From contig JAHDPL010000024.1 in NCBI GenBank assembly GCA_018434355.1, positions 128,522 to 192,521 on the forward strand: a DNA stretch of 64,000 nt. Reading direction: 5' to 3'. This document shows positions 1 through 64,000 of the stretch, in pieces (within the stretch, counting starts at the first letter, position 1; each line of letters starts with the position of its first letter). Source of the DNA: Sporomusaceae bacterium. Its GTDB lineage: Bacteria; Bacillota; Negativicutes; UBA1444. The notes under the pieces are model-generated. The model was not told where the DNA came from. It searched no databases and saw nothing but the letters and a program-made list of their open reading frames with translations. A program made the translations under genes and the position numbers.

Positions 1-2
1 GC

Positions 3-140
3 TACGCAACTGTTTATGGCAGTTTGGGCGGCATGTTCGCCTTGATATTCTGGCTGTATCTCAGTACGTTGATTTTTTTGCTTGGCGGTGCTATTAATGC
101 AATTTGCAGCGACGATAAGGAAGGGGAAGTCAGAACATGA
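3..140 (+). CDS. C-terminal fragment (5' end outside window) of a YihY/BrkB-family integral membrane protein
   Basis: Frame-3 translation ...YGSLGGMFALIFWLYLSTLIFLLGGAINAICSDDKEGEVRT* resembles the conserved C-terminal TM segment of YihY/BrkB proteins; stop overlaps next gene start (ATGA). Confidence 0.4.
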   Translation, partial: YATVYGSLGGMFALIFWLYLSTLIFLLGGAINAICSDDKEGEVRT

Positions 141-1306
141 TACTGCCTTTACAAGGGATCCGCGTACTGGATTTGTCCAGATTGCTGCCGGGGCCGTACT
201 GCTCACAGATGTTGGCGGATTTCGGCGCCGATGTGGTTAAAGTCGAGGATGGCGAACGCGGCGACTATCTGCGGGATTTCCCGCCACACGGTGAACGTTG
301 GAGTGTGTTGTACGAATCGGTGAATCGCAACAAGCGCAGCATCAAGCTTGACCTGAAGCAGGATGCGGGAAAAGCAGTCTTTCGCGCCTTGGTGAGACAA
401 TACGACGTGGTGCTGGAGGGGTTTCGTCCCGGTGTGATGGACAAACTGGGACTGGGTTACGAAGCGCTGCGCGAAATCAATCCAAGACTGATTTATTGCG
501 CGATTACCGGCTATGGACAGGACGGACCTTACAAGTTCATGGGAGGACACGACGTCAATTATTTGAGTTATGCCGGGATTACCGGCTTGTTTGGCGAACT
601 GGACGGCAAACCGGCGATGGGCGACATCCAGATTGCCGATATTGGCGGTGGCGCATTAATGGCTGTGATTGGAATCTTGCTGGCGATTCAGGCGAGGACC
701 GTTACCGGACGCGGACAGTTTTGCGATGTTTCGATGCTGGATGGGGTGGTTAGTTGGCTGCCATTTATTCTGGCAAGGTTCGGTGCAGGTGAAAAGCCGG
801 TGCGGGGCACCGGCTTGCTTGGCGGCAGTTATGCCTGTTATCAGGTTTATCCGACTGCAGACGGGAAGTATATCAGCCTCGGCGCCTTGGAAGACAAGTT
901 TTGGCAATGCTTTTGCCGCCTGATTGGCCGCGAGGAATATATCCGGCAACAGATGGATTTGGCGGCGCAGCCGGAGATCATCCGGTCATTGCAGGAAATG
1001 TTTCGGCAAAAAAGTCAGGCGGAATGGTTGGAGTTTTTTGCTGGTCAGGACATCTGCCTGTCACCGGTCAATGAATTGGCGCAAGTGCTGGAAAATCCAC
1101 AGATCCGGCATCGGCAGATGGTTGTGACGGAGCCGGGCGAAAAGTCTTCGACACTGCTGGCCGGCATTCCGATTAAGTTATCGGACACACCGGGCCAAAT
1201 CCGGCCGGGCTCTCCCGCGCAGGGCGAACACACGCGTCAAATTCTTGGCGACATCGGCTATTCAGATGCGGAACTGGATGAACTGGCCAAACAGCAGATC
1301 ATTTAA
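137..1306 (+). CDS. CoA-transferase family III (CaiB/BaiF/formyl-CoA transferase-like)
   Basis: 389 aa; N-terminus MILPLQGIRVLDLSRLLPGPYCSQMLADFGADVVKVE is the hallmark family III CoA-transferase start. Confidence 0.8.
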   Translation: MILPLQGIRVLDLSRLLPGPYCSQMLADFGADVVKVEDGERGDYLRDFPPHGERWSVLYESVNRNKRSIKLDLKQDAGKAVFRALVRQYDVVLEGFRPGVMDKLGLGYEALREINPRLIYCAITGYGQDGPYKFMGGHDVNYLSYAGITGLFGELDGKPAMGDIQIADIGGGALMAVIGILLAIQARTVTGRGQFCDVSMLDGVVSWLPFILARFGAGEKPVRGTGLLGGSYACYQVYPTADGKYISLGALEDKFWQCFCRLIGREEYIRQQMDLAAQPEIIRSLQEMFRQKSQAEWLEFFAGQDICLSPVNELAQVLENPQIRHRQMVVTEPGEKSSTLLAGIPIKLSDTPGQIRPGSPAQGEHTRQILGDIGYSDAELDELAKQQII

Positions 1307-2303
1307 CGACGCTGTTGCGGTCAGCAAGTACATGGGACAAAATTTCACGGGCCCGCTGCGTAAACAGTTTGGTTCCAGCAATGTTTGGTTCCTCGTTCAG
1401 TTTTTGCATTAGCAACCCGTCGTTGCCGAACCAGCAGGGCAGGACTGCGCCCAAAAAGTAGCCGCGACTACGCAGACAAGCGACTGCTTCGCCAATGGCG
1501 GGGTCGGTCAGCGGCAGGAATGCTTGGTGAATGCGGATATCGGCCGTTGCAGTCTGCGTCTCGTAATCCGCCAGACAGGCGGCGAAGTCGCCGCCGAGTT
1601 GAAGGAAGGTCAGCCTTGCCACAGCCACTGAGGTGAAAATATCCAGGTTGCCGCGCGTCGGCCTGTCTGTCGCCAAAAGCGCCATGCTGTCGACAAAGCG
1701 GTGGCCGTGATCAAATCCGGAATACAGGAAAGGCAACTGGCGGGTATAGGCAGCAGGCAGATAGATTGTTTGCGGCTGGGGCGGTCCATAATTGCGAAAG
1801 ATGGTTACAACAGATATTCTGCCGCGATTTTCGCCACGCATGGCCTGCGCCATTGCTCCTCCCGGCAACAGATCGAGTTCGAGGCCGGTTTCGGCATGAC
1901 CACTGACGGTGTAAATGCGCTGGGAAAACAGGTGGTTGGTGACGGCTTCTCCCCAGGTGTAACGGATTTGATATTTCAAAGGAATCTGTTCAATCGCAAA
2001 TAGGGTAAGTTCGCTGGCCAGGTTGCTGCCGCGCCAGTCGTGATGCACCACCAGTTGGCATGCCTCGTACAGGCCGCGATTGGGCGGCGACGAGCGGGTA
2101 TAAGCGGTGTGTCCGATCACTTCACCACTGGCGGAACGGGCTACGGCACGATAGACGTCTCCCTGTTCCTGTCCGGCGATGAGTTGGTCCGGATCGTAGA
2201 CGGAGGGAACATGGTAGTCTTCACCATAAATGGCGCGATATAAGGCGATAACTCCTGCTGCGTCTTCCGGGCGGAATAAATCCACGGTCCAAGTTGCTGA
2301 CAT
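1299..2303 (-). CDS. GNAT-family N-acetyltransferase with C-terminal extension
   Basis: ORF track extends to 2465 but GGAGG + 8 nt + ATG (MSATWTVDLFRPEDAAGVIALYRAIYGED...) at 2303 is the likely start; acetyl-CoA-binding-like motifs. Confidence 0.55.
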   Translation of the reverse strand: MSATWTVDLFRPEDAAGVIALYRAIYGEDYHVPSVYDPDQLIAGQEQGDVYRAVARSASGEVIGHTAYTRSSPPNRGLYEACQLVVHHDWRGSNLASELTLFAIEQIPLKYQIRYTWGEAVTNHLFSQRIYTVSGHAETGLELDLLPGGAMAQAMRGENRGRISVVTIFRNYGPPQPQTIYLPAAYTRQLPFLYSGFDHGHRFVDSMALLATDRPTRGNLDIFTSVAVARLTFLQLGGDFAACLADYETQTATADIRIHQAFLPLTDPAIGEAVACLRSRGYFLGAVLPCWFGNDGLLMQKLNEEPNIAGTKLFTQRAREILSHVLADRNSVVK

Positions 2304-2470
2304 CAACGAAACCTCCCTGCATGCATGACAATACATGACAACATGTTTATCAATGATATTCATCACGCGAGCAAAAATACCTTTTGAGGGAATCCGGCAA
2401 TCATTTATGCAGTGACTCCATGATGAGATTTTACTGCAGTGTTTTATAAAGCAATGGAGGGACAAAAAAC

Positions 2471-3481
2471 TTGGAAACCATGATCGGAATCAATCGGGCC
2501 ATACTGCACATTCTGGACTTCAACTCGAACCTGACCGTGTTTTCCGAGCAGGAACTGGAGCTTGGCAGCGGCAGCGCCGCAGCCTATCTGATGAAGCACT
2601 TGGAACGTTCGTTTACTGATTCGGCGCTAAAACCGGGAACTTTAAACCAGACTAGTGCTATGAAGGCAGAACTCGCCGCCTATGCAGCAGGTGAAATCAG
2701 TTTTGTCCAGTTGTCAACGCAGATTGCCGGCGCGCTGTATCAGGCGATTGCCCAGTCAGATAAAATGGTTTCGGCCGATGTGCTGGTCTGTGACATCAGC
2801 GTGAACGGCGAGCAGGTGGTCGCGATTTTAAAATGCAACAACCGGGTCGGTTTTACCCATCAGGTAGCGCAGGGGGAAGCGGGGATCAGCAACAGCATCA
2901 TCCATCATTACGCGATCCTGCCCAGTCTGGCCCATAAACTGGATGAGTACGCATTTGTCTGGGTAGCGTCGGGCGAGATTCGCTTCGTCGACAAAAAATG
3001 TTCGATTGGCGGAAACGACGTCTATATTTTGCCGGAAATCGTGCTTGACTGCAGCTCGCGGGTTTCCCAGAAAGACACGATCGCGATGGTGACTTCGATC
3101 ACCCGCAAAGTGGCCGAGAGTCATGGCGAAAACCCGGCGATGGCGGTATCGCGGGCAAAAACTCTGATCATGGAGAATGCCGAAGTGTCGGAATATCTTG
3201 ACCCAAAAGAACTCGGCAGCGCGGTGTTTGCCGCGTCGCCGTTGATGCAGCAGCAATACCTGCAGGAAGCGGCTCAGGCCGGCTTGGACGAAGTGGTCAA
3301 AATCGACCGCAATCTGGCGGTGCGAACCGGGCGGACCCAAAAACTCAAAACCGATACCGGCATCGAAATCACGATTCCGATCGATTATTTTCAGAACACG
3401 GAGTATGTGGAGTTCATCAACAATCCAAACGGGACCTTGTCGATTGCGTTGAAGAATATTGGCAAACTGGTGGACAAATAG
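2471..3481 (+). CDS. NdpA/YejK-like nucleoid-associated protein (putative)
   Basis: 336 aa; N-terminal I.INRAILHIL motif and overall size match the 37-kDa nucleoid-associated protein family; overlaps start of next gene. Confidence 0.5.
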   Translation: METMIGINRAILHILDFNSNLTVFSEQELELGSGSAAAYLMKHLERSFTDSALKPGTLNQTSAMKAELAAYAAGEISFVQLSTQIAGALYQAIAQSDKMVSADVLVCDISVNGEQVVAILKCNNRVGFTHQVAQGEAGISNSIIHHYAILPSLAHKLDEYAFVWVASGEIRFVDKKCSIGGNDVYILPEIVLDCSSRVSQKDTIAMVTSITRKVAESHGENPAMAVSRAKTLIMENAEVSEYLDPKELGSAVFAASPLMQQQYLQEAAQAGLDEVVKIDRNLAVRTGRTQKLKTDTGIEITIPIDYFQNTEYVEFINNPNGTLSIALKNIGKLVDK

Positions 3482-3512
3482 CCGGTTTCCTGGCGTAAAG
3501 GAGGCATTACTG

Positions 3513-5075
3513 TTGCCTGTTTCAGTCGAACAAATTATGAATTTGGAAGATATCTCAAGTGTTGCGAAGCTAGTTGCCGGTCATGGCGGCATCAAAAACC
3601 AGGTAACTTTCGTTACGATCTCAGAAGCGCCAGACTTTTATCAATGGGTATATGGGGGAGAATTCGTTTTATCAACCCTTTACGCATTTAAAGATTATCC
3701 CGAATTGCGCGCTACTGCATATCGGGAGTTGGCCAAACGCGGCGTATCGGCAGTTGCCATCAAAACAAAACGGTTTTATGATGAAATACCGGCGGACCTG
3801 ATTGAAATTGCAAATGAATATAACATGCCGCTATTTGAAGTGGAGCGGGAAACCAAATTTCGCCAGATTATCCAGGCAATCACTGCAGAACTAAACAATG
3901 AACAGACCAATTTGTTGAAAGAAGTGGAACGGCATTATCAAGAACTGGCAGAAGCGGCGCTGATAGGTGGTGATTATGATCAGCTAGTTCGTGGTTTTGG
4001 CCGTCGCAGGAAATGTAATGTCTTGTGTTTTCGCGCAGATAATTTATTAGTGGGTAGCTATGTACCCAAAGCACGAGAGATGGACATAGCCGTCGTTCAG
4101 GATCAGATTGTCGCCTATCAACGACAATTTGGCGAAATCATGCAAAACATAACACTCACTGGCTGGCATGTGTTTCCTTGTATAACTCGAGGCCAGGCGA
4201 TTGGTTACCTAATGATCGCAGACCCCAGTCCTCTGACCGAAAAATTCGCCTTGATGGCCAAGCAACTGACAACATTTCTGACCTTAAAGCTGATCGATCA
4301 GCTGGATATGGAACAAAGGACATTGACAGCGTTGTTTGACGATATCTTGTTCAAACACAATCTTACGGAAGACGAGTTGCGTGAACGTTTGGCTTTGCAT
4401 GGGCTCAAACGGACCGGTTTTTATCGTGTGGTCGTTGTTCAGCAAGCAAACAAAATTTCGGACGTGGCTGATGATGGTAGTTTCAGGACGGTTTGTGGGA
4501 AAATACGGACGGCGTTGGGAGAAGCTTTGTTAATCAATAAGCCGGATGAAGCGATTTTCATTGCTGCAGGGCAACAGGCTGACGGAGATTCGTTGTTGGC
4601 TGGGTTCAAAAAACTTGATGCAGAAATATTGTCCAGCGAGGCTCCATTCTGTATCGGTATCGGTCCTGCAGTTGCCAATGCAAGAGAAATTCACAGCAGC
4701 TATTTGATTGCGCAAAGTACAGTCAGAGCAGGAACTGCTTTCGAGCAAGGCGGCATCCACTATTATTCCGAATTTCTGGCGCGGATATTATTGCTGCGCA
4801 CGACCGATACCGCTGAAAACAAGTATTTGCAGGAAGTGGTAATCGCTCCCCTGTTAGCGCAGGATTTGCGTTATAACACGCAGCTGCTGCACAGCCTGGG
4901 CGCCCTGATTTTTGCTGATGATTTGGAAGCTGCAGCGTCGGCCCTATTTGTTCATATCAATACGGTAAGATATCGGCTCAACAAGATAAAACAGTTGACG
5001 GGATACGATTTTTTTACTGCCAAAGGCCGTTATACACTCACCACAGCCTACCTAATGCACCGGTTTGTTCAGTAG
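3513..5075 (+). CDS. PucR-family transcriptional regulator
   Basis: C-terminal PucR HTH (LFVHINTVRYRLNKIKQLTGYDFFTAKGRY); start assigned to TTG 8 nt after AAAGGAGG (ORF track begins at 3459; ATG 3537 alternative). Confidence 0.7.
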   Translation: MPVSVEQIMNLEDISSVAKLVAGHGGIKNQVTFVTISEAPDFYQWVYGGEFVLSTLYAFKDYPELRATAYRELAKRGVSAVAIKTKRFYDEIPADLIEIANEYNMPLFEVERETKFRQIIQAITAELNNEQTNLLKEVERHYQELAEAALIGGDYDQLVRGFGRRRKCNVLCFRADNLLVGSYVPKAREMDIAVVQDQIVAYQRQFGEIMQNITLTGWHVFPCITRGQAIGYLMIADPSPLTEKFALMAKQLTTFLTLKLIDQLDMEQRTLTALFDDILFKHNLTEDELRERLALHGLKRTGFYRVVVVQQANKISDVADDGSFRTVCGKIRTALGEALLINKPDEAIFIAAGQQADGDSLLAGFKKLDAEILSSEAPFCIGIGPAVANAREIHSSYLIAQSTVRAGTAFEQGGIHYYSEFLARILLLRTTDTAENKYLQEVVIAPLLAQDLRYNTQLLHSLGALIFADDLEAAASALFVHINTVRYRLNKIKQLTGYDFFTAKGRYTLTTAYLMHRFVQ

Positions 5076-5113
5076 TTTGTAGAAAACAACAAAAATTCAC
5101 GCTTTTTTTCACA

Positions 5114-5143
5114 GCCTTCTACGAAGGCTTTTTTTATTTTTTA
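5114..5143 (+). terminator. Rho-independent terminator after PucR gene
   Basis: GCCTTCTACGAAGGC hairpin followed by T-run. Confidence 0.7.
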
Positions 5144-5230
5144 AACTAATATTAGTACTGTAAATGCGAAGGCATAATACGTAATGCTCGACAGCGAAAA
5201 AGAGTGATGAAAGTGAGGTGAAAACATCCA

Positions 5231-6052
5231 ATGAAAAACAAGGTCATATTGACACTGGCTCCGACTGGCAATGTGCCGACAAAGGAAATGAATCCGAATG
5301 TGCCGATAACACCGGCGGAGATTGCGGCGCAAATTTATCAGTGCTGGCGGGAAGGGGCAGCCGTTGCGCACATTCACACCCGTGACCAAGCCGGATTGCC
5401 AACCTCCGACGTGGAAGTAAACCGGCAGGTGTTGGCTGAATTGGACAAATATCCCGACTGCGATATTATTCGGCAACTTTCCACTGGCGGTCGCGCCGGA
5501 AAAAGCTATACGGAACGGGGACAGATGCTTTGCCTGGGGCCGGAGATGGCGAGTCTGGCAACCGGTTCATCCAATTTTCCCGCCAAAGCAAATCTGAACG
5601 ATCCGGAAACCATTTGTTATTTGGCGGGAGAAATGAAGAAGTATGGCGTGAAACCGGAAGTGGAAGTCTTTGATTCGGCAATGTTGTTTAACGCAATCCA
5701 GCTGGCTGACAAAGGGGTAATCGACTGGCCTTTGCAGATCAACTTTGTGCTTGGTGTACCAGGGTCTTTGCCTGCCTCGTTCAAGAATTTATTTTTCCTC
5801 TATGAACAACTGCCGGATAATTGCACATGGTCAATTACTGCCGTTGGGAGGGAACATGTGGAACTCTCAACGATGGCGCTGGCTCTGGGAGGGAATGTGC
5901 GGGTTGGCTTGGAGGACAATGTTTTTTATTCCCGCGGGGTACTCGCTACGAACCTTAGTTTGCTGAAACGAATGAAGGCGATTACTCTAGCCATGGGAAA
6001 AGAAATCGCCAGCCCGGCGGAAGCACGTCAAATATTAGCGCTCGGAAAATGA
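5231..6052 (+). CDS. BKACE-family beta-keto acid cleavage enzyme (3-keto-5-aminohexanoate cleavage enzyme-like, DUF849), paralog 1
   Basis: 273 aa; MKNKVILTLAPTGNVPTKE...AHIHTRD with HxH zinc-ligand motif typical of Kce/BKACE. Confidence 0.8.
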   Translation: MKNKVILTLAPTGNVPTKEMNPNVPITPAEIAAQIYQCWREGAAVAHIHTRDQAGLPTSDVEVNRQVLAELDKYPDCDIIRQLSTGGRAGKSYTERGQMLCLGPEMASLATGSSNFPAKANLNDPETICYLAGEMKKYGVKPEVEVFDSAMLFNAIQLADKGVIDWPLQINFVLGVPGSLPASFKNLFFLYEQLPDNCTWSITAVGREHVELSTMALALGGNVRVGLEDNVFYSRGVLATNLSLLKRMKAITLAMGKEIASPAEARQILALGK

Positions 6053-6091
6053 TTCGATACTGACAGAAATAGAAATAATAGGAGGGTCTTC

Positions 6092-7417
6092 ATGCAAAAG
6101 CTAACTCGGTTCTTTCTGCGTTTGGTCCAGGAATATTTGCCGGATGCCTATATCTTGGCAGTCATCCTATCGATGATCGTTTTTGTTGCCGGTATCTTTA
6201 TTGCCGGCAAGACGCCGCTGCAGATGGTTCAATATTGGGGCGACGGATACCCGTCCCTGTTCAATTTTGGCATGCAGATGGTCATGGTGTTGCTGACCGG
6301 CTATATTCTGGCACTGACTGCCCCCTTGCAAAAAGCGCTGAACTGGATTACCAGTCTGCCGAAAAATCCGCGGCAGGCAGTCGGCCTGACTGCAGCTACT
6401 TCTCTGATCGCTTGCTATTTTAACTGGGGATTTGGTCTGGTTATCGGCGCATTTGTCGCCAAGGCGATGGGCGCCAGGGTCAAAGGCGTTCATTTTCCTG
6501 TATTGGTTGCCGCTGCATACGGCGGGGAAGTCATGCGCGGTCCGTCGTCATCGATTCCTTTGGTATCAGCGACAAAGGGCCACTTTATGGAAAAGATCAT
6601 GGGGATCGTGCCGGTTACAGATACCTTGTATACCTGGTGGAATATCCTGATCAGCGTTGTAGTGTTTGGCATGTTGATTTACTATTTCATGCGGGTTGAA
6701 ACGCCAGCGGAGGAAGTCGTCGAATTCAAAGCGGAAGATCCCATCCTGGTCAAACCGGTTCCGGCAGGCACGGTTGTACGCAGAACTTTTGCCGAAACCT
6801 TGGAAAATAGTTGGTGGGTCAATGCGATGTTTGGCGCTGTACCATTAGTGTATCTGGTTGTAAATTTCAACAAATTGGGATTTGACCTGAATTTGAACTT
6901 GGTAATCATCATTTTCCTGGTGTGTGGATTGTTTTTGCATCGGTCACCCAATGATTATCTTGCTGCTGTCAAAGCGGGAGTTGTTGCCTGTCGTGGCATA
7001 CTGATCCAATTTCCGATTTACGCCACGATGATGAGTATGATGGGGAAATCTGGTTTGGTGGCGATTGTCTCTGCATGGTTCGTGCAAATATCCACCCCGG
7101 AAACTTTCCCGGTATTTACCTTCCTATCTGCAGGATTGATAAACTTCTTCATACCCTCCGGTGGCGGACAGTGGGCGGTGCAGGGGCCGATCATGATGCA
7201 GGCGGCGGAAACCTTACACGCCAACAAGGCGCTGACCATCATGGCGTTCGCCTGGGGCGACTCCTGGACCAATCAAATTCAGCCTTTCTGGGCTCTACCG
7301 CTGCTTGGCGTCGCCGGGCTTTCGGCTCGTGACATTATTGGCTATTGCGTAGTATGGACAGGGATCGTTGGTCTGGTATTGAGTGGCTTCTTCTTGGCGT
7401 TGGGGTTTGTGCTTTAA
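6092..7417 (+). CDS. atoE: AtoE-family short-chain fatty acid transporter, paralog 1
   Basis: 441 aa polytopic membrane protein; N-terminus and overall composition match AtoE (TIGR00366). Confidence 0.75.
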   Translation: MQKLTRFFLRLVQEYLPDAYILAVILSMIVFVAGIFIAGKTPLQMVQYWGDGYPSLFNFGMQMVMVLLTGYILALTAPLQKALNWITSLPKNPRQAVGLTAATSLIACYFNWGFGLVIGAFVAKAMGARVKGVHFPVLVAAAYGGEVMRGPSSSIPLVSATKGHFMEKIMGIVPVTDTLYTWWNILISVVVFGMLIYYFMRVETPAEEVVEFKAEDPILVKPVPAGTVVRRTFAETLENSWWVNAMFGAVPLVYLVVNFNKLGFDLNLNLVIIIFLVCGLFLHRSPNDYLAAVKAGVVACRGILIQFPIYATMMSMMGKSGLVAIVSAWFVQISTPETFPVFTFLSAGLINFFIPSGGGQWAVQGPIMMQAAETLHANKALTIMAFAWGDSWTNQIQPFWALPLLGVAGLSARDIIGYCVVWTGIVGLVLSGFFLALGFVL

Positions 7418-7520
7418 TTCGGGGTTGTAAGTTGATTCGGTAATTTGTTTTGGCGCCCGGGCAACGAGGTTGTTCCAACCCATCGTAGTTCGGGCTGCCA
7501 ATGGAAGGGAAGTTGGGTTA

Positions 7521-8195
7521 ATGAAAAAAGCAATTCAAATTCTTGCGTGTGAACAAGCCATCAAAACGATGATTGCGCCACATAGCAGGGTGATGGTCGG
7601 AGGGTTTGGCTTGCGGGGATATCCGGAAGCCTTGGTCGAAGCCTTGGTAGACAGTGGAATCGGTGAGCTTACAATTATCAGCAATGATCTCGGATCGCCG
7701 GGAGTGGGTCTTGGAAAATTACTAACGAACAACCAACTAAAGGGTTTGGTGGGAAACTACTATAATTGGAATCCGGAAGTTGCATATGCGTACAATGAAG
7801 GGAAAATTACAGTTGACCTGTTGCCGCAGGGGACCTTTGCCGAAGGGATTCGCGCTGCCGGGGCTGGTATTCCCGCTTTTTATACGCTGGCTGGCGTGGG
7901 TACGGAATTGGCTAAAGGCAAAGAAACGAGAAAAATTGGTGAGCGGGATTATGTATTGGAGTATTCCATTTCAGGCGATGTTGCGCTGGTCAAGGCGCAT
8001 AAAGCCGATGAATTGGGTAATTTGGTTTATTATAAAACAGCTCGGAATTTTAACCCCCTGATGGCAATGGCCTGTAAGCACGTTATTGCGCAAGTTGATG
8101 AAATCGTTCCAACAGGGGCGCTGGATCCAGAGTGTATTGTTACTCCGCATATTTTTGTCGATGTTCTGGTCGTGAACGGAGGGAAAGCAAGATGA
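7521..8195 (+). CDS. atoD: 3-oxoacid/acetate CoA-transferase subunit A (family I)
   Basis: MKKAIQIL...VGGFGLRGYPEALVEAL...ISNDLGSPGVGLGKLL; start at ATG 7521 (ORF track starts 7470). Confidence 0.85.
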   Translation: MKKAIQILACEQAIKTMIAPHSRVMVGGFGLRGYPEALVEALVDSGIGELTIISNDLGSPGVGLGKLLTNNQLKGLVGNYYNWNPEVAYAYNEGKITVDLLPQGTFAEGIRAAGAGIPAFYTLAGVGTELAKGKETRKIGERDYVLEYSISGDVALVKAHKADELGNLVYYKTARNFNPLMAMACKHVIAQVDEIVPTGALDPECIVTPHIFVDVLVVNGGKAR

Positions 8196-8875
8196 TACAA
8201 ATAAATGAAGAAACGGCAAAGGAACGGATTGCCCGTCGTATTGCCGCAGAGTTTGATTCCAGCGAGAATCGTTTCGTATTAAATCTGGGAGTAGGAATTC
8301 CCACAATGGTTGCCGATTATGTGAAAAACCCGAATGTATATATCCAGGCGGAGAACGGCATGTTGGGGGTCGGTCCTTTGGCGGCTGAAGGACAGGGAGA
8401 TTGGCAATTGATCAATGCCGGGCGGCAGATTGTTACACAGACGCAAGGCTGCAGTTTTTTCGACAGTTCGATGTCGTTCGGCATGATTCGTGGCGGCCAT
8501 GTCGATGCCACGGTGTTGGGCGCTTTTGAAGTCGATGAACAGGCAAATATCGCCAACTGGATCATTCCCAATGGCAAACAACTTGGGGTTGGCGGAGCAA
8601 TGGATTTGGTCAGCGGTGCCAATCGGGTGATCGTGGCGATTCAGCATCAGGACCGCAAAGGGGTTTCCAAAATCAAACATACATGTTCACTGCCGATTAC
8701 CGGCTTCCATGAAGCAGATATGATCGTGACGGAATATGCTGTGTTTTGCTATGAAAATGAACAACTTGTGTTGAAGGAATATGCGCCCGAAGTTAGCTTG
8801 GACGATGTGCGGTCAATGACAGAAGCAAACTTTGTTGTCAGTCCTCTGGTAAAAGTTATGGAGGTATCGGTATGA
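8192..8875 (+). CDS. atoA: 3-oxoacid/acetate CoA-transferase subunit B
   Basis: MIQINEETAKERIARRIAAEF...AENGMLGVGP (catalytic Glu ENG motif); start overlaps atoD stop (ATGA). Confidence 0.85.
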   Translation: MIQINEETAKERIARRIAAEFDSSENRFVLNLGVGIPTMVADYVKNPNVYIQAENGMLGVGPLAAEGQGDWQLINAGRQIVTQTQGCSFFDSSMSFGMIRGGHVDATVLGAFEVDEQANIANWIIPNGKQLGVGGAMDLVSGANRVIVAIQHQDRKGVSKIKHTCSLPITGFHEADMIVTEYAVFCYENEQLVLKEYAPEVSLDDVRSMTEANFVVSPLVKVMEVSV

Positions 8876-10065
8876 AAGATGCAGTTATTGTTTCGGCAGT
8901 ACGCACAGCAATCGGCAAGTTGGGCGGTTCATTGCAGGATGTGTTGGTCGAACAGTTGGCCAGCCAGACGATTCGGGCAGCGATTGCCAGATCGGGTGTG
9001 GCGGATGAATCCATTGACGAAGTTGTGCTGGGTCATGCAAAACAAAGCAGTGACACGCCGAATCTTGCCCGTGTCGCCGCGCTTTATGCGGAGTTGCCGA
9101 TTGAGTTGTCGGCCTATACGGTGCATCGCCAATGTGGATCGGGAATGCAGGCGGTCATTTCGGCTACCCAGTCGATCAGACTCGGTGATGCACAGGTGAT
9201 TGTCGCAGGTGGCGCCGAAAGTATGAGCACGGCGCCGTATTATATCAGGCAGGCTCGCTTTGGCTATCGTTCCGGCAATGGCGAGTTGCTAGACCCCAAT
9301 ACGGAGAGTCAGCCCAAATCGCAACCGGTTGAAAAATTTGGCAGGATTACGATGGGGCTTACTGCAGAGAATTTAGCGGAAAAGTATGGGATTTCGCGCA
9401 AGACGCAGGATGAGTTTGCGTTGAATAGCCAGAACAAAGCATTAACAGCGATTTCAGACGGACGTTTTGCCGATGAAATCCTTCCTGTACCGGTAAAACA
9501 GGGGAAACAGGTGCACGACTTTCGCATTGATGAGTATCCCAAGCAAACCTCGGAGGAGGTTCTGGCCGGTTTAAAGCCAGCATTCAAGCGAGACGGCACG
9601 GTGACTGCCGGCAATGCCTCGGGGCGCAATGACGGTGCGGCGGCGATGGTGTTGATGGAGCGTGAAAAAGCATTTGAACAGGGAATTGTACCGCAAGTTC
9701 GGGTCGTGTCATATGCCAGCGCCGGTGTTTCACCTGAATTTATGGGGATCGCACCTGTTCCGGCAACTCGCAAAGCGTTAAAGTTGGCAGGCTTGTCGCT
9801 AAAAGAAATTGATTTGATTGAACTGAATGAGGCGTTTGCCGCCCAGAGTTTGGCTGTTGTGAAAGAACTGCAAATTGACCATGAAAAGTTGAATGTAAAC
9901 GGCGGAGCCATCGCCTTGGGTCATCCTATTGGTTGTTCCGGGGCACGGATTATCGTAACGTTGATTCACGAAATGTTGAAACGAAAATCGCGATATGGAT
10001 TGGCGACGCTGTGCATCGCAGGCGGCCAGGGCAGTGCGGTGATTTTGGAAAACATGCAAGTATAG
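8872..10065 (+). CDS. acetyl-CoA C-acetyltransferase (thiolase II)
   Basis: 397 aa; MKDAVIVSAVRTAIGKLGGSL, active-site Cys (VHRQCGSGMQAV), NEAFAAQ, GHPIGCSGARI. Confidence 0.9.
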   Translation: MKDAVIVSAVRTAIGKLGGSLQDVLVEQLASQTIRAAIARSGVADESIDEVVLGHAKQSSDTPNLARVAALYAELPIELSAYTVHRQCGSGMQAVISATQSIRLGDAQVIVAGGAESMSTAPYYIRQARFGYRSGNGELLDPNTESQPKSQPVEKFGRITMGLTAENLAEKYGISRKTQDEFALNSQNKALTAISDGRFADEILPVPVKQGKQVHDFRIDEYPKQTSEEVLAGLKPAFKRDGTVTAGNASGRNDGAAAMVLMEREKAFEQGIVPQVRVVSYASAGVSPEFMGIAPVPATRKALKLAGLSLKEIDLIELNEAFAAQSLAVVKELQIDHEKLNVNGGAIALGHPIGCSGARIIVTLIHEMLKRKSRYGLATLCIAGGQGSAVILENMQV

Positions 10066-10083
10066 CCCCAATAAGGGTTTTCG

Positions 10084-11172
10084 TCATATGGATATGCTAA
10101 GATGATTTCGACCGGCTATCCATTGATAGCTGCTGCTCTTGGTCAGTTTCTCGATTAAACGCAGTGACAGGTTATCGCTATCTGGCAGCAACAGAAATGG
10201 ATTTTGCTGCAATCCCGCGTAATTGAACAATAGTTGGAAATCGCCGGTTTTTTCGGAGTACTCAAGTGTCAGCTCGATTGCCGGATCGCCGGGAAATAGC
10301 GGCAATAACATTTGGCCGAGAACTTCTTCCACGATTAGCAAGATGTGGCTTACGGTTCGTTTATCTGCCGTATGGCGGGCGCAAAACAGCTCCAGGTTTG
10401 CCTGCAGTTTATAAAGGTCGAAATGGCGACTGACCACTTTTTCACAAAACTTGCGGATTCTTTGGATAAAGATCCGCGTTTTTTCTTTTTGCGGGTTATC
10501 GAAAATGTCGCTCGGTTTGCCTTCTTCATAGATGATTCCTTCGTCCATGTAAAACACGCGGCTTGACACATTTTTGGCGAAATCCATTTCATGTGTCACG
10601 ATCGCCATTGTCATGCCGTCTTTGGCCAACCTGCGAATTACGGACAGCACTTCGCTGACCATGGTGGGGTCGAGTGCCGAAGTCGGTTCGTCAAACAGGA
10701 TGATTTCCGGGTCCATTGCCAGACAACGGGCGATAGCGACCCGCTGTTTTTGGCCGCCGGAGAGTTCATCGGGAAACTGATGCAGCTTTTCTGATACTCC
10801 GACGGATTTCAGCAGTTCTATGGCTTTTGATTCCGCATCCTGGCGAGACTTCCCGAGCAGTATCATGGGTCCAAGCGTCAGGTTATCCAAGACTGTTAAG
10901 TGTGCAAACAGGTTGAAGGATTGAAAGACCATGCCCATTTTGCGCCGCAACTTCGGTTCATCCGTGCCTTTTTGCAGGATATTGACTCCGTCAATCACGA
11001 TGCTGCCGCCGGTAGGGCGTTCGAGCAGGTTCAGGCAACGCAGGAAAGTGCTTTTGCCGGTGCCGGACGGCCCGATGATCGAAATGACTTCGCCCTTGCG
11101 GATTTCGGCATTGATATCTTTTAAAACCCAGTGATCGCCAAAGCGTTTGGAGAGATTCTTCACGCTGATCAT
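10084..11172 (-). CDS. polar amino-acid ABC transporter ATP-binding protein with ~115-aa C-terminal extension of unknown function
   Basis: Walker [10 protein letters not shown], signature [13 protein letters not shown], Walker [12 protein letters not shown]; 362 aa versus ~240 aa for GlnQ-type ATPases. Confidence 0.8.
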
Positions 11173-13526
11173 GGCTGTTGCCTCCTTACCATGGCCGCAA
11201 TGTCGTTTTCCAGGTAGGCAATGGAAAACACACAGGCCGCTTCCCGCTCGTTCAGTTTGTAAAAATTGGCGATGGCCAGGTCGATTTTTCCGGCTTGCAG
11301 CGCAGCAATCATCGCATCATAAGACATATCGGTTATTTCCAGCTTCATCTCCAGATGTTCGGCCAACAGATAAGCCAGCTCGATGTCAAGTCCCGCCATC
11401 ACGCCATTGGACATGAAGGCGTAGGGCTCGCTGAGCAGACAGGTTCCCATCCTGAGCACGCCATTGCGGCCGTCAAGCGTAATTTTAGGTACGGTAGGAG
11501 TAGTCGCAGACAGAATCCATTTTTGCTTCAATCTGTCGATGGTCCCATCCTGCTTGAATTTGTTGATCGCCGCATTGACTTTACGGTGCAGGTCGGGAGC
11601 ATCGCTGCGCATCGGAATGGCAATCTCGACGGTAGACAGGCGCTCCGGCAAAATTTCATAGTATTGCTGGTGTCTAGCCAAGATATATTGCAGGGTGTTC
11701 CGGTCAAAAACAAACGCGTCGGCCTTGTTTGCCCGCAATGCCAGTGCGGCATCAGCCGGGTATACCATATCGACGACCTTGGCATTTTTATATTTCTCAC
11801 GGATGACAAAATCGCCGGTCGTACCGGTAATGACCGCGATTCTTTTGCCGTTGAGGTCAGACAGGCTTTTGATAGCGGCGCCTGTTGTCACAGAGATGGA
11901 TTTGGGTTCAGTTGGTCCGGTGGAGTTGTATACCGCAACCATTGCCAGACTCAGAATCGCCAACAGCAGCAATGTCAACCAACTAGCGCGAGAGGCGAGA
12001 AGACCGGAACAATTTTTTCGGCGCGGATCACTGAGCCGGTCCAGCGCGTCCAAAAATTGCAGCAGCAGGGCGGAAATCGCAAAGTAGAGTACCGCCGTCA
12101 TCAACAGCGGGAAAAACGCGTCGAATGTGCGGCTGCGGATGATGTCACTGGCCTTGGTCAGATCTTGTACGGCGATATAGCCGACAATCGAGGTCATCTT
12201 GACCAGCGAGATGACTTCACCTTTATAAACGCTCAGAACCCGCCGGATGGCTTGGGGCATGATGATGTATACGAACGTTTGAAACTTGTTGAATCCGCCG
12301 GCGATGCCTGCTTCAGTCTGGCCCCGGTCGATGCTTTCGATCGCAGCGCGAAACATCTCCGAAACATAGGCGGCGAAATTCATGCCAAACGCCACGATAG
12401 CCACCAATACCGGCGATACATTGGCATTACCGAAAATCACGTAATACATAATCATCAGCAGCACTAGCACGGGCACGCCGCGCATCAGCGAAATGTAAAG
12501 GCGGGCGGTAAGCTGGAATGATTTTCGGCGCGACATCCGCAAAAAGCAGATGAATCCGCCCAGCAGCGTGCCGAACAGGATGGAGAACAGCGAAATTACC
12601 AGCGTGGTTTTCAGACCGTCGAGGATTAACAAATAGCGGTTTTCCCTGATAATATTGCTGTGAAATCCTTCGACAAGACTTTGGGTCAGCGAAATCGAGT
12701 GAACTGATTTCTGATGGGAGCCTGCCAGGTGAGAGATATTTTTCTTCAATGCAATTACCGCAGTTTTGTCTTCCATATAAGGGATACTGAAGTCGACTTG
12801 TTTCTGTCGCTCAGCGTTGATGGCTATGCAATCAGCGATCATATCCACCTTGCCGCTGGCCAAGGAAGCGATCAATGCGGAAAAATCCATCGACAGGATC
12901 TGCAGATTTATGTTTTCCTGGGCGGCAAAGGTCTGAATCAGTTCAATGTCAAAGCCAACATATTCGCCATCGACATAACCTGCGCTCGGCAGATCGCCGA
13001 TCGCGACTCCCAGGACAACCTTGCGACCGCTTGGATTGACTTTGAACTTTGGCATTTTGATGGTGCCCAGGTCGTTGTCGAACCATTTCCTGTACATCGT
13101 CTCCAGGGAGCCGTCGGTTTTGCGAGCCTGCAAGAAGGCGTCAAAACGGGCCCGTAGCTCAGGGTTGTTTTTGTTGAATCCGATGCCGATGGGAAAGGTT
13201 AGTAGTTGATCGGTAAGGATGCCGACTTCGGCATTGTCTTTTAGCATATTTTTGGCTGCTGCATAATTAGTGATCGCTACGTCGACCTTTTCACTTTTTA
13301 TTGCCAACAACAGATCGGTCTGGGAATTGTAGCGCAAGATTTGGGCGTCAGGAAATCGTTCACTGGCGAATTTGTCATAAATGAAGCCGCTGACTACTCC
13401 GATACGTTTGTTCGACATGTCTTCGATGGTTGCAAGGCGGCTGGTCGGCGTCTGTTTGCTGCAACCGGCAAGCAGAGCCAAAATCATCAGTAGAGTTATG
13501 AACAGTAGGTGCCTTGTGTGTTTCAA
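11169..13526 (-). CDS. fused amino-acid ABC transporter: lipoprotein substrate-binding domain - permease TMD - second substrate-binding domain
   Basis: ~785 aa; AGGAGG + 8 nt + TTG gives [22 protein letters not shown] lipobox (ORF track starts 18 nt upstream at 13544); His/Gln-type permease motifs; two SBP_bac_3-like domains. Confidence 0.75.
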
Positions 13527-13764
13527 CTGAAAAGCCTCCTGCAATATGAGAATGTCCGATTGCTGCCTCTCTAGATAATACGGTGCATTATAGGAAAACC
13601 CCTGCCTAACAAGGACTGTAGACAGGAAAAAATAGGACGAAATTCCCAGTGAAAAATAAGACCTCGGTATGATGGCGGATTGGTTTCTACTTGCTACAAT
13701 TTAATCAGAAAGCAGGACAGGAAAATCCTGAAACAAAAATAAAAAATTAGGGAGGAATAATACA

Positions 13765-13926
13765 ATGTTTAGCATGATTCAAGCGGTTCTCCAAAATAAA
13801 AAAGGTCAAGGAATGGTTGAGTATGGTTTGATTCTGGCTCTGGTTGCTGTTGTCGGAATGGCTGGTCTGGTACTGCTTGGACCGCAGGTGTTGGCGCAGT
13901 TCAATACGGTTGCCGGCGCTCTCTAA
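13765..13926 (+). CDS. flp: Flp/Fap-family type IVb pilin (53 aa)
   Basis: Not in ORF track (<60 aa). GGAGG RBS; MFSMIQAVLQNKKGQGMVEYGLILALVAVVGMAGLVLLGPQVLAQFNTVAGAL with the Flp GxGxxEYxL motif and hydrophobic helix. Confidence 0.7.
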   Translation: MFSMIQAVLQNKKGQGMVEYGLILALVAVVGMAGLVLLGPQVLAQFNTVAGAL

Positions 13927-13941
13927 AAAGGAACATGATGA

Positions 13942-13970
13942 ACCGGGCGAAAAGCCCGGTTTCTTTTTTT
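13942..13970 (+). terminator. Rho-independent terminator after flp
   Basis: ACCGGGCGAAAAGCCCGGT hairpin + T9. Confidence 0.8.
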
Positions 13971-14092
13971 GCACAAATAAGAATAATTCTTGACTCTGGG
14001 TGTGAGAACTGATACATTTTATATGTAAACAAGTTGTCAGATTGTCAGAGCGGCAAAAGTTCTTGGCAATATGTGTAAGGGAGGAAAACAGG

Positions 14093-14695
14093 ATGGAAAG
14101 CAACTTTTTTGATGCGGTAAAAAAACGCAGGACCCGCTATGCGCTCAGCAAAGATCCGGTGATTAGCAATGAACGGATTCAGGAGATTGTTAGTGAAGCG
14201 GTGAAACATTCGCCTTCAGCGTTCAATTCGCAGAGTGCTAGAGTTGTGGTCTTGTTCGGTGAGCAACATGATCGACTGTGGGATATTGTTAAAGCGGAAC
14301 TGAAAAAAATCATGCCGCCGGAAGGGTTTGGTTCGACGGAAGAAAAAATCAACGGTGCGTTTCGTAGCGGCTATGGAACGGTGATGTTCTTTGAGGACCA
14401 GAGCGTGGTGGAAGGATTGCAGAAGCAATTTCCGCTATACAAAGATGCTTTTCCCGTATTCTCGATGAATTCGGCAGGGATGTTGCAGTTCGTTGTCTGG
14501 ACTGCATTGGCGCAGGAAGGAATCGGCGCATCGCTACAACATTACAATCCGGTAATTGATGAAGCGGTCCGCGCAGCCTGGGATTTGCCGGCCAGCTGGA
14601 AACTATCGGCACAAATGCCATTTGGCAAGCCAATCGCAGAACCAAGTGAAAAGACATTCCAACCGCTCGAATCCAGAGTCAAGGTTTTTAAATAA
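14093..14695 (+). CDS. nitroreductase-family protein
   Basis: MESNFFDAVKKRRTRYALSKDPVISNERIQEIV...; AAGGGAGG RBS; ORF track begins at TTG 14042. Confidence 0.75.
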   Translation: MESNFFDAVKKRRTRYALSKDPVISNERIQEIVSEAVKHSPSAFNSQSARVVVLFGEQHDRLWDIVKAELKKIMPPEGFGSTEEKINGAFRSGYGTVMFFEDQSVVEGLQKQFPLYKDAFPVFSMNSAGMLQFVVWTALAQEGIGASLQHYNPVIDEAVRAAWDLPASWKLSAQMPFGKPIAEPSEKTFQPLESRVKVFK

Positions 14696-14734
14696 GCAGA
14701 CATTCTTCTGCGGAATATCTTTTGGACAGTTATA

Positions 14735-14777
14735 AGAGCCGGAATCCTTTTATGCAGGGGTTCCGGCTCTCATTTTT
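14735..14777 (+). terminator. Rho-independent terminator
   Basis: AGAGCCGGAA...TTCCGGCTCT hairpin + T-run. Confidence 0.65.
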
Positions 14778-14864
14778 GGTTGCAGTAACTATCGTTAAGG
14801 CAGGATTATCGGCGGCGAGCGTATAATACAATAAATCAAAGTCGTAGCGGGAGAGTGGAAGAAG

Positions 14865-16526
14865 ATGGAACCAGTGCAGGCGATTGTATTTGAACAGCTG
14901 TTTTGCCTGGAAGAATTGCAGCGACTGCAGGATCAATTTGCCGCAGCGACAGGAGTGGCTTCCATCATCACCAGACCTGATGGAACGCCGATTACCCGGC
15001 CAAGTAAATTTTGCCGGCTTTGCGTGGATATTATTCGAAAAACTCCAATCGGGCTGGCCAATTGTTGTCGCTCTGATGCGCAAATCGGCCGCTTGCGACT
15101 GGATGGGCCAACGGTGCAATTGTGTGAAAGCGGCGGACTTTGGGATGCCGGAGCCGGTATTTCCGTTAATGGCCAACACTTGGCGAACTGGCTGATTGGA
15201 CAGGTTCGCGATGAAAATCATACCGAAGCCCAGATCCGTGAATATGCCATTAAGATTGGAGCCGATGAAGCGAAAGTAGTAGAGGCTTTTTTTGAAATCC
15301 CATCCATGTCATTGGAACGGTTTCGTGATATAGCCAGTTTGCTATTTACGCTCAGTAGCCAACTTGCGGATACTGCCGCCAAAAAACTGCTGCAAAATCA
15401 GTTATTGAGCGCTAAAGAAGTGGCCGAAGAAAACGAAACCAGATTTAAAGCCCTGCATAATGCTTCGTTTGGCGGGATTTCAATCCATGATAAGGGGATA
15501 ATTCTTGACTGCAATCAAGGTCTAGCAGAAATATCCGGCTATTCAGTGGAAGAATTGGTTGGAATGAACGGTTTGTTGCTTATTGCCGAGCGCTCTCGCG
15601 AACTGGTCATGAAAAACATTCTGTCTGGATATGAAAAACCCTATGAAGCCTTCGGGGTAAGAAAAAATGGTGAAGAATTTCCCATGCGTTTAGAAGCTCG
15701 AGAGATTCCCTATAAAGGAAAACAGGTCAGGACTGTTGAATTTAGAGATATTACCGAACAAAAACAGGCAGAACAGATCATTGAAAACAAAAACAAAGAA
15801 CTGGAACAGATTGTTTATGTAGCGTCGCATGATTTGCGTTCACCGCTGGTTAATGTAGATGGCTATAGCCGTGAAATGCAGTATTTGGTGGAAGAACTCC
15901 GACTTGCACTTGGCGAAGAGCAAGCTGACAGTCCAAATTTGAATGCGGCGCGTGCTGTATTGCCGGAGATGACTGATGCTTTGCGACACGTCAGAAACAG
16001 CACTAGCCAAATGGACGCATTGCTGAAAGGATTGCTGCGGCTTTCTCGATTGGGGAGAGCGGCGCTTTGCTTGGAACATTTGAATATGAAAGACCTGCTC
16101 GGTCGCGTCGCATCGTCCTACGAGTTTCAGCTCCGATCCGCAGGGATTAGTATAGAAATTGACGGATTGCCTGATTGCCAGGGCGATGCGGTTCAGGTGG
16201 CGCAGATTTTCTCCAATTTAATCGGTAATGCGGTGAAATTTACTGACCCAAGCAGACCTGGCGTTATTCGGGTCAGCGGTATGACTGAGATGGGCCGCAG
16301 CATTTACTGTGTAGAGGACAATGGCATCGGAATAGCACCGGAACATCAGAATAATATATTTGAACTGTTTCATCGTTTGAATCCGGCCGATACCGAAGGG
16401 GAAGGGCTTGGACTCACCATTGTCAGGCAGGTGGTCGGGCGGTTGGGCGGTGATATTCGATTGGAGTCACAACTAGGAGTGGGGAGTCGGTTTTTTGTTG
16501 CATTGCCGGCCGCTCGCTCTAAGTGA
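14865..16526 (+). CDS. cytoplasmic sensor histidine kinase with PocR ligand-binding domain, PAS, HisKA, HATPase_c
   Basis: N-terminal PocR signature (ITRPDGTPITRP...CRLC...CCRSD...QLCESGGLWDAG), PAS (FGVRKNGEEFP), H-box VASHDLRSPL, G-boxes; no TM segments. Confidence 0.8.
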   Translation: MEPVQAIVFEQLFCLEELQRLQDQFAAATGVASIITRPDGTPITRPSKFCRLCVDIIRKTPIGLANCCRSDAQIGRLRLDGPTVQLCESGGLWDAGAGISVNGQHLANWLIGQVRDENHTEAQIREYAIKIGADEAKVVEAFFEIPSMSLERFRDIASLLFTLSSQLADTAAKKLLQNQLLSAKEVAEENETRFKALHNASFGGISIHDKGIILDCNQGLAEISGYSVEELVGMNGLLLIAERSRELVMKNILSGYEKPYEAFGVRKNGEEFPMRLEAREIPYKGKQVRTVEFRDITEQKQAEQIIENKNKELEQIVYVASHDLRSPLVNVDGYSREMQYLVEELRLALGEEQADSPNLNAARAVLPEMTDALRHVRNSTSQMDALLKGLLRLSRLGRAALCLEHLNMKDLLGRVASSYEFQLRSAGISIEIDGLPDCQGDAVQVAQIFSNLIGNAVKFTDPSRPGVIRVSGMTEMGRSIYCVEDNGIGIAPEHQNNIFELFHRLNPADTEGEGLGLTIVRQVVGRLGGDIRLESQLGVGSRFFVALPAARSK

Positions 16527-16565
16527 ATTATTATGAAGGAAAACTTCGTTCAAGGAGCTGAGCGC

Positions 16566-17012
16566 ATGAATCAAGATGTGGTCATTCTCGTTGCGGAAGA
16601 CGATGAAGGGCACGCTGGTCTGATCCGGAAAAATTTGGCCCGTGCAGGAATTGCAAATCAATTGTTGCATTTCAAAGATGGGCAGGCGATTGTAGATTTT
16701 TTGTTTCGATATGGCGAAGGTCCATATCGTCAGGACAACGTACCTTATGTTTTGTTGTTAGATATTCGGATGCCAAAACTTGATGGTACGGAAGTATTGA
16801 AGTTGCTCAAGGCGGATAAAGAATTGAGAAAAATACCGGTGATCATGATTACAACGACCGATGATCCGCGGGAAGTTGAAAAATGCCATGCAATTGGTTG
16901 TAGCAACTATATCACCAAACCGGTCGACTATGATGCGTTCGTCAACGCAATACGGCAACTGGGCTTGTTTTTGGCCGTTGTTCAGGTTCCAGCTGTACAC
17001 GGAGCTCATTAA
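16566..17012 (+). CDS. stand-alone receiver-domain response regulator (CheY-like)
   Basis: MNQDVVILVAEDDEGHAGLIRKNLARAG...LLLDIRMPKLDGTEVLK; AAGGAG RBS 8 nt upstream. Confidence 0.8.
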   Translation: MNQDVVILVAEDDEGHAGLIRKNLARAGIANQLLHFKDGQAIVDFLFRYGEGPYRQDNVPYVLLLDIRMPKLDGTEVLKLLKADKELRKIPVIMITTTDDPREVEKCHAIGCSNYITKPVDYDAFVNAIRQLGLFLAVVQVPAVHGAH

Positions 17013-17024
17013 AGGAGTCGACGC

Positions 17025-18959
17025 ATGGACGAGGTTGCACACCGGAACATGGCGGCAAATAAACGTGTTCTGGTAGTCGATGACGATGAAGGTTTGAGAA
17101 ATCTAATTGCACGAAGGCTGCGCAAGGCGGGCTTTGAAGTTTCGCTTGCCGTCAATGGAGCGGCTGCGGTCGAACTTGCATTGGTCGATCCTGGTCAATT
17201 GCTGGTGCTTGACCAAAAGCTTGTCGATATGACCGGGCGAGAAGTGATTCGTCTGCTAACGGAGCAGGGTTGCAAGGTTCATTTTGTCATGATGACTGGA
17301 CAGGGCGATGAGCGGCTGGCCGTGGAAATGATGAAACTTGGCGCAGCCGATTATCTGGTCAAGGGGCTTGACTTGCTTGACTTACTGCCTGCGACGCTGG
17401 ACCGTGTATTTCGTGCCATCGAAACAGAAAACCGATTACTGAAAGCAGAAAAAGAGCTGCAGGATAGCAGGGAACAATACCGGGCGCTGATTGAGCAGGC
17501 CTATGAAGCAGTGGTGCTGATTGATCCGGAAACTTGGCTGATTGTTGAAGTAAACCAACGGTTTAGCGAATGGTTTGGCTACAGGTTGCCGGCAGACGCT
17601 CCGCTTTCACGCAATGCTATTTTATCTGAGGCATCAGCCAATCAGGAATACTACGATGCAAAACTATTTGCCGACGGATTTTTGCCGGTGGCGCGCCGAA
17701 CTTTTCGCCATAAGGACGGCACATTGCTGTTTATGGAGCGGAGCGCCAAAATCATCAATCATCAATCGCGTCGTTTAGTCGTCGTCATCTATCGCAACAT
17801 TGCCGAACAGCTCCAACAGGAACAGGCGCGACTGCAGGATGCGGCGATTGCCCGCCGAATTCAAAGGGCGCAACTGTCTTGCCCGGATGAAACGGAATAT
17901 GTGTCGATCGAGACGGCATTTCTGCCCTGTGGGGATATCAGCGGAGATCTGTATCATCTGGAATGGCGAAATGACGGAAATTTGCTGCGCGGTTATCTGG
18001 TTGATGTGGCGGGGCATGGGTTGACAACGGCGCTATATACATCGACAATCAATATATTGTTGCATGAAGCTGCCGAATTGGATGCTTCACTCTCGGAACA
18101 GCTCGATTGGCTAAATCGACAAGTGGTCAGACATTTTTCTACCAGCGCCTACGTCGCTGCAATTGCATTTGAACTTGATCTGCAGATGGGGGAACTTCGG
18201 TACGCGAGTGCTGGAATCAATCGTTTCTGGGTGCGGATGGCTGCCCGGAAAGGAATGGTGGCGGTTTCCGGCCCATATCTCGGCAAAGAACCGTCTTGGC
18301 GCTATATGATGCAGCAATTGCCGATTGCAGCCGGTGATCACATTTGTTTTGCTACCGATGGCGTTGAAACCATACTGGCGGATCAGCCTCTATGCCAGGC
18401 ATGTGATGGAAGACAGATATCCGCGATGCTTTTGGCTCTACCGGAATGGACTGAAAAAACGCATGATACGACTGCCGTCTGTTTGCAGATTAAAGCGTTG
18501 CCGCACTCCCTGCAGGACGGTAAGTGGCCCAAAGTTTTGAAATTGAACGGGTTTGACGATTATCGACGCTTGAAAGGGCAAGTGGCAAAAATACTGGCTG
18601 ATGCAACCGATTTACCTCATTCCTTGCAGGAAGTTGCAGTGAATGAGGCTTTGGCTAATGCTATGGAATGCAGGGATGGCGTTCCCCGACAGCACCGAGC
18701 GAGAATCCGGTTCAACAAAATCGGCGCATGGTTGATTGTTCGCGTGCGAACCTCACGGATTGGATTCGCCGGAAATGCCGTTTTGCGTCGGTTGCGGGCA
18801 ATGCCTGACGAAATGTTTGCTTTTGGCGAGGATCAGGCGATGGGGCGGGGGATTCCTCTGATGTTAAGCCTATCACACAAAATGATGTATAACAGTGACG
18901 GTACAGAAGTACTGCTGGCCTGGAATATGAAACGACAGGAACTAAATAACAACAAGTGA
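17025..18959 (+). CDS. multidomain signalling protein: receiver - PAS - PP2C/SpoIIE phosphatase - HATPase_c (RsbW-like) domain
   Basis: REC (VLVVDDDEGLRNLIARRLRKAGFEV), PAS, PP2C motif (GDISGDLYHL...VDVAGHGLTTAL), C-terminal GHKL N-box (EVAVNEALANAMECRDG) and G2 (AMGRGIPLM). Confidence 0.75.
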   Translation: MDEVAHRNMAANKRVLVVDDDEGLRNLIARRLRKAGFEVSLAVNGAAAVELALVDPGQLLVLDQKLVDMTGREVIRLLTEQGCKVHFVMMTGQGDERLAVEMMKLGAADYLVKGLDLLDLLPATLDRVFRAIETENRLLKAEKELQDSREQYRALIEQAYEAVVLIDPETWLIVEVNQRFSEWFGYRLPADAPLSRNAILSEASANQEYYDAKLFADGFLPVARRTFRHKDGTLLFMERSAKIINHQSRRLVVVIYRNIAEQLQQEQARLQDAAIARRIQRAQLSCPDETEYVSIETAFLPCGDISGDLYHLEWRNDGNLLRGYLVDVAGHGLTTALYTSTINILLHEAAELDASLSEQLDWLNRQVVRHFSTSAYVAAIAFELDLQMGELRYASAGINRFWVRMAARKGMVAVSGPYLGKEPSWRYMMQQLPIAAGDHICFATDGVETILADQPLCQACDGRQISAMLLALPEWTEKTHDTTAVCLQIKALPHSLQDGKWPKVLKLNGFDDYRRLKGQVAKILADATDLPHSLQEVAVNEALANAMECRDGVPRQHRARIRFNKIGAWLIVRVRTSRIGFAGNAVLRRLRAMPDEMFAFGEDQAMGRGIPLMLSLSHKMMYNSDGTEVLLAWNMKRQELNNNK

Positions 18960-18966
18960 GGCAACG

Positions 18967-20142
18967 ATGGAGTGGGAAAATAAAACAGATAGTTCCGCCC
19001 GCTGGCGGGAAGATGCCGAAAAGGCATTGCTAAGGGGACAAATCGACGAGGCGTTTCGCAATATTGACAAGGCGATTGCCGCCAGCGGTCGCACGATCGA
19101 TTTGCTGATGAAGGCGGACCTGCTTTGGGCAGCCGGCAAGCATGAGCAATGCATCGAATATATCGAGAACAACATGGTCAGGTTTGAAGCCGATTTAACG
19201 GAGCGTGAGCGAAAAAGCCGATTGTTGCCATTGTTGCGCAAAGGCGCAGAGTATTTCTATAAAAAAGCCGATTCGCTGTATGAGGCAGGGCGTTATGCAG
19301 AATGCGCCGAGTTTGCCAAATTTGTTCTTACCGAGCATGCTAGTTTTTTGCAACAGAAAAAATATCGCGAATTATTTGAGTTTGCCTGGCAAAGTTCCAA
19401 TGACGAATTGCTGCGCAGCCTATATAAAAGTCGTGATTATGAGGGATGCGTCGATGCCGTCGATCATATCTTCGCTCAGGCGCGTCGTTTGACGACCTTT
19501 GGCCAGCGCAACCGCTATCGGAAATTGCGGGCGAAGGCGTATTTTCGCCAGGGTCGTTATGCAATCGGTCTGCTCGATTATTTTGCCGTGCCTGGCGTCT
19601 GGATAACATTGTTTGCAGTGATAATCCTTGTTTATGGTCTAAATATCGGTTATCAGATACTGGTGGGAAGTGGTTTCTTTAAACCGTCATCTGTCGTGAC
19701 GCAAAAAAATGAATCGCCGACCGCGACAACACCGTCTGAAGCTGTAAAAGTCGCGCCGACCAGACCGGCAGTCAGGCGGGCGGAAATTAAAAGCGTCAAA
19801 TTGTTTGAAGCCGATCGGGCGATTCCGCTGGTCGGGGCGCGGGTCTACCAAAATCAGTTCACTCGCCAAGCCCGGCGGATCTTTGTTGAAGTTCATTATC
19901 GCAATCTTAATTTCCGTAAGGCTGACGTATCGTTGCCGCTGATCATCCAGTACATCAGTCCGACCGGTGTTCTATTGCAGGAACTGACCACGACATCCAA
20001 CCCGAAAAAGGAATACGAATCGGCGATTACTTCCATGGGGTGGCGACCGGATGAAGATGCCGCCTGGCAACCAGGACGTTATACGGTCCGGGTGATATTG
20101 GATGGCGAACAGCTGCCGGACGTAAACTTTGAAGTGCGATGA
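18967..20142 (+). CDS. hypothetical bitopic membrane protein: cytoplasmic TPR-like N-domain, one TM helix, extracytoplasmic ~115-aa domain
   Basis: TM helix VWITLFAVIILVYGLNIGYQILV; C-terminal domain homologous to repeats of the secreted protein at 53873-54877. Confidence 0.5.
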   Translation: MEWENKTDSSARWREDAEKALLRGQIDEAFRNIDKAIAASGRTIDLLMKADLLWAAGKHEQCIEYIENNMVRFEADLTERERKSRLLPLLRKGAEYFYKKADSLYEAGRYAECAEFAKFVLTEHASFLQQKKYRELFEFAWQSSNDELLRSLYKSRDYEGCVDAVDHIFAQARRLTTFGQRNRYRKLRAKAYFRQGRYAIGLLDYFAVPGVWITLFAVIILVYGLNIGYQILVGSGFFKPSSVVTQKNESPTATTPSEAVKVAPTRPAVRRAEIKSVKLFEADRAIPLVGARVYQNQFTRQARRIFVEVHYRNLNFRKADVSLPLIIQYISPTGVLLQELTTTSNPKKEYESAITSMGWRPDEDAAWQPGRYTVRVILDGEQLPDVNFEVR

Positions 20143-20837
20143 GTGGAGCAGAACTGGCCTATTTGCGGCGGATCCCTGTATTTGAAGATTTGGCGCCGGA
20201 AGATTTGCAGCTGATTATTCGGGTTACTGCAGAACGGCGGATTGCTCGCGGTCAGGCAGTGTTTAGCGAAGGAGAGCCCGGCGAAGGATTTCACTATATT
20301 CGCAGCGGACGGGTCAAAATTATCAAACTGTCTGCTGATGGGCGGGAGCATATCCTGAACATCCTTGGTCCTGGCGATGTTTTTGCCGAAGTACTGTTGT
20401 TTAATGAAGCGCCGTATCCGGCTACTGCCATTGCTGTGGAAGATGCCGTGATCGGTGTCATTCGCAATCGTGACCTAGAAGCGCTATTGGTTGCTCAGCC
20501 ACGACTGGCGGTTCATGTCATACGGGTGATGAGCAAGAAGCTGTTGTACATCCAGTCCAAAGTAAAGTCGTTTGCATTGGCCGACAGTCAGGCGAAAGTC
20601 GCGCAAACCCTGGATTATTTACTGGGACGGTATGGGAACCCTACCGGCAATACGCGGGAAGTAACCCTGGAAATTAATCGCCAGGATCTTGCCAATATGG
20701 CTGGAACGACGCGAGAAACAGTAAGTCGTGTGTTCAGGACGTTAAAGGATGATGGAGTGATTGAGGATGAAGAACGACGAATCGTAGTAAGGGATCCAGT
20801 TCGTTTGCGGACATATTTCGAACAATCGGTAGTTTAA
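20139..20837 (+). CDS. Crp-family (cNMP-binding) transcriptional regulator
   Basis: cNMP-binding domain plus C-terminal HTH with recognition helix RETVSR (CRP-like R-E...R); no FNR Cys cluster; start overlaps upstream gene stop (ATGA). Confidence 0.8.
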   Translation: MSGAELAYLRRIPVFEDLAPEDLQLIIRVTAERRIARGQAVFSEGEPGEGFHYIRSGRVKIIKLSADGREHILNILGPGDVFAEVLLFNEAPYPATAIAVEDAVIGVIRNRDLEALLVAQPRLAVHVIRVMSKKLLYIQSKVKSFALADSQAKVAQTLDYLLGRYGNPTGNTREVTLEINRQDLANMAGTTRETVSRVFRTLKDDGVIEDEERRIVVRDPVRLRTYFEQSVV

Positions 20838-20940
20838 AGTTGACCCCGCTTGGTTTAATTAGTTATAATATTATTAGTTGTAACTAAAACGATGTATAAT
20901 ATTATTTTGTTTTCATCGTTAACACCGAGGAGGGTTATGT

Positions 20941-21240
20941 TTGTTGGTTTTGACCCCGGAAGCTATTAGTTATATCAAAGAAAAGCAACAACCGATCTAT
21001 TTGGATCATCCGCCGCTTTCCGGCGCAAACAGTCAGATGAAGATCAAGCCGCCACCGGTAAAATTCGGGGTACCGAAAAATCTGCCTGATTTTACTTTAC
21101 ATGAGGAACAGGGTGTAACCGTCTATATGCCTCGCGGACTGGAAGTGGTCCAGATAACAGTGGAATTGTCGGGGATTTTGTTCCTGAAGAAACTGATGGC
21201 TCGTGTAGCCGTCGGAAAAAAGTTGGGAAGTTGTTGTTAA
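20941..21240 (+). CDS. small hypothetical protein ending in C-terminal Cys-Cys (possible CC/Se-motif family)
   Basis: 99 aa, TTG start after GAGGAGGG; ...RVAVGKKLGSCC*; own sigma-70-like promoter TTGACC-17-TATAAT upstream. Confidence 0.45.
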   Translation: MLVLTPEAISYIKEKQQPIYLDHPPLSGANSQMKIKPPPVKFGVPKNLPDFTLHEEQGVTVYMPRGLEVVQITVELSGILFLKKLMARVAVGKKLGSCC

Positions 21241-21267
21241 ACAAGAATAAGCTATCTGCGATGATTA

Positions 21268-21307
21268 ACCGGGTGTTTGCAAGTGCGAACCCCGGTGATT
21301 TTTTTTT
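21268..21307 (+). terminator. Rho-independent terminator
   Basis: ACCGGG...CCCGGT hairpin followed by T9. Confidence 0.6.
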
Positions 21308-21323
21308 ATAAAAAGTTTTTGCG

Positions 21324-21339
21324 TGTGATTTATATCACA
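21324..21339 (+). promoter_or_regulatory. CRP-type operator TGTGA-N6-TCACA
   Basis: Perfect palindrome TGTGATTTATATCACA 80 nt upstream of the ATG at 21404. Confidence 0.6.
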
Positions 21340-21403
21340 GCATTGTTAGCCAGAATCAATTATTCTATAGACAGAGCAGAACAAATATCAGGGGGAATGA
21401 AAG

Positions 21404-22375
21404 ATGTTGCCCAAAGGCGCCAACCTACAAAAAATTCGTAATGGAAATAAAACGTATGCGGTTACCCCGCATCTGCCAGGCGGGTTTGTAAAACCGGAAG
21501 TCTTGGAAAAGTATGCGCAAGTAGCACGAAAATATGAAGGAACGCTAAAATTAACCTCAGCCCAACGGATCATGATCACCAACTTGAAAGCGGAAGACAT
21601 CGAAGCGATCTGGGCTGAGCTGGGGATGCAACCGGCGATGGGATTTGCCAATTGTGTACGTAGCGTCAAAGTTTGTCCGGGGATTGCTTTCTGCAAACGA
21701 GGTAAGCAGGACAGCGTGAAACTGGGACTAGAGCTGGATCGGCGATATATCAAGAAAGAGATGCCTTCGCGCATGAAATTCGGCGTGTCGGGTTGTCCGA
21801 ACTCTTGTTCGGAATCTGTCATCAAGGATGTCGGAGTCATTGGCACTGAAGCTGGATGGGATGTATATGTGGGAGGCAGCGCCGGGTCGCATCCACGATT
21901 GGCCGATAAATTGGCTGAAAGCCTTGATTATTACGACACATTGCGTCTTGTTGATATCGTAGTGCGTTATTATCAGAAATATGCCGACATCGAACGGGTC
22001 GGACAGTTTATCGACCGGATTGGCTTTGCAAAGTTCCAGGCCGATGTACTAGCTGAGTTTAACGGAACTGGGGCGGTGGAAAGCACGGTGACCGCATCGA
22101 CGGTTTCGTCGGAAAAATTGACACCGATGCCGGGGGCTTTGACAGAGGGGACATTGGTGGTTGGCGATCCGATAACGCAAGGCAGCGTAATCGCTGACAT
22201 CATTCGGATCTATCCGCAGACGATTCCGGTATTGCGTGGGTTTGGCATGGGTTGTCTCGGTTGCCCGTCCGCCACGGGGGAACCGTTGGAAAAGGCGGCA
22301 GGGATTCATGGTTTGGCGGTTGAGGAACTGATAGTCGCACTAAATGAAGTCGTATTGAGGGGGAAATTAACATGA
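21404..22375 (+). CDS. nitrite/sulfite reductase-like (ferredoxin-like half domain + 4Fe-4S/siroheme domain) fused to C-terminal DUF1858 redox-disulfide domain
   Basis: C-X6-C...C-X3-C cluster (CVRSVKVCPGIAFC, SGCPNSC); C-terminal ~80 aa with GFGMGCLGCP motif typical of DUF1858. Confidence 0.6.
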   Translation: MLPKGANLQKIRNGNKTYAVTPHLPGGFVKPEVLEKYAQVARKYEGTLKLTSAQRIMITNLKAEDIEAIWAELGMQPAMGFANCVRSVKVCPGIAFCKRGKQDSVKLGLELDRRYIKKEMPSRMKFGVSGCPNSCSESVIKDVGVIGTEAGWDVYVGGSAGSHPRLADKLAESLDYYDTLRLVDIVVRYYQKYADIERVGQFIDRIGFAKFQADVLAEFNGTGAVESTVTASTVSSEKLTPMPGALTEGTLVVGDPITQGSVIADIIRIYPQTIPVLRGFGMGCLGCPSATGEPLEKAAGIHGLAVEELIVALNEVVLRGKLT

Positions 22376-22980
22376 GCGCATTTATCGGGCCGATCCACTA
22401 TTGGTTGTATGGAAAAATCCATCTGGTGAATCAGCGGCAGGAATATCTACGGGAAAAAGTCAGTGAGATGTGCGGGTCCACTGCCGAAGAATTATGGGAA
22501 CAAGTGACGCAGAGCTTTGGAGAACCTTTGCCTGACAAGGATCTGGGCGAGTTAATCGCGCACGACAATATTCATGGTTGGCTGCAACGTCAGATCAATT
22601 TGGCGGAAAGCCGGGAAGCGGCTTTCATCAAGGAACTGACAGACACTTGTGGCGGAGCTGCGCAGGACCTGATTGGCAGGACATTTGCCGAGCATGGAAA
22701 ACAAACCGGCGAGGCAGTCGCCGCATCCGGACGTTATGATCTGAGTTCGGCAGCAAGCATATTGAAAGCATTGAATGACCACTACCTCAGCGGAATGCCT
22801 TGCGACGACGGTGATTGCGTCATGGCGATCCATCAGCCGAATTGGCAGCGGACCGGCGTCAACGAGGCGGACATGCGCTCGTATTATGAGCAATGGCTCA
22901 AAGGCTTCGTACAAGGTGCAAACGCAAAATTTGTCTACAAACTGGATGGGGAGAGTCACCAGATTTCTCCTTCTGCATAA
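22372..22980 (+). CDS. hypothetical protein (202 aa), translationally coupled to the sulfite-reductase-like gene
   Basis: ATGA overlap with upstream gene; no recognisable motifs. Confidence 0.5.
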   Translation: MSAFIGPIHYWLYGKIHLVNQRQEYLREKVSEMCGSTAEELWEQVTQSFGEPLPDKDLGELIAHDNIHGWLQRQINLAESREAAFIKELTDTCGGAAQDLIGRTFAEHGKQTGEAVAASGRYDLSSAASILKALNDHYLSGMPCDDGDCVMAIHQPNWQRTGVNEADMRSYYEQWLKGFVQGANAKFVYKLDGESHQISPSA

Positions 22981-23014
22981 AAAATGGCAACCAAATGGTG
23001 GTAGTGATTTGAAA

Positions 23015-23058
23015 AACCGGCGGGCCGCTCCTTAATGGGAAACGGCGCCGGTTTTCTT
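23015..23058 (+). terminator. Rho-independent terminator
   Basis: AACCGGCG...CGCCGGTT hairpin + TTCTTT. Confidence 0.6.
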
Positions 23059-23156
23059 TGCAGTTTATGCCAATGACAAAGGAAATAGCTGATATTTATC
23101 GAATTACGACAATAAACATCGTTGACGAATTCAAAAAGTGAAGGAGAAATGCAGGC

Positions 23157-23921
23157 GTGGATAAAATGCTGGGTGGAGTAACCGGGAAAGTTGCGATTGT
23201 CACCGGCGCAACCCGCGGCATTGGGCAGGCGATTGCGCAAGCTTACGCGGCAGCTGGAATCAAAGTGGCGGTTGTCAGTCGTAGTGCCGTGGATTGTGAA
23301 CAGGCGGCCCGGTCAATCAACGAAACCGGCGGAGCTGCGATGGCGGCGCACTGCGACGTGACGCAGGTGGCTGCGTTCAGAAAAGTGGTCGAGCAAGTGG
23401 TCGAATACTGGGGCAGGTTGGACATCATGGTCAACAACGCCGGGACGGCGATTACCCGTAAGGCGATCGACCTGTCGGAAGAGGAGTGGGACCGGGTCGT
23501 GGACCTGGACCTGAAGAGCGTTTTCTTTTGCGCCCAGTCGGCTGCGCGGGTGATGATTCCCCAACAGAGCGGCAAGATTATCAACGTCGCATCGATTCTT
23601 GGTTTGGTTGGCGCGAACGGCTTGATTCCTTATTGCGCGGCCAAGGGAGGCGTCGTGAACCTGTCACGGGCGCTGGCCAGTGAATGGGCCCGTTATGGTA
23701 TTCAAGTAAATTCTTTGTGTCCGGGTTATGTCATCACAGATATTAATCGCGATAAATTGAGCGATGAAAAAACGCAGGCTGCTTTGTTAACAAAAACACC
23801 GGCTGGTCGCTTAGGTCAGGTGGGGGACATGACAGGGGCGGCATTGTTTCTTGCTTCGCCGGCATCCGACTATATGACCGGTCAATGTCTGACCGTGGAC
23901 GGAGGTTGGACTGCAATCTGA
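23157..23921 (+). CDS. SDR-family oxidoreductase
   Basis: GKVAIVTGATRGIGQAIA Rossmann motif, NNAG, Y...K catalytic pattern; GTG 10 nt after AAGGAG. Confidence 0.8.
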   Translation: MDKMLGGVTGKVAIVTGATRGIGQAIAQAYAAAGIKVAVVSRSAVDCEQAARSINETGGAAMAAHCDVTQVAAFRKVVEQVVEYWGRLDIMVNNAGTAITRKAIDLSEEEWDRVVDLDLKSVFFCAQSAARVMIPQQSGKIINVASILGLVGANGLIPYCAAKGGVVNLSRALASEWARYGIQVNSLCPGYVITDINRDKLSDEKTQAALLTKTPAGRLGQVGDMTGAALFLASPASDYMTGQCLTVDGGWTAI

Positions 23922-23969
23922 TTTTTAAAGGGATATTTGTGACGGCATTTATCTTGAGGAGGGGTGTTT

Positions 23970-25421
23970 GTGAAAACTGCGCAACAGTACATCGACAGTC
24001 TGCGTCAGCGAAAAGTAAAGGTTTATTTGAAAGGACAGTTGTTGGACTCGCAAACGTTGGTTGACCATCCGTTTATTCGTGGCCATGTAGCTTCTGCCGC
24101 ATTGACGTTCGAGCTGGCGCATGAACCGGAAAGCGAAGACCTGATGACGGCGGTTTCCCACTTGAGCGGAAACAGGATCAACCGTTTCACCCACATCCAT
24201 CAGAGTGTTGAAGATTTGCTGAAAAAAGTGAAAATGTTGCGGATGATTTCGCAAAAAACGGGAACATGTTACCAGCGTTGCGTCGGATTTGATGCGTTGA
24301 ATTCACTTTATACCGTTACTTATGAGATGGATCAAGCGTTGAAAACAGATTATCACCAACGATTTAAAAGATTCCTGGCCCATGTGCAAGAAAACGATCT
24401 AATGGTTGCAGGAGCGATGACCGACACCAAGGGGGACCGATCGTTAAAACCGAGTCAACAACCCGACTCCGACATGTATGTGCATGTGGTCGAACGCAAT
24501 GATAAAGGGGTGGTGATTCGCGGCGCCAAAGCCCACATGACAGGCATGGTGAATTCACATGAGATGCTGATTATGCCAACAGCCGCCCTTACGCCGGAGG
24601 ACAAGGATTATGCGATTTCCTGCGCTTTGCCGGTTGATGCGCCGGGGGTGTTTCATGTGTTCGGCCGTCAGACCAATGATGATCGTAAAATGGAAGGCGA
24701 GATCGATCAGGGGAATGCGCAGTATGGAATTGTCGGCGGCGAGTGCCTGACGGTTCTGGATAATGTATTTGTGCCGTGGGAACGGGTGTTCATGGATGGT
24801 GAGACCGATTTTGCCGGACTGCTGGTCGAGCGGTTCGCCTGTTATCACCGCCAAAATTATGGCGGCTGCAAGGGTGGCGTTTCAGACATCGTCATCGGTG
24901 CGGCAGCAACCATGGCCGACTATGGCGGTTATGGCAAAGCAGCCCATGTCAAAGAAAAAATCAATGAAATGATTCATTTGACAGAAACATTGTATGCCTG
25001 TTCGATTGCCTGTTCGGCCGAAGGCCACCAGACAGCGTCCGGCGCATATTTTGTCGATCCCTTGCTGGCCAATGTCGGCAAACATAATGTGACCAGGTTG
25101 ATTTATGACATTGATCGCCTGGCTCAGGATATTGGCGGCGGTTTAACGGCGACCCTGCCTTCGGAAGGCGACCTGCGCCATCCGGAAATCGGACCGTATA
25201 TCGAAAAGTATTTTAAGGGAGTAGCTGGTGTAAGTACGGAAAACCGGCTGAGGATGGCCCGCCTGATTGAAAATATGACCGGCGGAACTGCCTTGGTGGA
25301 AAGCATGCATGGCGCCGGGTCACCGCAAGCGCAGAAAGTAATGTATTCAAAACTGGCAAATTTGGAGCATAAAAAACGCTGCGCCAAAAAAATTGCCGGC
25401 TGTAAATCGGAAACAGAGTAG
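23970..25421 (+). CDS. abfD: 4-hydroxybutyryl-CoA dehydratase / vinylacetyl-CoA delta-isomerase
   Basis: ~484 aa; cluster-ligand pattern C-x3-C (TGTCYQRC) and H-x6-C (HRQNYGGC) matching AbfD; GAGGAGGGG RBS, GTG start. Confidence 0.75.
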   Translation: MKTAQQYIDSLRQRKVKVYLKGQLLDSQTLVDHPFIRGHVASAALTFELAHEPESEDLMTAVSHLSGNRINRFTHIHQSVEDLLKKVKMLRMISQKTGTCYQRCVGFDALNSLYTVTYEMDQALKTDYHQRFKRFLAHVQENDLMVAGAMTDTKGDRSLKPSQQPDSDMYVHVVERNDKGVVIRGAKAHMTGMVNSHEMLIMPTAALTPEDKDYAISCALPVDAPGVFHVFGRQTNDDRKMEGEIDQGNAQYGIVGGECLTVLDNVFVPWERVFMDGETDFAGLLVERFACYHRQNYGGCKGGVSDIVIGAAATMADYGGYGKAAHVKEKINEMIHLTETLYACSIACSAEGHQTASGAYFVDPLLANVGKHNVTRLIYDIDRLAQDIGGGLTATLPSEGDLRHPEIGPYIEKYFKGVAGVSTENRLRMARLIENMTGGTALVESMHGAGSPQAQKVMYSKLANLEHKKRCAKKIAGCKSETE

Positions 25422-25447
25422 CGTAAAGAAAGGCAAGGGATCAAACA

Positions 25448-25900
25448 ATGGAAAATAATCGGGTGGAACAGGCGGTTGCTTTATTTACAGGAGGGATGGC
25501 CTGTTCGCAGGCGATTTTGGCAACGTACGGGCCGCTTTTCGGGTTTGACCGAGATGAAGCGATTCGTATTGCACGTGGATTTGGCGGCGGCATGGGACGT
25601 CTGTCGGAGACATGCGGTGCGGTGACCGGCGCTTTTATGGCGATTAGTCTGAAGTTTGACGGAACTGATAAACAGACCAAGGAGGATAATTATGCACTGA
25701 TGCAGGAGTTCGCCCGCCGGTTCAAGTCGAAGCATCATTCGCTGAATTGCACGCAGTTGCTTGACTGTGACCTTGGCAAACCGGAAGATCAGGCAAAATT
25801 CCGTGAACTGGGCAGAATGCAGTCGCATTGCATTTGTTATGTGCGAGAAGCAGCGCAGCATCTTGAAGAATTGTTGGAACTGGAGAACAAGCCGGTTTGA
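25448..25900 (+). CDS. C_GCAxxG_C_C-family protein
   Basis: 150 aa; GGMACSQAIL and ETCGAVTGAFMA motifs characteristic of the family. Confidence 0.65.
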   Translation: MENNRVEQAVALFTGGMACSQAILATYGPLFGFDRDEAIRIARGFGGGMGRLSETCGAVTGAFMAISLKFDGTDKQTKEDNYALMQEFARRFKSKHHSLNCTQLLDCDLGKPEDQAKFRELGRMQSHCICYVREAAQHLEELLELENKPV

Positions 25901-25918
25901 TGTTGAACGGGGGAAACG

Positions 25919-27457
25919 ATGAGCGAAAGTAAAGACTATTATGCCGTAGCAGATGCTTTTTCCCATTTGCTTGCCCGTCTGCAGGCCGGCGATTCTTTTG
26001 ACGATCCGGTCGAGCGCCGACAACTGATTGAGGGTTTGCTTGCTGCACTAAATTGTTTGCAGGAAACGCATGAATACGATTTCCGTGAAATCGGCGATCA
26101 TTTGTATGACGGGATTTATATCGCCGACGGCCAGGGCAAGACGATGTACGTCAACAAGGCTTATACCCGGATCACCGGGATTCAGGCGCAGGAAGTCGTC
26201 GGTCGCTATGTTTCTGAACTGATGGCAGACGGACTTTATAAAAACGCCGTTACGCCGGAGGTCATCCGGACAAAAAAACAAGTTAATGCGATGGCGGAAA
26301 GCTTGCGCAATGGAATCAAAATGTTGATCACCGGAAATCCGATCTTTGATCCGGCCGGCAATGTGAAGAAAGTGGTTGTGATTGATCGGGAAATGTCCGA
26401 TTTGATGGAAATGAAGGCTGAACTGGACGCATCGCAGGAAAAAATGAAAGCGGTGGAAGAAGACAAGGACAAAAAGAAAGAAGAAATCGAACATTTGCGC
26501 CGCCTGCATTTCAGCAAGACGTTGATTGCCCAAAGCCCGGCGATGGAAAGGGTGATTGCGGCAATCAACCAGATTGCCCGCTTGGATGTCACAGTGTTGA
26601 TTACCGGCGAAACCGGTGTGGGAAAGGAAGTCGTGGCCAATGCCATCCGGGTCAACAGTGCCCGGGAGAAAGGTCCGTTCATAAAAGTCAACTGCGCGGC
26701 GATCCCCGCTACGTTGTTGGAAGCAGAACTGTTTGGTTATGAAAAAGGGGCGTTTACCGGTGCAACATCCGGCGGCAAGATGGGATTGTTCGAACTGGCT
26801 GACAAGGGGACATTGCTGCTGGATGAAATCGGTGAAATGTCGCTGGAATTGCAGGCGAAATTACTGCGGGTGATCCAGCACAAGGAAGTGAATCGTATCG
26901 GCGGTTCCAAGCCGATTCAGACTGATGTGCGGATTTTGTCGGCGACGCATTGTGAACTTAAAGAGTTGGTGCGGCAGAATAAATTTCGTGAAGACTTGTA
27001 TTATCGGCTGAATGTTTTTCCGATTTACATTCCGCCGCTGCGGGAACGACCGGAAGACGTCGCGTTATTGGTCCGACATTTCTTGTCGACGTTCAATACG
27101 AAGTACGGAAAATCTGTCTTGATTGATAGTGGAGGCATGAATACACTGCAGCGCTATTCCTGGCCCGGCAATGTGCGGGAATTGCAAAACATCGTAGAAC
27201 GCATCGTGATTATTTCGGAACCTCATGTCGTGGTAGGCGGTCCGCGTATCGCTGGTCTGTTGGATATGGACCCGTTTGTATCCGATAACAACGAGGAGGC
27301 AATGGGGCTATATGAGTTGGTGGAAGCGACGGAGCGGCGCATGATCGAAAAAGCGCTGCGGCTCGGCGGCAGCACCCGCAAAGCGGCAGCGATGCTGAAA
27401 ATCGACCAGTCGACTATCGTGAAAAAAGCAAAGAAACTCGGTATCCTCGTGAAGTGA
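25919..27457 (+). CDS. sigma-54-dependent transcriptional activator (PAS sensor - AAA+ sigma54 interaction - Fis HTH)
   Basis: Walker [15 protein letters not shown] motif (EKGAFTGA), C-terminal HTH. Confidence 0.9.
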
Positions 27458-27471
27458 TGACAAACGTCATC
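27456..27471 (+). promoter_or_regulatory. enhancer-like palindrome GATGACAAACGTCATC (putative activator-binding site 1)
   Basis: 16-bp perfect inverted repeat ~200 nt upstream of the sigma-54 promoter; a half-site GATGACAAA recurs at ~27479. Confidence 0.5.
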
Positions 27472-27498
27472 TAATGCGATGACAAATAGAATCGAACG

Positions 27499-27529
27499 GA
27501 AACGCCTGTAATCGGCGTTTCTTTTTTTA
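27499..27529 (+). terminator. Rho-independent terminator after activator gene
   Basis: GAAACGCC tgtaatc GGCGTTTC + T8. Confidence 0.75.
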
Positions 27530-27542
27530 TTTTGTTATATTT

Positions 27543-27558
27543 GATGACCTTTGTCATC
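27543..27558 (+). promoter_or_regulatory. enhancer-like palindrome GATGACCTTTGTCATC (putative activator-binding site 2)
   Basis: Second copy of the GATGAC-N4-GTCATC inverted repeat, ~110 nt upstream of the -24 element. Confidence 0.5.
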
Positions 27559-27654
27559 GGTTGTGATTGCGTGAACTTGCAAAGGTTAATGGAAAATCAA
27601 TGAAACACAATGAAATTAGGGGTTTTAACCCATTTTTGCATGTCGAGATTTGGT

Positions 27655-27670
27655 TGGCACGAATGTTGCA
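27655..27670 (+). promoter_or_regulatory. sigma-54 (-24/-12) promoter TGGCAC-N5-TTGCA
   Basis: TGGCACgaatgTTGCA, exact consensus with GG-N10-GC spacing, 78 nt upstream of the kce-like ATG. Confidence 0.8.
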
Positions 27671-27732
27671 ATGATTGGCAATTGACTGATAAAGGACAAC
27701 GTGTCCGGAGAAAGACAGGGAGGCAGAAAAAC

Positions 27733-28554
27733 ATGAACAAGGTAATTATCACGGTGGCGCCGACCGGCGCCTGGCCAACCAAGGAGAACAATCCCAATGT
27801 TCCGATGACCCCGAAAGAAATTGCCAACGACGTATATGAGTGCTGGCAAGCCGGCGCTGGTATCGCTCATCTGCATATGCGGGACGATGCAGGAAAAGGA
27901 ACCATGAGCAAGGATAAATTCCGCGAAACGGTGGAATTGATTCGTGAAAAATGCGATATCGTGTTGAATCTCACGACATCCGGCGATCTGAATGCGACTG
28001 ATGAGACCCGCATGGCTCATTTGATCGAACTGAAACCGGAACTTGCATCCTATGACGCCGGATCGATGAACTGGATGCATACCAGTCTTTTTCTCAACCC
28101 GCCGCAATTTTTGGAAAAGCTCGGCAAAACGATGGCTGAGAACGGTGTAAAGCCGGAAATCGAAGTATTTGACGCCGGTATGTTCTATAACGCGGAATAC
28201 TACATGAAAAAAGGCGTCATCAGCAGTCCCGGTCACTATCAATTTGTCCTGGGCGCAGCCGGCGGTACCGCAGCGACGGTGGAGAATCTGGTGTATCTGA
28301 AGAGCTTGCTGCCAAAAGAGGCGACCTGGTCGGCACTGGGAATCGGTGCAGGGCATATTCCCATCCTGTTTGCTACGATTGCGCTGGGTGGACATGTACG
28401 GGTCGGGATGGAAGATAATGTGGTCTATGCGAAAAACCGTCTGGCAAAATCCAACGCCGAGTTTGTTGAGCGGGCAGCTCGATTGATTCGGGAAGCGAAC
28501 AAAGAGGTTGCATCTCCTAGTGATGCCCGGGAAATCTTGAAACTGAAACGATAG
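27733..28554 (+). CDS. BKACE-family beta-keto acid cleavage enzyme (Kce-like, DUF849), paralog 2
   Basis: MNKVIITVAPTGAWPTKENNPNVPMTPKEIA...AHLHMRD; ORF track start 27610 is an upstream extension across the promoter. Confidence 0.8.
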   Translation: MNKVIITVAPTGAWPTKENNPNVPMTPKEIANDVYECWQAGAGIAHLHMRDDAGKGTMSKDKFRETVELIREKCDIVLNLTTSGDLNATDETRMAHLIELKPELASYDAGSMNWMHTSLFLNPPQFLEKLGKTMAENGVKPEIEVFDAGMFYNAEYYMKKGVISSPGHYQFVLGAAGGTAATVENLVYLKSLLPKEATWSALGIGAGHIPILFATIALGGHVRVGMEDNVVYAKNRLAKSNAEFVERAARLIREANKEVASPSDAREILKLKR

Positions 28555-28565
28555 GAGGTGAGAAG

Positions 28566-29510
28566 ATGATCAAAAAAATTGGCGTAATCGGCGCTGGTAC
28601 GATGGGACACGGCATTGCGGAAAGCTTTGCAATGTTCGGGTATAATGTTAATCTGTACGATACCAATGCAGCACAACTGGAAAAGGCGCTGAATGAAATC
28701 AAGGCCGAACAGCAACTGTTGGTGGAAGAAGCCTTCATTTCAGCAGAAAAAGCAGCCGCAACAATGGAAAACATTTCGATCCATACAGACTTGCAGACTG
28801 CGGTTAAAGATCGCGACTATGTAATCGAAGCAGCGCCGGAAAACATGGAATTGAAACAAAATCTGTTCAAACAATTGGATGGTTTTTGTCCGGCGCATAC
28901 CATTTTGGCTAGCAATACATCCAGTTTGTCGCTGGAACCGATGATGGCCCTGGTAAGCGAAGCGCGAAAGCAGCGGATGATGGTTTGCCACTGGTATAAT
29001 CCGGGTCATTTGATGCCGTTGGCAGAGTTGTCCTTCTTTGGCAACATGCCGGCTGATATTTACCAACAGGTGGCGGACCTGTATGCATCAATCAATAAAC
29101 AAACCGTCAAAGTCCTCAAAGATGTGCCGGGGCTGGTAGCCAACCGGATACAACAAGGGGTGGCCCGAGAGGCGTTTTCTATTATCGAACAGGGGATAGC
29201 CGATCCGATCGATGTAGATAAAGCATTGAAGTTCGGCCCGGCTTTTCGCTATGCGACAACCGGTCAACTGGAAGTCGCCGATTTTGGCGGACTTGACATT
29301 TGGTGCATCGTCGGTGACAACCTGCTGCCGGCCATGGATAATTCGACCCAGGCCAACAACCTGTTGCGCCAAAAAGTTGCCGAAGGGAAACTGGGAATAA
29401 AAAGCGGCGAGGGTTTTTTCCGCTATGATGCAGAACAACTGCCTGCCATTCGAAAACGGTTTGCCCAGAAACTGATCCATCAGTTAAAAGCATCAGAATA
29501 CTATAAGTGA
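28566..29510 (+). CDS. 3-hydroxyacyl-CoA dehydrogenase-family protein (likely beta-hydroxy acid dehydrogenase partner of BKACE)
   Basis: MIKKIGVIGAGTMGHGIAESFA NAD-binding fold; 314 aa. Confidence 0.75.
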   Translation: MIKKIGVIGAGTMGHGIAESFAMFGYNVNLYDTNAAQLEKALNEIKAEQQLLVEEAFISAEKAAATMENISIHTDLQTAVKDRDYVIEAAPENMELKQNLFKQLDGFCPAHTILASNTSSLSLEPMMALVSEARKQRMMVCHWYNPGHLMPLAELSFFGNMPADIYQQVADLYASINKQTVKVLKDVPGLVANRIQQGVAREAFSIIEQGIADPIDVDKALKFGPAFRYATTGQLEVADFGGLDIWCIVGDNLLPAMDNSTQANNLLRQKVAEGKLGIKSGEGFFRYDAEQLPAIRKRFAQKLIHQLKASEYYK

Positions 29511-29523
29511 GGGGAGTGTCAAT

Positions 29524-30864
29524 ATGCTTTGGAGATTGTCAAAAAAGTTCCAGTTTGCTGCTGACCGGATCATTCCCGACTCGTTCGTTTTTTGCGTAAT
29601 TCTGACTTTGCTGGCTTTTATTGCCAGTCTTGCAATGACGCCAGCAGGCCCGGAAAAGATCGTTCTTGGTTGGTATAATGGTCTTTGGACTATGATCGCT
29701 TTTGCATTCCAGATGTCGTTCATGGTGGTCTGCTGCGGTGCGGCTGCAAAAGCCCCTCTGGTGGAAAAGTTCCTGTCCAGGGCAGCGCAAATCCCCAAGA
29801 CTCCGTCAGCTGCCATGGTGCTTTTACTGGTGTTTGGTTTTGTATCAAGCTTGATCAACTGGGCTTTCTCGACGATTTTGACACCGATCTTTGCGATGCA
29901 GCTTTCCCGTAACGTAAAAGGGTTGCACTTCCCGTTGATGATTGCCGCCGGATACACTACGATGGTGCTGGGGCAGACCTGGTGCCCGAGTGCTTCGTTA
30001 TATGCACTTGTCGCAACAAAAGGTCATTTTCTGGAAAAAAGTATCGGCACATTTTCTCAGGACGTAACGGTCTACAATCCTGTGAACACGGTATTGTTCT
30101 TTATCTTGGTTGCAACAGTCATTTTCCTCGGCGTGTTCACACGGCCGCCGGAAAATGAAGTCATCATGTACAATCCAGGGGTGGAAGAAAAAGTTGTCGC
30201 TGTACAAGAAGAAGCTGATGTGACATTGGCTGACAAAATGAATGGTAGCAGAATCCTGATGCTGATCATCGGCGCGGCCGGACTGTTTGTCATTGGAGAC
30301 AGCATATTGAAAAAAGGCATCATGAAATCGCTGGACTTCAACTTTGTCATCTTCCTGTTCCTGACGCTCAACGCATTTCTCTACAACACGCCGAAAAAAT
30401 TCGTCGATGCATTTAAGGACACGATGCGTTCTGCTTCTGAAGTCATGTTGCAGTTCCCGTTCTATGGCGGCATCATGGGAATGATGATGGCGTCCGGTCT
30501 TGGTAAAGTGTTGGCCGACTTCCTCATTCGTATCGCCAGTCAGGATACGATTTACATGTACTCGTTCCTTTCAGCAGCCTTTGTCAATCTGTTCATTCCT
30601 TCCCAAGGCGGTCAATGGATTGTCCAAGGTCCGATCCTGATGGAGGCAGGCAAAGCGATGAATGCGAATTTGCCGCTGATTATGAACGCTTTTGTAGCAG
30701 GAGACGAAGTAACAAACTTGTTGCAACCGTTATACGTAATTCCCGCATTGGCGCTTGTTGGCATGAAACTGAAGGAAGTATGGGGTTTCATGGCCTTTAT
30801 CTGCACTTTCTGGTTGGTGATTGCTTCTGTCGGTTTTGTTGTACTACCTAAAATTCTGATGTAA
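29524..30864 (+). CDS. atoE: AtoE-family short-chain fatty acid transporter, paralog 2
   Basis: 446 aa, collinear similarity with 6092-7417 product (e.g. IPSGGGQW/IPSQGGQW, GPIMMQA/GPILMEA). Confidence 0.75.
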   Translation: MLWRLSKKFQFAADRIIPDSFVFCVILTLLAFIASLAMTPAGPEKIVLGWYNGLWTMIAFAFQMSFMVVCCGAAAKAPLVEKFLSRAAQIPKTPSAAMVLLLVFGFVSSLINWAFSTILTPIFAMQLSRNVKGLHFPLMIAAGYTTMVLGQTWCPSASLYALVATKGHFLEKSIGTFSQDVTVYNPVNTVLFFILVATVIFLGVFTRPPENEVIMYNPGVEEKVVAVQEEADVTLADKMNGSRILMLIIGAAGLFVIGDSILKKGIMKSLDFNFVIFLFLTLNAFLYNTPKKFVDAFKDTMRSASEVMLQFPFYGGIMGMMMASGLGKVLADFLIRIASQDTIYMYSFLSAAFVNLFIPSQGGQWIVQGPILMEAGKAMNANLPLIMNAFVAGDEVTNLLQPLYVIPALALVGMKLKEVWGFMAFICTFWLVIASVGFVVLPKILM

Positions 30865-30892
30865 TCCTATCTCAGTCAGTTTCATCATCCCG

Positions 30893-30916
30893 CCTCCCGC
30901 AAGGGAGGCTTTTTTC
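30893..30916 (+). terminator. Rho-independent terminator
   Basis: GCCTCCCGCAAGGGAGGC + T6. Confidence 0.85.
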
Positions 30917-30997
30917 GTATAGCAAAGAATTTTTGCTGAAAAAAGGAGAATCGCCGTGCAAAATGGAAACATACATAAAACATGAAAGGGGCCGCGT

Positions 30998-31930
30998 ATG
31001 CAACAGAACCTCTATAACCCGGAACAAATGCTGGTAGAATACCACTATCGATATTTCAAACATTTCGTTGTAATCTGTGACGTCGAACTTCGCGTAGCTT
31101 GGTGCAATAACGAGTTCCTGCGACTCGCCAATTTGGAAAAGATTCCGGTCGGCGTTCCCATCAACGAGTTTCTTTCCACCGATGGACAACTGAGTTTGCG
31201 CGACCTGGACAATAATCCGGATCGTAACATAGTGTTGGGTTTTTCTTTTAAAGGAAACGCTTCCGCTCATAACTGCATTTTGCTTAAACGCCAGGGTCAG
31301 CTGATGATTGTGGCGCAGGATACTGTGCAGGCGGACCTGGGCACGATGGCAGACATGGGGAAAATCAATTATGAAATGGCAACCTTGACCCGAGAGTTGA
31401 GCGAGAAAAAGACTGCACTGGAAAATGCTTATGCAAAAATCAGTGAGTTGATTTCAACCGATTATCTGACCGGTTTGGCTTCTCGCAAATATATTCATGA
31501 ATCATTTGTCAAAGCGATAAGTTACGCCAAACGGACAGCGACTCCGCTGACCATCATCATGGCCGATTTGGATTTTTTTAAGCAAGTGAACGATAATTAC
31601 GGCCATCTTATGGGAGATAAGGTTCTGGTGGCGGTTGCCAAACTAATCCGCCGCAGTATGCGAAACGAGGATCTGGCCGGCCGGTTTGGCGGTGAAGAGT
31701 TCATCATGATTTTGGTCGGGACAGATCAGGCTGGCGGCAAAATATTTGCCGAGCGATTACGACAAAAAACCGAGCAGATGAAAGTAAGCGGCGTGCCGTC
31801 GAAGATTACGATGAGTCTTGGCGTCACAGCGTTTCTGCCTGACGATACCCCTGATGATGCAATCCGTCGGGCGGATGAAGCCATGTATATGGCAAAGCGT
31901 GCCGGGCGCAATCAGGTGGTCGTGCTTTAA
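30998..31930 (+). CDS. diguanylate cyclase (GGDEF) with N-terminal sensor domain
   Basis: RFGGEEF active-site motif, DYLTGL, MADLDFFKQVND. Confidence 0.8.
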   Translation: MQQNLYNPEQMLVEYHYRYFKHFVVICDVELRVAWCNNEFLRLANLEKIPVGVPINEFLSTDGQLSLRDLDNNPDRNIVLGFSFKGNASAHNCILLKRQGQLMIVAQDTVQADLGTMADMGKINYEMATLTRELSEKKTALENAYAKISELISTDYLTGLASRKYIHESFVKAISYAKRTATPLTIIMADLDFFKQVNDNYGHLMGDKVLVAVAKLIRRSMRNEDLAGRFGGEEFIMILVGTDQAGGKIFAERLRQKTEQMKVSGVPSKITMSLGVTAFLPDDTPDDAIRRADEAMYMAKRAGRNQVVVL

Positions 31931-31994
31931 CAAGGTTGGCAACTGAGTTTTAGGCTAAGCCTTGATTTTTGTTGTTGATTTCGGTATGATGTTT

Positions 31995-32240
31995 GCAGTC
32001 ACGGTGATGCGGGAAACAGTAACCTGGTCAGATCCGACAGGATCTTCAGCGAGCCGGAGAGGGTGAAAGCCCGGCGATAACAGGTGAAAGGCATTCCCAA
32101 ACCGCGGGAGGAACAGTCCGGATATCGGACCCAGTAAACCCCGCCATAAAAACAAGGTGGACCCGATTTGGGTCAAGCAGGGTGGAACCGCGGGCAATCC
32201 CGTCCCTGCAACGATATCGTTGCAGAGACGGGTATTTTTA
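31995..32240 (+). promoter_or_regulatory. glycine-specific T-box leader (riboswitch) of glyQS
   Basis: T-box motif AGGGTGGAACCGCGGG (32179-32194), candidate GGC specifier, terminator CCCGTCCCTGCAACGATATCGTTGCAGAGACGGG + U-run. Confidence 0.8.
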
Positions 32241-32272
32241 TCGCCATTTTTAGCATGGAGGAGGAAAACAGT

Positions 32273-33148
32273 ATGACGTTTCAGGAAATTATTCTAACGC
32301 TGCAAAAATTCTGGTCCGGTCAGAATTGCCTGATCCAACAGCCGTATGACGTGGAGAAAGGAGCCGGTACGATGAATCCGGCGACCTTTTTGCGTGCACT
32401 GGGGCCGGAACCTTGGAATGTGGCCTATGTGGAGCCGTCGCGTCGTCCCAATGACGGTCGTTATGGTGACAACCCAAACCGCTTGTTCCAGCATCATCAG
32501 TATCAGGTGATTATGAAACCGTCACCGCTGAACATCCAGGAACTATATCTGGAGAGTTTGGCTCAGCTCGGCATCAAGGCTGCGGAGCACGATATCCGGT
32601 TCGTAGAGGACAACTGGGAGTCTCCGACACTTGGCGCCTGGGGTCTGGGCTGGGAAGTATGGCTTGACGGTATGGAAATCACTCAGTTCACCTATTTCCA
32701 GCAAGTCGGCAGTATCGACGTGAAACCGGTCTCAGTTGAAATCACCTATGGCTTGGAGCGGCTATCGATGTACATCCAGGGCAAGGAAAATGTGTTTGAC
32801 ATCGAGTGGGTGGATGGCGTGACCTATGGCGATGTGTTCCACCGCAATGAAGTCGAGCATTCTTTCTACAACTTTGAGATTGCTGATACCGATATGTTGT
32901 TCCGGCTGTTTGATATGTATGAGAAGGAAGCGACCCACGTGGTCGATTTGGGATATGTGCTACCGGCGTACGATTATGTGCTGAAGTGTTCCCATACATT
33001 CAATCTGCTCAATTCGCGCGGCGCAATCAGCGTGAGTGAGCGGACGGCCTTTATCGGACGGGTGCGCAACCTGGCGCGGCTTTGTGCGCAGGGATATCTG
33101 GATCAGCGGGAAAAACTCGGATTTCCGTTGTTGAAGGGGGCGAAATAA
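32273..33148 (+). CDS. glyQ: glycine--tRNA ligase alpha subunit
   Basis: [36 protein letters not shown]; ORF track extension to 32168 covers the T-box. Confidence 0.95.
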
Positions 33149-33149
33149 A

Positions 33150-35363
33150 ATGGCGAAAGATTTGTTGTTTGAAATCGGTACAGAAGAGATTCCGGCGCGG
33201 TTTATGCCGGGAGCACTGGCCCAACTCGCAGAAAATGCCGCTAAGGCTTTCACGGAAGCCCGGATCGGCTATGGAGAAATCCGAACCTATGGCACGCCGC
33301 GCCGGTTGGCTCTGATTGTTACTTCTGTTGCAGAAATGCAGGCCGATCAGGTCACCCGCAAAAAGGGTCCTTCGGCAAAGGTCGCTTTTGGTCCAGACGG
33401 ACAACCCTCCAAGGCGTTGGAAGGTTTTGCCCGTAGTTCGGGCGTTGCTGTCGCCGACCTGGTCAAGGAAGAAGAGTATCTGTATGCCGTTCTGCACGAA
33501 ACAGGAAAGCCGGTTGCCGGTCTATTGCCTGGGATTCTTGAGCAATTGGTGGATACACAAAATTTCCCCAAGAACATGCGTTGGGGCGATTTGGATTTCA
33601 AATTTGTTCGACCGATTCATTGGCTGGTAGCGCTGTGTGGAAAAGAGGTCGTTCCGCTGACGATAGCTGGAATTGCCGCAGACAATGTCAGTAAAGGGCA
33701 TCGGATTCTCGGATCCGATCATGTCGAAATTGTTGATGCTGCAGATTATAAGGGAAAAATGGCGGCGAATTTTGTTGTTGTAGACCAAGATGAGCGTCGC
33801 CGGATGATTCGCGAACAAGTAGAAGCAATCGCGCTCGAACAGGGGGGTACCGCCACAATTGATGATGAACTGCTGGAAGAAGTGCTTTACCTTGTGGAAT
33901 ATCCGACTGCATTGTGCGGTCGTTTTGAGGAAAAATATCTTGAATTGCCGGTAGAAGCAATCATTACGCCGATGCGTGAGCATCAACGTTATTTTCCGGT
34001 TTTTAGTAAAGAAGGCCGCTTGCAACCGGTGTTTATCACTGTCCGTAACGGCGGCAGTGAACATATTGATAATGTGCGTCATGGTAACGAACGTGTGTTG
34101 CGGGCCCGTCTGGCCGATGCCCGGTTCTTCTTCGAGGAGGATCGAAAAACTCCCTTGATTGATCGGGTCGATAAGCTGAAGACCATCGTGTTCCAGGAAG
34201 GTCTCGGCACGATGTACGATAAGGTGCAACGACTGCGTAACCTATCGGTGCTGATTGGAAAAATGATGGGATTGGATGACAACAGTCTGAAGGAAGTTGA
34301 CCGGGCGGCAGAATTGGCAAAAGCCGACCTGGTGACGGGGATGGTCTGCGAATTTACCGAACTGCAGGGCGTGATGGGGCGTGAATACGCCAAGTTGTCA
34401 GGTGAGTCGGCGGCGGTGTCAGAAGCGGTGTTCGAGCACTATCTGCCGCGTTTTGCCGGCGACATCCTGCCGCAAACTCAGGCCGGAAGGGCTGTTGCCA
34501 TTGCAGATAAGATCGACAATATCGTGACAACCTTCAGTCGGGGCAAAATTCCGACCGGTTCGCAGGATCCCTATGCATTGCGGCGTCAGGCGCTTGGTGT
34601 CGTAAATATTCAGATTGACGGAAAGCTGTCCTTGTCGACGGTGCACATCATCATGGCTGCTCTCGATCTGGTCGGGATCAAAGACGAACAGAAACGGATC
34701 CAGATCGTTACGGCGATGAATGAATTTTTCAAACAACGCTTGAATGTGAAAAATGTACTTGGCGATGCCGGCGTTCGTCATGATGTGATCGAAGCGGTGC
34801 TAGGCGCTGGAAATAACAACGTTTATCAGGTATGGTTGCGCGCTAACGCCATGATGACTGCAGAGGGCATGACGGCGATGGAAAAAGCGGTGGAAGCATT
34901 TACCCGCGCCGCCAATCTGGCGAAAAAGAGCGAGGCGGATACTTCGGTGCTGGGCGTTGGCGAATCGGTCGAGCAAGTTTGGCAGCGGGCCAAGACGTTG
35001 GCGAGCCATGAAGGTATAAGCATTGACGAAGCTATGATTCGTTTTGTCAGTTTATCACGTAAGCAGGACGCCGAAAAAATTGACGAAACTTTGTTCGAAG
35101 TTGAAGCGGAAAAAGCTTTATTCAGAGCTTATCAAACCGCGCGGGCCCGAATCGATGAATTGACGGCTGCGCATGATTATGTGGGAGCTTTGCAGGTGGT
35201 CGCGGAAATTGCGGCGCCAATCGATGCGTTTTTTGCCGCGGTGATGGTCATGGTGGATGATCAGGCGGTCCGAAACAACCGACTTGCTCTGCTACTTGCG
35301 ATAACCAGTCTTACGACCGGTATCGTGGACCTGAGTAAAATCGTATTGCCCGCTAAAGCATAA
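33150..35363 (+). CDS. glyS: glycine--tRNA ligase beta subunit
   Basis: MAKDLLFEIGTEEIPARFMP; 737 aa. Confidence 0.95.
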   Translation: MAKDLLFEIGTEEIPARFMPGALAQLAENAAKAFTEARIGYGEIRTYGTPRRLALIVTSVAEMQADQVTRKKGPSAKVAFGPDGQPSKALEGFARSSGVAVADLVKEEEYLYAVLHETGKPVAGLLPGILEQLVDTQNFPKNMRWGDLDFKFVRPIHWLVALCGKEVVPLTIAGIAADNVSKGHRILGSDHVEIVDAADYKGKMAANFVVVDQDERRRMIREQVEAIALEQGGTATIDDELLEEVLYLVEYPTALCGRFEEKYLELPVEAIITPMREHQRYFPVFSKEGRLQPVFITVRNGGSEHIDNVRHGNERVLRARLADARFFFEEDRKTPLIDRVDKLKTIVFQEGLGTMYDKVQRLRNLSVLIGKMMGLDDNSLKEVDRAAELAKADLVTGMVCEFTELQGVMGREYAKLSGESAAVSEAVFEHYLPRFAGDILPQTQAGRAVAIADKIDNIVTTFSRGKIPTGSQDPYALRRQALGVVNIQIDGKLSLSTVHIIMAALDLVGIKDEQKRIQIVTAMNEFFKQRLNVKNVLGDAGVRHDVIEAVLGAGNNNVYQVWLRANAMMTAEGMTAMEKAVEAFTRAANLAKKSEADTSVLGVGESVEQVWQRAKTLASHEGISIDEAMIRFVSLSRKQDAEKIDETLFEVEAEKALFRAYQTARARIDELTAAHDYVGALQVVAEIAAPIDAFFAAVMVMVDDQAVRNNRLALLLAITSLTTGIVDLSKIVLPAKA

Positions 35364-35397
35364 GATAAGGCGAATTGATCGAATAAAGAACTTAATT

Positions 35398-35434
35398 GAC
35401 CGATGTTGGGATTTCCTGACTTCGGTCTTTTTTT
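35398..35434 (+). terminator. Rho-independent terminator after glyS
   Basis: GACCGA...TCGGTC hairpin + T7. Confidence 0.7.
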
Positions 35435-35460
35435 ATAGGATTTGCTGGTGGAATAAGAAT

Positions 35461-35500
35461 AAATAATGCCAATATAGTATATGCTATATTGGCATTATTT
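35461..35500 (+). repeat. 40-bp perfect inverted repeat (17-bp arms, 6-nt centre) in ppsA promoter region
   Basis: AAATAATGCCAATATAG tatatg CTATATTGGCATTATTT. Confidence 0.85.
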
Positions 35501-35546
35501 ACGTATATATGGTATCATAATCACAAAATAAATAGGAGGCAGCAAA

Positions 35547-38000
35547 ATGACTGAAATACAACATGCAGATTCGTTGGTACTATGGTTTGAACAAATATGT
35601 CGGGATGATGTTGCGGTTGTTGGCGGCAAGTCAGCTTCACTCGGCGAAATGACAGCGCGAACGGGAGTACCTGTACCGTACGGTTTTGCCACAACTGCTC
35701 ATGCATACCGGCTGTTTTTGGCGGAAACCGGGCTTGACAAAAAAATCGCTTTGATTTTGCAGGAACTGACGGATGTCGAAGACAGTCGCCAATTACGGGC
35801 AGTCAGTGCAAAAGTACGTCAGGCAATTGTCGATGAAAAATTGCCTGCTGAGTTTGAAATCGCAATAAGGACGGCATATGCTGCTTTGGCGGAAAAGACC
35901 GGTGAATCCGAACCGTTTGTCGCCGTTCGCTCCAGCGCGACTGCCGAAGACTTGCCTGACGCCAGTTTCGCCGGTCAACAGGAGAGTTATCTCAATGTGC
36001 GTGGCGCCGATGAAGTACTAGAACGAGTCAAGGAATGCTACGCTTCGATGTTTACCGACAGGGCTGTATACTACCGGACAAAAAAGAATTTTAGTCATAC
36101 AGAAGTTGCTTTGAGTGCTGTCGTGCAGATGATGGTTTTTTCAAAAGCTTCCGGCGTGATGTTCACGGTAAACGTTATCAATGGCGATAGCGACAACATT
36201 TTAATTGAGGGATCGTGGGGTTTGGGCGAATACATCGTTCAGGGGACTGTCACGCCAGATCTGTTCTGGGTTGCCAAGCAAAACTTGTCGATTGTTGAAC
36301 GCACAGTTCATGAAAAGCCGATTCAACTGGTCAGACGACCGGGCGGCGGCGTGGTGGAACAAGAGGTTCCCGACGAATTGAAAAGGGTGGCAATTCTGAA
36401 CGACGATCAGATTCGTCAACTGGCCGGCTATGCACTCGATATCGAAAAGCATTATGGCTGCTTTATGGATATGGAGTGGGCGTTGGACGAACGAAACGAA
36501 AAACTGTGGATACTGCAGGCACGGCCGGAAACGGTGTGGTCAAATAAACTCAAAAAACAAACTGCGGCGGGGCACATACAAAATCATCCGATAATGCAAC
36601 AAAAAGAGGAGGTTGTATCAATGAAACGCGAAGTCGAAACAGCGCCAACGGCGGAAAGAACAGTTCTGGTGAAAGGATTGCCGGCTAGCCCGGGACGCGT
36701 AAGCGGCATTGCCCATGTGATTCTGTCTCCGAACTTGATTGATAACTTTAAAGAAGGCGAAATTTTGGTTACAGAAATGACGGCGCCGGATTGGGTTCCG
36801 GCCATGAAAAAAGCTAAAGCGATTGTTACCGATTCCGGCGGGATGACCTGTCACGCTTCAATCGTGAGCCGAGAACTGGGGATTCCCTGCGTGGTGGGGA
36901 CCAAAAGCCGAGGAACATCCGCTACGCTGAAAATTGAGACCGGTATGCAAATCACGGTGGATGCGACGAATGGGGTCATCTATGAAGGCGTGATCAGCGA
37001 CTTGATTGCACCGCCACGTCCAGCGGAAGCGGGGCCGGGATTTGCGGTGGAGACGTTTCCGGTAACCGGCACAAAGATATACATGAATCTGGGTGACCCC
37101 GACCTTGCGCAACGTTATGCCCCGCTGCCCAGCGATGGTATCGGTCTGATGCGGGAAGAATTCATCTGGACGACATTCATTCATGAGCACCCGATGTATC
37201 TGATTGAAATGAATCAACCGGATCGCGTGGTCAACGTGCTGGCCGACGCTTTCCGCAAAGTCGCTCAGGCCATGGCGCCGCGTCCGGTTACATTGAGGTT
37301 CAGCGACTTCAAATCCAGTGAATATCGCGACCTGAAAGGCGGAGATAAATATGAACCGGCGGAGCCCAGCTCGTTACTTGGCTGGCGAGGCGCTTCGCGT
37401 TACTATGATCCTCAATATATCGACGCGTTTCGTCTGGAACTGCGCGCTGTGAAAAAAGTGCGTGAGGAATACGGCTTTAATAATCTGCATGTAATGATTC
37501 CGTTCTGTCGCACTGTTGATGAAGCAGCGAAGGTTACTGCACTGATGGCGGAAGAAGGTCTGCGGCGCAGTGCAGATTTTAAGGTCTGGTTGATGGCAGA
37601 AATCCCCTCCAATATCATTCTGGCCGACCAGTTCAACCAATATGTGGATGGCTATTCGATCGGTTCCAATGATCTGACGATGCTGATCTTGGGCTGCGAT
37701 CGGGATAACGACAGTGTGGCCAAGATTTTTGATGAGCGTAATCTGGCGGTAAAAAGGGCGATTCGTCATTTGATCGAGGTTGCCCATCGTGATGGCAAGA
37801 CAGTCTCGATATGCGGTCAGGCGCCGAGCGTATACCCCGACTTTACCGAATTTTTAGTGCGCAGTGGGATTGATTCGATTTCGGTTAACCCCGACGCAGT
37901 AAAATCAACAAAGCACTGGGTAGCGCAAATTGAACAAAGAATTATTTTGGAGAAGCTGACTGGCAGGGGAATGGCAGAAAATAGCGAATATACATGGTAG
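35547..38000 (+). CDS. ppsA: phosphoenolpyruvate synthase (pyruvate, water dikinase)-like PEP-utilising enzyme
   Basis: 817 aa; N-terminal ATP-grasp region, mobile His domain GGMTCHASIVSRELGIPCVVG, C-terminal PEP-utilisers TIM barrel; AGGAGG RBS. Confidence 0.8.
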   Translation: MTEIQHADSLVLWFEQICRDDVAVVGGKSASLGEMTARTGVPVPYGFATTAHAYRLFLAETGLDKKIALILQELTDVEDSRQLRAVSAKVRQAIVDEKLPAEFEIAIRTAYAALAEKTGESEPFVAVRSSATAEDLPDASFAGQQESYLNVRGADEVLERVKECYASMFTDRAVYYRTKKNFSHTEVALSAVVQMMVFSKASGVMFTVNVINGDSDNILIEGSWGLGEYIVQGTVTPDLFWVAKQNLSIVERTVHEKPIQLVRRPGGGVVEQEVPDELKRVAILNDDQIRQLAGYALDIEKHYGCFMDMEWALDERNEKLWILQARPETVWSNKLKKQTAAGHIQNHPIMQQKEEVVSMKREVETAPTAERTVLVKGLPASPGRVSGIAHVILSPNLIDNFKEGEILVTEMTAPDWVPAMKKAKAIVTDSGGMTCHASIVSRELGIPCVVGTKSRGTSATLKIETGMQITVDATNGVIYEGVISDLIAPPRPAEAGPGFAVETFPVTGTKIYMNLGDPDLAQRYAPLPSDGIGLMREEFIWTTFIHEHPMYLIEMNQPDRVVNVLADAFRKVAQAMAPRPVTLRFSDFKSSEYRDLKGGDKYEPAEPSSLLGWRGASRYYDPQYIDAFRLELRAVKKVREEYGFNNLHVMIPFCRTVDEAAKVTALMAEEGLRRSADFKVWLMAEIPSNIILADQFNQYVDGYSIGSNDLTMLILGCDRDNDSVAKIFDERNLAVKRAIRHLIEVAHRDGKTVSICGQAPSVYPDFTEFLVRSGIDSISVNPDAVKSTKHWVAQIEQRIILEKLTGRGMAENSEYTW

Positions 38001-38026
38001 CATAAACGCAAGGATCTCGGAGAGGG

Positions 38027-38677
38027 GTGTTTTACATTCTACTGACGCCTCGACAGGAACGAATCATTGAAATGGTTAAGGCAGGCGGTCCATTGACCGG
38101 GGAACAGCTTGCCGAGCGGGTGGGGGTCAGCAGGGCGGCATTACGGCCTGATCTGGCTATTCTCATCATGTCCGGCGTACTTGACGCAAGGCCAAAAGTC
38201 GGATATTATTACACAGGCAAGGGCGCTTTCAACATGCTGACCGAGGAGATTTCCCGCTACCGCGTTCGGGATATCCAGTCAGTTCCTGTCGTCGTTTCGA
38301 CGACTACCAGCGCCTACGATACCATTGTGGCCATGTTCCTTGAAGATGTCGGTTCGATTTTCGTAGTGGAACCCGGCGGCATCTTGCGGGGGGTCGTGTC
38401 GCGCAAGGATTTGCTAAAAGCGGCGATGGGAAGTCGCGATCTGCAAAAAATTCCTGTGAAGGTATTAATGACGGGTATGTCGAAAATGATTATGACCGAC
38501 CCGGAAGAGTCTGTCCTGGCTGCGGCAAAGAAGCTGATGGATGGCGAGATTGACAGTTTGCCGGTAGTCAGACCGCTGGGAGCGGAAACGGACAAAGCTT
38601 TTGAAGTGGTTGGTCGTGTAACGAAAACAAACATCACCCGTTTGCTTGTCGAAATGGGACAGGGAAAAAGGAGGTAA
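38027..38677 (+). CDS. ccpN: CcpN-like transcriptional regulator (HTH + tandem CBS domains)
   Basis: RQERIIEMVKAGGPLTGEQLAERVGVSRAALRPDLAILIMSGVLDARPKVGYYYTGKG closely parallels B. subtilis CcpN; followed by PSRP gene as in ccpN-yqfL operon. Confidence 0.8.
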   Translation: MFYILLTPRQERIIEMVKAGGPLTGEQLAERVGVSRAALRPDLAILIMSGVLDARPKVGYYYTGKGAFNMLTEEISRYRVRDIQSVPVVVSTTTSAYDTIVAMFLEDVGSIFVVEPGGILRGVVSRKDLLKAAMGSRDLQKIPVKVLMTGMSKMIMTDPEESVLAAAKKLMDGEIDSLPVVRPLGAETDKAFEVVGRVTKTNITRLLVEMGQGKRR

Positions 38678-38682
38678 CCGTC

Positions 38683-39495
38683 ATAGCCACTTTACCTATC
38701 ATTTACGCACTATCCGACTCGATCGGCGAGACGGCGGAAATGGTCGCCCGCGCTACCGCCAGCCAATTTGACTCCGGAAAATTTGACATTGTCCGCATCC
38801 CCTATATCACGTCAAGCGTCCAGATTCGGGAAACCTTGCGTGAAGCTTCCAAGCATACCTGCATCATCTGCCATACGTTGGTGTCGCCGGAGTTGCGGGA
38901 AACATTGTTGGAAGAGGCCAAAAAATATAATTTACAGACCGTTGACATTATGGGGCCGATGATTCGGGCGATTCAATCTGTGTCGGATTTAACTCCGAAA
39001 TTGAAACCCGGCCTGATTCATATGCTGGACCAGGATTATTTCAAACGGGTGGAAGCGGTTGAATTTGCTGTGAAGTATGACGATGGAAAAAACCCGTGGG
39101 GTTTGCTCAAAGCAGACCTGATACTGGTTGGCGTTTCCCGTACGTCCAAGACTCCGCTCAGCATGTATTTGGCTCACAAAAAAATCAAGGTGGCGAACGT
39201 ACCGCTTGTTCCGGAAGTTCCACCACCGGATGAATTATTTCAGGTTTCGCCGCAGAAAATTATCGGCTTGGTCATAGATTCCAGCAAGCTGAATGAAATC
39301 CGGGCGGAACGATTGAAAATCATGCGACTGCCGCCGGATGCCAATTATGCGACTCTGAATCGGATTGGCGATGAACTGGAGTATGCGATGAAAATCATGG
39401 AACGGATCGGCTGTCCGGTGATTGATGTTTCGCACAAAGCCATCGAAGAAACGGCCAATACGATTATGGAGATTGTATTCAAAAACAATCGGTAA
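38683..39495 (+). CDS. pyruvate,phosphate dikinase/PEP synthase regulatory protein (PSRP, DUF299; YqfL/YdiA homologue), apparently with non-canonical start
   Basis: Conserved PSRP N-terminus (TLPIIYALSDSIGETAEMVARA) is encoded upstream of the first ATG (38740) with no in-frame ATG/GTG/TTG; AAAGGAGG sits 8 nt before an ATA codon at 38683. Confidence 0.6.
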   Translation: MATLPIIYALSDSIGETAEMVARATASQFDSGKFDIVRIPYITSSVQIRETLREASKHTCIICHTLVSPELRETLLEEAKKYNLQTVDIMGPMIRAIQSVSDLTPKLKPGLIHMLDQDYFKRVEAVEFAVKYDDGKNPWGLLKADLILVGVSRTSKTPLSMYLAHKKIKVANVPLVPEVPPPDELFQVSPQKIIGLVIDSSKLNEIRAERLKIMRLPPDANYATLNRIGDELEYAMKIMERIGCPVIDVSHKAIEETANTIMEIVFKNNR

Positions 39496-39511
39496 GCAAT
39501 TCAGTAAATGA

Positions 39512-39542
39512 AAAATCCCGACCAGCTTCGGTCGGGATTTTT
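39512..39542 (+). terminator. bidirectional Rho-independent terminator
   Basis: AAATCCCGACC agcttc GGTCGGGATTT flanked by A- and T-runs; convergent genes on both sides. Confidence 0.8.
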
Positions 39543-39563
39543 AGTGTTGCGATAGAGGGGCCG

Positions 39564-40055
39564 CTAATTGACAAATTCTTTGGTTTCTACGTTGTATTTG
39601 ATGCTATCCGAGGAAACGACAGCCAACCCTGGCTGGATCACCTTGACATTACCTTTGAATATAGCAACCTTACTTTTCCAGTTGTAATCGACTTTGTCTG
39701 AAGTGATTTGCAGGCCGGTTCTTTGAAAATCCGCGCCGCCTTCGATCATGGCAATGTCTTTGCCAAAGACGACATACGCTGACTCTCCTTTAAAAGTGAC
39801 ATCGTATTGCTTTAGCAACCAACCGCCGGTTCCCCAAAATTCAAGCGTGGACAGCTTGACTTGGGCTTTTTCACCGGCAATAAAACCGTTTTCAACATTG
39901 ATTACGATGTTGCCGCTAACGACATATTGACCGGTTTCAATATCGAAATACTGTTTGTCGGCCCGGAAATATTTGTTGTTGACTGCTGCAAAGCTGGTTG
40001 AGGCAAATGCCAAAAGCACCAACAATGCAACAAGCATGATGCGAACTTGTTTCAT
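39564..40055 (-). CDS. secreted OstA/LptA-like beta-jellyroll protein (putative)
   Basis: Signal peptide MKQVRIMLVALLVLLAFASTSFA; repetitive beta-strand pattern (V.FKGNVKV, VDYNW...) reminiscent of LptA/LptC fold. Confidence 0.35.
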   Translation of the reverse strand: MKQVRIMLVALLVLLAFASTSFAAVNNKYFRADKQYFDIETGQYVVSGNIVINVENGFIAGEKAQVKLSTLEFWGTGGWLLKQYDVTFKGESAYVVFGKDIAMIEGGADFQRTGLQITSDKVDYNWKSKVAIFKGNVKVIQPGLAVVSSDSIKYNVETKEFVN

Positions 40056-40201
40056 TGCTAATCTCCTCGCTTATTAAATTTGTGGCGGAATCTTATATCA
40101 TTATTATACCATATGCTATTGAGACCTTTTCTGGTCATTGCGATAAAAACTCATGGAAATAGAAGGAACCGCAAGATTTTTAGCGAATAAGTAATATCAC
40201 T

Positions 40202-41992
40202 ATGAGAAAATATTCACTCCCGGATGATTTTGTTGACAAGCTTCGCTCACAGGCCGATATCGTTTCCATTATTGCCGAATATGTTCCGCTCAAACAAAAA
40301 GGACGTAACTATTGGGGTTGTTGCCCGTTTCATCAGGAAAAAACCCCGTCGTTTTCGGTGGCGCCGGAAAAGAATTTCTTTTATTGTTACGGTTGTCAGG
40401 CCGGCGGTGATGTGTTCCGTTTTTTGATGAAAATTGAAAATATCGGTTTTGTCGATTCAATCAAATTGTTGGCGCAAAAACTGGCGGTACCGGTGCCGGA
40501 AAAAGAACAGTCGGAAACCGAGCGCGCCCGGGAGAAGGAACGTGAGGAGATCTTACGGGCGAATGAATTGGCTCGCGACTTCTATTCGGCATGCATGACC
40601 AAATCGGCGCTGGGAATTAATGCGCTGGCATATCTCACCGGTCGGGGCCTTTCGGTGGATCAGGCGCAGGAGTTTCGGCTGGGGTTCGCCCCGGACGATT
40701 GGGATAAATGCGCCACAGCTTTGCAAAAACGCGGCATTTCAGCTGATATCCTGGTTAAAGCGGGCTTGGCGATTCCTCGTCCACAGTCGGGGGTATATGA
40801 CCGCTTCCGCAACCGGATCATGTTTCCGATTGAGGATATCCGTGGTCGGGTAATCGGCTTCGGCGGCAGAGTGATGGACGATACGCAGCCGAAATATCTT
40901 AATAGTCCTGAAACGCCCGTATTTAATAAACGTAAGCTGCTGTTCAATATTGCTCGTGCTTATCGCGCAATCAAGCAAGCAGGCTTTGCAGTGGTGGTTG
41001 AAGGCTACATGGATGCAATTGCCTTGGCCAGCAATGGAATTGACAACGTCGTTGCCTCACTGGGAACTGCGTTCACGCCGGAACAAGCCAGAATGCTGTT
41101 GCATTATGCGCCGGAAATCGTTTTTGCCTATGACAGTGATTCAGCGGGACAGAATGCAACATTGCGCGCTTTGTCGATTGTCCGGTCTAGCGGCGCGGTA
41201 GTTAGGATCGCTTCCTTTCCTGATGGCAAGGATCCAGACGAGGTATTGAGAAAATATGGTCCCCAATTGGTGCGGGAACGGATAACAGCCGCGGCGGGAT
41301 TATTGGAATATCAGATGGAGCAGGCTTTGTCTGGCGTCGACTACTCGGATTTGGCAGGTAAAGTGACTGTTGTCGGACGCGCCGTTCCTTATTTGGCGTT
41401 GGCCGATAATTTGGTGGAAGTCGATACACATATTGCGCGATTGGCGGAAAAACTGGCGATTGATGAAAATTCCATTCGTGGCGAGTTGCGTCGCGCACGT
41501 GGCGAAAATTCGCAGCAACGCCCCGTTGCCGTTCAGGTGAAACGAGGCGCTGACTCCAAACTAACCGGCGCTGAGGAAATTGTTTTGCGTCAGGCGCTGG
41601 AACAGCCTGAGAGCGTCCAGTCGATTCGGTCGCAACTGTCGCCGGAATTATTTCAGCCTGGATCGCGACGTAAACTCGCCGAAGCGATTTGGCGGTCTTA
41701 TTCCGACGGGATACCGGCGAGTCCGCTAGATTTGTTGCAAAGTCTGGACGAAGACACTGCGAAATTTTTATCGCGTCTGACGATGCAAGAGGATCAGGGA
41801 CCTGAGAAAGATCAAGCGCTTGGCGATAGTATCCGGATTATCTTGTTGGCGAAGCTAAACGAGGAATATGAGGCTCATCGGATGCAAGCCGATGAAATGT
41901 TGCGCCAAGGAGATTTGAATTATGTGCAGGAATTAAAGAATGCGCAGCGAATACTTACAAAAATTAGCGATTTAGCAAAATCGCCAGGTTGA
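40202..41992 (+). CDS. dnaG: DNA primase
   Basis: Zinc-ribbon CPFHQEKTPSFSV...YCYGCQAGGDVFRF, TOPRIM region; 596 aa. Confidence 0.95.
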   Translation: MRKYSLPDDFVDKLRSQADIVSIIAEYVPLKQKGRNYWGCCPFHQEKTPSFSVAPEKNFFYCYGCQAGGDVFRFLMKIENIGFVDSIKLLAQKLAVPVPEKEQSETERAREKEREEILRANELARDFYSACMTKSALGINALAYLTGRGLSVDQAQEFRLGFAPDDWDKCATALQKRGISADILVKAGLAIPRPQSGVYDRFRNRIMFPIEDIRGRVIGFGGRVMDDTQPKYLNSPETPVFNKRKLLFNIARAYRAIKQAGFAVVVEGYMDAIALASNGIDNVVASLGTAFTPEQARMLLHYAPEIVFAYDSDSAGQNATLRALSIVRSSGAVVRIASFPDGKDPDEVLRKYGPQLVRERITAAAGLLEYQMEQALSGVDYSDLAGKVTVVGRAVPYLALADNLVEVDTHIARLAEKLAIDENSIRGELRRARGENSQQRPVAVQVKRGADSKLTGAEEIVLRQALEQPESVQSIRSQLSPELFQPGSRRKLAEAIWRSYSDGIPASPLDLLQSLDEDTAKFLSRLTMQEDQGPEKDQALGDSIRIILLAKLNEEYEAHRMQADEMLRQGDLNYVQELKNAQRILTKISDLAKSPG

Positions 41993-42026
41993 AATAAATT
42001 TGTTTTGCAGCCGGAGGGAGTAGGGT

Positions 42027-43805
42027 TTGGGAATGATCGACAAGAAAAAGCTCATCAGTGACAAGGTGGATGAGCTGACCAAAAAAGCAGCACAAACGAA
42101 TGGAATGCTTGCGCATGTGGAAATCATGGATGCGTTTCAAAGCGATGATATTTCACCGGAAGAGATTGAAGACGTTTATGAGCTGCTGGCGAAAAAAAGC
42201 ATAGAAATTGTCGATGAAATTCCTGATCCCGACAGTATAGATGCGGCGCCGGGTGAAGCGGAACCTGTTGTTGAAGAGGCGGATCTGGAACAAGTGATTC
42301 CGGAAGGGGTCAGCATTGACGATCCTGTCCGGATGTATTTGAAAGAAATCGGAAGGGTATCTTTGCTTTCCGCCGTGGATGAAACAAAGTTGGCCCGGCG
42401 GATGGATAAAGGCAATGAAGCGCAATTGTTGCTTGACCTGATGGTTGAGGACGATGTCGATGAGTTGGACGGCGCCATGCCGTATGCTGAACGGATTGCG
42501 TTGGCGACGAAGTTGCTGGTGCACGAAGAATATGTTGTGAAAGTCCGATCAACAAGCGAAGTGCTGAAAAGTCTGCGTGAAATTGCAGCGAAAGCCGATC
42601 AAAAAATCTCACCGGCGTTATATCAATCTGCTATTGCAGAATTGACCAAGGAAGAAGTCCGGGCACTGCAAAATCATCTGAGTGCTGCCGGTGTAGAGAT
42701 AGCGGAAAGTGACATGACTGACGCTGTGTTTTTGGCGCCTGAACTGGACGGAGTCCCTCGGCTGGAGTTAACCGGATCGGTTGAAACGATGGATGTTTTA
42801 CGCGTATTGGTAGACTTGGGACGACGTCAGAGCAATCTGGCAACGACGGAACAACTGAATTTGGCACTGAAACCTAATGATCCATCGACGATACGATTGT
42901 CAGAGGGAACTCAGATTACCAAGATCTGTCTCGGGTTGGACGCCGAAGCGGTGCGTTTGATTGAGGGCGGGAATTTAGCCCTTTCCTATGGTTTGCTGCA
43001 AGGAATGCCTGCGTTCGATGGTCAGGTTGCTGAATTATTGGGCCGGATTCGTAATACGGCAAAAATCGCTCTAGAGCAAGGTGACCGGGCCAAAAGAAGT
43101 CTGTCGGAAGCCAATTTGCGGTTGGTCGTCAGTATTGCCAAACGCTATGTTGGTCGTGGCATGCTGTTCCTCGACCTGATTCAGGAAGGCAATCTTGGTT
43201 TGATTAAAGCGGTAGAAAAATTTGACTATACCAAAGGCTACAAATTCAGCACGTATGCAACATGGTGGATTCGCCAGGCAATTACGCGGGCGATTGCCGA
43301 TCAAGCGCGGACGATTCGGATTCCGGTCCACATGGTCGAAACGATTAATAAACTGATTCGGGTTTCGCGCCAACTGTTGCAAGAACTGGGCCGCGAGCCG
43401 GCGCCGGACGAGATTGCTAAAGTGATGGATATTTCCGTTGAACGGGTGCGGGAAATCATGAAGATTGCCCAGGAGCCGGTGTCTTTGGAAACGCCGATCG
43501 GCGAGGAAGAAGACTCGCATCTGGGAGATTTCATTGAGGATGCCGATGCACAGGCGCCGGCTGACGCCGCTTCATTCATGGTGCTTAAGGAGCAGCTGGA
43601 GGAAGTGCTGGAAACATTGACGCCGCGTGAAAAAAAGGTATTGCGGCTACGTTTCGGATTAGATGACGGAAGGGCACGCACATTGGAAGAAGTTGGACAT
43701 CATTTTCAGGTTACTCGTGAGCGAATCCGGCAGATTGAAGCAAAGGCGCTGCGAAAATTGCGGCACCCGAGCCGCAGTAAAAAATTGAAAGACTTCCTGG
43801 AATAA
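42027..43805 (+). CDS. rpoD: RNA polymerase primary sigma factor (sigma-70/SigA), long form with extended non-conserved region
   Basis: Regions 2-4: [47 protein letters not shown]..., region 4.2 HTH; start TTG 42027 or ATG 42033. Confidence 0.95.
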
Positions 43806-43883
43806 AAAATAATTCAAAAATCCCTGCAAAACCCCTTGACGAGCACTGGTCCGGTATATTACAATAAATGACGTTGACAACAT

Positions 43884-43958
43884 TCCTCGATAGCTCAATG
43901 GTAGAGCACGCGGCTGTTAACCGCGGGGTTGTAGGTTCGAGTCCTACTCGAGGAGCCA
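43884..43958 (+). tRNA. tRNA-Asn (GTT)
   Basis: Cloverleaf with acceptor TCCTCGA/TCGAGGA, anticodon loop CTGTTAA, T-loop GGTTCGAGTCC, encoded CCA. Confidence 0.9.
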
Positions 43959-44007
43959 ATTTTAAAAATCGGCAGGCTTTCTTCGGAAAACCTGTTTTGT
44001 GTCTCCG

Positions 44008-44082
44008 GGGCCTATAGCTCAGCGGTAGAGCCGCCGGCTCATAACCGGCTGGTCCCTGGTTCGATCCCAGGTGGGCCCACCA
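44008..44082 (+). tRNA. tRNA-Met (CAT; elongator or possibly tRNA-Ile2)
   Basis: Acceptor GGGCCTA/TGGGCCC (G1-C72 paired, so not initiator), anticodon loop CTCATAA, T-loop GGTTCGATCCC, CCA. Confidence 0.85.
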
Positions 44083-44092
44083 CATTACATAT

Positions 44093-44167
44093 GGCCCGTT
44101 GGTCAAGCGGTTAAGACACCGCCCTTTCACGGCGGTATCGGGGGTTCGATTCCCCCACGGGTCACCA
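44093..44167 (+). tRNA. tRNA-Glu (TTC)
   Basis: Acceptor GGCCCGT/ACGGGTC, anticodon stem CCGCC/GGCGG with loop CTTTCAC, T-arm GGGGGTTCGATTCCCCC, CCA. Confidence 0.9.
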
Positions 44168-44177
44168 AGCAAGCTAA

Positions 44178-44203
44178 GTCCGGGAGTAACCCGGACTTTT
44201 TTG
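44178..44203 (+). terminator. Rho-independent terminator after tRNA cluster
   Basis: GTCCGGGAGTAACCCGGAC + T6. Confidence 0.85.
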
Positions 44204-44265
44204 TTTTATGCAGGGGTCGCTTGGTTTATGTAGAATAATCAATTAGACGATAGGAGGAGCGCTTT

Positions 44266-44955
44266 ATGATTTTGGGAGAAAGACTGCGGACGGTCGCCGA
44301 GTTGGTTGGCGATTTCCGACGGTTAGCCGATATTGGGTCCGATCATGCCTATTTGCCGGTTTGGTTGGTTTTGCATGGGAAAGCCGACTTTGTTATCGCG
44401 GGGGAAATTCAGCGAGGACCGCTGGAGGCTGCCCGTCGAACGATAAATGAAATGGCGCTGGAAGATTGCATTGAAGTGCGATTGGGTGACGGACTAGCCG
44501 TTGTCCGTCCGGGTGAAGTCGATGCGGTGGTGATTGCGGGTATGGGTGGGGCGACGATTCGCGGTATTTTGGAACGGTCTTCCCAGGTTGTCAACAACTT
44601 ATCGAGGGTTGTATGCCAACCGATGACTGGCGCAGCCGGTCTGCGCCGATGGTTGATTCACCATGGTTGGTTGATTGATACCGAAGAATTGGTCAGCGAA
44701 GATGGACGGTTATACGAAATATTTGCAGCGAAACCCGGGTCGGTAGCTCTGTCAGATGAGCTGTTGCTTGAAGTTGGGCCTTTATTGTGGAAAAATCGTC
44801 ACCCTTTATTGCCGGATCACATTGATCGGCTACTACAGCAGTATAAATCGCGCGTTGACGCTATGCAGCATTCGGTTGCCCCGGCTGTTGCAGCGCAAAA
44901 GCAACTTTGGCAACAAAGGATTACTGAATTGGAGGCGATGAGGACATGTCTGTAA
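44266..44955 (+). CDS. trmK: tRNA (adenine22-N1)-methyltransferase
   Basis: Class I SAM-MTase (YqfN/TrmK) N-terminus; position after rpoD as in B. subtilis. Confidence 0.8.
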   Translation: MILGERLRTVAELVGDFRRLADIGSDHAYLPVWLVLHGKADFVIAGEIQRGPLEAARRTINEMALEDCIEVRLGDGLAVVRPGEVDAVVIAGMGGATIRGILERSSQVVNNLSRVVCQPMTGAAGLRRWLIHHGWLIDTEELVSEDGRLYEIFAAKPGSVALSDELLLEVGPLLWKNRHPLLPDHIDRLLQQYKSRVDAMQHSVAPAVAAQKQLWQQRITELEAMRTCL

Positions 44956-46061
44956 GTTGTGCGGCGATTGCGGCGGCGATTGAAAAGATGGCCCCGCTGG
45001 CAATGGCGGAGAGCTGGGATAACGTGGGGCTGTTGGTCGGTTGCGCTGATCAAATGGTTGAACGCGCACTATTAACGGTCGACGTAACGACTCCTGTTAT
45101 CGAAGAAGCGATCGATATGGGCGCAACGATGCTGATTACTCATCACCCGTTTCCGTTCCAAGCGCTGAAAAGGTTGCAAACCGACACGGAGGCCGGTTGC
45201 ATGCTGTCAAGTCTGTTAAAGCGTGATATTGCGGTTTACGCCGCGCATACCAATCTCGACCAGGCCGATGGCGGCATTAATACTGCGTTGGCGAAAATCT
45301 TGCAACTGACTGATGTTCATCCGTTGCGGCCTTATCGCGAATCGTTGGTGAAAATTGTCGTATATGTACCCGCTGGGCATGAGGATAAAGTGCTGTCTGC
45401 AATGAGTAACGCAGGCGCTGGTCATATCGGTAACTATAGCGATTGCTCATTTCGCACGACGGGCCTCGGGACCTATAGGCCGCTTAGCGGGAGCCGGCCC
45501 TTCCTTGGCGAGTTGGATGCGTTGTCAACAGTCGAAGAGAACCGGTTGGAAACCGTAGCGCCGGAAAAACTCTTGCGACCGGTTGTGCAGTCGATGCTGG
45601 ACGCCCATCCTTACGAAGAAGTTGCTTATGATGTGTTGTCACTGCGAAACACGCATGTTAACGGCGGGATGGGACGTATCGGTTGTTTGGAAAAAGAAGT
45701 CCGGTTATCAGATTTTGCCGTTCAAGTAAAACAGGCGCTCGGGGTAACGGGGCTAAGAATCTATGGTTCTGCGGAAACCCCAATTAAACGGGTGGCAGTA
45801 TGCGGCGGCGCCGGAATGGATTGCGCGTCGGTCGCAGCGTCTGAAGGTGCAACGGTGTTAGTGACGGGTGATATACGTTATCACGATGCACAAGCTGCGT
45901 TGTCGCAAGGGCTCTGCCTGATTGACGCCGGGCATTTTGCTACCGAATATCCCGGCATGGTCGCATTAAATTCGTATTTGCGTCACTGTGCGGTCGAGGC
46001 CGGATGGCGAAGTGACTTCCATGTCGCCAAGCGACAGGCGGCGATTTGCTGGCAAGGCTGA
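44946..46061 (+). CDS. Nif3-family dinuclear metal centre protein (YqfO-like)
   Basis: N-terminal WDNVGLLVG and HHP motif (MLITHHPFPF); 371 aa with insert domain; overlaps trmK stop. Confidence 0.8.
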   Translation: MSVSCAAIAAAIEKMAPLAMAESWDNVGLLVGCADQMVERALLTVDVTTPVIEEAIDMGATMLITHHPFPFQALKRLQTDTEAGCMLSSLLKRDIAVYAAHTNLDQADGGINTALAKILQLTDVHPLRPYRESLVKIVVYVPAGHEDKVLSAMSNAGAGHIGNYSDCSFRTTGLGTYRPLSGSRPFLGELDALSTVEENRLETVAPEKLLRPVVQSMLDAHPYEEVAYDVLSLRNTHVNGGMGRIGCLEKEVRLSDFAVQVKQALGVTGLRIYGSAETPIKRVAVCGGAGMDCASVAASEGATVLVTGDIRYHDAQAALSQGLCLIDAGHFATEYPGMVALNSYLRHCAVEAGWRSDFHVAKRQAAICWQG

Positions 46062-46167
46062 CGCACCCTCCAATGACTGTGTCTCAACGCTTTCTTTTTT
46101 CTGAAATTCGTGTATAATAAGGATAGAAATATATGATAACGCTTTTCAGTTATGGGGGCGCTGCATC

Positions 46168-46407
46168 TTGGATAAGCAAATTTCGTTGGATTCCGTTGCC
46201 GAACAACACGAGATGAAGATCACTGAAATAACCGGATCAAGAGCCCAAAGAACCAGAATGCTGCAGATGGGCTTCACACCGGGGGCGCGTGTGCGAATTG
46301 TACGGCGGGCTCCGATGAATGATCCTGTTGAAATCAAACTACGAGGGACCAGTGTATTGCTGCGACGGGATGAATGCCAGAATATCAAGGTGGCCGAAGC
46401 TGAGTGA
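46168..46407 (+). CDS. feoA: FeoA-family protein
   Basis: LQMGFTPGARVRIVRRAPMNDPVEIKLRGTSVLLRRDECQNIKV; alternative start ATG 46213 gives canonical ~65 aa FeoA. Confidence 0.8.
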   Translation: MDKQISLDSVAEQHEMKITEITGSRAQRTRMLQMGFTPGARVRIVRRAPMNDPVEIKLRGTSVLLRRDECQNIKVAEAE

Positions 46408-48326
46408 TTGAACAAGTAAATCGACCGGTCAGTGTTGCGATCGTTGGCAATCCCAATGTGGGAAAAAGTGTATTGTTCAATGCCATTACAGGCGCAAGTC
46501 AGACGATCGGCAACTGGTGCGGCAAGACAACGGATGTTTGTACGTTGGCTGTGCATTATGAAAACAGGGAATTGCACTTCACCGATTTACCGGGAATATA
46601 CGGATTTGGCGGTCATTCGCCGGAAGAAATTCTGGTGAATGATTTTTTGCGTGACGAACCGCCGGATGTTGTGATGGTGGTTCTGGACGTAATGAACCTG
46701 GAAAGGGGTTTGTATTTGCTGCTGGAAACTCTCGAACGCTACAGCAAAGTCATGGTTGTGCTCAATAAGGTAGATGTGGCGCGGGAGAAAGATATAGCGG
46801 TTTATCATGACCGGTTGGAAGCAGAGTTGCAGGTTCCTGTATTGCCGGAAATCATCAAGGGGCGCTTGAACCCGCGAGAGTTGTTCGCAACTTTGATTGA
46901 CATGGCTGATTCTCTGACAGTGTTGCGTACTCATTCGATACGCTATGCAGAGGCGATTGAGCGGCAATTGATCGAGCGCAAAGATTCGGTCGTTGATAGC
47001 CGGTTTGGCAGTGCCCGTTGGGTGTTGCTGAAGCAGCTTGATGCGTCCGATGACGCGTTGCAAACGGAAATCATCAGTACTCGCTACAAATTGGCCGAAG
47101 ATGTTGCTGCGAGGGTGATGGCACGTCGTTCATCAGGAGAAACTTTGTCGGACCGGATCGATCGGTGGGTTCTGCATCCGGTGCTGGGCGGTCCGCTGAT
47201 GTTACTGACATTCGGTTTGGTCTTTTATTTGACGTTTACGATTAGTCGCCCGGCGTCTGAATGGTTGTCGGAAAACTTCGACCTGTTTGGCATCTGGCTG
47301 GATGCTGTAATGTCGGAGCGTGGTGTTCCTTCTCTATTGGCGGGTATGCTGGTGGATGGAGTCATCAAAGGCGTCGGTGCGGCAGTGGGATTTTTGCCGC
47401 AGATGGCGTTGTTTTTTCTGTTTTACACGCTGATTCAAGATAGCGGTTACATGGTCAGGGTGGTTTTTTTGGCTGACCGGGTTATGAGTGCGCTTGGGAT
47501 GAACGGGAAAACATTCTTGCCGCTGGTACTTGGATGCAGTTGTAATGTCAATGGCGTATTGGCTTCGCGGATTTTGTCCAGCCCATACGACAGAACTGTG
47601 GCGATTTTAATCAGTTCCTATGCGCCGTGTCCGGCCAGGCTCGGCGTGATGGTATATTTGGTCTCGGCATTCTTTGCATCAACGGCCGCTACGTTTGTCA
47701 TGCTGGCATTGTTGGGAATCAGCCTTGGTCTAATGGTCGTTGTGGCATATATTGTCAGTCTGTTTATTTCGCGCTCGGGTGAAGGTTCGTTTATTATGGA
47801 ATTGCCGTCATACCAAAGCCCGACTTTATTCGGACTGGTCAAATCGGCCTCCATGTTGACGATGAGCTTTATCCGTCGCATTCGTAATGTAATTATTGCT
47901 GCGTCAATTTTGATGTGGATATTGTCCACTTTCCCTTTGGGTGCTTTCGAAGATAGCTATATTGTGGCAATCGGTAAAGTGTTGGAACCTGTCGGACAAA
48001 TCATCGGGTTGAGTTGGCAACTGATTGTCGCTCTGCTTTTCGGAATTGCGGCCAAGGAAAGTGTTCTGTCCAGTTTGGGGATCATTTATCATGCAGCGCA
48101 GGATTCCGGCAACCTGGCGGAAATATTGACTCATAACATTTCGCCGTTGACTGCGTTCACATTTTTGCTAGTGTACATGATCTATACGCCGTGTGTGACA
48201 ACGCTGATCACTATGTACCATGAAACCCGCGACTGGCGGATCGTACTGTACGGTGCGGCGGGCAGCTTTATCTTGGCGTTGGTCCTTGGCGGTATCGCAT
48301 TTCAGGTTGGGCGACTGATATTTTAG
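46404..48326 (+). CDS. feoB: ferrous iron transporter B
   Basis: G-domain VAIVGNPNVGKSVLFNAITG, DLPGIYG, NKVD; polytopic C-terminal permease; GTG start overlapping feoA stop. Confidence 0.9.
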   Translation: MIEQVNRPVSVAIVGNPNVGKSVLFNAITGASQTIGNWCGKTTDVCTLAVHYENRELHFTDLPGIYGFGGHSPEEILVNDFLRDEPPDVVMVVLDVMNLERGLYLLLETLERYSKVMVVLNKVDVAREKDIAVYHDRLEAELQVPVLPEIIKGRLNPRELFATLIDMADSLTVLRTHSIRYAEAIERQLIERKDSVVDSRFGSARWVLLKQLDASDDALQTEIISTRYKLAEDVAARVMARRSSGETLSDRIDRWVLHPVLGGPLMLLTFGLVFYLTFTISRPASEWLSENFDLFGIWLDAVMSERGVPSLLAGMLVDGVIKGVGAAVGFLPQMALFFLFYTLIQDSGYMVRVVFLADRVMSALGMNGKTFLPLVLGCSCNVNGVLASRILSSPYDRTVAILISSYAPCPARLGVMVYLVSAFFASTAATFVMLALLGISLGLMVVVAYIVSLFISRSGEGSFIMELPSYQSPTLFGLVKSASMLTMSFIRRIRNVIIAASILMWILSTFPLGAFEDSYIVAIGKVLEPVGQIIGLSWQLIVALLFGIAAKESVLSSLGIIYHAAQDSGNLAEILTHNISPLTAFTFLLVYMIYTPCVTTLITMYHETRDWRIVLYGAAGSFILALVLGGIAFQVGRLIF

Positions 48327-48369
48327 AACAGACAGGCGGATTGACGATTCTCGTTAGCTATGAATTTTA

Positions 48370-48406
48370 AGCGCCGGACAGGGGGACTTGTCCGGCGCTT
48401 TCATTT
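48370..48406 (+). terminator. Rho-independent terminator after feoB
   Basis: AGCGCCGGACAGGGGGACTTGTCCGGCGCT + TTCATTT. Confidence 0.75.
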
Positions 48407-48523
48407 GCCGATCGACAAGTCGAAATAAATTAAAAATTTCTCACAATATACTTGTCAGACAAATATGAATATGATAATATAAAAACAGAAATTGACACGA
48501 CAAATATTAAGGAGGATGAAACG

Positions 48524-48625
48524 ATGTATCAGGTTATTTTGGCGGAACGGGAAAAGAAGACGGCAAAAGTTGTGCTGGCGTTTTTTCTAGCCGAAGCAAT
48601 CGTTTTATCGTTCGCCTTCTTATAA
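48524..48625 (+). CDS. small hypothetical membrane peptide (33 aa)
   Basis: GGAGG + 8 nt + ATG; MYQVILAEREKKTAKVVLAFFLAEAIVLSFAFL (charged N-part, hydrophobic C-part); not in ORF track. Confidence 0.35.
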   Translation: MYQVILAEREKKTAKVVLAFFLAEAIVLSFAFL

Positions 48626-48735
48626 ACCCAACTGGCAAAACGAGGCGAACCGATTCCACCTTTCATGAATTTACAAAATAAGCAACATCAGGCCGTCTGG
48701 GTTCGGGCGGTCTAATGTTTTGTAAAATATTATAT

Positions 48736-48764
48736 TTGACAGCACAGCGAGACCTTGTTACAAT
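48736..48764 (+). promoter_or_regulatory. sigma-70-type promoter TTGACA-17-TACAAT for pyr leader
   Basis: Consensus -35 and near-consensus -10 with 17-nt spacer. Confidence 0.7.
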
Positions 48765-48786
48765 TAGAAAAAATATCCTTTAAACT

Positions 48787-48872
48787 GGTCCCGTGAGGCC
48801 GGTAAGGGGTGACGTACGTTGCGATTGTTCATGCCTTTTTTGCGTGCCTCACACGCTGGAAAGGCATTTTTT
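48787..48872 (+). promoter_or_regulatory. PyrR-dependent pyr attenuator (binding loop + antiterminator/terminator)
   Basis: PyrR box GGTCCCGTGAGGCC; GTGAGGC can pair with GCCTCAC inside terminator ATGCCTTT...GCGTG cctca CACGC...AAAGGCAT + T6. Confidence 0.75.
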
Positions 48873-48908
48873 GATGCAAATCTAAGCAGACGGAAAGCGA
48901 GGCAGCGC

Positions 48909-49688
48909 ATGGAACAAAAATCGAAGTTTGTCGAGCAAGCGCTTATTTTGAGCAATCAGGCGTTATCATCCGATGTTTACAGGATGGTTGTTCAATCGCC
49001 GCAAATTGCGCATGATAGTCTACCGGGACAGTTTGTGATGATTCGGTTGTCCGATAAGTTGGATCCGCTGTTGCGACGGCCTCTGAGCATAGCCGGCGCA
49101 GACCCGCAAAAGGGAACCCTGACGCTGATTTATCGCGTTATTGGTCGTGGTACGCAGCAGATGGCAGCCGCGCAGACCGGCGCATCATTGGATGTCATGG
49201 GACCACTCGGCCGGGGTTTTGATTTGTCGGCTTCGCGGCTGCTGTTGGTTGGCGGCGGAATTGGGCTGGCGCCATTGTTGTTTGTAGCTGAACGGTGTTG
49301 TCCTCGGCCGGTTGAGGTTCTGGCCGGCGGCCGTACCAAGGATGAATTGTTCTGGACCGAATTGTTCCGAGATTCCTGTCAAAGCATTCATGTCACCACT
49401 GATGATGGAAGTCTGGGCGTTTGTGGCACATGCGCCGATGCTTTGCCTGCTTTGCTGGCAAATGGAAGATATGAAGGAGTATTGACCTGCGGTCCGCGTC
49501 CGATGATGAAGCAAGTTGCCGCTTTAGCCAAGGCAGCAGGCATTCGCACGCAAGTCTCCATGGAAGAACACATGGCCTGCGGAGTCGGTGCCTGTCTTGC
49601 CTGCACCTGCGGTGCAGCGGATGGCGGAAGCCGGCAGGTTTGCAAGGATGGCCCGGTATTTTGGGCCGAGGAGGTCGACTGGTCATGA
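48909..49688 (+). CDS. pyrK: dihydroorotate dehydrogenase electron-transfer subunit
   Basis: FAD/NAD-binding ferredoxin-reductase fold with C-terminal Cys cluster (CGVGACLACTC); ORF track extension to 48819 covers the attenuator. Confidence 0.9.
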   Translation: MEQKSKFVEQALILSNQALSSDVYRMVVQSPQIAHDSLPGQFVMIRLSDKLDPLLRRPLSIAGADPQKGTLTLIYRVIGRGTQQMAAAQTGASLDVMGPLGRGFDLSASRLLLVGGGIGLAPLLFVAERCCPRPVEVLAGGRTKDELFWTELFRDSCQSIHVTTDDGSLGVCGTCADALPALLANGRYEGVLTCGPRPMMKQVAALAKAAGIRTQVSMEEHMACGVGACLACTCGAADGGSRQVCKDGPVFWAEEVDWS

Positions 49689-50602
49689 ATGCAGGTTTGC
49701 AAACGGAACTGGCTGGGATCAAGCTGCGAACGCCTTTGATTGCGGCTTCTGGTACATTTGGTTTTGGTGAAGAATATCTGGACTTTGTGGAGCAGGCTGA
49801 TCTTGGCGCAATTGTTGTGAAAGGGATGACCAGGGAACCCAGGCCGGGCAATGCGGGGCGACGGATGGCGGAAACACCGGCCGGCATGCTCAACTGCATC
49901 GGCCTGCAAAATCCGGGGGTAGACGTTTTTTTACAGGATATCTTGCCTCGCATTAAGCGACTTGAAATTCCAATCATCGTGAACATCAATGGCAATGTCC
50001 AGGAAGATTATGCTTATCTGGCCGAAGCTTTGGATGCAAGCGGCGTGGCTGCCTTGGAAGTCAACATTTCTTGCCCCAATACGCGGCATGGTTGCATGGC
50101 TTTTGGCGTGGTTCCAGAAACCGCAGCAGCGGTGACAGCGGCAGTTAAGGCGAAAACCAAATTGCCTGTGATTGTTAAGTTGTCTCCGAACGTTACCGAT
50201 GTTGCCGAAATTGCCCAGGCAGTTGAAGCTGCCGGCGCTGATGCCGTATCTTTGATCAATACGTTGGTCGGCATGGCGATTGACACCCATACCTGGAAGC
50301 CGGTGCTAGGAAATATCGTTGGCGGATTATCAGGTCCGGCAGTGAAGCCGGTTGCGTTGCGGATGGTCTGGCAGACTGCTCAGGCGGTAAAGATCCCGGT
50401 AATCGGCATGGGAGGCATTTCTTCGGCATCTGATGCAGTCGAGTTTTTGCTGGCCGGCGCTAAAGCAGTCGCAATCGGTACCGCGAATTTCGTCAATCCT
50501 CAGGCGATCACGGATATTGCGACCGGGTTGCGACGCTATCTGGAACAACAACAACTTCAGAGTATCAGTCAGTTGGTCGGAAAAGTCAGGATAGGAGGGT
50601 GA
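49685..50602 (+). CDS. pyrD: dihydroorotate dehydrogenase (class 1B) catalytic subunit
   Basis: MNAGLQTELAGIKLRTPLIAASGTFGFGEEY...; ATGA-coupled to pyrK. Confidence 0.9.
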   Translation: MNAGLQTELAGIKLRTPLIAASGTFGFGEEYLDFVEQADLGAIVVKGMTREPRPGNAGRRMAETPAGMLNCIGLQNPGVDVFLQDILPRIKRLEIPIIVNINGNVQEDYAYLAEALDASGVAALEVNISCPNTRHGCMAFGVVPETAAAVTAAVKAKTKLPVIVKLSPNVTDVAEIAQAVEAAGADAVSLINTLVGMAIDTHTWKPVLGNIVGGLSGPAVKPVALRMVWQTAQAVKIPVIGMGGISSASDAVEFLLAGAKAVAIGTANFVNPQAITDIATGLRRYLEQQQLQSISQLVGKVRIGG

Positions 50603-50607
50603 GTTCT

Positions 50608-51324
50608 ATGACCATTACCCGGGATCGTTTGATTGTCGCCATGGATTTGTCTACGCTGGAAAGCGTGAAATGCACTTTGGATAATATCGGGGATGCAGTC
50701 AGCTATTATAAAATTGGTATGGAGTCGTTTTATAGTTTGGGTGAAGCAGCGCTGTCGCTGATGGCCGCTAATCGCAAAAAAGTGTTTCTGGATTTGAAAC
50801 TCCATGATATTCCCAATACCGTCTCCCGCAGCGTGAAGGCTTTATGCAGATATGCACCGGCAATGACTACGCTGCATGCCGCGGGCGGTCCGGCAATGCT
50901 AAGGGCTGCAGTCGAAGCTGCTGCCGAAGCTTCGGCCCAGCTTGATCAAGAAAGGCCAAAATTGCTGGGAATTACCGTCCTGACCAGTATCGATGAAACA
51001 GAATGGGCAGCGGTGGGGCACACTCGTTCGATTCGGGATTCGGTGCTGAGACTTGCGGATATGTGTCGGCAATCCGGCATGGATGGCGTGGTCGCATCAC
51101 CGCAGGAAGCTGCTGCGATTCGTCAGTGTTGCGGCCCTGATTTCTTGATTGTTACCCCGGGAATTCGACCGCTATATGGCGATAAAGGGGACCAGAGCAG
51201 AACCGCTACACCCGCTGAGGCACTGCGGAATGGCGCGGATTTTCTGGTGGTGGGCCGCCCGATTTTAGCTGCTGCCGATCCCCGGATTGCAGCGATAGAA
51301 ATTGTGAAAGAGATGGAGGGCTGA
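50608..51324 (+). CDS. pyrF: orotidine 5'-phosphate decarboxylase
   Basis: LIVAMDL...DLKLHDIPNTV; ATG 8 nt after GGAGGG. Confidence 0.9.
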   Translation: MTITRDRLIVAMDLSTLESVKCTLDNIGDAVSYYKIGMESFYSLGEAALSLMAANRKKVFLDLKLHDIPNTVSRSVKALCRYAPAMTTLHAAGGPAMLRAAVEAAAEASAQLDQERPKLLGITVLTSIDETEWAAVGHTRSIRDSVLRLADMCRQSGMDGVVASPQEAAAIRQCCGPDFLIVTPGIRPLYGDKGDQSRTATPAEALRNGADFLVVGRPILAAADPRIAAIEIVKEMEG

Positions 51325-51327
51325 ACG

Positions 51328-51900
51328 ATGACCGAAGCGCAAGTAAAAGAATTGCTAGTGAAACATGGGGCATTGCTGGAAGGGCATTTTCTGCTGACAT
51401 CCGGCTTGCATAGCGGACACTATGTTGAAAAATTTCAGGTTTTGCAATACCCAAAGGCTACTGAGGAACTCTGCGCCGGGTTTGCTGAAAAGTTCAAGGA
51501 TGAAAAGATCGATGTGGTGATTGGTCCGGTGACTGGCGGAATCATCCTGGCCCATGAAACGGCGAAACATTTTGGTACTCGAGCGATCTTCGCCGAACGG
51601 GATAACGGCAAGATGACAATCAAGCGCGGATTTGAAATCAAACCGGGCGAACGGGTTTTGGTCGTGGAAGACATCGTGACAACCGGCGGCTCGGTGATGG
51701 AAGTGATCGAAGTGGTCAAGGAAATGGGCGGCGTAATTGCCGGCGTTGCGATTTTGGTTGACCGCAGTGGCGGGACGGTGGATTTTGGCGCGCCGGCCAA
51801 AGCAATGCTTACCTTGAATATCCAAAACTATTCACCGGAAGATTGTCCGTACTGCAAGCAAGGATTGCCGCTGGTGAAACGGGGCAGTCGAAAAGTATAA
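51328..51900 (+). CDS. pyrE: orotate phosphoribosyltransferase
   Basis: PRPP-binding motif VLVVEDIVTTGGS. Confidence 0.9.
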   Translation: MTEAQVKELLVKHGALLEGHFLLTSGLHSGHYVEKFQVLQYPKATEELCAGFAEKFKDEKIDVVIGPVTGGIILAHETAKHFGTRAIFAERDNGKMTIKRGFEIKPGERVLVVEDIVTTGGSVMEVIEVVKEMGGVIAGVAILVDRSGGTVDFGAPAKAMLTLNIQNYSPEDCPYCKQGLPLVKRGSRKV

Positions 51901-51960
51901 ACTGGCCGATAAGATATCAAATATAATTGAAACCGTAATAGGTAAAGGGATGGATTAATA

Positions 51961-53784
51961 ATGAAAAGAACCGACTTGAGAAATGTTGCAATCATCGCCC
52001 ACGTTGACCATGGCAAAACGACATTGGTCGACGCCATGCTGAAACAGAGCGGCGTATTTCGCGCCAATGAAAATGTGCCAGTCTGCGTTATGGATTCCAA
52101 TGACCTGGAACGCGAGCGCGGCATCACAATCTTGGCCAAAAATACGGCAGTCCTTTATCATGATATCAAGATCAACATTGTCGACACACCGGGTCATGCC
52201 GATTTTGGCGGCGAAGTGGAACGGGTGCTGAACATGGTTGATGGCGTGCTGCTGTTGGTAGATGCATTCGAGGGGCCGATGCCTCAGACCAAGTATGTAT
52301 TGCGCAAAGCGCTGGAACAAAAATTGAAACCGATCGTGGTCATCAACAAGATTGACCGGCAAGACGAACGGGCCGAAGAAGTCGTCGATGAGGTATTGGA
52401 TCTGTTCATCGAACTGGGCGCTACCGAAGAACAACTTGATTTTCCGGTGGTCTATGCTGCAGCCCGCGCCGGGATTGCCAAACTGAACATGTCAGATGAA
52501 AGCGATAGTCTGGAACCTTTGTTTGCTACGTTGGTGCAGGAGATTCCGATGCCGGAAGGCGAAGAAAACTCACCACTGCAAATTATGGTCACGACCATCG
52601 ACCATGATGAGTATGTCGGACGCATCGGCATCGGACGCGTGGTGAGGGGAACTGTCAAGGCGGGACAAACGGTTTCCGTATTGCATCGCGACGCTGAAAG
52701 CAAGCAAAAGATCAGCCTGCTCTATGTCTATGACGGGTTGAAGCGAAAGGAAGTATCTTCGGCAACGATCGGCGATATCATCGCGATCACCGGCCTTGAT
52801 GACTTTACGATCGGCGATACGCTGGCTGATCCGGAAAATCCGGAAACACTGCCGACCATCAATATCGATGAACCGACCCTGTCAATGATGTTCATGGTCA
52901 ACAACGGTCCGTTTGCCGGCAAAGAGGGGCAATATGTCACTTCGCGCCATTTGCGGGACCGCTTGATGAAAGAAAGAGAGACGAATGTCAGCCTGCGGAT
53001 CAAGGAAACCGACAGTCCGGATACGTTTGAGGTCTGTGGACGCGGCGAACTCCACCTGGCGGTGCTGATCGAAACGATGCGACGCGAAGGGTATGAGTTT
53101 TGCGTTGGCAAGCCTCAGGTAATTTATAAGGAAATCAAAGGGAAGAAATGCGAACCGTTGGAATTCCTTACCGTCGATGTGCCGGCGGAATTCATGGGCG
53201 CGGTGATGGACCAACTGGGAAATCAGAGGGCGGAAATGGTCAATATGGTCGAGTTGGCCGGTTATTTGCGGCTGGAATTTGTTGTGCCGGCGCGCAGCCT
53301 GATTGGATTCCGCTCGCAATTTTTGACCAATACCAAAGGAAACGGCATTATGCATCATGTGTACCATGGCTATGCTCCTTACAAAGGGGATATCCCCGGC
53401 CGTACCCGGGGCGCGTTGGTGGCATTTGAAACAGGGGAAACCACTGCTTATGGAATCTTCAATGTGCAGGACCGCGGCGTGATGTTCATTGTGCCGGGCC
53501 AACAAGTGTATGCAGGCATGATTGTGGGTGAAAACACCCGCGAGCTGGATATGGATATCAATCCTTGCAAAAAGAAACAAATGACCAACACGCGTTCCAG
53601 TTCCGCCGATGAGGCGTTGCGTTTGATTACTCCACGAATCATGAGTCTGGAACAGTGCTTGGAACACATTAATGATGACGAGCTGGTGGAAGTGACGCCG
53701 AAGAACCTGCGTCTGCGCAAAGCGATTTTGGACCGGGTCCAGCGTGGCCGGATTCGCAAAAATGCTGCTAACGCCAGTCAATAA
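51961..53784 (+). CDS. typA: translational GTPase TypA/BipA
   Basis: MKRTDLRNVAIIAHVDHGKTTLVDAML, DTPGHADF, NKID. Confidence 0.95.
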   Translation: MKRTDLRNVAIIAHVDHGKTTLVDAMLKQSGVFRANENVPVCVMDSNDLERERGITILAKNTAVLYHDIKINIVDTPGHADFGGEVERVLNMVDGVLLLVDAFEGPMPQTKYVLRKALEQKLKPIVVINKIDRQDERAEEVVDEVLDLFIELGATEEQLDFPVVYAAARAGIAKLNMSDESDSLEPLFATLVQEIPMPEGEENSPLQIMVTTIDHDEYVGRIGIGRVVRGTVKAGQTVSVLHRDAESKQKISLLYVYDGLKRKEVSSATIGDIIAITGLDDFTIGDTLADPENPETLPTINIDEPTLSMMFMVNNGPFAGKEGQYVTSRHLRDRLMKERETNVSLRIKETDSPDTFEVCGRGELHLAVLIETMRREGYEFCVGKPQVIYKEIKGKKCEPLEFLTVDVPAEFMGAVMDQLGNQRAEMVNMVELAGYLRLEFVVPARSLIGFRSQFLTNTKGNGIMHHVYHGYAPYKGDIPGRTRGALVAFETGETTAYGIFNVQDRGVMFIVPGQQVYAGMIVGENTRELDMDINPCKKKQMTNTRSSSADEALRLITPRIMSLEQCLEHINDDELVEVTPKNLRLRKAILDRVQRGRIRKNAANASQ

Positions 53785-53872
53785 GTTGCTGTTATATTTG
53801 CAGGAGACGACAGAAGGAATGTAGAATTTTAAAAAAGAGAGTCTGTTGCTTGAGCGGATTGGAGGCATCCAT

Positions 53873-54877
53873 ATGAATTGGCTGAGGTTCGAAAAATTGC
53901 GAACACTATTGATATTCTGCTGGATCGCCGCGTTTGCAGTAGGTTTACCTTTGTGTTCGATTGTGTTGCCGCAGCAAATTGCGCATGCGGCAGTTGCCAA
54001 CGACGGGACTGACGATGAAGTAAGGCCGCCGGTGGAGAATCCACCACCACCGACTCAACCGCCCAAACCGCCCGTAACTGTGAAACCGCCAGTCGCGCCG
54101 ACTCCACCGCCGGCAAGTGGGCCTGCTTTGTCGATCACCGATGTGCGAGTGCGCAATGAAGACAAGGAAGGAAATGGGCTCAGCGAATACAAAATCAGCT
54201 TTGACTATGAAGAAACCCGTTGGATCTCTTATTATGTGCGTTTGGTCAATAATACCGATGAGCGGTTGCGCGGCAAACTGGGAATTCGCTATATCCAGCC
54301 CGATGGAAAGCTGAAGCAGAACTCTAAAAGCCCGCCGAATTTTACATTTGAGCAGGATATTGATGTGGTTGAGACCTTGGAGAAAACCGGTGGCTGGGGC
54401 AAAGCGACCGGCGGTACTTTTGAACCAGGGCGGCATCGGGTCGAGTTTTGGTGGGATGGCAAACGGATTCACCAATTGACTTTTGCAGTCAGCGAGCCGG
54501 AAGTGTCACTCAAGATCGCATCAATCCGACTGCGTAATGAAACCAAAAACAGCGAACCACTGGGCGACTTTAGCAAATCCTTTGATCAGGACGAAATCCA
54601 ATTCATCACATTTCATCTGCAACTGGTGAATACAACATCCTTGCCGCTAAAAGGATTGATCGGCGTGAAATATTTCGGGCCGAACGGAAATATGCTACGC
54701 GGCAGCAAGAGTCCTGACGGGTTCACCATGACTCAGTCGGTCAATTTTACTGACAAAGTGACCATTAATAACGGCTGGGGAAACAGCGCCGGCAACTATT
54801 TCGCGCCAGGACGACATCGCATCGAGTTTTGGTGGAATGACAAACGGATCGGGCAGACTTATTTTGATGTGAATTAA
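53873..54877 (+). CDS. secreted hypothetical protein: signal peptide, Pro-rich linker, two tandem ~115-aa repeat domains of unknown function
   Basis: GGAGG RBS; signal/TM LRTLLIFCWIAAFAVGLPLCSIV; linker PPPPTQPPKPPVTVKPPVAPTPPP; two repeats each ending GWG...PGRHR[VI]EFWW.DKRI. Confidence 0.6.
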   Translation: MNWLRFEKLRTLLIFCWIAAFAVGLPLCSIVLPQQIAHAAVANDGTDDEVRPPVENPPPPTQPPKPPVTVKPPVAPTPPPASGPALSITDVRVRNEDKEGNGLSEYKISFDYEETRWISYYVRLVNNTDERLRGKLGIRYIQPDGKLKQNSKSPPNFTFEQDIDVVETLEKTGGWGKATGGTFEPGRHRVEFWWDGKRIHQLTFAVSEPEVSLKIASIRLRNETKNSEPLGDFSKSFDQDEIQFITFHLQLVNTTSLPLKGLIGVKYFGPNGNMLRGSKSPDGFTMTQSVNFTDKVTINNGWGNSAGNYFAPGRHRIEFWWNDKRIGQTYFDVN

Positions 54878-54913
54878 GCAACTGAATTGCAATTTTGGCA
54901 TCAGGCGCAATGG

Positions 54914-54950
54914 AGCGCCGGATACCGCAAGGGTCCGGCGCTATTCTTTT
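54914..54950 (+). terminator. Rho-independent terminator
   Basis: AGCGCCGGA...TCCGGCGCT hairpin + ATTCTTTT. Confidence 0.7.
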
Positions 54951-55084
54951 GCCTATCGGCTCTGCTGGATAACTATACAATCAATAGGAATAAATTGTTG
55001 CTGTGAAAACGTCAAATCTGTTATAATAAGCGAGTCGACGCCAATAATCCAGGCTGTTCGCGAAGGTAGGGAGGCACGGAATCC

Positions 55085-55963
55085 ATGTTTCAAGAATTTG
55101 TTCAGCAGATCGTGAATGGTTTGGTACTTGGCAGCACTTATGCGCTGATTGCGCTAGGGCTGACGATGATCTACGGCATACTGGGGATCGTCAACTGGGC
55201 TCATAGTGAATTGTATATGCTGGGTGCATTTGTCGGCGTATTTCTGGTCGTTCATCTGAAGCTGCCGTTTTTGTTAGGATTGGTACTAGCCATGTTGGTG
55301 ATGGCTTTGTTCGGCATGGCAATGGATTTATTGGTTTTCCGACCACTGCGCTCAGCGCCGGAAATGAACATGATCATTGGCACACTGGGCATATCGATCT
55401 TTCTGGTGCAAGCGGCCGTTATTGTGTTCAGCCCTAACCCGGTGCGATTTCCGACAGAGTTTTCCGATGCGTATCTTTCATTTATGGGGATTTCGATCAC
55501 GTTGCAGCGGTTGATGGTATTTTGTGTGACCTTGGTTCTGATTGCGCTGCTCAATTACATAATCAAATACACTACAGTCGGCAAAGCAATGAGGGCCTGT
55601 GAACAGAACAGGGATGCTGCAAAACTGATGGGAATCGATATCAACCGAATCTCTCTGATTACATGTGCAATCGGCGCAGCATTGGCCGCGGCGGCCGGAA
55701 CCTTGGTCGGGCCGATCTTCCTGGTTTCTCCGCAAATGGGCCTTGCGGCCATTTCGAAAGTGTTTGCCGTGGTGATTCTCGGCGGCATGGGTAATGTCCC
55801 CGGTGCGATTTGGGCGGCGTTTATTCTTGGTCTGGCCGAAAGCCTTACGGCTGGCTTTATTTCGTCATATTACAAGGATGTCGTAACGTTCTGTATCCTG
55901 ATTACCGTACTGATTATCAAACCGGCTGGCCTGTTTGGCCGTAGCCAGATTGAAAAGGTGTAA
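55085..55963 (+). CDS. livH: branched-chain amino acid ABC transporter permease
   Basis: 292 aa polytopic; LivH-type N-terminus. Confidence 0.85.
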   Translation: MFQEFVQQIVNGLVLGSTYALIALGLTMIYGILGIVNWAHSELYMLGAFVGVFLVVHLKLPFLLGLVLAMLVMALFGMAMDLLVFRPLRSAPEMNMIIGTLGISIFLVQAAVIVFSPNPVRFPTEFSDAYLSFMGISITLQRLMVFCVTLVLIALLNYIIKYTTVGKAMRACEQNRDAAKLMGIDINRISLITCAIGAALAAAAGTLVGPIFLVSPQMGLAAISKVFAVVILGGMGNVPGAIWAAFILGLAESLTAGFISSYYKDVVTFCILITVLIIKPAGLFGRSQIEKV

Positions 55964-55966
55964 CTG

Positions 55967-56944
55967 ATGAAGCAGTGGATGAACTTGAAAACTCTGGTCA
56001 TTATTGTTGCAATACTGTTTGCCGTGGCATTTCCGCAAATGGGTTTCAAGATGTACTACGTGCATATCGGCGTGTTAAGCTTGCTACATATCCTATTGGC
56101 GCTCGGCCTTAATCTTGTGGCTGGCTACGCCGGTCAGCTTTCGTTGGCTCAGGCGGCGTTTTTCGGTATTGGCGCCTACGTATCCGCCTTATTGATGTTG
56201 AATCTGAAATGGTCATTCTGGTTGGCCGCGCCGTTGGGAGCGCTCGCCGCCGGCTTGGTGGCGGTGGGGATCGGTCTGCCGACGCTGCGTCTGAAGGGAC
56301 CTTATTTTGTCATTTCTACGATGGGGTTCGGGGAGATCGTTCGCCTGGTGTTTCTGAACTGGGAATCGGTGACCCGCGGACCGAACGGTTTGCCTGGCAT
56401 TCCGGCGCCAGACCCGATCTCGCTGGGGTTTGTAACATTGACGTTTGAGAGTCGGGTCGAAAATTATTATCTGATTTTGACCGTATTGCTTGTGGTATTG
56501 GTTCTCTATTACAACTTGGTGCATTCTCGGATTGGTCGCGCGTTACGGGCGATTCGCAACGACTATATCGCAACTCAGGTTATGGGAATTCACGTCGCTT
56601 TTTACCGTATCCTGGCGTTTGGCGTTGGGGCTGCGCTGTCAGGACTGACCGGAGCGCTATACGCCGGTTATATCCGATTTATCAGCCCGGACACGTTTAC
56701 GATCGGTGAATCAATCAACATTCTGATCATGATGGTGATCGGCGGGATGGGAACGATCAGCGGACCGATCATCGGTGCGATTTTCATCACGTATTTGCTG
56801 GAAACAATGCGGGTGTTCGCTGAATACCGGTTGGTGATTTACGGCTTGTTGATGTTTTTGGTCATACTCTATATGCCGCACGGAATTGCCGGCATGCTGA
56901 AAAAACTTTCGCTGCGCGTCAGAGCCGGCAAGAAGGAGGCGTAA
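55967..56944 (+). CDS. livM: branched-chain amino acid ABC transporter permease
   Basis: 325 aa polytopic, LivM-type. Confidence 0.85.
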   Translation: MKQWMNLKTLVIIVAILFAVAFPQMGFKMYYVHIGVLSLLHILLALGLNLVAGYAGQLSLAQAAFFGIGAYVSALLMLNLKWSFWLAAPLGALAAGLVAVGIGLPTLRLKGPYFVISTMGFGEIVRLVFLNWESVTRGPNGLPGIPAPDPISLGFVTLTFESRVENYYLILTVLLVVLVLYYNLVHSRIGRALRAIRNDYIATQVMGIHVAFYRILAFGVGAALSGLTGALYAGYIRFISPDTFTIGESINILIMMVIGGMGTISGPIIGAIFITYLLETMRVFAEYRLVIYGLLMFLVILYMPHGIAGMLKKLSLRVRAGKKEA

Positions 56945-56947
56945 CGC

Positions 56948-57715
56948 GTGCTGAAGTGCGAACAGTTGACAATTCGTTTCGGCGGTCTTTCTGCCATTGA
57001 TCGACTGGATTTTGAAATTGACTCCGGTGAAATCCGTGGCTTGATCGGCCCCAACGGCTCCGGCAAGACAACCTTGTTCAACCTGATTTCCGGTATATAC
57101 ACCCCGACATCCGGTTCGATCGTTTTTGAAGGAAAGCCGATTGCAGGCCGCCGCCCGGATGAAGTGACCCGGGCGGGAATTGCCCGGACGTTTCAGAACA
57201 TCCGCTTGTTCGGCGATATGACGGTGTGGGAGAATCTGTTGGTCGGACGACATTCCCGCCTGAAGCAGAATGTGTTTGATGATATTTTTTCCACTGCGAA
57301 AAAACGGCGCGAAGAATCGCTCGCGCGCGAAATGCTGGAAAACCTGCTCAAACAATTTCGCATGGAAAAGCTGCGCGATGAATTAGCCAAGAACCTTCCC
57401 TACGGATTGCAACGTGAACTGGAAATCATGCGGGCGATGGCGTCGGAACCGCGGCTACTGATGCTCGACGAGCCGGCTGCCGGTATGAATCCGCAGGAAA
57501 CAGATCAGTTGATGCTGCAGATCAAGCGGCTGAAAGAACTAGGGTTTACAGTGCTTGTAGTAGAGCATGACATGAAACTGGTGATGAACATTTGCGATAA
57601 GATCACTGTGCTCAACTATGGCAAAAAAATCGCCGAAGGGGTTCCTCGCGAAATCCAGGCGCATCCGGAAGTCATCGGCGCTTATCTGGGGAAGCAGGTG
57701 AAGGATAGTGCTTAA
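56948..57715 (+). CDS. livG: branched-chain amino acid ABC transporter ATP-binding protein
   Basis: GPNGSGKTT Walker A, LivG-type insertion; GTG start. Confidence 0.85.
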   Translation: MLKCEQLTIRFGGLSAIDRLDFEIDSGEIRGLIGPNGSGKTTLFNLISGIYTPTSGSIVFEGKPIAGRRPDEVTRAGIARTFQNIRLFGDMTVWENLLVGRHSRLKQNVFDDIFSTAKKRREESLAREMLENLLKQFRMEKLRDELAKNLPYGLQRELEIMRAMASEPRLLMLDEPAAGMNPQETDQLMLQIKRLKELGFTVLVVEHDMKLVMNICDKITVLNYGKKIAEGVPREIQAHPEVIGAYLGKQVKDSA

Positions 57716-58412
57716 AATCAGGGACCTTTCGGTTCATTATGGAAAAATCAAAGCGGTGCGCCAGATTGACATGGATATCGCTCAAGGTGAAATCGTGTCT
57801 TTGATTGGAGCGAATGGCGCAGGCAAGTCTACAACACTGCGCGCATTGTCGGGTTTGGTCAAAGCGGCCGGCGGCAGTGTCGAGTTTGAAGGCAAGGATA
57901 TAACCGGGTGGAACGCCAAATCGATTGTCGAAGCCGGTATTAGCCACTGCCCGGAGGGAAGGCAGATTTTTCCCCGTATGACCGTAATGGAGAATCTTGA
58001 ACTGGGGGCTTATACGCGCAAAGATACCAAGAATCTTAGCGTTGAATACGACAGGATTTTTGAGTATTTTCCGGTACTGGCGCAAAGACGCAGTCAAATG
58101 GGCGGCACGTTGTCCGGTGGCGAACAACAGATGCTGGCCATCGGCCGGGCCTTGATGTCAAAACCCAAGTTGCTGCTCCTGGATGAACCATCTCTGGGAT
58201 TGGCGCCGCTGCTGGTGGAAAAGATTTTCGAGATCATCCAAAATATCAACCGGGAAGGGATGACAGTGCTGCTGATTGAGCAGAACGCCTGGCAAGCCCT
58301 GAATATAGCGAACCGAGGCTATGTGATGGAGACCGGTTCGGTCGCGGTTACCGGTGCAGCGTCGGAATTGCTGCATAACGATCATGTTCGTCGCGCCTAT
58401 CTGGGAGAGTAA
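57708..58412 (+). CDS. livF: branched-chain amino acid ABC transporter ATP-binding protein
   Basis: GANGAGKST, LSGGEQQMLAIGRAL, LLLDEPS; overlaps livG. Confidence 0.85.
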   Translation: MLKIRDLSVHYGKIKAVRQIDMDIAQGEIVSLIGANGAGKSTTLRALSGLVKAAGGSVEFEGKDITGWNAKSIVEAGISHCPEGRQIFPRMTVMENLELGAYTRKDTKNLSVEYDRIFEYFPVLAQRRSQMGGTLSGGEQQMLAIGRALMSKPKLLLLDEPSLGLAPLLVEKIFEIIQNINREGMTVLLIEQNAWQALNIANRGYVMETGSVAVTGAASELLHNDHVRRAYLGE

Positions 58413-58440
58413 TTTTAGAAAAGGAAAGGAAGGATTCTCG

Positions 58441-59625
58441 ATGTTCAAACAAAAAACGAAGTTCCTGAGTGCCATTGCCCTGAGCGCAGTGATGTCGGTC
58501 AGCCTGCTTGCCGGTTGCGGCGGCGGCGCAAAAGAACCGGCCAAACCGGCAGTCCAGGCGCCGATCAAACTCGGCGTTATCGGCCCATACACCGGACCGA
58601 ATGCGAAACCCGGCCAAAGCATGAAGCAAGGCGTCAACCTGGCGGTAGAAGAAATCAACAAAGCAGGCGGCGTGAAAGGTCGCAAGCTGGAAGTGCTGTT
58701 TGAGGACGACGCTTCTGTGCCGGCCCAGTCGGTTTCTGCAACCGAAAAATTGATCAACAAGGACGAAGTTTCCTTTTTGATCGGTACGTTCAACAGCGCG
58801 ACCACATTGGCTGACATGAAGATCATCGAGCGCGACAAAACTCCAATGTTGGTGCCGATCGCCGTGGCGATTGAAATTACTGAATCAGGCAACAAATGGG
58901 TGTTCCGCAACTCGGCAACCAACCCGATGCAAGCAGAGCAACTGATGAACTACATCTATAAGGAAACCAAACTGCGCAAGTTTGCTGTGTTGCACGAAAA
59001 TACCGATTACGGCAAGGGTCTGATGGTTGCCGTACAGAACTATGTCAAAAAGAATGGCGGTTCGATGATCGCCGAATCCTATTCGATTGGTGACACCGAT
59101 TTTTATGCTCAATTGACCAAAATCAAAAACAACGCGCCGGAAGGACTGATCATCTGCGGCAATCTGTCCGAAGGTTCACAGATTACCCGTCAGTTTAAAG
59201 AACTCGGCTTGAAAGCTCAATTGTTCGGTTTTGGTGGATTGTCCTCCTTTGATTTCAACAATGTAGCCGCTGGTTCAAATGAAGGATTGATTGCAACCAG
59301 TTATTTTGAGAACGCCTCGCCAAATCCGCTGGCGCAGAACTTCATCAAAGGTTATAAAGCCAAATATAATGTAGATCCCGACATGTTTGCGGCAGCAATT
59401 TATGAATCGGTATACATCGCCAAGGCTGCTATCGAAAAGATGGGCGAAACCAAAGATATCGCCGCTTTCCGGGTTGCTTTGCGCGACCAACTGGCGAAAA
59501 CCAAAGACCTGCCTGGCGTCCAAGGTCCGACTACGTTCGATGCCAAAGGTCAGGCTGATAAACAGGTCATGATTATCCAATGGGAAAAAGGACAGAAAAA
59601 AATCCTTTATCCTAAAGCGAAATAA
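58441..59625 (+). CDS. branched-chain amino acid ABC transporter substrate-binding lipoprotein
   Basis: MFKQKTKFLSAIALSAVMSVSLLAGCGG lipobox; LivJ/K-type periplasmic binding fold; ORF track start 58354 is an extension. Confidence 0.85.
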   Translation: MFKQKTKFLSAIALSAVMSVSLLAGCGGGAKEPAKPAVQAPIKLGVIGPYTGPNAKPGQSMKQGVNLAVEEINKAGGVKGRKLEVLFEDDASVPAQSVSATEKLINKDEVSFLIGTFNSATTLADMKIIERDKTPMLVPIAVAIEITESGNKWVFRNSATNPMQAEQLMNYIYKETKLRKFAVLHENTDYGKGLMVAVQNYVKKNGGSMIAESYSIGDTDFYAQLTKIKNNAPEGLIICGNLSEGSQITRQFKELGLKAQLFGFGGLSSFDFNNVAAGSNEGLIATSYFENASPNPLAQNFIKGYKAKYNVDPDMFAAAIYESVYIAKAAIEKMGETKDIAAFRVALRDQLAKTKDLPGVQGPTTFDAKGQADKQVMIIQWEKGQKKILYPKAK

Positions 59626-59690
59626 TGTTGTCGTGTTGAATTTTTAGCAAAAACCTTGCTGAAATACACGAAAAAAAACATATTATCCTG

Positions 59691-59719
59691 TTGACATCCA
59701 CATTTTTGTCGGGTAAAAT
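59691..59719 (+). promoter_or_regulatory. sigma-70-type promoter TTGACA-17-TAAAAT for glutamine synthetase leader
   Basis: Consensus -35, 17-nt spacer. Confidence 0.6.
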
Positions 59720-59757
59720 GAAAGCAATTCAAGAAACCGATTAAATGTGGCAATGAA

Positions 59758-59808
59758 GCCAAATTTGATGTGAGGAGGTTCCTCACTTATCAAATTTGGC
59801 TTTTTTTT
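59758..59808 (+). terminator. intrinsic terminator inside the glutamine synthetase leader (attenuator)
   Basis: GCCAAATTTGAT-g-GTGAGG aggtt CCTCAC-tt-ATCAAATTTGGC + T8, between promoter and start codon. Confidence 0.75.
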
Positions 59809-59841
59809 CTGCAAAACAAAAATTTAAGCGAGGTGTTTGTT

Positions 59842-61740
59842 GTGGCAAAAGAATTACTTTACCTGATCCCGGCAGCCAAATGCGACAAAAAGGAAATCAT
59901 CCACATTTTGAAGAGTCATCCGGAAATCAAGTTCGTATCGATGGTGGGAATTGACCTGGCAGGCAATGATACCGATGAAAAAATTCCTGTACGCGTATTT
60001 CTGAAGGATATCGAAGATTTTTATAACGGGCATGCCATCCAGACCGATGGTTCGTCAGTGGTATTGACAGGAATCGCTACATTGAATAATGCAAAAGTCG
60101 ACATGTATGTCGACCCCAGCGTCAATTGGTATGTCGATTACAACTGGGAATCGGAAGATGAAGAAACCGGCCTGCCGATAGGTACTCTCAGGATTCCCGC
60201 ATTTTTGATGCATAATGGGCTTCGTGTAGACTCGCGATCCATTCTGACGCAAACCCTTGAATATGTTGGCGCCGAAATCAAGGCGCTTCTGAAAAAAGCC
60301 GGCAAGGTACCGGGCTTGGAGCATTTGAAAGCTTCCGAGATTGATGAAGTTTTGTTTACGATTGGTACCGAGCTGGAGTTCTGGGTAAAAACCCCGACTG
60401 AAGAGACTCATGTGGAAGAACTGTCTGCTACCCAAGTTATGCAGGAAAACTATTGGCAACGTACCCGCGGCCAGGCCCGAACCGCACTGGAAGATGCAAT
60501 GCTGATGCTGGAAGCCTATGGCTTGCAGCCGGAAATGGGTCATAAGGAAGTCGGCGGAGTTAAGGCGAAAATTGGTGAATCGGGCAGCCTCGACCATATC
60601 ATGGAACAGATGGAAATCGACTGGCGTTTCGCTCCGGCGGTTCAAGCCATCGACAATGAGCTGTTGGCCCGGATTCTGGTCAAGGAAGCGTTCCGTCTGA
60701 ATGGACTGGAAGTATCATTCCAAGCCAAGCCGATTATCGGTGTGGCAGGAAACGGGGAACACACCCACACCGGCATGGCGGTGCGCCTGAAATCAGGCAA
60801 AATTGTCAACTTGTACGCGCCGAAAGATATGAAAAAAGATTTCATGAGCTCGGTCGGTTATGGTGCCATCATGGGATTGCTCAAAAATTACGAGGTGGTC
60901 AACCCGTTCGTCACCTCCACCAATGATGCGTTCAACCGTTTGAAGCCCGGCTTTGAAGCGCCGGTTTGCATTGTGACCTCGCTGGGGCATAGCCCGGAAG
61001 TGCCTTCGCGCAACCGTACGATTTTGGCAGGTCTGGTTCGCGACGTCGAAAACCCGTTGGCTACCCGCTTTGAAATCCGTGCATTTAATCCCCTGAGCAA
61101 TTCTTATGTTGGCGTTGCCGCTGCCTACTTGGCAATGCTCGACGGAATCAAGGCGGCAATCGGTTCCGGCAAAACCAATTCCGAGCTGCTGGCCGAGCTA
61201 TCGAAGGAACCGGAAGCGGCTGGATTCTATCTGGAAAAAGGTCGCGCTTATCGCAGCGAACATGACGTATTCGACGATTATACCCCGGAACAACGCGATA
61301 AGATGTTCGGCAAACCGCCTGCCACCGTGTGGGAGAACATGGAAGCCTTAAAGTTGTACCCGGAAAAACTCAAAGTATTGAAAGCCGGCAATGTGATGCG
61401 TCAGGATCTGATCGATGCGTTTGTCAACGGAGCGTTGCTGCGCTGGAAAGTCGAGCTGATTGACCGGATTATCCCGCAGTATCTCGACACTGTTCGTTCT
61501 GTCGTTTGCCTGCATTGCGACGAAAACCCGGTGGATGACGCCGCTTGGACCGCAATCAACAACCTGCGTCTGTATCTGGCCAAAGACGGCGTGGAAAAAT
61601 CCTTGTTCAGCCGTCTGCGTGAAGCGCTGGCAGCCGGTAAATACGGCGAAGCTTCGGCAATGCAGCAGGAAATGACCGCGAAAATGGGTGAACTGGAAAG
61701 CATGTATGAAGTCTACAAGCGCAACCTACTCGATATCTGA
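59842..61740 (+). CDS. glnA: glutamine synthetase, long form (probably type III/GlnN-like)
   Basis: ~632 aa; N-terminal beta-grasp-like (VSMVGIDLAGND...QTDGSSVV), GTELEFWV and NGEHTHTG motifs; GTG 6 nt after GAGGTG (ORF track extension from 59770 covers the terminator). Confidence 0.55.
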   Translation: MAKELLYLIPAAKCDKKEIIHILKSHPEIKFVSMVGIDLAGNDTDEKIPVRVFLKDIEDFYNGHAIQTDGSSVVLTGIATLNNAKVDMYVDPSVNWYVDYNWESEDEETGLPIGTLRIPAFLMHNGLRVDSRSILTQTLEYVGAEIKALLKKAGKVPGLEHLKASEIDEVLFTIGTELEFWVKTPTEETHVEELSATQVMQENYWQRTRGQARTALEDAMLMLEAYGLQPEMGHKEVGGVKAKIGESGSLDHIMEQMEIDWRFAPAVQAIDNELLARILVKEAFRLNGLEVSFQAKPIIGVAGNGEHTHTGMAVRLKSGKIVNLYAPKDMKKDFMSSVGYGAIMGLLKNYEVVNPFVTSTNDAFNRLKPGFEAPVCIVTSLGHSPEVPSRNRTILAGLVRDVENPLATRFEIRAFNPLSNSYVGVAAAYLAMLDGIKAAIGSGKTNSELLAELSKEPEAAGFYLEKGRAYRSEHDVFDDYTPEQRDKMFGKPPATVWENMEALKLYPEKLKVLKAGNVMRQDLIDAFVNGALLRWKVELIDRIIPQYLDTVRSVVCLHCDENPVDDAAWTAINNLRLYLAKDGVEKSLFSRLREALAAGKYGEASAMQQEMTAKMGELESMYEVYKRNLLDI

Positions 61741-61761
61741 GGATAGATAAGCCCCCCCTAA

Positions 61762-61810
61762 GCAGGGCTGTGGAGAATTCTTAAAAAGTTCTTCACAGCC
61801 CTGCTTTTCT
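61762..61810 (+). terminator. Rho-independent terminator
   Basis: GCAGGGCTGTG...CACAGCCCTGC + TTTTCT. Confidence 0.7.
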
Positions 61811-61901
61811 ATGTTTTGCCATTATCCAACTTGGGTCAAACTGTCTTTCGCAGCTTGTCAAGGCAGGAATCAAGGGTCTAGTCGCGGAATAATAATAGTT
61901 T

Positions 61902-63629
61902 ATGATAGTGAGAGAGTTTTTTGCCAAACACTGGCCGATTTATTTATTAGGAATAATTTTATTGATAGTGACAGATTTATTGGCGCTGTTGATTCCGTGG
62001 GCGACCGGCCGGGCTGTGGACAGTATCGGACTAAGCAACGGCGAGGTTGGACAGAGCATTTTGCTGATTGGCGCGGTCGCGATTGCGATGGCGATTCTGC
62101 GATACTTATACCGCGAATGTATCATGGGAACGACCCGGCGACTGGAGCATCATCTGCGCAACAAGATTTTTCACCATTCTTTATTTGTGCCGATTAGTGT
62201 TTATGATGAAGCCGGTCCAGGGAAGATCATGGCATTGACAGTCAATGACGTTACTTCCGTGAGGGTGGCCGTTGGTCTGGGAATCATGCTGTTGGTGGAT
62301 GCAGGTATTATGGGCCTGGCATCGTTTGCGGTCATGTTTCGCAGCATCGACCCAATGCTCACCATCCTGTCGGTTGCTCCATTACCGTTTGTGTTTGTCG
62401 GCACGGCATGGTTGGGCCGGATTGTGCATATCCGGTTTCGCAAAGTCCAGGAACAATTTGGCGAGCTGACCGAATTTGCGCAGGAGTTGTTCGGCGGAGT
62501 AAAGATCGTGAAAGCGTTTGGCGTTGAATCACAGTTCAGCAAAAGATTTGCTGCGGTCAACCGTGAGAATATGGCAGCCAATCTGTCATTGGCAAATATC
62601 CAGGCGGTATACATCCCGGTCACCCATGTCGCTCCGCTGTTTTGTTATGCGATCGCCTTGTTTGCCGGCGGCAGGATGATCATTCAGGATTCTCTGACTG
62701 TGGGCGAACTGACGGCGTTTACCGGTTATTTGGGATTGATCATCTGGCCGGTGATGGGGCTGGGATATCTGATTAATACGGTGCAGCGCGGCCGGGCTTC
62801 CTACAGAAGGATCGAGGATTTTTTGTCCAATCCCGCCGATGAATTGGAAAAAATGGAATATTCCTGTTCTGCTGCAACTTATCCGCTGACTGGCGCAATC
62901 GAGATCAACAATCTGACGTTTCAGTACCCTCAGGCTGCAACAGCGAGTCTTAACGATGTGTCGATCCGAATACCTGCTGGGGCAACTGTGGGGATTGTCG
63001 GTCGAACCGGCTCCGGCAAGACAACGTTGCTGCGCATACTGTTGCGCCTGTATCCGGTTCCGGATGGGACGGTTTTAATTGACGGGGTTGATCTGAACCA
63101 ACATGATTTTTTGCGACTGCGTGGCGACATCGGCTATGTCCCGCAGGAAGCCGCTTTGTTTTCGATGACGGTGGCCGACAACATCGCTTTTGGCGGTGAT
63201 TATCAGCGAGGGCAAATTGAACAGGCGGCGGATCAGGCTGTCGTGCAGACGGATATTGACGCACGGACCGAAGGTTTTGGCACAATGCTGGGCGAGAAGG
63301 GGTTGCGGTTGTCCGGTGGGCAGCGACAAAGGGTGGCGATTGCCAGGGCGCTGATTCGTAATCCGCGAATTTTATTGCTGGATGATGTGTTTGCTTCCCT
63401 GGACTACCGGACGCAAAACCTGTTGGTGGATAATCTGCGCGAGATGGAAGCAGGAAGAACAACGCTGATCGTTTCGCAACGCGTGGCAGCTGTTGAACAT
63501 GCCAAGTTCATCCTAGTGTTTGAGGCCGGGCAGATTTGCGAGCAGGGGACGCATCAGGAATTGATTGCCCGTCGTGGACTGTATTATAAATTGTATGAAC
63601 AGCAACTGGCCCTGGGGGATGGGGCATGA
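61902..63629 (+). CDS. ABC exporter, fused permease/ATP-binding subunit (heterodimer partner 1)
   Basis: 6-TM N-terminal domain, Walker A GRTGSGKTT, LSGGQRQRVAIARAL, LLLDDVFASLD. Confidence 0.9.
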   Translation: MIVREFFAKHWPIYLLGIILLIVTDLLALLIPWATGRAVDSIGLSNGEVGQSILLIGAVAIAMAILRYLYRECIMGTTRRLEHHLRNKIFHHSLFVPISVYDEAGPGKIMALTVNDVTSVRVAVGLGIMLLVDAGIMGLASFAVMFRSIDPMLTILSVAPLPFVFVGTAWLGRIVHIRFRKVQEQFGELTEFAQELFGGVKIVKAFGVESQFSKRFAAVNRENMAANLSLANIQAVYIPVTHVAPLFCYAIALFAGGRMIIQDSLTVGELTAFTGYLGLIIWPVMGLGYLINTVQRGRASYRRIEDFLSNPADELEKMEYSCSAATYPLTGAIEINNLTFQYPQAATASLNDVSIRIPAGATVGIVGRTGSGKTTLLRILLRLYPVPDGTVLIDGVDLNQHDFLRLRGDIGYVPQEAALFSMTVADNIAFGGDYQRGQIEQAADQAVVQTDIDARTEGFGTMLGEKGLRLSGGQRQRVAIARALIRNPRILLLDDVFASLDYRTQNLLVDNLREMEAGRTTLIVSQRVAAVEHAKFILVFEAGQICEQGTHQELIARRGLYYKLYEQQLALGDGA

Positions 63630-64000
63630 GTATGTATTATCGGGGACGCGATTATGAGACGACATCGCCGAGTGGTTTGGCTGTTGACAGGGCTTTGTTG
63701 AAGTCGCTGTGGCAACTGGCTAGTCCGGTGAAAACCCTGCTGGCGGCAGCATTTTTCCTGATGATTGCCGATGCGGCGGCCGATTTGTCACGCCCGTATT
63801 TAATGAAAGTAGCCATCGATCATTTCATTGCGGCAAAAGACTTGTCGGGGCTGGAGAATCTGTTCCTGTTATATCTGGCCACGATTCTGGCCAGTCTGAC
63901 GCTTTCCTACTATGAAAACCTGATGCTGCAGCTAGCCGGTCAGCGTGTGATTTTGACGGTGCGAGAGAGAGTTTTCCGACACATCTTGCATCAACGTATC
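63626..64000 (+). CDS. ABC exporter permease/ATP-binding subunit (heterodimer partner 2), 3' end beyond window
   Basis: ATGA-coupled; MSMYYRGRDYETTS...LLAAAFFLMIADAAADLSRPYLMK typical exporter TMD N-terminus. Confidence 0.75.
   Translation, partial: MSMYYRGRDYETTSPSGLAVDRALLKSLWQLASPVKTLLAAAFFLMIADAAADLSRPYLMKVAIDHFIAAKDLSGLENLFLLYLATILASLTLSYYENLMLQLAGQRVILTVRERVFRHILHQRI

Follow-up and report, generated by a model that had tools for sequence, protein, structure and literature searches.

Layout of module A

Within the window, the whole 64 kb stretch of DNA that was analyzed, six genes of a putative catabolic module (module A) were all found on the forward strand at the positions given for them in an earlier note. 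Their family profiles agree with its description of a PucR regulator followed by a β-keto acid cleavage enzyme (BKACE), an AtoE transporter, AtoDA and a thiolase. According to the gene call of the source contig, the first gene (3513–5075) encodes a PucR-family transcriptional regulator of 520 residues with matches to PF07905, PF17853 (GGDEF_2) and PF13556 (HTH_30); the longest open reading frame for this protein starts at 3459 rather than 3513. Downstream of it, at 5113–5139 on the same strand, lies an intrinsic-terminator-like stem-loop with a T-run, its 7-bp stem (4 G-C pairs) being followed by TTTTTTTATTT. The same element is also kept at two ortholog loci (L022 and L002). The stem-loop is predicted to terminate the regulator transcript, setting PucR apart from the operon that follows.

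The first gene of that operon is preceded by a GAGGTG ribosome-binding site and encodes the predicted BKACE (BKACE-A; 273 residues, 5231–6052; PF05853, E = 7.5e-88). After 39 nt comes a gene for an AtoE-like short-chain fatty acid transporter (441 residues, 6092–7417; PF02667, E = 7.6e-120), an arrangement kept in L022 with identities of 96% and 99%. A gap of 103 nt then separates atoE from the genes for 3-oxoacid CoA-transferase subunit A (224 residues, 7521–8195; TIGR02429, 237.5 bits, cut-off 128.5), subunit B (227 residues, 8192–8875 by the contig gene call; TIGR02428, 260.8 bits, cut-off 243.55) and a thiolase with Thiolase_N and Thiolase_C domains (397 residues, 8872–10065; TIGR01930, 466.8 bits, cut-off 240.55), with 4-bp start/stop overlaps at both junctions. 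The genes downstream of BKACE-A are those of acetoacetate activation and thiolysis, as the earlier note had proposed.

An ato-like core and its proposed pathway

The CoA-transferase is of the family-I 3-oxoacid type, and the nearest solved structure to its subunit A is Bacillus subtilis ScoA (3cdk, 209 bits) rather than Escherichia coli AtoD (169 bits; 200 bits against an AtoD cut-off of 315). The transporter scores 401 bits against TIGR00366, under the cut-off of 575.75, and its homologs at 63–74% identity are located in ato-like blocks. For the thiolase, the top models are of the acetoacetyl-CoA/BktB type, every one of them under its own cut-off. In E. coli, the corresponding genes are ordered atoDAEB and are regulated by AtoSC. 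All four functions, namely a transporter, the two subunits of a CoA-transferase and a thiolase, are also present in module A, which differs in gene order, in its PucR-type regulator and in the extra BKACE gene. In related Negativicutes, a CoA-transferase, thiolase and AtoE block flanked by a PucR protein (31% identity) is present without any BKACE (L047); a PucR ortholog (52% identity) lies upstream of an AtoE-thiolase-CoA-transferase operon that comes with another, different BKACE (L046); and a peptidase gene is followed by AtoE and CoA-transferase (L049). Because the PucR/AtoE/CoA-transferase/thiolase set recurs without the BKACE-A type, BKACE-A appears to be an add-on to an ato-like operon whose core is, judging from these loci, independent of it.

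The explanation that we consider likely, though well short of certain, is that module A is an ato-like acetoacetate-utilization operon that acquired a BKACE as its first gene, alongside a separately transcribed PucR. Family chemistry suggests a three-step sequence, with substrate, direction and CoA donor all inferred. BKACE-A would carry out an acyl/acetyl exchange, converting a free R-CO-CH2-COO− and acetyl-CoA to acetoacetate and R-CO-CoA. The CoA-transferase would move CoA from an acyl-CoA, which could be the product of the first step, to acetoacetate, and the thiolase would convert acetoacetyl-CoA to two acetyl-CoA, one of them re-priming the first step. The net reaction would be β-keto acid plus CoA to carboxylic acid plus acetyl-CoA, with activation costing no ATP, and the proposed scheme would give this uncultured anaerobe a self-contained path from a β-keto acid to acetyl-CoA. 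Both the lysine and the phloroglucinol pathway are documented cases of a BKACE acting together with an acetoacetate CoA-transferase and a thiolase (PMC3149608, PMC10470551). In the synthetic CORE cycle, modules 2 and 3 are made up of the same three-enzyme set (BKACE15, AtoDA and AtoB), and the CoA-transferase and thiolase regenerate the acetyl-CoA used by the BKACE (PMC11961710); the CORE cycle, however, is engineered and uses malonate semialdehyde and a group G1 BKACE that is 30% identical to BKACE-A.

Alternatively, the operon might serve only for uptake and use of external acetoacetate or short-chain acids, as in E. coli, with BKACE-A being a passenger or working in the condensing direction (acetoacetate plus acyl-CoA to β-keto acid). 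The BKACE-free block of L047 fits such a role, and the BKACE reaction runs both ways in vitro (PMC10470551, PMC11961710). Nevertheless, this reading is hard to credit given the position of BKACE-A as first operon gene, with its ribosome-binding site and a short gap to atoE kept in L022, and given the strong constraint on the protein (70–75% identity between phyla). Moreover, its ortholog operons carry a transporter, a dehydrogenase or aminotransferase and a dedicated regulator (sigma-54 activator, LysR or RpiR), as is typical of catabolic operons.

BKACE-A and related enzymes

BKACE-A belongs to the same Pfam family of Zn-dependent TIM barrels as Kce of lysine fermentation, and the Kce equivalog is its best-scoring NCBIfam model. 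The score, however, is 299.5 bits against a cut-off of 382, and the two proteins are 40.5% identical. The Zn-ligand and catalytic positions checked are retained (Kce H46, H48, E230, E143, R226, D231 and S82). Kce Glu14 binds the 5-amino group of the substrate (PMC10470551); in the alignment it corresponds to Val15 of BKACE-A, and Val occupies this position in 113 of 120 close relatives (subfamily members). In addition, Kce Ala86 is replaced by Arg88, Thr106 by Ser, as in BKACE15, and Asn108 by Ala. A neighbor-joining tree, built without bootstrap support, places BKACE-A outside the Glu14 (Kce) clade and inside a Val/Leu14-Arg86 superclade together with 3NO5. No kam/kdd-type neighbors were seen in about 45 ortholog loci, and neither a radical-SAM aminomutase nor a recurrent Kdd- or Kal-like neighbor family in roughly 40 scanned. 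As the earlier note had stated, kamA, kamDE, kdd and kal-type genes were also absent when the large ORFs of the window were scanned, a scan in which four ORFs gave no family match and an ABC ATPase-like ORF (57708–58412) was left out.

By these sequence criteria, BKACE-A belongs to an uncharacterized Val14/Arg86 subfamily and not to Kce, and 3-keto-5-aminohexanoate would be ruled out as its substrate. The earlier note had judged this compound an improbable substrate and had named profile, tree and neighborhood comparisons as checks; all three bear it out. The opposing view, in which BKACE-A is a true Kce and module A the distal half of a lysine-to-butyrate/acetate fermentation with kamA, kamDE, kdd and kal elsewhere in the genome, can point to the top-scoring model, to the genome beyond the 67 kb contig being unseen, and to the lysine pathway, which pairs kce with acetoacetate CoA-transferase and thiolase (PMC3149608) in the same acetoacetate route as module A. 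It is largely refuted by the sub-cut-off score, the Val in place of Glu14, the tree position and the neighborhoods. The PucR regulator of module A is a further difference, and the aminotransferases adjoining orthologs resemble omega-transaminases, not HemL-like Kat. We give this view very little credence.

Within the superclade, BKACE-A can be compared with the 3-oxoadipate enzyme of the β-ketoadipate subgroup of BKACE group G3, to which 3NO5 belongs (493 bits against NF053568, the 3-oxoadipate:acetyl-CoA acetyltransferase equivalog). 3NO5 and BKACE-A have in common the pocket-region residues S82, G84, G85, R86, G88, S106, A108, N113, F114 and P115. BKACE-A is only 40% identical to this enzyme, however, and scores 240.6 bits against NF053568 (cut-off 350); it has two basic residues fewer (Arg16 to Thr and Lys176 to Pro) and also differs at Gly204 (Ile) and Gly206 (Ala). 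Another non-Kce BKACE annotated as Kce, with an apolar residue replacing Glu14, is TAL of the Clostridium scatologenes anaerobic phloroglucinol cluster (PGR, DPGC, TfD and TAL plus thiolase and CoA-transferase; PMC10470551). There, a dehydrogenase feeds the BKACE, and acetoacetate CoA-transferase and thiolase come after it. Where BKACE-A has Val, TAL carries Trp in place of Glu14, and the reductase and cyclohydrolase of its cluster were not found near BKACE-A. Burkholderia ObcA/Obc1 of oxalate biosynthesis (4NNA, 5IKY) is a remote homolog (E about 1e-7), very distant in sequence and part of a larger, biosynthetic protein. ObcA joins oxaloacetate, a dicarboxylic β-keto acid, with acetyl-CoA in a pathway leading to oxalate and acetoacetate, and would thus be a precedent for dicarboxylic substrates.

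Ortholog loci and candidate substrates

Orthologs of BKACE-A at 67–96% identity occur in several recurring contexts. At six loci (L003, L004, L005, L013, L018 and L020), the BKACE gene is accompanied by a sigma-54 activator, a sigma-54 promoter and a DASS transporter, with or without a HIBADH-type dehydrogenase; L023 has the promoter and dehydrogenase, and in L027 the activator and promoter occur alongside different transporters. The DASS protein resembles the dicarboxylate transporters DiT1/LaINDY (393 bits). In L050 and L051, a single operon consists of LysR, then CoA-transferase AB, BKACE, CitMHS (381 bits, cut-off 259.7), HIBADH and thiolase, the BKACE being 70% identical to BKACE-A with the same pocket signature. 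A class-III aminotransferase adjoins BKACE orthologs in two phyla, in L036 next to an SDF transporter. Other contexts include a TAXI(-TRAP) binding protein resembling 1us4, a glutamate-binding protein whose database entry describes it as a putative GluR0 ligand-binding core. Among close Negativicutes relatives, the 15 pocket-region positions examined, two variable ones excepted, agree in all three contexts (PucR-AtoE, DASS-HIBADH and aminotransferase-TAXI).

Because orthologs with the same pocket signature pair with a β-hydroxyacid dehydrogenase or class-III aminotransferase and with di/tricarboxylate-type transporters, we infer that BKACE-A acts on a hydroxy- or amino-acid in its oxo form. 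No feeder enzyme for this substrate was found in the window, so one would be encoded elsewhere in the genome. Within the explanation given for module A, the substrate is most probably a short dicarboxylic β-keto acid such as 3-oxoglutarate or 3-oxoadipate, a proposal with about an even chance of being right. Against it, no dehydrogenase or aminotransferase adjoins BKACE-A in the window, and the transporter there is of the monocarboxylate AtoE type, not a dicarboxylate carrier. Furthermore, the basic residues Arg16 and Lys176 of 3NO5 are missing, and Arg88, which aligns beside a pocket residue (Kce Val87) and not at one, may or may not face the substrate. 3-Hydroxyglutarate, β-glutamate and 3-hydroxyadipate are also uncommon as free metabolites.

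The same operon logic would hold for a neutral or polar monocarboxylic β-keto acid, for example 3-oxopentanoate, 3-oxohexanoate, 3,5-dioxohexanoate, 5-hydroxy-3-oxohexanoate or a 2-deoxy-3-keto sugar acid. The distal-substrate positions of Kce (E14, V87 and F114) are apolar Val, Ala and Phe in BKACE-A, and Ile, Pro and Phe in BKACE15 of group G1, which acts on non-charged substrates. AtoE is of the short-chain fatty-acid type, some orthologs adjoin 3HCDH-type or SDR dehydrogenases and SSF or MFS transporters, and BKACEs are promiscuous (PMC4922564). Still, four distinct di/tricarboxylate-type transporter families (DASS, CitMHS, TAXI-TRAP and SDF) recur beside orthologs, every member of the subfamily has, like the 3-oxoadipate enzyme, an Arg at Kce position 86, and the identity to BKACE15 is only 30%. 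A monocarboxylic substrate is rather unlikely.

A more doubtful candidate, formed from 3-hydroxypropionate or β-alanine, would be malonate semialdehyde or an analogue of it substituted at position 2. BKACE-A would then yield formyl-CoA and acetoacetate, which the CoA-transferase and thiolase would turn into formate and acetyl-CoA, and module A would be a natural counterpart to CORE cycle modules 2 and 3. Classically, (methyl)malonate-semialdehyde dehydrogenase is partnered by class-III omega-aminotransferases and HIBADH-family dehydrogenases; at the ortholog loci, these pair with BKACE instead. HIBADH-family enzymes act mainly on primary alcohols and aldehydes; this preference, together with the aldo-keto reductase and aldehyde:ferredoxin oxidoreductase neighboring some orthologs, favors a semialdehyde. 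In vitro, more than 20 of 124 BKACEs are active on malonate semialdehyde (PMC11961710), although the named examples considered are G1 enzymes, only 30% identical to BKACE-A. The ortholog transporters are of di/tricarboxylate or glutamate types, unlike the carriers expected for 3-hydroxypropionate or β-alanine; the dehydrogenase in L025 is of the 3HCDH type, a family that oxidizes secondary alcohols; and the aminotransferase is only 29–33% identical to the β-alanine:pyruvate transaminase BauA. The window also encodes, at 137–1306, a family-III CoA-transferase (formyl-CoA transferase superfamily), but none was found beside the ortholog loci examined.

The second BKACE mentioned in the earlier note is real. 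BKACE-B of module B (ORF 27610–28554, probable start 27733) is 43% identical to BKACE-A and shares with TAL a Trp in place of Glu14, a pocket type other than that of BKACE-A. Besides this BKACE, module B encodes a transporter and a dehydrogenase of its own but neither CoA-transferase nor thiolase, and the suggestion that it supplies the BKACE-A substrate found no support. More plausibly, module B makes acetoacetate for possible use by module A.

Module A: gene content, active site and proposed reaction sequence

The earlier note had described module A as a PucR regulator, a BKACE, AtoE, a CoA-transferase pair and a thiolase, and this gene set was recovered with all members on one strand (+). 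An exact look-up matched the window to a 67 kb Logan contig of run SRR13787006, whose gene call places a PucR-family regulator with PucR, GGDEF_2 and HTH_30 domains at 3513-5075. [quoted passage not shown] Because a 7-bp stem-loop with a T-run (5113-5139) comes after the PucR gene, this gene is likely to form its own transcription unit. The prediction of a five-gene operon from BKACE-A through the thiolase is well founded, since a GAGGTG ribosome-binding site precedes BKACE-A, the gaps are short (39 nt from BKACE-A to atoE and 103 nt from atoE to the transferase), and the final three genes overlap by 4 bp. No sigma-54 promoter was found upstream of BKACE-A, although BKACE-B and every ortholog locus with a sigma-54 activator have one, and a window-wide Rfam search for riboswitches or leaders at the gathering threshold yielded just three tRNAs.

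The flanks of the module hold two other features. Upstream, a family-III CoA-transferase gene (137-1306) lies 3.9 kb from BKACE-A, with an unknown minus-strand gene and an NA37 nucleoid-protein gene between them. Its best models, those for succinate-glutarate and formyl-CoA transferases, score far below their cut-offs, and it is absent as a conserved partner from all ortholog loci. Downstream, a GlnQ-like ATPase gene (10084-11172) converges on the thiolase gene, the two stop codons being 18 bp apart. It comes after a single 791-aa ORF (11169-13544, minus strand) made up of three SBP_bac_3 stretches and an ABC permease domain, an unusual fusion.

Membership of BKACE-A in the BKACE/DUF849 family is clear, with 294.9 bits against PF05853 (cut-off 24.8) over residues 4-271 of 273. 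It matched 15 solved structures, the stronger ones being mostly BKACE/DUF849 proteins. Group definitions and residue roles were taken from PMC4922564, PMC11961710 and PMC10470551 as secondary sources, the roles of the residues listed next being those set out in Supplementary Note 2 of PMC11961710. On this basis the Zn ligands are H47, H49 and E228 (H46, H48 and E230 of Kce, the lysine-fermentation BKACE), the residues E145, R224 and D229 correspond to the catalytic Glu143 and Arg226/Asp231 of Kce, and S84 and S108 occupy the positions of its carboxylate-binding Ser82/Thr106. At least 118 of the 120 subfamily members retain each of these residues. Because this catalytic set is intact, BKACE-A is predicted to be an active BKACE and not a decayed one. 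Its identity is 40.5% to Kce, 40.2% to the solved 3-oxoadipate-type enzyme 3NO5, 42.7% to BKACE-B (the second BKACE of the window) and 30% to BKACE15, the group G1 enzyme of the CORE cycle, and it appears about equally remote from all characterised enzymes compared.

The other products of the operon were assigned at the level of their families. CoA-transferase subunits A and B both pass the PcaIJ/ScoAB/AtoDA models (TIGR02429, 237.5 vs 128.5; TIGR02428, 260.8 vs 243.55). Subunit A is below the cut-off of the E. coli-type AtoD equivalog NF007394 (200.2 vs 315), and the transporter is below that of the AtoE equivalog TIGR00366 (401.2 vs 575.75). They are therefore best called AtoD-like and AtoE-like, as the equivalog scores leave orthology to the E. 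coli pair unsupported. Subunit A is nearest to the succinyl-CoA:3-ketoacid transferase ScoA (209 bits; AtoD, 169 bits), a likeness that might suit succinyl-CoA as the CoA donor. The thiolase passes TIGR01930 (acetyl-CoA C-acyltransferase, thiolase II type; 466.8 vs 240.55) and is below the cut-off of every more specific model, including that for 3-oxoadipyl-CoA thiolase (402.9 vs 605).

From established family chemistry we infer a sequence of three steps. The BKACE would convert R-CO-CH2-COO- and acetyl-CoA to acetoacetate and R-CO-CoA, the CoA-transferase would convert acetoacetate and an acyl-CoA to acetoacetyl-CoA and the acid, and the thiolase would cleave acetoacetyl-CoA with CoA to give 2 acetyl-CoA. 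If the acyl-CoA formed in the first step is the donor in the second, the three enzymes would form a closed loop with the net reaction beta-keto acid + CoA -> R-COO- + acetyl-CoA, in which free beta-keto acids would be thiolysed without ATP cost. Lysine fermentation (PMC3149608) and the breakdown of phloroglucinol (PMC10470551) follow the same enzyme logic, and the CORE cycle (PMC11961710) was designed to do so. The combination of a BKACE with an acetoacetate-salvage set is already known, and the diversity of BKACE substrates is well documented (PMC4922564).

Comparison of BKACE-A with Kce

Kce acts on 3-keto-5-aminohexanoate (KAH), and BKACE-A and its relatives are named 'Kce' in the source databases. 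The earlier note had considered KAH probably not to be the substrate of BKACE-A and had called for profile-HMM, phylogenetic and gene-neighbourhood comparisons, all of which were run. BKACE-A scored 299.5 bits against the Kce equivalog NF052387, below the cut-off of 382, and its orthologs P0018 and P0011 scored 317 and 298 bits. It was also below the cut-offs of the 3-oxoadipate:acetyl-CoA acetyltransferase equivalog NF053568 (240.6 vs 350; the control 3NO5 scored 493) and of the triacetate acetoacetate-lyase/3,5-dioxohexanoate equivalog NF053538 (186.2 vs 430). Glu14 of Kce is needed for binding the 5-amino group of the substrate (PMC10470551). In both HMMER and MAFFT alignments this residue aligns to Val15 of BKACE-A, and 113 of 120 close homologues have Val there, whereas triacetate acetoacetate-lyase has Trp. 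A neighbour-joining tree without bootstrap was built from 144 sequences comprising references, a subfamily sample and representatives obtained when 1.84 billion cluster representatives were searched exhaustively. In this tree the clade of Kce holds about 20 representatives, almost all of which carry Glu14, and BKACE-A falls outside that clade, forming a tight clade of its own within a separate Val/Leu14-Arg86 superclade that also holds 3NO5. The signature residues at positions 14 and 86 track the clades.

The gene neighbourhoods gave the same answer. As the earlier note had observed for the kam/kdd partners, the ORFs scanned in the 64 kb window included none of kamA, kamDE, kdd or kal/kat. Lysine-pathway neighbours were absent from the approximately 45 ortholog loci compared, and no recurrent family of this kind appeared in the clustered loci. 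To look for a lysine or glutamate 2,3-aminomutase, ORFs of 300-520 aa from about 40 ortholog loci were searched for the radical-SAM motif CxxxCxxC; no such enzyme was seen, and the single match looks spurious. The four independent tests (profile, residue, tree and neighbourhood) agree, and on sequence grounds BKACE-A is not Kce; we regard KAH as a highly improbable substrate. Because of their 'Kce' naming, anaerobes carrying these genes could be miscounted as lysine fermenters and butyrate producers, a reading that the comparisons argue against for the whole BKACE-A subfamily.

Ortholog loci and candidate substrates

The subfamily comprises at least 120 clusters at 90% identity. Its members are 67-96% identical and come from Negativicutes and Acidobacteriota, in peat and other anoxic samples. 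About 45 ortholog loci in this identity range to BKACE-A were collected from genome and metagenome scans and exact-protein look-ups, and their gene contents fall into four types. In type (a) (L003, L004, L005, L013, L018 and L020), the BKACE is accompanied by a sigma-54 enhancer-binding protein and a DASS transporter, to which some loci add a HIBADH-family beta-hydroxyacid dehydrogenase. A TGGCAC-N5-TTGCA sigma-54 promoter lies 72-76 nt upstream in most sigma-54-type loci; the promoter and dehydrogenase were seen in L023, and L027 has the activator and promoter with other transporters. In type (b), a class-III aminotransferase is directly upstream of the BKACE in Acidobacteriota (L006, L009, L035, L036 and L039, with an SDF transporter preceding the aminotransferase in L036) or divergent from a TAXI-TRAP-BKACE operon in Negativicutes (L015 and L016). 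Type (c) (L050 and L051) is the most informative, because one operon unites the supply genes of type (a) with the CoA-transferase and thiolase of the window: LysR, CoA-transferase A and B, BKACE (70% identical), CitMHS, a HIBADH-type dehydrogenase and thiolase. Type (d) covers isolated or clonal loci in which the BKACE has a 3HCDH-type, SDR, aldo-keto-reductase, 2-hydroxyacid-dehydrogenase or aldehyde:ferredoxin oxidoreductase neighbour.

Two identities considered for neighbouring enzymes were rejected. The ortholog-adjoining aminotransferases, considered as possible enzymes downstream of a Kce, are not of the Kat type (3-aminobutyryl-CoA transaminase), as Kat is HemL-like and these resemble the omega-transaminases 3i4j and 4a6r. 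The 2-hydroxyacid-dehydrogenase neighbour in Acidobacteriota is not an NAD-dependent formate dehydrogenase, which would have spoken for formyl-CoA as a product, and instead resembles phosphoglycerate/glycerate dehydrogenases. In six Acidobacteriota loci from peat (L010, L011, L028, L031, L032 and L045), the BKACE-A ortholog has a LuxR-type regulator on one side and an aldehyde:ferredoxin oxidoreductase on the other, and most of these loci have a phosphoglycerate-dehydrogenase-like enzyme and an MFS transporter upstream.

Only two of the tabulated pocket-region positions vary across contexts (a), (b) and the window, the members compared being closely related Negativicutes. Because these positions barely change, we take this to mean that a single substrate specificity is probably combined with several supply lines. 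The pocket residues follow phylogeny and not context, and therefore carry no signal of sub-specificity. The subfamily recurs beside carboxylate transporters and either a beta-hydroxyacid dehydrogenase or an omega-aminotransferase, a pairing that appears to mark a catabolic route ending in acetoacetate. What is new here is a well-delimited, strongly conserved subfamily with consistent supply enzymes that the source databases name Kce.

A dicarboxylic beta-keto acid is the favoured substrate class of BKACE-A, at about even odds. Four di/tricarboxylate or acidic-amino-acid transporter families accompany the orthologs (DASS, CitMHS, TAXI and SDF), the DASS protein being of the DiT1/LaINDY type (393 bits) and the TAXI binding protein resembling 1us4. 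In addition, all subfamily members have an Arg at Kce position 86, as does the 3-oxoadipate enzyme 3NO5; among solved structures the partner dehydrogenase is closest to 2-(hydroxymethyl)glutarate dehydrogenase, which has a dicarboxylate substrate; and the distant homologue ObcA uses oxaloacetate. With such a substrate, the dehydrogenase and aminotransferase would both lead to 3-oxoadipate or to 3-oxoglutarate, the latter made from 3-hydroxyglutarate or beta-glutamate. A 3-oxoglutarate substrate would explain 3-hydroxyglutarate or beta-glutamate degradation, and with 3-oxoadipate the route would constitute a PcaIJF bypass needing no prior activation. However, the three Kce positions reported to face the distal end of the substrate (E14, V87 and F114) are the apolar Val, Ala and Phe in BKACE-A, Arg88 is adjacent to this set and not within it, BKACE-A lacks two other basic residues of 3NO5, and the window's own transporter is AtoE-like. 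A neutral or polar monocarboxylic beta-keto acid is a possible but rather unlikely substrate. A literature search by dicarboxylic substrate names returned nothing pointing to the BKACE-A subfamily.

Aldehyde-type enzymes adjoining some orthologs also count against a dicarboxylic substrate, which leaves the aldehyde:ferredoxin oxidoreductase of the LuxR loci unexplained. BKACE-A and its orthologs might instead convert malonate semialdehyde and acetyl-CoA to formyl-CoA and acetoacetate, a reading that we consider improbable. 3-Hydroxypropionate, beta-alanine or malonate would supply the precursor. The ortholog-adjoining aminotransferase is just 29-33% identical to the beta-alanine:pyruvate transaminase BauA, a level that gives no information either way. 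A literature search found BKACE/Kce-type enzymes or formyl-CoA tied to malonate semialdehyde, beta-alanine or 3-hydroxypropionate only in the synthetic CORE work. If the reading is true, the operon would convert malonate semialdehyde to formate and acetyl-CoA by a redox-neutral route, as a natural equivalent of a synthetic module for CO2 reduction, and the CORE-cycle reaction and three-enzyme loop presented as 'new-to-nature' would already be present in anaerobes.

Module B, the ato-like core and the surrounding genes

Module B begins with a sigma-54 activator gene (25919-27457), followed by a consensus sigma-54 promoter (TGGCACGAATGTTGCA, 27655-27670), BKACE-B (probable start 27733, end 28554), a 3HCDH-type dehydrogenase (28566-29510) and, at its end, a second AtoE-like transporter (29524-30864). 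BKACE-B carries Trp at the Kce Glu14 position, as does the triacetate acetoacetate-lyase of the phloroglucinol pathway. It is below every NCBIfam equivalog cut-off, and no cyclohydrolase gene was present among the ORFs scanned. Module B was proposed in the earlier note as a possible supplier of the BKACE-A substrate. Because it lacks a CoA-transferase and thiolase and no second copy of either module A enzyme was found in the window, it is instead read from its gene content as a parallel acetoacetate feeder. Upstream of it are genes for an SDR (23157-23921), a 4-hydroxybutyryl-CoA dehydratase/HpaB-family protein (23964-25421) and a C_GCAxxG_C_C redox protein (25448-25900).

Homologues of the window AtoE (60-74% identity) were found in three ato-like blocks. 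L047 has CoA-transferase AB, thiolase, AtoE and PucR without a BKACE and adjoins genes syntenic with the window at 38-44 kb. L049 has a peptidase, AtoE and CoA-transferase AB. L046 has PucR (52% identical to that of the window), AtoE, thiolase and CoA-transferase AB, and continues with a 3HCDH-type dehydrogenase, a different BKACE (46% identical, Leu14/Arg86) and a second CoA-transferase pair. The exact PucR-BKACE-AtoE arrangement was found only in L022 (BKACE 96% and AtoE 99% identical); L002 has PucR-BKACE (91%) and its contig ends there. BKACE-A orthologs in sister lineages are under sigma-54, LysR or RpiR control. Because of these blocks and the L022 and L002 arrangements, PucR is assigned to the acetoacetate block and BKACE-A is judged to have been recruited to it; by this comparison, the ato-like core is older than the BKACE-A insertion.

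On the L047 scaffold (ENA) of a related genome, the ato-like block and PucR are beside HTH_11/CBS, kinase/pyrophosphorylase, LptA-like, dnaG and rpoD genes, in the gene order of window positions 38027-43805 save for an extra HD-domain gene. The ato-like block of the window is 28 kb away from its 38-44 kb genes; the block has moved. BKACE-A shares 67-75% identity with proteins from Acidobacteriota MAGs, whereas the host GlyS (33150-35363) is only 57-63% identical to those of named Negativicutes (Sporomusa, Pelosinus and a 'Veillonellaceae' MAG), which places the host among uncultured Negativicutes. The difference in identity suggests inter-phylum horizontal transfer of BKACE-A, unusually strong constraint, or both.

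Apart from module B, the remainder of the window is mostly housekeeping and signalling genes. A signalling cluster at 14865-20837 encodes a PocR-sensor histidine kinase, a receiver protein, a receiver-PAS-SpoIIE phosphatase-HATPase_c_2 protein, a 391-aa protein without a family match and a Crp/Fnr regulator. Three tRNA genes (Asn-GTT, Met-CAT and Glu-TTC) are located at 43884-44167, downstream of rpoD.

What the first reader, a model, noticed from the sequence alone, without database searches (positions are those of the whole stretch)
14865..20837. Five-gene cytoplasmic signalling operon: PocR-PAS histidine kinase, lone receiver, REC-PAS-PP2C-HATPase, TPR/membrane protein, Crp-family regulator
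Genes are tightly spaced or overlapping (ATGA junctions). A soluble PocR-domain kinase implies sensing of a small organic ligand. The third protein combines a receiver, a PP2C phosphatase and a GHKL kinase-like domain, uniting partner-switching-type modules in one polypeptide. The operon ends in a Crp-family regulator whose predicted operator lies just downstream. This architecture is not a described system.
Basis: partly seen in the sequence, partly recalled or inferred. Interest (0 to 1): 0.7.

Follow-up and report, generated by a model that had tools for sequence, protein, structure and literature searches.

The report
Two signalling modules joined by deletion
The five genes are real and correctly described, but they are a sensor kinase/phosphatase trio and an unrelated membrane-protein/Crp-regulator pair that a 2-kb deletion placed side by side in one lineage of uncultured Negativicutes, and the unusual third protein belongs to an already described type (HsbR/CrsR-like).

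Summary
All five + strand genes exist at the stated coordinates, and the domain calls hold: PocR-PAS histidine kinase, lone receiver, REC-PAS-PP2C-RsbW-like protein, TPR/TM/Ig-like membrane protein, Crp-family regulator. The RsbW-like domain is sub-threshold in Pfam. It is confirmed by an AlphaFold model whose top 18 PDB matches are all RsbW, SpoIIAB or UsfX.

The genes are not one conserved unit. In relatives, G1-G2-G3 end in a terminator and are separated from G4-G5 by a minus-strand membrane-protein gene plus lysR. Near-conspecific strains keep G4-G5 but lack G1-G3. A distant genome has G4-Crp-nitrite-reductase-like genes without the trio. Another distant genome has a PocR-kinase/REC/REC-PP2C trio without G4/G5. 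The 7-bp G3|G4 gap is a deletion scar, real and fixed (independent contig, 95% identity).

REC-PP2C-anti-sigma/kinase is the published HsbR/CrsR architecture. Here a PAS domain is inserted, the kinase G1 box is degenerate (TSRIGF instead of DxGxG), and no STAS partner gene lies in 64 kb. The Crp regulator has a conserved perfect CRP box upstream of a NirB-like/HCP-associated gene, which is its likely target.

Verdict: ordinary modular signalling, a new variant of a known kind.

The parts
14735..14770 (+). Intrinsic terminator of the upstream nitroreductase gene. It is the 5' boundary of the cluster.
   Evidence: 15-bp stem, 8 GC pairs, T-run. An equivalent hairpin is present in L002, L010 and L006.
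14797..14827 (+). Conserved promoter block upstream of G1 (xxGGCAGGAnnATC...GTGTnTAAT; -10 = TATAAT at 14822-14827). It contains no CRP-like site.
   Evidence: It is the only block conserved among the window, L002, L010 and L006 in alignment A8. The promoter assignment is inference.
14865..16526 (+). G1: soluble PocR-PAS-HisKA-HATPase_c histidine kinase. The phospho-acceptor is His322 in SHDLRSPL, and the N, G1 (DNGIGI), F and G2 (GEGLGL) boxes are intact.
   Evidence: The PocR domain is closely related to the PocR domain fused directly to the PAS-PP2C-GHKL core in P0026 (E 2e-74).
16533..17012 (+). G2: single-domain receiver (probable start 16566). It has the acidic pair D23/D24, the acceptor D77, a conserved Thr (T107-T109 run) and K129 (159-aa numbering).
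   Evidence: It is conserved next to G1 and G3 in all lineages that carry the trio, and in the distant parallel locus L012.
17025..18959 (+). G3: REC-PAS-PP2C-RsbW-like protein (644 aa).
17067..17387 (+). G3 receiver domain (residues 15-121), with D19-D21, acceptor D63, T91 and K113.
   Evidence: Pfam Response_reg 68.6 bits; residues read.
17463..17828 (+). G3 PAS domain (residues 147-268), followed by a helical linker (about 255-285) into the phosphatase.
   Evidence: TIGR00229 match at 147-268 and PAS_8. Linker-mediated control of PPM phosphatases by REC/PAS/GAF inputs is described in PMC12143880.
17877..18500 (+). G3 PP2C/PPM phosphatase domain (residues about 285-492). The metal-binding Asp residues D308, D327 and D481 are invariant, and D445 is present here.
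   Evidence: SpoIIE 74.7 bits; alignment A2.
18513..18932 (+). G3 RsbW/SpoIIAB-type GHKL domain (residues 497-636). N-box E541/N545 are kept but His is replaced by C549. The G1 box DxGxG is replaced by T576-S-R-I-G580-F. The G2-like motif is M606-GRGIP.
   Evidence: Census: 52 representatives at E<=1e-30 among 1.84 billion, with the match lying at or near the C-terminus of every full-length hit inspected.
18926..18950 (+). Deletion breakpoint interval. To its left is the G3 3' end. To its right, the sequence is identical to the lysR-G4 intergenic region of relatives, including the G4 RBS GTGAGG.
   Evidence: Alignments A1 and A6. The same junction, with one SNP, is in the independent JGI contig L021.
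18967..20142 (+). G4: bitopic membrane protein with a cytoplasmic TPR-like domain (3-206), a TM helix (209-234; 19591-19668), a disordered linker and an extracytoplasmic Ig-like beta-sandwich (272-390; 19780-20136).
20139..20837 (+). G5: Crp/Fnr-family regulator. Its recognition helix RETVSR has the CRP-type R180/E181/R185 pattern. It has no Cys, and the cAMP-phosphate Arg-Ser pair appears replaced (YPAT).
   Evidence: specificity rule from PMC1274295.
20840..20869 (+). Strong sigma-70-like promoter (11/12) for the small CC/Se gene, starting 3 bp after the G5 stop.
   Evidence: the sequence is conserved in L019.
20941..21240 (+). CC/Se motif family (seleno)protein gene (99 aa, ends in Cys-Cys). 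It has its own promoter and terminator (hairpin plus T-run at about 21268-21308).
   Evidence: NF041239 48.9 bits; PF28096; terminator read from the sequence.
21324..21339 (+). Perfect CRP-type palindrome TGTGATTTATATCACA, the likely operator of G5.
   Evidence: It is the only exact match in 64 kb. It is identical in L001-L005, L009 and L019, and present with one mismatch at the same position in the distant L018.
21404..22980 (+). Probable G5 target operon: a NirB-type siroheme/4Fe-4S domain fused to the HCP-associated redox-disulfide domain (21404-22375), plus an overlapping unknown 202-aa gene (22372-22980).
   Evidence: It co-occurs with the Crp gene in the window clade and in L018.

Best explanation
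The interval holds independent units that a deletion has joined.

Unit 1 (G1-G2-G3) is a cytoplasmic two-component input into a partner-switch-type output.
- The PocR (+PAS) domain of G1 binds a small ligand (inferred).
- G1 autophosphorylates on His322 and transfers the phosphoryl group to the lone receiver G2 (Asp77) and to the receiver of G3 (Asp63) (inferred from intact motifs and conserved adjacency).
- Through the PAS domain and helical linker, receiver phosphorylation switches the G3 PP2C phosphatase and its C-terminal RsbW-like domain between states.
- These act on a phospho-Ser/Thr partner (probably a STAS anti-anti-sigma protein) and/or sequester a sigma factor encoded elsewhere in the genome.
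- The adenine-binding Asp of the G1 box is replaced in every one of the 16 family members aligned in A2. The RsbW-like domain is therefore more likely a binding (anti-sigma-like) module than an active serine kinase.
- G2 most likely acts as a competing phosphate sink or kinetic buffer.

Unit 2 is G4 (a TPR/TM/Ig-like membrane protein of unknown role) followed by G5. G5 is a cAMP-independent Crp/Fnr regulator. It binds the conserved TGTGA-N6-TCACA box and controls the NirB-like/HCP-associated gene pair, an HcpR-like nitrite or nitrosative-stress circuit.

In the window's lineage, a deletion of about 2.1 kb removed the G3 terminator, a minus-strand Cons_hypoth698 gene and lysR. G4-G5 are now probably read through from the G1 promoter.
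For: Shown by tool results:
- Domain architectures and the RsbW fold.
- Intact catalytic motifs in G1, G2, the G3 receiver and the G3 PP2C.
- The altered G1 and N boxes are invariant across the family and differ from bona fide HATPase_c_2 relatives.
- The trio is conserved in four lineages and paralleled in L012 at 32-37% identity.
- The same PAS-PP2C-GHKL core occurs with REC, PocR, dCache, GAF, 4HB_MCP, ABC_sub_bind or DUF4118 inputs. The fused PocR is closely related to the PocR of G1. This is a Rosetta-stone argument for G1 to G3 signal flow.
- Structural states of the locus: L002-L007, L015, L019, L020 and L021.
- Deletion scar.
- CRP box conserved with its target.
- NirB-like plus HCP-associated domain.

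From the literature:
- The HsbR/CrsR mechanism (PMC6482189).
- Exchangeable N-terminal regulators of PPM phosphatases (PMC12143880).
- The R180/E181 rule for TGTGA and the HcpR consensus wTGTGAnnnnnnTCACAw (PMC1274295).
Against: - No STAS gene and no alternative sigma factor lie in the 64-kb window or next to any family member inspected. The target is therefore unidentified.
- Phosphotransfer from G1 to both receivers is inferred, not shown.
- Loss of kinase activity is inferred from motif changes only. 4 of 11 stand-alone relatives also lack the G1 Asp, so this clade may tolerate variation there.
- The G5 effector is unknown, and no hcp gene is in the window.
- G4 occurs without Crp in L015 and L017, so its link to G5 is loose.
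- Co-transcription of G3 and G4 rests on a 7-bp gap and the absence of a terminator.
Confidence: 0.65

Rival explanations
1. The five genes form one integrated, selected signalling system in which the PocR kinase pathway acts through G3 and G4 on the Crp regulator, which then controls the downstream operator.
For: All five genes are co-oriented with gaps of 39 bp or less, there is one ATGA overlap, and no internal terminator is seen. The contiguous arrangement recurs in an independent contig at 95% identity.
Against: - The contiguity is a deletion scar.
- Deeper lineages separate the modules with a terminator and opposite-strand genes.
- Near-conspecific strains have G4-G5 without G1-G3.
- L018 has Crp, its box and its target without the trio.
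- L012 has the trio without G4/G5.
- There is no CRP box at the G1 promoter.
Confidence: 0.07
2. G3 is a true bifunctional HsbR/CrsR-type enzyme. The C-terminal domain is an active serine kinase that phosphorylates an unlinked STAS protein when the receiver is unphosphorylated, and the PP2C dephosphorylates it when the receiver is phosphorylated.
For: - Same domain order as HsbR/CrsR.
- N-box Glu/Asn and a G2-like GRG motif are retained and invariant.
- RsbW/SpoIIAB fold.
- The very strong conservation of the domain implies an important activity.
Against: - The G1 box DxGxG is replaced by TSRIGF in all 16 aligned members, and the N-box His by Cys.
- The Pfam score is sub-threshold, whereas relatives score 41-58 bits.
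- There is no adjacent STAS gene, unlike hsbA/crsA.
Confidence: 0.3
3. The RsbW-like domain has no external partner. It is an intramolecular dimerisation or autoinhibitory module of a plain sensor phosphatase, and no sigma factor or partner switch is involved.
For: No partner genes are linked in any locus inspected. The kinase motifs are degenerate. Published work reports that the D3 domains of HsbR/CrsR homodimerise.
Against: The domain is the best conserved part of the family, with 77-79% mean column identity across paralogues that have different inputs. It stays intact in P0032 and P0034, where the PP2C TDG motif is lost. This pattern fits a shared external partner better than a structural appendage.
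Confidence: 0.15

Closest known systems
HsbR (P. aeruginosa PA3346) / CrsR (Shewanella oneidensis) three-domain response regulators with the STAS partners HsbA/CrsA
   Same: Same order: an N-terminal receiver fed by a phosphorelay, a PP2C phosphatase, and a C-terminal GHKL kinase/anti-sigma domain. Receiver phosphorylation selects between activities (PMC6482189).
   Different: G3 has a PAS domain between the receiver and PP2C. Its host is a Negativicutes organism, whereas the published survey cited places CrsR-CrsA homologues widely in Proteobacteria. The G1-box Asp and N-box His are replaced. No STAS gene is adjacent or anywhere in the 64 kb. Input comes from a soluble PocR kinase with an extra lone receiver rather than from hybrid kinases plus Hpt. 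Sequence orthology was not tested.
Mycobacterium tuberculosis Rv1364c (PAS-PPM-anti-sigma-anti-anti-sigma fusion) and Streptomyces OsaC
   Same: A PAS-regulated PPM phosphatase fused to an RsbW-type domain in one polypeptide (PMC12143880).
   Different: G3 has no C-terminal STAS domain; the protein ends 8 residues after the GHKL domain. G3 also has an added receiver.
Bacillus cereus RsbK-RsbY (kinase plus REC-PP2C controlling the RsbV/RsbW/SigB switch)
   Same: A dedicated histidine kinase controls a receiver-PP2C phosphatase that feeds a partner switch. PMC4574943 appeared in the search list but was not read; the description of the system comes from my own knowledge.
   Different: RsbY lacks the RsbW-like domain, and its genes sit next to the sigB operon. 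Here no sigB-type operon is linked and a lone receiver is added.
HcpR-type CRP/FNR regulators (Desulfovibrio HcpR, consensus wTGTGAnnnnnnTCACAw)
   Same: G5 has the CRP-type R-E-x-x-x-R recognition helix. A perfect, conserved TGTGA-N6-TCACA box lies in front of an N-oxide-type redox enzyme that carries the HCP-associated domain.
   Different: No hcp gene is in the window. Heme or NO binding is untested. By sequence, the closest solved relatives are the cAMP-binding proteins GlxR and Mtb CRP, although the cAMP phosphate-binding Arg-Ser pair appears to be absent.

Membership tests
HsbR/CrsR-type REC-PP2C-anti-sigma/kinase regulators | N-terminal receiver with a phospho-acceptor Asp | tested here: met
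   Response_reg 68.6 bits; D19-D21, D63, T91 and K113 are present.
HsbR/CrsR-type REC-PP2C-anti-sigma/kinase regulators | Central PP2C/PPM phosphatase domain with metal-binding aspartates | tested here: met
   SpoIIE 74.7 bits; D308, D327 and D481 are invariant and D445 is present.
HsbR/CrsR-type REC-PP2C-anti-sigma/kinase regulators | C-terminal GHKL (RsbW-like) domain | tested here: met
   Pfam is sub-threshold (24.1 against 27.4). The AF2 model's top 18 PDB hits are all RsbW, SpoIIAB or UsfX, and the domain is homologous to bona fide HATPase_c_2 proteins.
HsbR/CrsR-type REC-PP2C-anti-sigma/kinase regulators | Kinase-competent nucleotide-binding motifs (N box E..N..H; G1 DxGxG; G2) | tested here: inconclusive
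   E541 and N545 are kept, His is replaced by Cys549, the G1 box reads TSRIGF, and G2 reads MGRGIP. Activity cannot be decided from sequence.
HsbR/CrsR-type REC-PP2C-anti-sigma/kinase regulators | Adjacent STAS anti-sigma antagonist gene (hsbA/crsA) | tested here: not met
   There is no STAS ORF in the 64-kb window or next to the family members in L008, L012 and L015-L018.
HsbR/CrsR-type REC-PP2C-anti-sigma/kinase regulators | Binds and sequesters a sigma factor (RpoS in the described cases) | not testable with these tools
   This needs protein interaction assays. The only sigma gene in the window is rpoD.
Rv1364c-type fully fused partner switch | C-terminal STAS (anti-anti-sigma) domain after the anti-sigma domain | tested here: not met
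   G3 ends at residue 644, 8 residues after the GHKL domain.
Classical HisKA two-component system (G1 with G2 and the G3 receiver) | H box plus N, G1, F and G2 boxes in the kinase; an acidic pocket, Thr and Lys in the receivers | tested here: met
   SHDLRSPL (His322), GNAVKF, DNGIGI, IFELF and GEGLGL. G2 has D23/D24, D77 and K129; the G3 receiver is as above.
Classical HisKA two-component system (G1 with G2 and the G3 receiver) | Phosphotransfer between these particular partners | not testable with these tools
   Only conserved adjacency in four lineages plus L012 supports it.
CRP/FNR family (G5) | cNMP-binding-type beta-barrel plus a C-terminal Crp HTH | tested here: met
   cNMP_binding 90.5, HTH_Crp_2 68.2 and Crp 36.5 bits; the best PDB relatives are GlxR and Mtb CRP at E 5e-31.
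CRP/FNR family (G5) | cAMP-binding residues (E. coli CRP R82/S83), which define the CRP proper subgroup | tested here: inconclusive
   By eye, the aligned segment reads APYPATA with no Arg-Ser. No residue-level alignment tool output was produced.
CRP/FNR family (G5) | N-terminal Cys cluster, which defines the FNR proper subgroup | tested here: not met
   G5 contains no cysteine.
HcpR-like N-oxide regulators | CRP-like operator wTGTGAnnnnnnTCACAw in front of hcp or another N-oxide redox gene | tested here: met
   The perfect box at 21324-21339 is conserved in 7 loci, and present with one mismatch in L018, upstream of the NirB-like/HCP-associated gene.
HcpR-like N-oxide regulators | Heme/NO sensing and orthology to HcpR | not tested
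   No HcpR sequence comparison or phylogeny was made.
   They are contiguous only in the window, L001 and L021. They are split or partly absent in L002-L007, L015 and L017-L020.

The most novel reading that the evidence does not exclude
The PAS-PP2C-RsbW-like core with the invariant TSRIGF and ECRDG motifs defines a small Negativicutes-centred family of sensor proteins: about 52 clusters at 50% identity, with several paralogues per genome and many different inputs. Their kinase-dead anti-sigma-like domains would all converge on one shared partner, a sigma factor or STAS protein. That would make a many-sensors-one-hub stress switch in diderm Firmicutes, with G1-G2-G3 as its His-Asp-fed branch. 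A more speculative extension is that the conserved lone receiver G2, rather than a STAS protein, acts as the antagonist, so that aspartyl phosphorylation replaces serine phosphorylation in the partner switch.
Probability: 0.2. Interest if true: 0.55.

Novelty: new variant of a known kind. Interest (0 to 1): 0.3.

Why it matters
**Consequence for the scan.** A tidy-looking five-gene operon should not be taken as a new system. Its parts have separate evolutionary histories, and the centrepiece protein belongs to a described class.

**What remains of modest interest:**
- A compact, uncharacterised family of sensor phosphatases in Negativicutes. Its RsbW-like domain is more conserved than its catalytic domain yet lacks the canonical adenine-binding motif, which suggests a shared unknown binding partner.
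- A natural Rosetta-stone pair: PocR fused to the output in one protein, against PocR kinase plus receiver-output. It predicts signal flow without experiments.
- A clean natural example of operon fusion by deletion, with four structural states among close relatives. It could be used to study how regulatory rewiring arises.

Tried and rejected
- A profile of the GHKL-like domain against PDB sequences gave no meaningful hit, so structure prediction was needed.
- Two look-ups of window proteins failed, probably through start-codon mismatch.
- An exact 32-mer of the junction found nothing in JGI metagenomes. A gapped pattern then found L021.
- Rfam over 13000-24000 found nothing at gathering score.
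- Cluster-member names were uninformative.
- The 1-mismatch CRP-like site at 18862-18877, inside the G3 3' end, was considered as a G4 promoter operator. It was rejected because 1.9 such sites are expected by chance and it is not conserved in L002.
- A sigma-54 promoter was considered for the conserved TGGCAGG block upstream of G1. It was rejected because no TTGC -12 element lies at the right spacing.
- G4 as a specific known family was rejected. It has no Pfam or NCBIfam hit, and only generic TPR and Ig-like folds match.
- An assembly artefact at the G3|G4 junction was rejected on the evidence of L001 and L021.
- Insertion of yeiH-like/lysR in the relatives, rather than deletion here, was rejected. 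The pair is present in three deeper lineages, L020 retains a lysR remnant, and the window's G3 tail is encoded by former intergenic sequence.

Full report
**Observation**

The five + strand ORFs are at the stated coordinates. Pfam and NCBIfam give the following.

| Gene | Coordinates | Domains |
|---|---|---|
| G1 | 14865-16526 | PocR (160 bits), PAS, HisKA, HATPase_c |
| G2 | 16533-17012 | receiver only |
| G3 | 17025-18959 | receiver, PAS, SpoIIE/PP2C (74.7 bits), HATPase_c_2 (24.1 bits, below the 27.4 cutoff) |
| G4 | 18967-20142 | no family |
| G5 | 20139-20837 | cNMP_binding + HTH_Crp_2 |

- G1's HisKA score is weak. Its H-box SHDLRSPL (His322) and its N, G1, F and G2 boxes are intact. 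The low score comes from a long insertion between the DHp helices.
- G2 and the G3 receiver have complete acidic pockets, Thr and Lys. G2 most likely starts at 16566, behind an AAGGAG RBS.
- Only G4/G5 overlap by ATGA.
- A strong terminator (14735-14770) precedes the cluster, and no convincing terminator lies inside it.

**Is the PP2C + GHKL fusion real?**

- A profile of the C-terminal 140 residues finds nothing in the PDB by sequence.
- An AF2 model is confident (pLDDT 82.7, pTM 0.80). Its 18 best Foldseek matches are exclusively RsbW, SpoIIAB and M. tuberculosis UsfX (TM up to 0.78-0.80).
- An exhaustive phmmer census of 1.84 billion representatives finds 52 close relatives (E<=1e-30). In every full-length hit inspected the match lies at or near the C-terminus, in proteins mostly 600-1174 aa long. 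After a sharp drop come weaker hits that include stand-alone proteins of about 140 aa. Those score 41-58 bits for HATPase_c_2.
- So the fusion is confirmed.

Alignment with the stand-alone relatives and across 16 family members shows these motif changes.

| Motif | Relatives | G3 family |
|---|---|---|
| N-box | E..N..H | Glu541/Asn545 kept, His replaced by Cys549 |
| G1-box | D.G.GF in 7 of 11 | TSRIGF, invariant |
| G2-box | SGRG | MGRGIP |

The PP2C aspartates D308, D327 and D481 are invariant and D445 is present.

The GHKL-like domain is the best conserved part of the family, at 77-79% mean column identity. It stays intact even in P0032 and P0034, where the PP2C TDG motif is lost.

My inference is that it is more likely a binding module (anti-sigma-like pseudokinase) than an active serine kinase. 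Sequence alone cannot settle this.

**A modular family**

The closest homologues of G3 with the same architecture are only five clusters, at 75-98% identity. The next layer, at 56-63% identity over the PAS-PP2C-GHKL core, carries dCache-PAS or PocR in place of the receiver. Further members carry GAF, 4HB_MCP, ABC_sub_bind or DUF4118 inputs. Several paralogues occur per genome (L008, L012, L016-L018).

The PocR domain fused directly to the core in P0026 is closely related to G1's PocR (E 2e-74). This Rosetta-stone relation supports signal flow from G1 to G3.

All named sources are uncultured Negativicutes ("Veillonellaceae") MAGs. An LptA-like gene in the window fits a diderm Firmicute.

**Is the five-gene cluster a unit?**

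| Locus | Relation to the window | Arrangement |
|---|---|---|
| L002-L005/L009 | G3 84% | nitroreductase, G1, G2, G3, hairpin terminator, Cons_hypoth698 (minus), LysR, G4, G5, CC/Se, NIR_SIR |
| L006/L007 | G3 76% | the same as far as the contigs reach |
| L015/L010 | G3 77% | G3 followed by three minus-strand genes and LysR, then G4 (61%) with no Crp, CC/Se or NIR_SIR |
| L019 | G4 91% | nitroreductase, Cons_hypoth698 (minus), LysR, G4, G5; G1-G3 absent |
| L020 | G4 96% | nitroreductase, a lysR 3' remnant of about 330 bp, G4, G5; again no G1-G3 |
| L017 | G4 53% | G4 alone |
| L018 | G4 48% | G4, Crp, NIR_SIR/DUF1858, unknown; no trio |
| L012 | distant Negativicutes MAG | GAF-PAS-PP2C-GHKL, PocR-kinase, lone receiver, REC-GAF-PAS-PP2C; no G4/G5 |

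There are therefore at least three evolutionary units:
- G1-G2-G3
- G4
- G5 with its target genes

**The junction**

- The window follows G3's 3' end up to ...CTGGCCTGGAAT.
- From AACAAGTGAGGCAACGATGGAG onward it is identical to the lysR-G4 intergenic region of L019.
- G3's last ten codons (MKRQELNNNK) are encoded by former intergenic DNA.
- The breakpoint lies in 18926-18950.
- An independent JGI contig (L021), 95.15% identical over 8.5 kb, has the same junction with one SNP.
- So the fusion is real and fixed in a sub-lineage. It is secondary, and it probably places G4-G5 under the G1 promoter.
- The conserved G1 promoter block contains no CRP-like site.

**Module 2**

- *G4.* It is a bitopic membrane protein: a TPR-like cytoplasmic domain, a TM helix, a disordered linker and an extracytoplasmic Ig-like beta-sandwich. 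The topology follows from the positive-inside rule and is inference. Its function is unknown.
- *G5.* Its closest solved relatives are GlxR and Mtb CRP. It has no cysteine, and a YPAT segment sits where CRP has the cAMP-phosphate Arg-Ser pair (by eye). Its recognition helix RETVSR has the R180/E181/R185 pattern, which PMC1274295 links to TGTGA half-sites.
- *The operator.* The only perfect TGTGA-N6-TCACA in 64 kb is at 21324-21339. It is identical in seven related loci and kept with one mismatch at the same position in L018.
- *The likely target.* The box always lies upstream of a gene that fuses a NirB-type siroheme/4Fe-4S domain to the HCP-associated redox-disulfide domain. An overlapping unknown gene follows it. 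This resembles HcpR-type nitrite or nitrosative-stress circuits.
- *The intervening gene.* Between G5 and the box lies a separate CC/Se-motif gene with its own promoter and terminator.

**Comparison with known systems**

- REC + PP2C + kinase/anti-sigma GHKL is the published architecture of HsbR and CrsR. These toggle between phosphorylating and dephosphorylating an adjacent STAS protein, and they sequester RpoS (PMC6482189).
- Rv1364c fuses PAS-PPM-anti-sigma-anti-anti-sigma. REC, PAS, GAF and HAMP are described as exchangeable regulators of PPM phosphatases through helical linkers (PMC12143880).
- G3 differs by the inserted PAS domain, the degenerate G1 box, the lack of any STAS gene in 64 kb, its Negativicutes host, and its PocR-kinase-plus-lone-receiver input.

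**Mechanism**

I commit to the following chain:
1. Ligand binding to PocR/PAS in G1.
2. His322 autophosphorylation.
3. Transfer to G2 (sink or buffer) and to the G3 receiver.
4. A switch of the PP2C and the RsbW-like domain toward an unlinked STAS and/or sigma partner.

Separately, G5 controls the NirB-like operon through the CRP box. Shown here are the architectures, motifs, synteny, deletion scar and operator conservation. Inferred are phosphotransfer, target identity, pseudokinase status, the G5 effector and G3-G4 read-through. Overall confidence is 0.65. The modular/deletion part is about 0.9 and the signalling chain about 0.6.

**Verdict**

The interpretation as a novel integrated five-gene system is not supported. 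This is a new variant of a known kind, of modest interest (0.3).

Noticed in passing
window 14696-18966 and loci L002, L015, L019, L020, L021: The interval between the nitroreductase gene and G4 is an indel hotspot with at least four structural states among relatives: the trio plus yeiH-like/lysR; the trio only; yeiH-like/lysR only; and a lysR remnant only. The L015 lineage has an extra Impact_N and Nramp pair.
   Followed up: yes
window 20941-21240; L019 4960-5244: This is a CC/Se motif family (seleno)protein gene ending in Cys-Cys, with its own strong promoter and terminator. In L019 and L020 the called ORF is 94 aa. In L019, whose sequence was read, it stops five codons earlier at a TAG and so lacks the CC end. 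L018 lacks the gene altogether.
   Followed up: partly
window 20860-20890: An AT-rich inverted repeat, TTAGTTATAATATTATTAGTTGTAACTAA, overlaps the promoter-like site just after the G5 stop. It is conserved in L019. It may be an operator for an unknown regulator of the CC/Se gene.
   Followed up: no
window 22372-22980: This 202-aa protein has no Pfam or NCBIfam hit. It overlaps the stop of the NirB-like gene and is conserved with it in every locus that has the Crp gene, including the distant L018.
   Followed up: partly
window 13765-13926: A lone 53-aa Flp/Fap pilin-like gene (PF04964), followed by a terminator (13940-13962), sits between an ABC transporter and the nitroreductase gene. It is conserved in L002 and L003.
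   Followed up: no
window 11169-13544 (minus strand): A 791-aa fusion of solute-binding (SBP_bac_3), permease (BPD_transp_1) and further SBP_bac_3 regions in one polypeptide, followed by an ABC ATPase gene. This is an unusual fused amino-acid ABC importer.
   Followed up: no
window 5231-10065 and 23157-30864: Two related fermentative gene sets are present: BKACE, SCFA transporter, CoA-transferase A/B and thiolase; and SDR, an HpaB-family enzyme, C_GCAxxG_C_C, a PAS-sigma54 activator, BKACE, 3-hydroxyacyl-CoA dehydrogenase and an SCFA transporter. This suggests sigma-54- and PucR-controlled beta-keto-acid or amino-acid fermentation.
   Followed up: no
window 18862-18877: A CRP-like site with one mismatch (TGTTAAGCCTATCACA) lies inside the G3 3' end, about 90 bp upstream of G4. 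It is not conserved in L002, and about 1.9 such sites are expected by chance.
   Followed up: yes
L008, L016, L017, L018: Negativicutes contigs carry clusters of two or three paralogous sensor-PP2C genes side by side, some with and some without the RsbW-like domain. This points to a large lineage-specific expansion of sensor phosphatases.
   Followed up: partly

Follow-up and report, generated by a model that had tools for sequence, protein, structure and literature searches.

A transporter-linked sigma-54 unit resembling the lower phloroglucinol branch, and a probably separate AbfD unit, in a Sporomusaceae bacterium

Introduction

In Clostridium scatologenes an anaerobic phloroglucinol cluster encodes phloroglucinol reductase (PGR), dihydrophloroglucinol cyclohydrolase (DPGC), (S)-3-hydroxy-5-oxohexanoate dehydrogenase (TfD) and triacetate acetoacetate-lyase (TAL) (Zhou et al. 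2023, PMC10470551). The pathway yields acetoacetate and acetoacetyl-CoA and needs no 4-hydroxybutyryl-CoA step. CsTfD is described as a protein that keeps its catalytic residues and has lost the CoA contacts, and the change of Glu14 to Trp16 is named as the signature of TAL (PMC10470551). Bradyrhizobium archetypum and Sporomusa malonica both appear on the list of cyclohydrolase (DPGC) homologues in the same study.

Here we describe a locus, from an uncultured Sporomusaceae bacterium (Negativicutes), that pairs a TAL-type enzyme with an adjacent HADH-family dehydrogenase lacking the CoA contacts. Unlike the C. scatologenes cluster, it contains an AtoE-family transporter instead of PGR and a cyclase-family cyclohydrolase, and it is controlled by a sigma-54 PAS activator.

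Results

Organisation of the locus

Pfam assignments confirm seven genes, all on the + strand, within the window (the whole 64-kb stretch of DNA analysed), and the gene list of the initial annotation is correct. The features are:

23157..23921, +, SDR oxidoreductase, partner of AbfD (unit 2); Pfam adh_short, E 2e-61
23964..25421, +, 4-hydroxybutyryl-CoA dehydratase/vinylacetyl-CoA isomerase (AbfD); HpaB_N and HpaB; start at 23970 according to gene callers
25448..25900, +, C_GCAxxG_C_C putative redox protein; Pfam PF09719, E 1.5e-33
25919..27457, +, sigma-54 activator (EBP) with N-terminal PAS sensor; PAS 54-155, AAA+ 202-369, HTH_50 462-509
27456..27471, no strand, candidate activator site 1; palindrome GATGACAAACGTCATC; -24 element about 193 nt further downstream
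27498..27522, +, intrinsic-terminator-like hairpin after the EBP gene; 9-pair stem, then T run TTTTTTTATTT
27543..27558, no strand, candidate activator site 2; palindrome GATGACCTTTGTCATC; -24 element about 106 nt further downstream
27655..27670, +, sigma-54 promoter (-24/-12) TGGCACGAATGTTGCA, perfect TGGCAC-N5-TTGCA
27733..28554, +, BKACE2, predicted TAL-type beta-keto acid cleavage enzyme; PF05853, full length
28566..29510, +, HADH-family (S)-3-hydroxycarboxylate dehydrogenase, TfD-like; 3HCDH_N and 3HCDH
29524..30864, +, AtoE-family short-chain carboxylate transporter (AtoE2); SCFA_trans PF02667, residues 1-440, E 4e-93
30892..30909, +, intrinsic-terminator-like hairpin closing the predicted BKACE2-HADH-AtoE2 operon; GCCTCCCGCAAGGGAGGC, then TTTTTT

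The longest mechanical ORF of BKACE2 opens at 27610, and the BKACE Pfam domain begins at its residue 44. An ATG at 27733 is preceded by a GGGAGG ribosome-binding site. The true start is 27733, not 27610, and the promoter therefore lies 63 nt upstream of the gene rather than inside it. A second BKACE/AtoE module (BKACE1), noted in the initial annotation together with atoDA and thiolase, is indeed present at 3459-10065. Its atoDA and thiolase genes (7470-10065) lie 18 kb upstream of the BKACE2 unit, under a PucR-type regulator. Two BKACE/AtoE modules with different regulators on one island had been thought unusual, but a pair of BKACE modules within one genome is not a rarity: Anaerospora (L029, L033) and the MAGs CTSoil_080 (L013, L059) and CA_67 (L015, L024) each carry two.

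Sigma-54 control

The promoter is the sole perfect TGGCAC-N5-TTGCA match in the window (0.13 expected). At orthologous loci where the activator gene directly precedes BKACE, an equivalent promoter is nearly always present 32-77 nt before BKACE, a conservation that supports the earlier proposal of sigma-54/EBP control of BKACE2-HADH-AtoE2. Perfect GATGAC-N4-GTCATC palindromes occur twice in the window (27456 and 27543) against none expected, and related TGAC-N4-GTCA sites are found at three further loci (L002-L004). The EBP carries a Walker A motif and GAFTGA, without a receiver domain. In the sensor region it shares 64-67% identity with the EBPs found in Sporomusa phloroglucinol clusters, and 60-79% with those of loci in which a transporter accompanies BKACE.

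BKACE2 belongs to the TAL orthogroup

Over 138 residues the CsTAL tryptic peptides (supplement of PMC10470551), TIITVAPTGAWPK among them, share 70% identity with BKACE2 but only 41% with BKACE1 and with Kce. Kce is the best PDB hit of BKACE2 (E 2e-61). Both belong to the same TIM-barrel family, the Zn ligands (H46, H48 and the Glu of the GMEDN motif) are kept, and acetoacetate would be among the products of BKACE2 as of Kce. Glu14 of Kce, which binds the 5-amino group, is however Trp14 in BKACE2, and no lysine-fermentation genes lie near BKACE2. Trp (or Phe) replaces this Glu in 81/81 members of the orthogroup, in which the other columns checked, including Zn-binding His46 and His48, are invariant or nearly so.

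In Bradyrhizobium and Sporomusa, phloroglucinol clusters encode a BKACE that shares 77-81% identity with BKACE2. In the BKACE tree context types are mixed within taxa, and the tree tracks taxonomy, not context, which fits one isofunctional enzyme. BKACE2 misses the NCBIfam cut-off for 3,5-dioxohexanoate:acetyl-CoA transferase (223 vs 430 bits), as does its counterpart from the Sporomusa phloroglucinol cluster (221 bits), and BKACE2 is also below the Kce cut-off (315 vs 382 bits). These sequence features suggest that BKACE2 is of the TAL type, converting triacetate and acetyl-CoA to acetoacetate and acetoacetyl-CoA.

The HADH-like protein resembles TfD

Among PDB entries the HADH-like protein best matches 4om8, whose substrate does not carry CoA. 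The protein retains the catalytic Ser/His/Asn but not the CoA contacts: K56 is changed to F, and N221 to A with a 3-residue insert. This pattern agrees with the earlier claim that the enzyme would use a free beta-hydroxy acid and not an acyl-CoA. Relative to the HADH of phloroglucinol clusters, the protein's identity is 70-72% in Sporomusa (72% in S. malonica) and 58% in Bradyrhizobium. The characterised CsTfD falls in a different HADH lineage; with L038 as proxy the overall identity is about 36%, and conserved peptides give 51%. We predict from these residues and relatives a TfD-like enzyme of the (S)-3-hydroxy-5-oxohexanoate dehydrogenase type.

Bastard et al. (2014) reportedly described another HADH and BKACE pairing, that of carnitine dehydrogenase with a dehydrocarnitine cleavage enzyme. 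The present pair would work in the same way, the HADH turning a free beta-hydroxy acid into the beta-keto acid and BKACE cleaving it with acetyl-CoA. Unlike in the carnitine system, the BKACE2 pocket residue is aromatic and unsuited to a quaternary amine, and the HADH-like protein is far under the carnitine dehydrogenase models (101-118 bits vs cut-offs of 414-592).

Context across genomes

We surveyed neighbours within 10 kb of BKACE orthologues (73-99% identity) at 80 genome loci. HADH-A and AtoE stand beside BKACE in 37, of which 33 also have an EBP; a ring-opening cyclase takes the place of this transporter core in 12/80. Another arrangement (L015/L022/L028) combines AtoE, a PanE-type reductase and BKACE. 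The Bradyrhizobium archetypum locus, with orthologues of BKACE2 and HADH, reads Cyclase-SDR-HADH(58%)-BKACE(77-79%)-DAPG hydrolase (L032). That of Sporomusa malonica (L010), with orthologues of BKACE2, HADH and EBP, reads Cyclase-SDR-cupin-atoAD-EBP(65%), divergent from thiolase-BKACE(81%)-HADH(72%), and adjoins pyrogallol transhydroxylase. The 64-kb window contains no cyclase (DPGC) homologue and, like the BKACE2 locus itself, no phloroglucinol reductase; its SDR is only 34-38% identical to phloroglucinol reductases.

The AbfD unit

AbfD is genuine, as the initial annotation had it: it aligns over its full length with Clostridium aminobutyricum AbfD (PDB 1u8v, E 1e-169) and keeps the [4Fe-4S] cluster ligands Cys-x3-Cys (C102, C106) and His-x6-Cys (H295, C302). 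In contrast to the C. aminobutyricum system it has no abfT/abfH-type partner, and SDR is its conserved partner in the window. At L084 AbfD (90% identical) likewise follows directly on SDR (77%), without a BKACE module. The window SDR is 46-48% identical to the SDRs of L107/L108, and the conserved SDR-AbfD context in relatives comprises MFS transporters, a family III CoA-transferase, thiolase and a different EBP. C_GCAxxG stands next to AbfD or EBP only in this species (L083, L106).

Discussion

We propose, as a rather likely reading, that the locus consists of two independent units, a sigma-54 unit serving a transporter-fed lower phloroglucinol branch and a separate AbfD unit. Unit 1 (25919-30864) would be a sigma-54 regulon in which the PAS-domain activator binds the two candidate sites and drives the promoter before BKACE2-HADH-AtoE2. 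AtoE2 would import a free C6 3-hydroxy acid. The TfD-type HADH would convert free (S)-3-hydroxy-5-oxohexanoate to 3,5-dioxohexanoate (triacetate), on which BKACE2 would act with acetyl-CoA, and the acetoacetate would be finished through atoDA and thiolase (7470-10065), as in C. scatologenes. The net effect of the unit is probably uptake of a C6 3-hydroxy acid and its cleavage to acetoacetate and acetoacetyl-CoA. Since the ring-opening enzymes (PGR, cyclohydrolase) are missing and AtoE is found in their place, the cell most likely takes up the acid and does not form it internally from phloroglucinol; we found no report in the literature of free 3-hydroxy-5-oxohexanoate in the environment. Unit 2 (23157-25900) would be a 4-hydroxybutyryl-CoA dehydratase unit with a conserved SDR partner. 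An undescribed pathway with a crotonyl/4-hydroxybutyryl-CoA-type intermediate had been suggested for this DNA; the counterparts of BKACE2 and HADH are instead the phloroglucinol-pathway enzymes TAL and TfD, and that pathway reaches its products without a 4-hydroxybutyryl-CoA step (PMC10470551). The transporter-linked form would represent a widespread, undescribed variant of this known pathway for a plant polyphenol.

The visible genome is 64 kb, and the reductase and cyclohydrolase could be encoded elsewhere. The locus would then be the split-off lower operon of a complete phloroglucinol pathway, with AtoE moving acetoacetate or butyrate. In Propionivibrio dicarboxylicus a DPGC homologue is encoded away from the transporter-type locus (L027), and since the EBP sensor is as close to Sporomusa phloroglucinol-cluster EBPs as to transporter-type EBPs, the effector could be phloroglucinol. 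We consider a complete pathway unlikely, given that (i) a cyclase lies within 10 kb in 0/37 transporter-type loci; (ii) AtoE in L011 replaces, position for position, the Cyclase-PGR-cupin of the otherwise collinear L010; (iii) six transporter-type taxa (Geosporobacter, Sedimentibacter, C. homopropionicum, Youngiibacter, Anaerospora and Pelosinus) are absent from the 524-entry DPGC list (PMC10470551). An improbable variant of the import reading is that a different (S)-3-hydroxy acid of at least five carbons (3-hydroxyvalerate, 3-hydroxyhexanoate) is taken up and yields acetoacetate with propionyl-CoA or butyryl-CoA. The aromatic residue 14 points to a distal group that is neutral or hydrophobic, but it is not by itself specific for an acetonyl group, the HADH-like protein lies outside the CsTfD lineage, and the products would require no cluster-specific enzymes. 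Yet BKACE is at least 73% identical across contexts, confirmed phloroglucinol clusters included, with almost all examined columns invariant; this conservation and a tree that follows taxonomy make a change of specificity unlikely. The only frequent partners, atoDA (19/80) and thiolase (21/80), fit acetoacetate plus acetoacetyl-CoA exactly.

Simple uptake and use of (S)-3-hydroxybutyrate or acetoacetate would recall E. coli atoSC/atoDAEB, also a sigma-54-dependent short-chain acid operon with AtoE, and a clostridial sigma-54 regulon, atoE-hbd-cotX, has been described (AhcR, PMC6615313). CsTfD is weakly active on both compounds, but its activity on acetoacetate is 0.02% of that on triacetate (PMC10470551). 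The E. coli activator is the two-component pair AtoS/AtoC, whereas here it is a one-component PAS protein; the operon encodes BKACE and a dehydrogenase, and atoDA and thiolase, used downstream in both, belong to another module. BKACE2 opens the operon, every locus compared is centred on an orthologue of BKACE2, and from the Kce mechanism BKACE acting on acetoacetate and acetyl-CoA would just regenerate its substrates. We regard this use as very improbable. No more credence can be given to a single new pathway in which SDR, AbfD, C_GCAxxG, BKACE2, HADH and AtoE2 together yield acetoacetate and a 4-hydroxybutyryl-CoA/crotonyl-CoA intermediate. Its example chemistry, cleavage of 6-hydroxy-3-oxohexanoate, is formally possible, and all genes share one strand with short gaps. 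Comparative genomics contradicts it: AbfD or C_GCAxxG occurs within 10 kb in 0/80 orthologous BKACE loci, and a BKACE module accompanies just one of 47 AbfD loci, that of a same-species contig (L106), so the co-occurrence of abfD with BKACE, HADH and AtoE that the initial annotation proposed to look for in relatives did not appear. SDR-AbfD has its own conserved context, a terminator-like hairpin and a separate sigma-54 promoter stand between the units, and the region upstream of SDR contains neither an activator palindrome nor a sigma-54 promoter. Two juxtaposed units, adjacent only in this species and with no demonstrable connection of AbfD to the sigma-54 unit, are therefore the best reading. 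Only 18 nt separate C_GCAxxG from the EBP gene, which may share a transcript with the AbfD unit; this would provide a regulatory link between the two units.

Gene content and predicted sigma-54 control

Seven genes lie on the + strand between 23157 and 30864, encoding an SDR, an HpaB-fold protein (AbfD), a C_GCAxxG_C_C protein, a PAS/AAA+/HTH activator (EBP), a BKACE (BKACE2), a member of the 3-hydroxyacyl-CoA-dehydrogenase (HADH) family and an AtoE-type transporter (AtoE2), exactly as the initial annotation had listed them. They form two units, shown here with the signals around them.

23157-25900, + strand: unit 2, SDR-AbfD-C_GCAxxG
25919-30864, + strand: unit 1, EBP-BKACE2-HADH-AtoE2
27456 and 27543: two palindromes GATGAC-N4-GTCATC, both perfect, upstream of the promoter; none expected
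27498-27522: terminator-like hairpin after the EBP gene
27655-27670: sigma-54 promoter TGGCACGAATGTTGCA, exact-match scan
30892-30909: terminator-like hairpin after AtoE2

Unit 1 combines the features by which sigma-54 regulons are recognised: an AAA+ domain with GAFTGA in the EBP, a -24/-12 promoter and palindromes upstream of it. The promoter is the sole exact match in the window, where 0.13 would be expected. An earlier scan allowing one mismatch gave 1 site against 3.3 expected, no better than chance; the case is settled by the exact-match scan together with conservation across loci, as a sigma-54 promoter (at most two mismatches) lies 32-77 nt 5' of BKACE at nearly all loci where an activator gene directly precedes it. 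Sigma-54 control of BKACE2-HADH-AtoE2, already proposed in the initial annotation, is retained as a prediction on these grounds. Unit 1 would also offer a compact switch driven by sigma-54, whose PAS sensor probably responds to a small molecule.

The longest BKACE2 ORF starts at 27610 and engulfs the promoter, with the BKACE domain beginning at residue 44 of that ORF. The start was corrected to the ATG at 27733, behind a GGGAGG ribosome-binding site, which gives a protein of 273 aa that matches the gene callers and the homologues. Automatic longest-ORF calling would hide the promoter within 27610-27732.

BKACE2 as a TAL-type enzyme

The published anaerobic phloroglucinol pathway of Clostridium scatologenes (Cs) runs in four steps, PGR, DPGC, TfD and TAL (Zhou et al. 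2023, PMC10470551). In that work PGR is a phloroglucinol reductase of the SDR type, DPGC a dihydrophloroglucinol cyclohydrolase of the cyclase family, TfD an (S)-3-hydroxy-5-oxohexanoate dehydrogenase of the HADH family, and TAL a triacetate acetoacetate-lyase of the BKACE family whose signature is Trp (Trp16 in CsTAL) in place of Glu14 of Kce, the BKACE of lysine fermentation.

BKACE2 carries a full-length BKACE domain (PF05853 profile positions 1-274 matched) and has Trp14, within TGAWP, at the Kce Glu14 position. Across 81 orthogroup members this position is Trp in 56 and Phe in 25. H46, H48 and E227/D228 are invariant in the 81 orthologues, as are nearly all of the columns examined, Zn-binding histidines included. 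CsTAL (A0A0E3M5J5) was compared through tryptic peptides in the proteomics supplement of PMC10470551: over eight published peptides, TIITVAPTGAWPK among them, 96 of 138 residues (70%) are identical in BKACE2, and the same peptides show 41% identity to BKACE1, the paralogue elsewhere in the window, and 41% to Kce. BKACE2 has a great many close homologues: the best 120 matches listed share 76-99% identity with it and are spread over Negativicutes, Clostridia, Spirochaetes and the Alpha-, Beta-, Gamma- and Deltaproteobacteria. Among the 120 matches listed in a homology search from a clostridial orthologue there was no C. scatologenes entry.

Orthologues of BKACE2 occur in PGR-DPGC-TfD-TAL clusters of Bradyrhizobium (L032, L040-42, L071) and Sporomusa (L008-10, L016), and in loci L056 and L080; BKACE2 is 77-81% identical to the BKACEs of the Bradyrhizobium and Sporomusa clusters. 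In Bradyrhizobium archetypum (L032) the order is Cyclase-SDR-HADH-BKACE-DAPG hydrolase. In Sporomusa malonica (L010) Cyclase-SDR-cupin-atoAD-EBP is divergent from thiolase-BKACE-HADH, with a pyrogallol transhydroxylase beside. The organisms with such clusters are named in the supplement of PMC10470551; both of these species are in its DPGC list, and the S. malonica entry, at 311 aa, equals the L010 cyclase in length. Taken together, motif, peptides and context tie BKACE2 to TAL, so that it is predicted to convert triacetate and acetyl-CoA to acetoacetate and acetoacetyl-CoA.

No NCBIfam equivalog model claims BKACE2. The NF053538 model (3,5-dioxohexanoate:acetyl-CoA acetone transferase) scores BKACE2 at 223 bits, below its cut-off of 430, and likewise misses the BKACE of the S. 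malonica phloroglucinol cluster (221 bits); this model evidently covers a different lineage, with proteins of about 310 aa. None of SDR, BKACE2, HADH, AtoE2 or EBP reaches an NCBIfam cut-off, and confirmed phloroglucinol-cluster proteins likewise fall short. Kce was rejected as an identity for BKACE2 because of Trp14 in place of Glu14; its model, NF052387, scores BKACE2 at 315 bits, short of the 382-bit cut-off, and the window holds none of the kam, kdd or kal genes of lysine fermentation.

The HADH-like protein as a probable TfD-type enzyme

Aligned with Hbd of C. acetobutylicum and C. butyricum, the window HADH keeps the Ser of NTSS, the His of HWYNP and the Asn of VANR, and has lost its CoA contacts, K56 being replaced by Phe and N221 by Ala plus a 3-residue insert. 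Loss of these contacts is the published argument that TfD takes the free acid (PMC10470551). The best solved relative, 4om8, has a non-CoA substrate. That the HADH-family gene oxidises a free beta-hydroxy acid, as initially suggested, is thus upheld as a prediction.

Orthologues of the window HADH adjoin TAL in the Sporomusa and Bradyrhizobium phloroglucinol clusters, at 70-72% identity in the former (72% in S. malonica) and 58-61% in the latter. Peptides of CsTfD (A0A0E3GQA2) share 73% identity with the L038 HADH (a Clostridium sp. MAG; lineage B) and 51% with the window HADH (lineage A); overall identity between the two lineages is about 36%. Since the assayed CsTfD belongs to lineage B, the TfD call for the window lineage rests on motifs and on the context of the Sporomusa and Bradyrhizobium clusters. 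A carnitine dehydrogenase/dehydrocarnitine cleavage pair was also considered and rejected because its NCBIfam scores are low.

The AbfD unit

The HpaB-fold protein matches 4-hydroxybutyryl-CoA dehydratase structure 1u8v over residues 4-481 (E 1e-169) and has the [4Fe-4S] ligands of Cys-x3-Cys and His-x6-Cys (C102, C106, H295, C302), so that its original designation as AbfD is upheld. Its proposed link to the BKACE2 module is not supported. AbfD and C_GCAxxG are found at none of the 80 loci with an orthologous BKACE, and of the 47 metagenomic loci recovered for relatives of AbfD a single one, on a contig from the same species (L106), has the BKACE module; a terminator and a promoter also lie between the units. 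Upstream of the SDR there is a terminator-like element but neither a sigma-54 promoter nor an activator palindrome.

In the closest other relative, L084 (AbfD 90%, SDR 77% identical), SDR-AbfD is succeeded by a urocanase gene in the opposite orientation. L108 (2522-12178; metagenome contig Ga0316232_1000307; AbfD 79% identical), a more distant relative, reads EBP'-MFS-SDR-MFS-AbfD-family III CoA-transferase-thiolase, where EBP' is of the sigma-54 type, and in L097-L101, also more distant, the gene immediately upstream of AbfD encodes a different EBP (about 40% identity). These layouts indicate that SDR-AbfD is a conserved pair independent of the BKACE module and, from L108 and L097-L101, that AbfD units are under sigma-54 control of their own; a clostridial sigma-54 regulon (XanR) with abfD has been described (PMC6615313). 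C_GCAxxG has been added in this species only. The probable role of unit 2 is in metabolism of the 4-hydroxybutyrate type, in which AbfD would yield crotonyl-CoA and the SDR may act as a 3-hydroxyacyl-CoA or semialdehyde oxidoreductase.

Genomic contexts of the orthologous BKACE

Context types among 80 genome loci with an orthologous BKACE
Window-type core (HADH lineage A and AtoE-family transporter, without cyclase): 37 loci, 33 with orthologous EBP
Second cyclase family, without dehydrogenase: 14 loci; 9 of 14 with MFS transporter, 7 of these 9 also with TetR regulator
DPGC-type cyclase, usually with PGR-like SDR: 12 loci
AtoE with PanE-type reductase in the place of HADH: 3 loci

In nearly half of this sample (37 of 80) the TAL-type enzyme is therefore paired with a carboxylate transporter and not with ring-opening enzymes. 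In the BKACE tree the context types are interleaved inside each taxonomic group; this, with the near-invariant columns, fits one isofunctional BKACE whose substrate would be supplied by a range of upstream modules. Most telling is a comparison within Sporomusaceae: L010 (3369-6867) and L011 (4247-6900) are collinear save that L011 has AtoE where L010 has Cyclase-PGR-cupin, which looks like a clean module swap. The sensor region of the window EBP is 64-67% identical to EBPs of phloroglucinol-type loci and 60-79% to those of transporter-type loci, and this equal similarity suggests an effector common to both. The genes atoDA accompany BKACE at 19 and thiolase at 21 of the 80 loci.

Other arrangements were seen. 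In three alphaproteobacterial MAGs (L015 7337-10816, L022, L028) the order is AtoE, PanE/ApbA-family reductase, BKACE, a non-homologous dehydrogenase replacing HADH beside the same transporter and cleavage enzyme. In Leminorella grimontii (L072 6977-13348) a TetR gene neighbours cyclase-family, MFS transporter, BKACE, thiolase, atoD and atoA genes, with similar arrangements in L070, L074, L081, L058, L036, L068, L069 and L029. BKACEs of this type are 74-79% identical and in the same orthogroup, the cyclase (PF04199) has 257-280 aa, and there is neither reductase nor HADH. This suggests a cyclic precursor, e.g. a lactone or triketone tautomer, hydrolysed straight to the beta-keto acid; the arrangement appears undescribed. 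Two Bacillota/Negativicutes MAGs (L021 about 7090, L026 about 7068) have a divergent second BKACE, 35-36% identical to BKACE2, that lies shortly upstream of the EBP and is encoded on the other strand.

Proposed function of unit 1

The initial annotation had suggested that AbfD, BKACE, HADH and AtoE belong to one undescribed pathway. This novelty did not survive, as BKACE2 and the HADH correspond to TAL and TfD of the published phloroglucinol pathway (PMC10470551), and the evidence makes the locus a lead for a variant of that pathway, not for a new 4-hydroxybutyryl-CoA-linked one. The EBP-BKACE-HADH-AtoE module is described neither in the NetSyn BKACE preprint nor in the clostridial sigma-54 regulon paper (PMC6615313). 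The coupling of the lower phloroglucinol pathway to a transporter is widespread, and the literature searched contains no description of it.

We propose that AtoE2 would import an (S)-3-hydroxy acid of six carbons, for which 3-hydroxy-5-oxohexanoate is the likeliest candidate, and that the TfD-like dehydrogenase would oxidise this acid to triacetate. BKACE2 would then move the acetyl of acetyl-CoA onto triacetate, giving acetoacetate and acetoacetyl-CoA, both of which could be taken to acetyl-CoA by atoDA and thiolase of the PucR/BKACE1 module (3459-10065). The PAS activator, bound to both palindromes, would turn the operon on through sigma-54. Sequence and context speak for the enzyme identities; substrate, import and effector are what we infer from them. 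As one joint and still tentative reading, unit 1 would be a dedicated uptake-and-cleavage route for free polyphenol ring-fission products, (S)-3-hydroxy-5-oxohexanoate or triacetate; the C6 acid would be set free by other community members and sensed by the PAS sigma-54 activator; and the route would serve anaerobic polyphenol degradation as a branch based on cross-feeding, used by many fermenters, phototrophs and spirochaetes unable to open the ring.

Ring-opening enzymes might instead be encoded elsewhere in the genome, which we consider unlikely. With the cyclases of the 12 and 14 loci as queries, tblastn found no PF04199 cyclase (DPGC) in the 64 kb window (E <= 1e-3). Six transporter-type genera are absent from the 524-entry DPGC list of PMC10470551; Propionivibrio dicarboxylicus, another transporter-type host, is in it. 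The window's sole SDR (23157) shares 34-38% identity with PGRs, which share only 39-44% among themselves, and 77% identical to the AbfD-coupled SDR of L084. No solved PGR structure was found for its classification, the best matches being generic gluconate 5-dehydrogenase and FabG types.

Another C5-C8 3-hydroxy acid as substrate of the module seems improbable to us. The integrated AbfD pathway is barely tenable: comparative genomics contradicts it, as do the terminator and promoter that separate the units. Use of 3-hydroxybutyrate or acetoacetate is very hard to credit, because a BKACE that merely regenerated its own substrates would be pointless.

Anaerobic breakdown of flavonoids and tannins funnels through phloroglucinol as an intermediate, and the known gene cluster is already in use for predicting which members of gut and peat metagenomes degrade polyphenols. 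If the pairing of TAL with a transporter means import, phloroglucinol degraders are overestimated from TAL and TfD matches alone, and true degraders may release C6 acid on which a second guild subsists.

Additional observations

In L038 about 900 nt (9079-9991) between a PGR-like SDR and BKACE contain no ORF of at least 60 aa and no N bases; as this is the cyclase position of other clusters, the gap may reflect gene decay or a fault in the assembly.

Within the window, module A (3459-10065) comprises a PucR-family regulator, BKACE1, AtoE1, atoD, atoA and thiolase, without a dehydrogenase. BKACE1 has 41% identity to TAL and Kce, Asn at the Kce Glu14 position and scores below every NCBIfam cut-off. 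A signalling cluster (14865-20142) encodes a PocR-sensor histidine kinase, a stand-alone receiver, a receiver-PAS-SpoIIE phosphatase-HATPase protein and a 391-aa ORF without Pfam match. A Crp/Fnr regulator (20139-20837) lies upstream of a region (20941-22980) with a small ORF annotated CC_Se_fam (PF28096) on a matching contig; next come a NIR_SIR/DUF1858 protein (21404-22375) and an overlapping 202-aa ORF without Pfam match.
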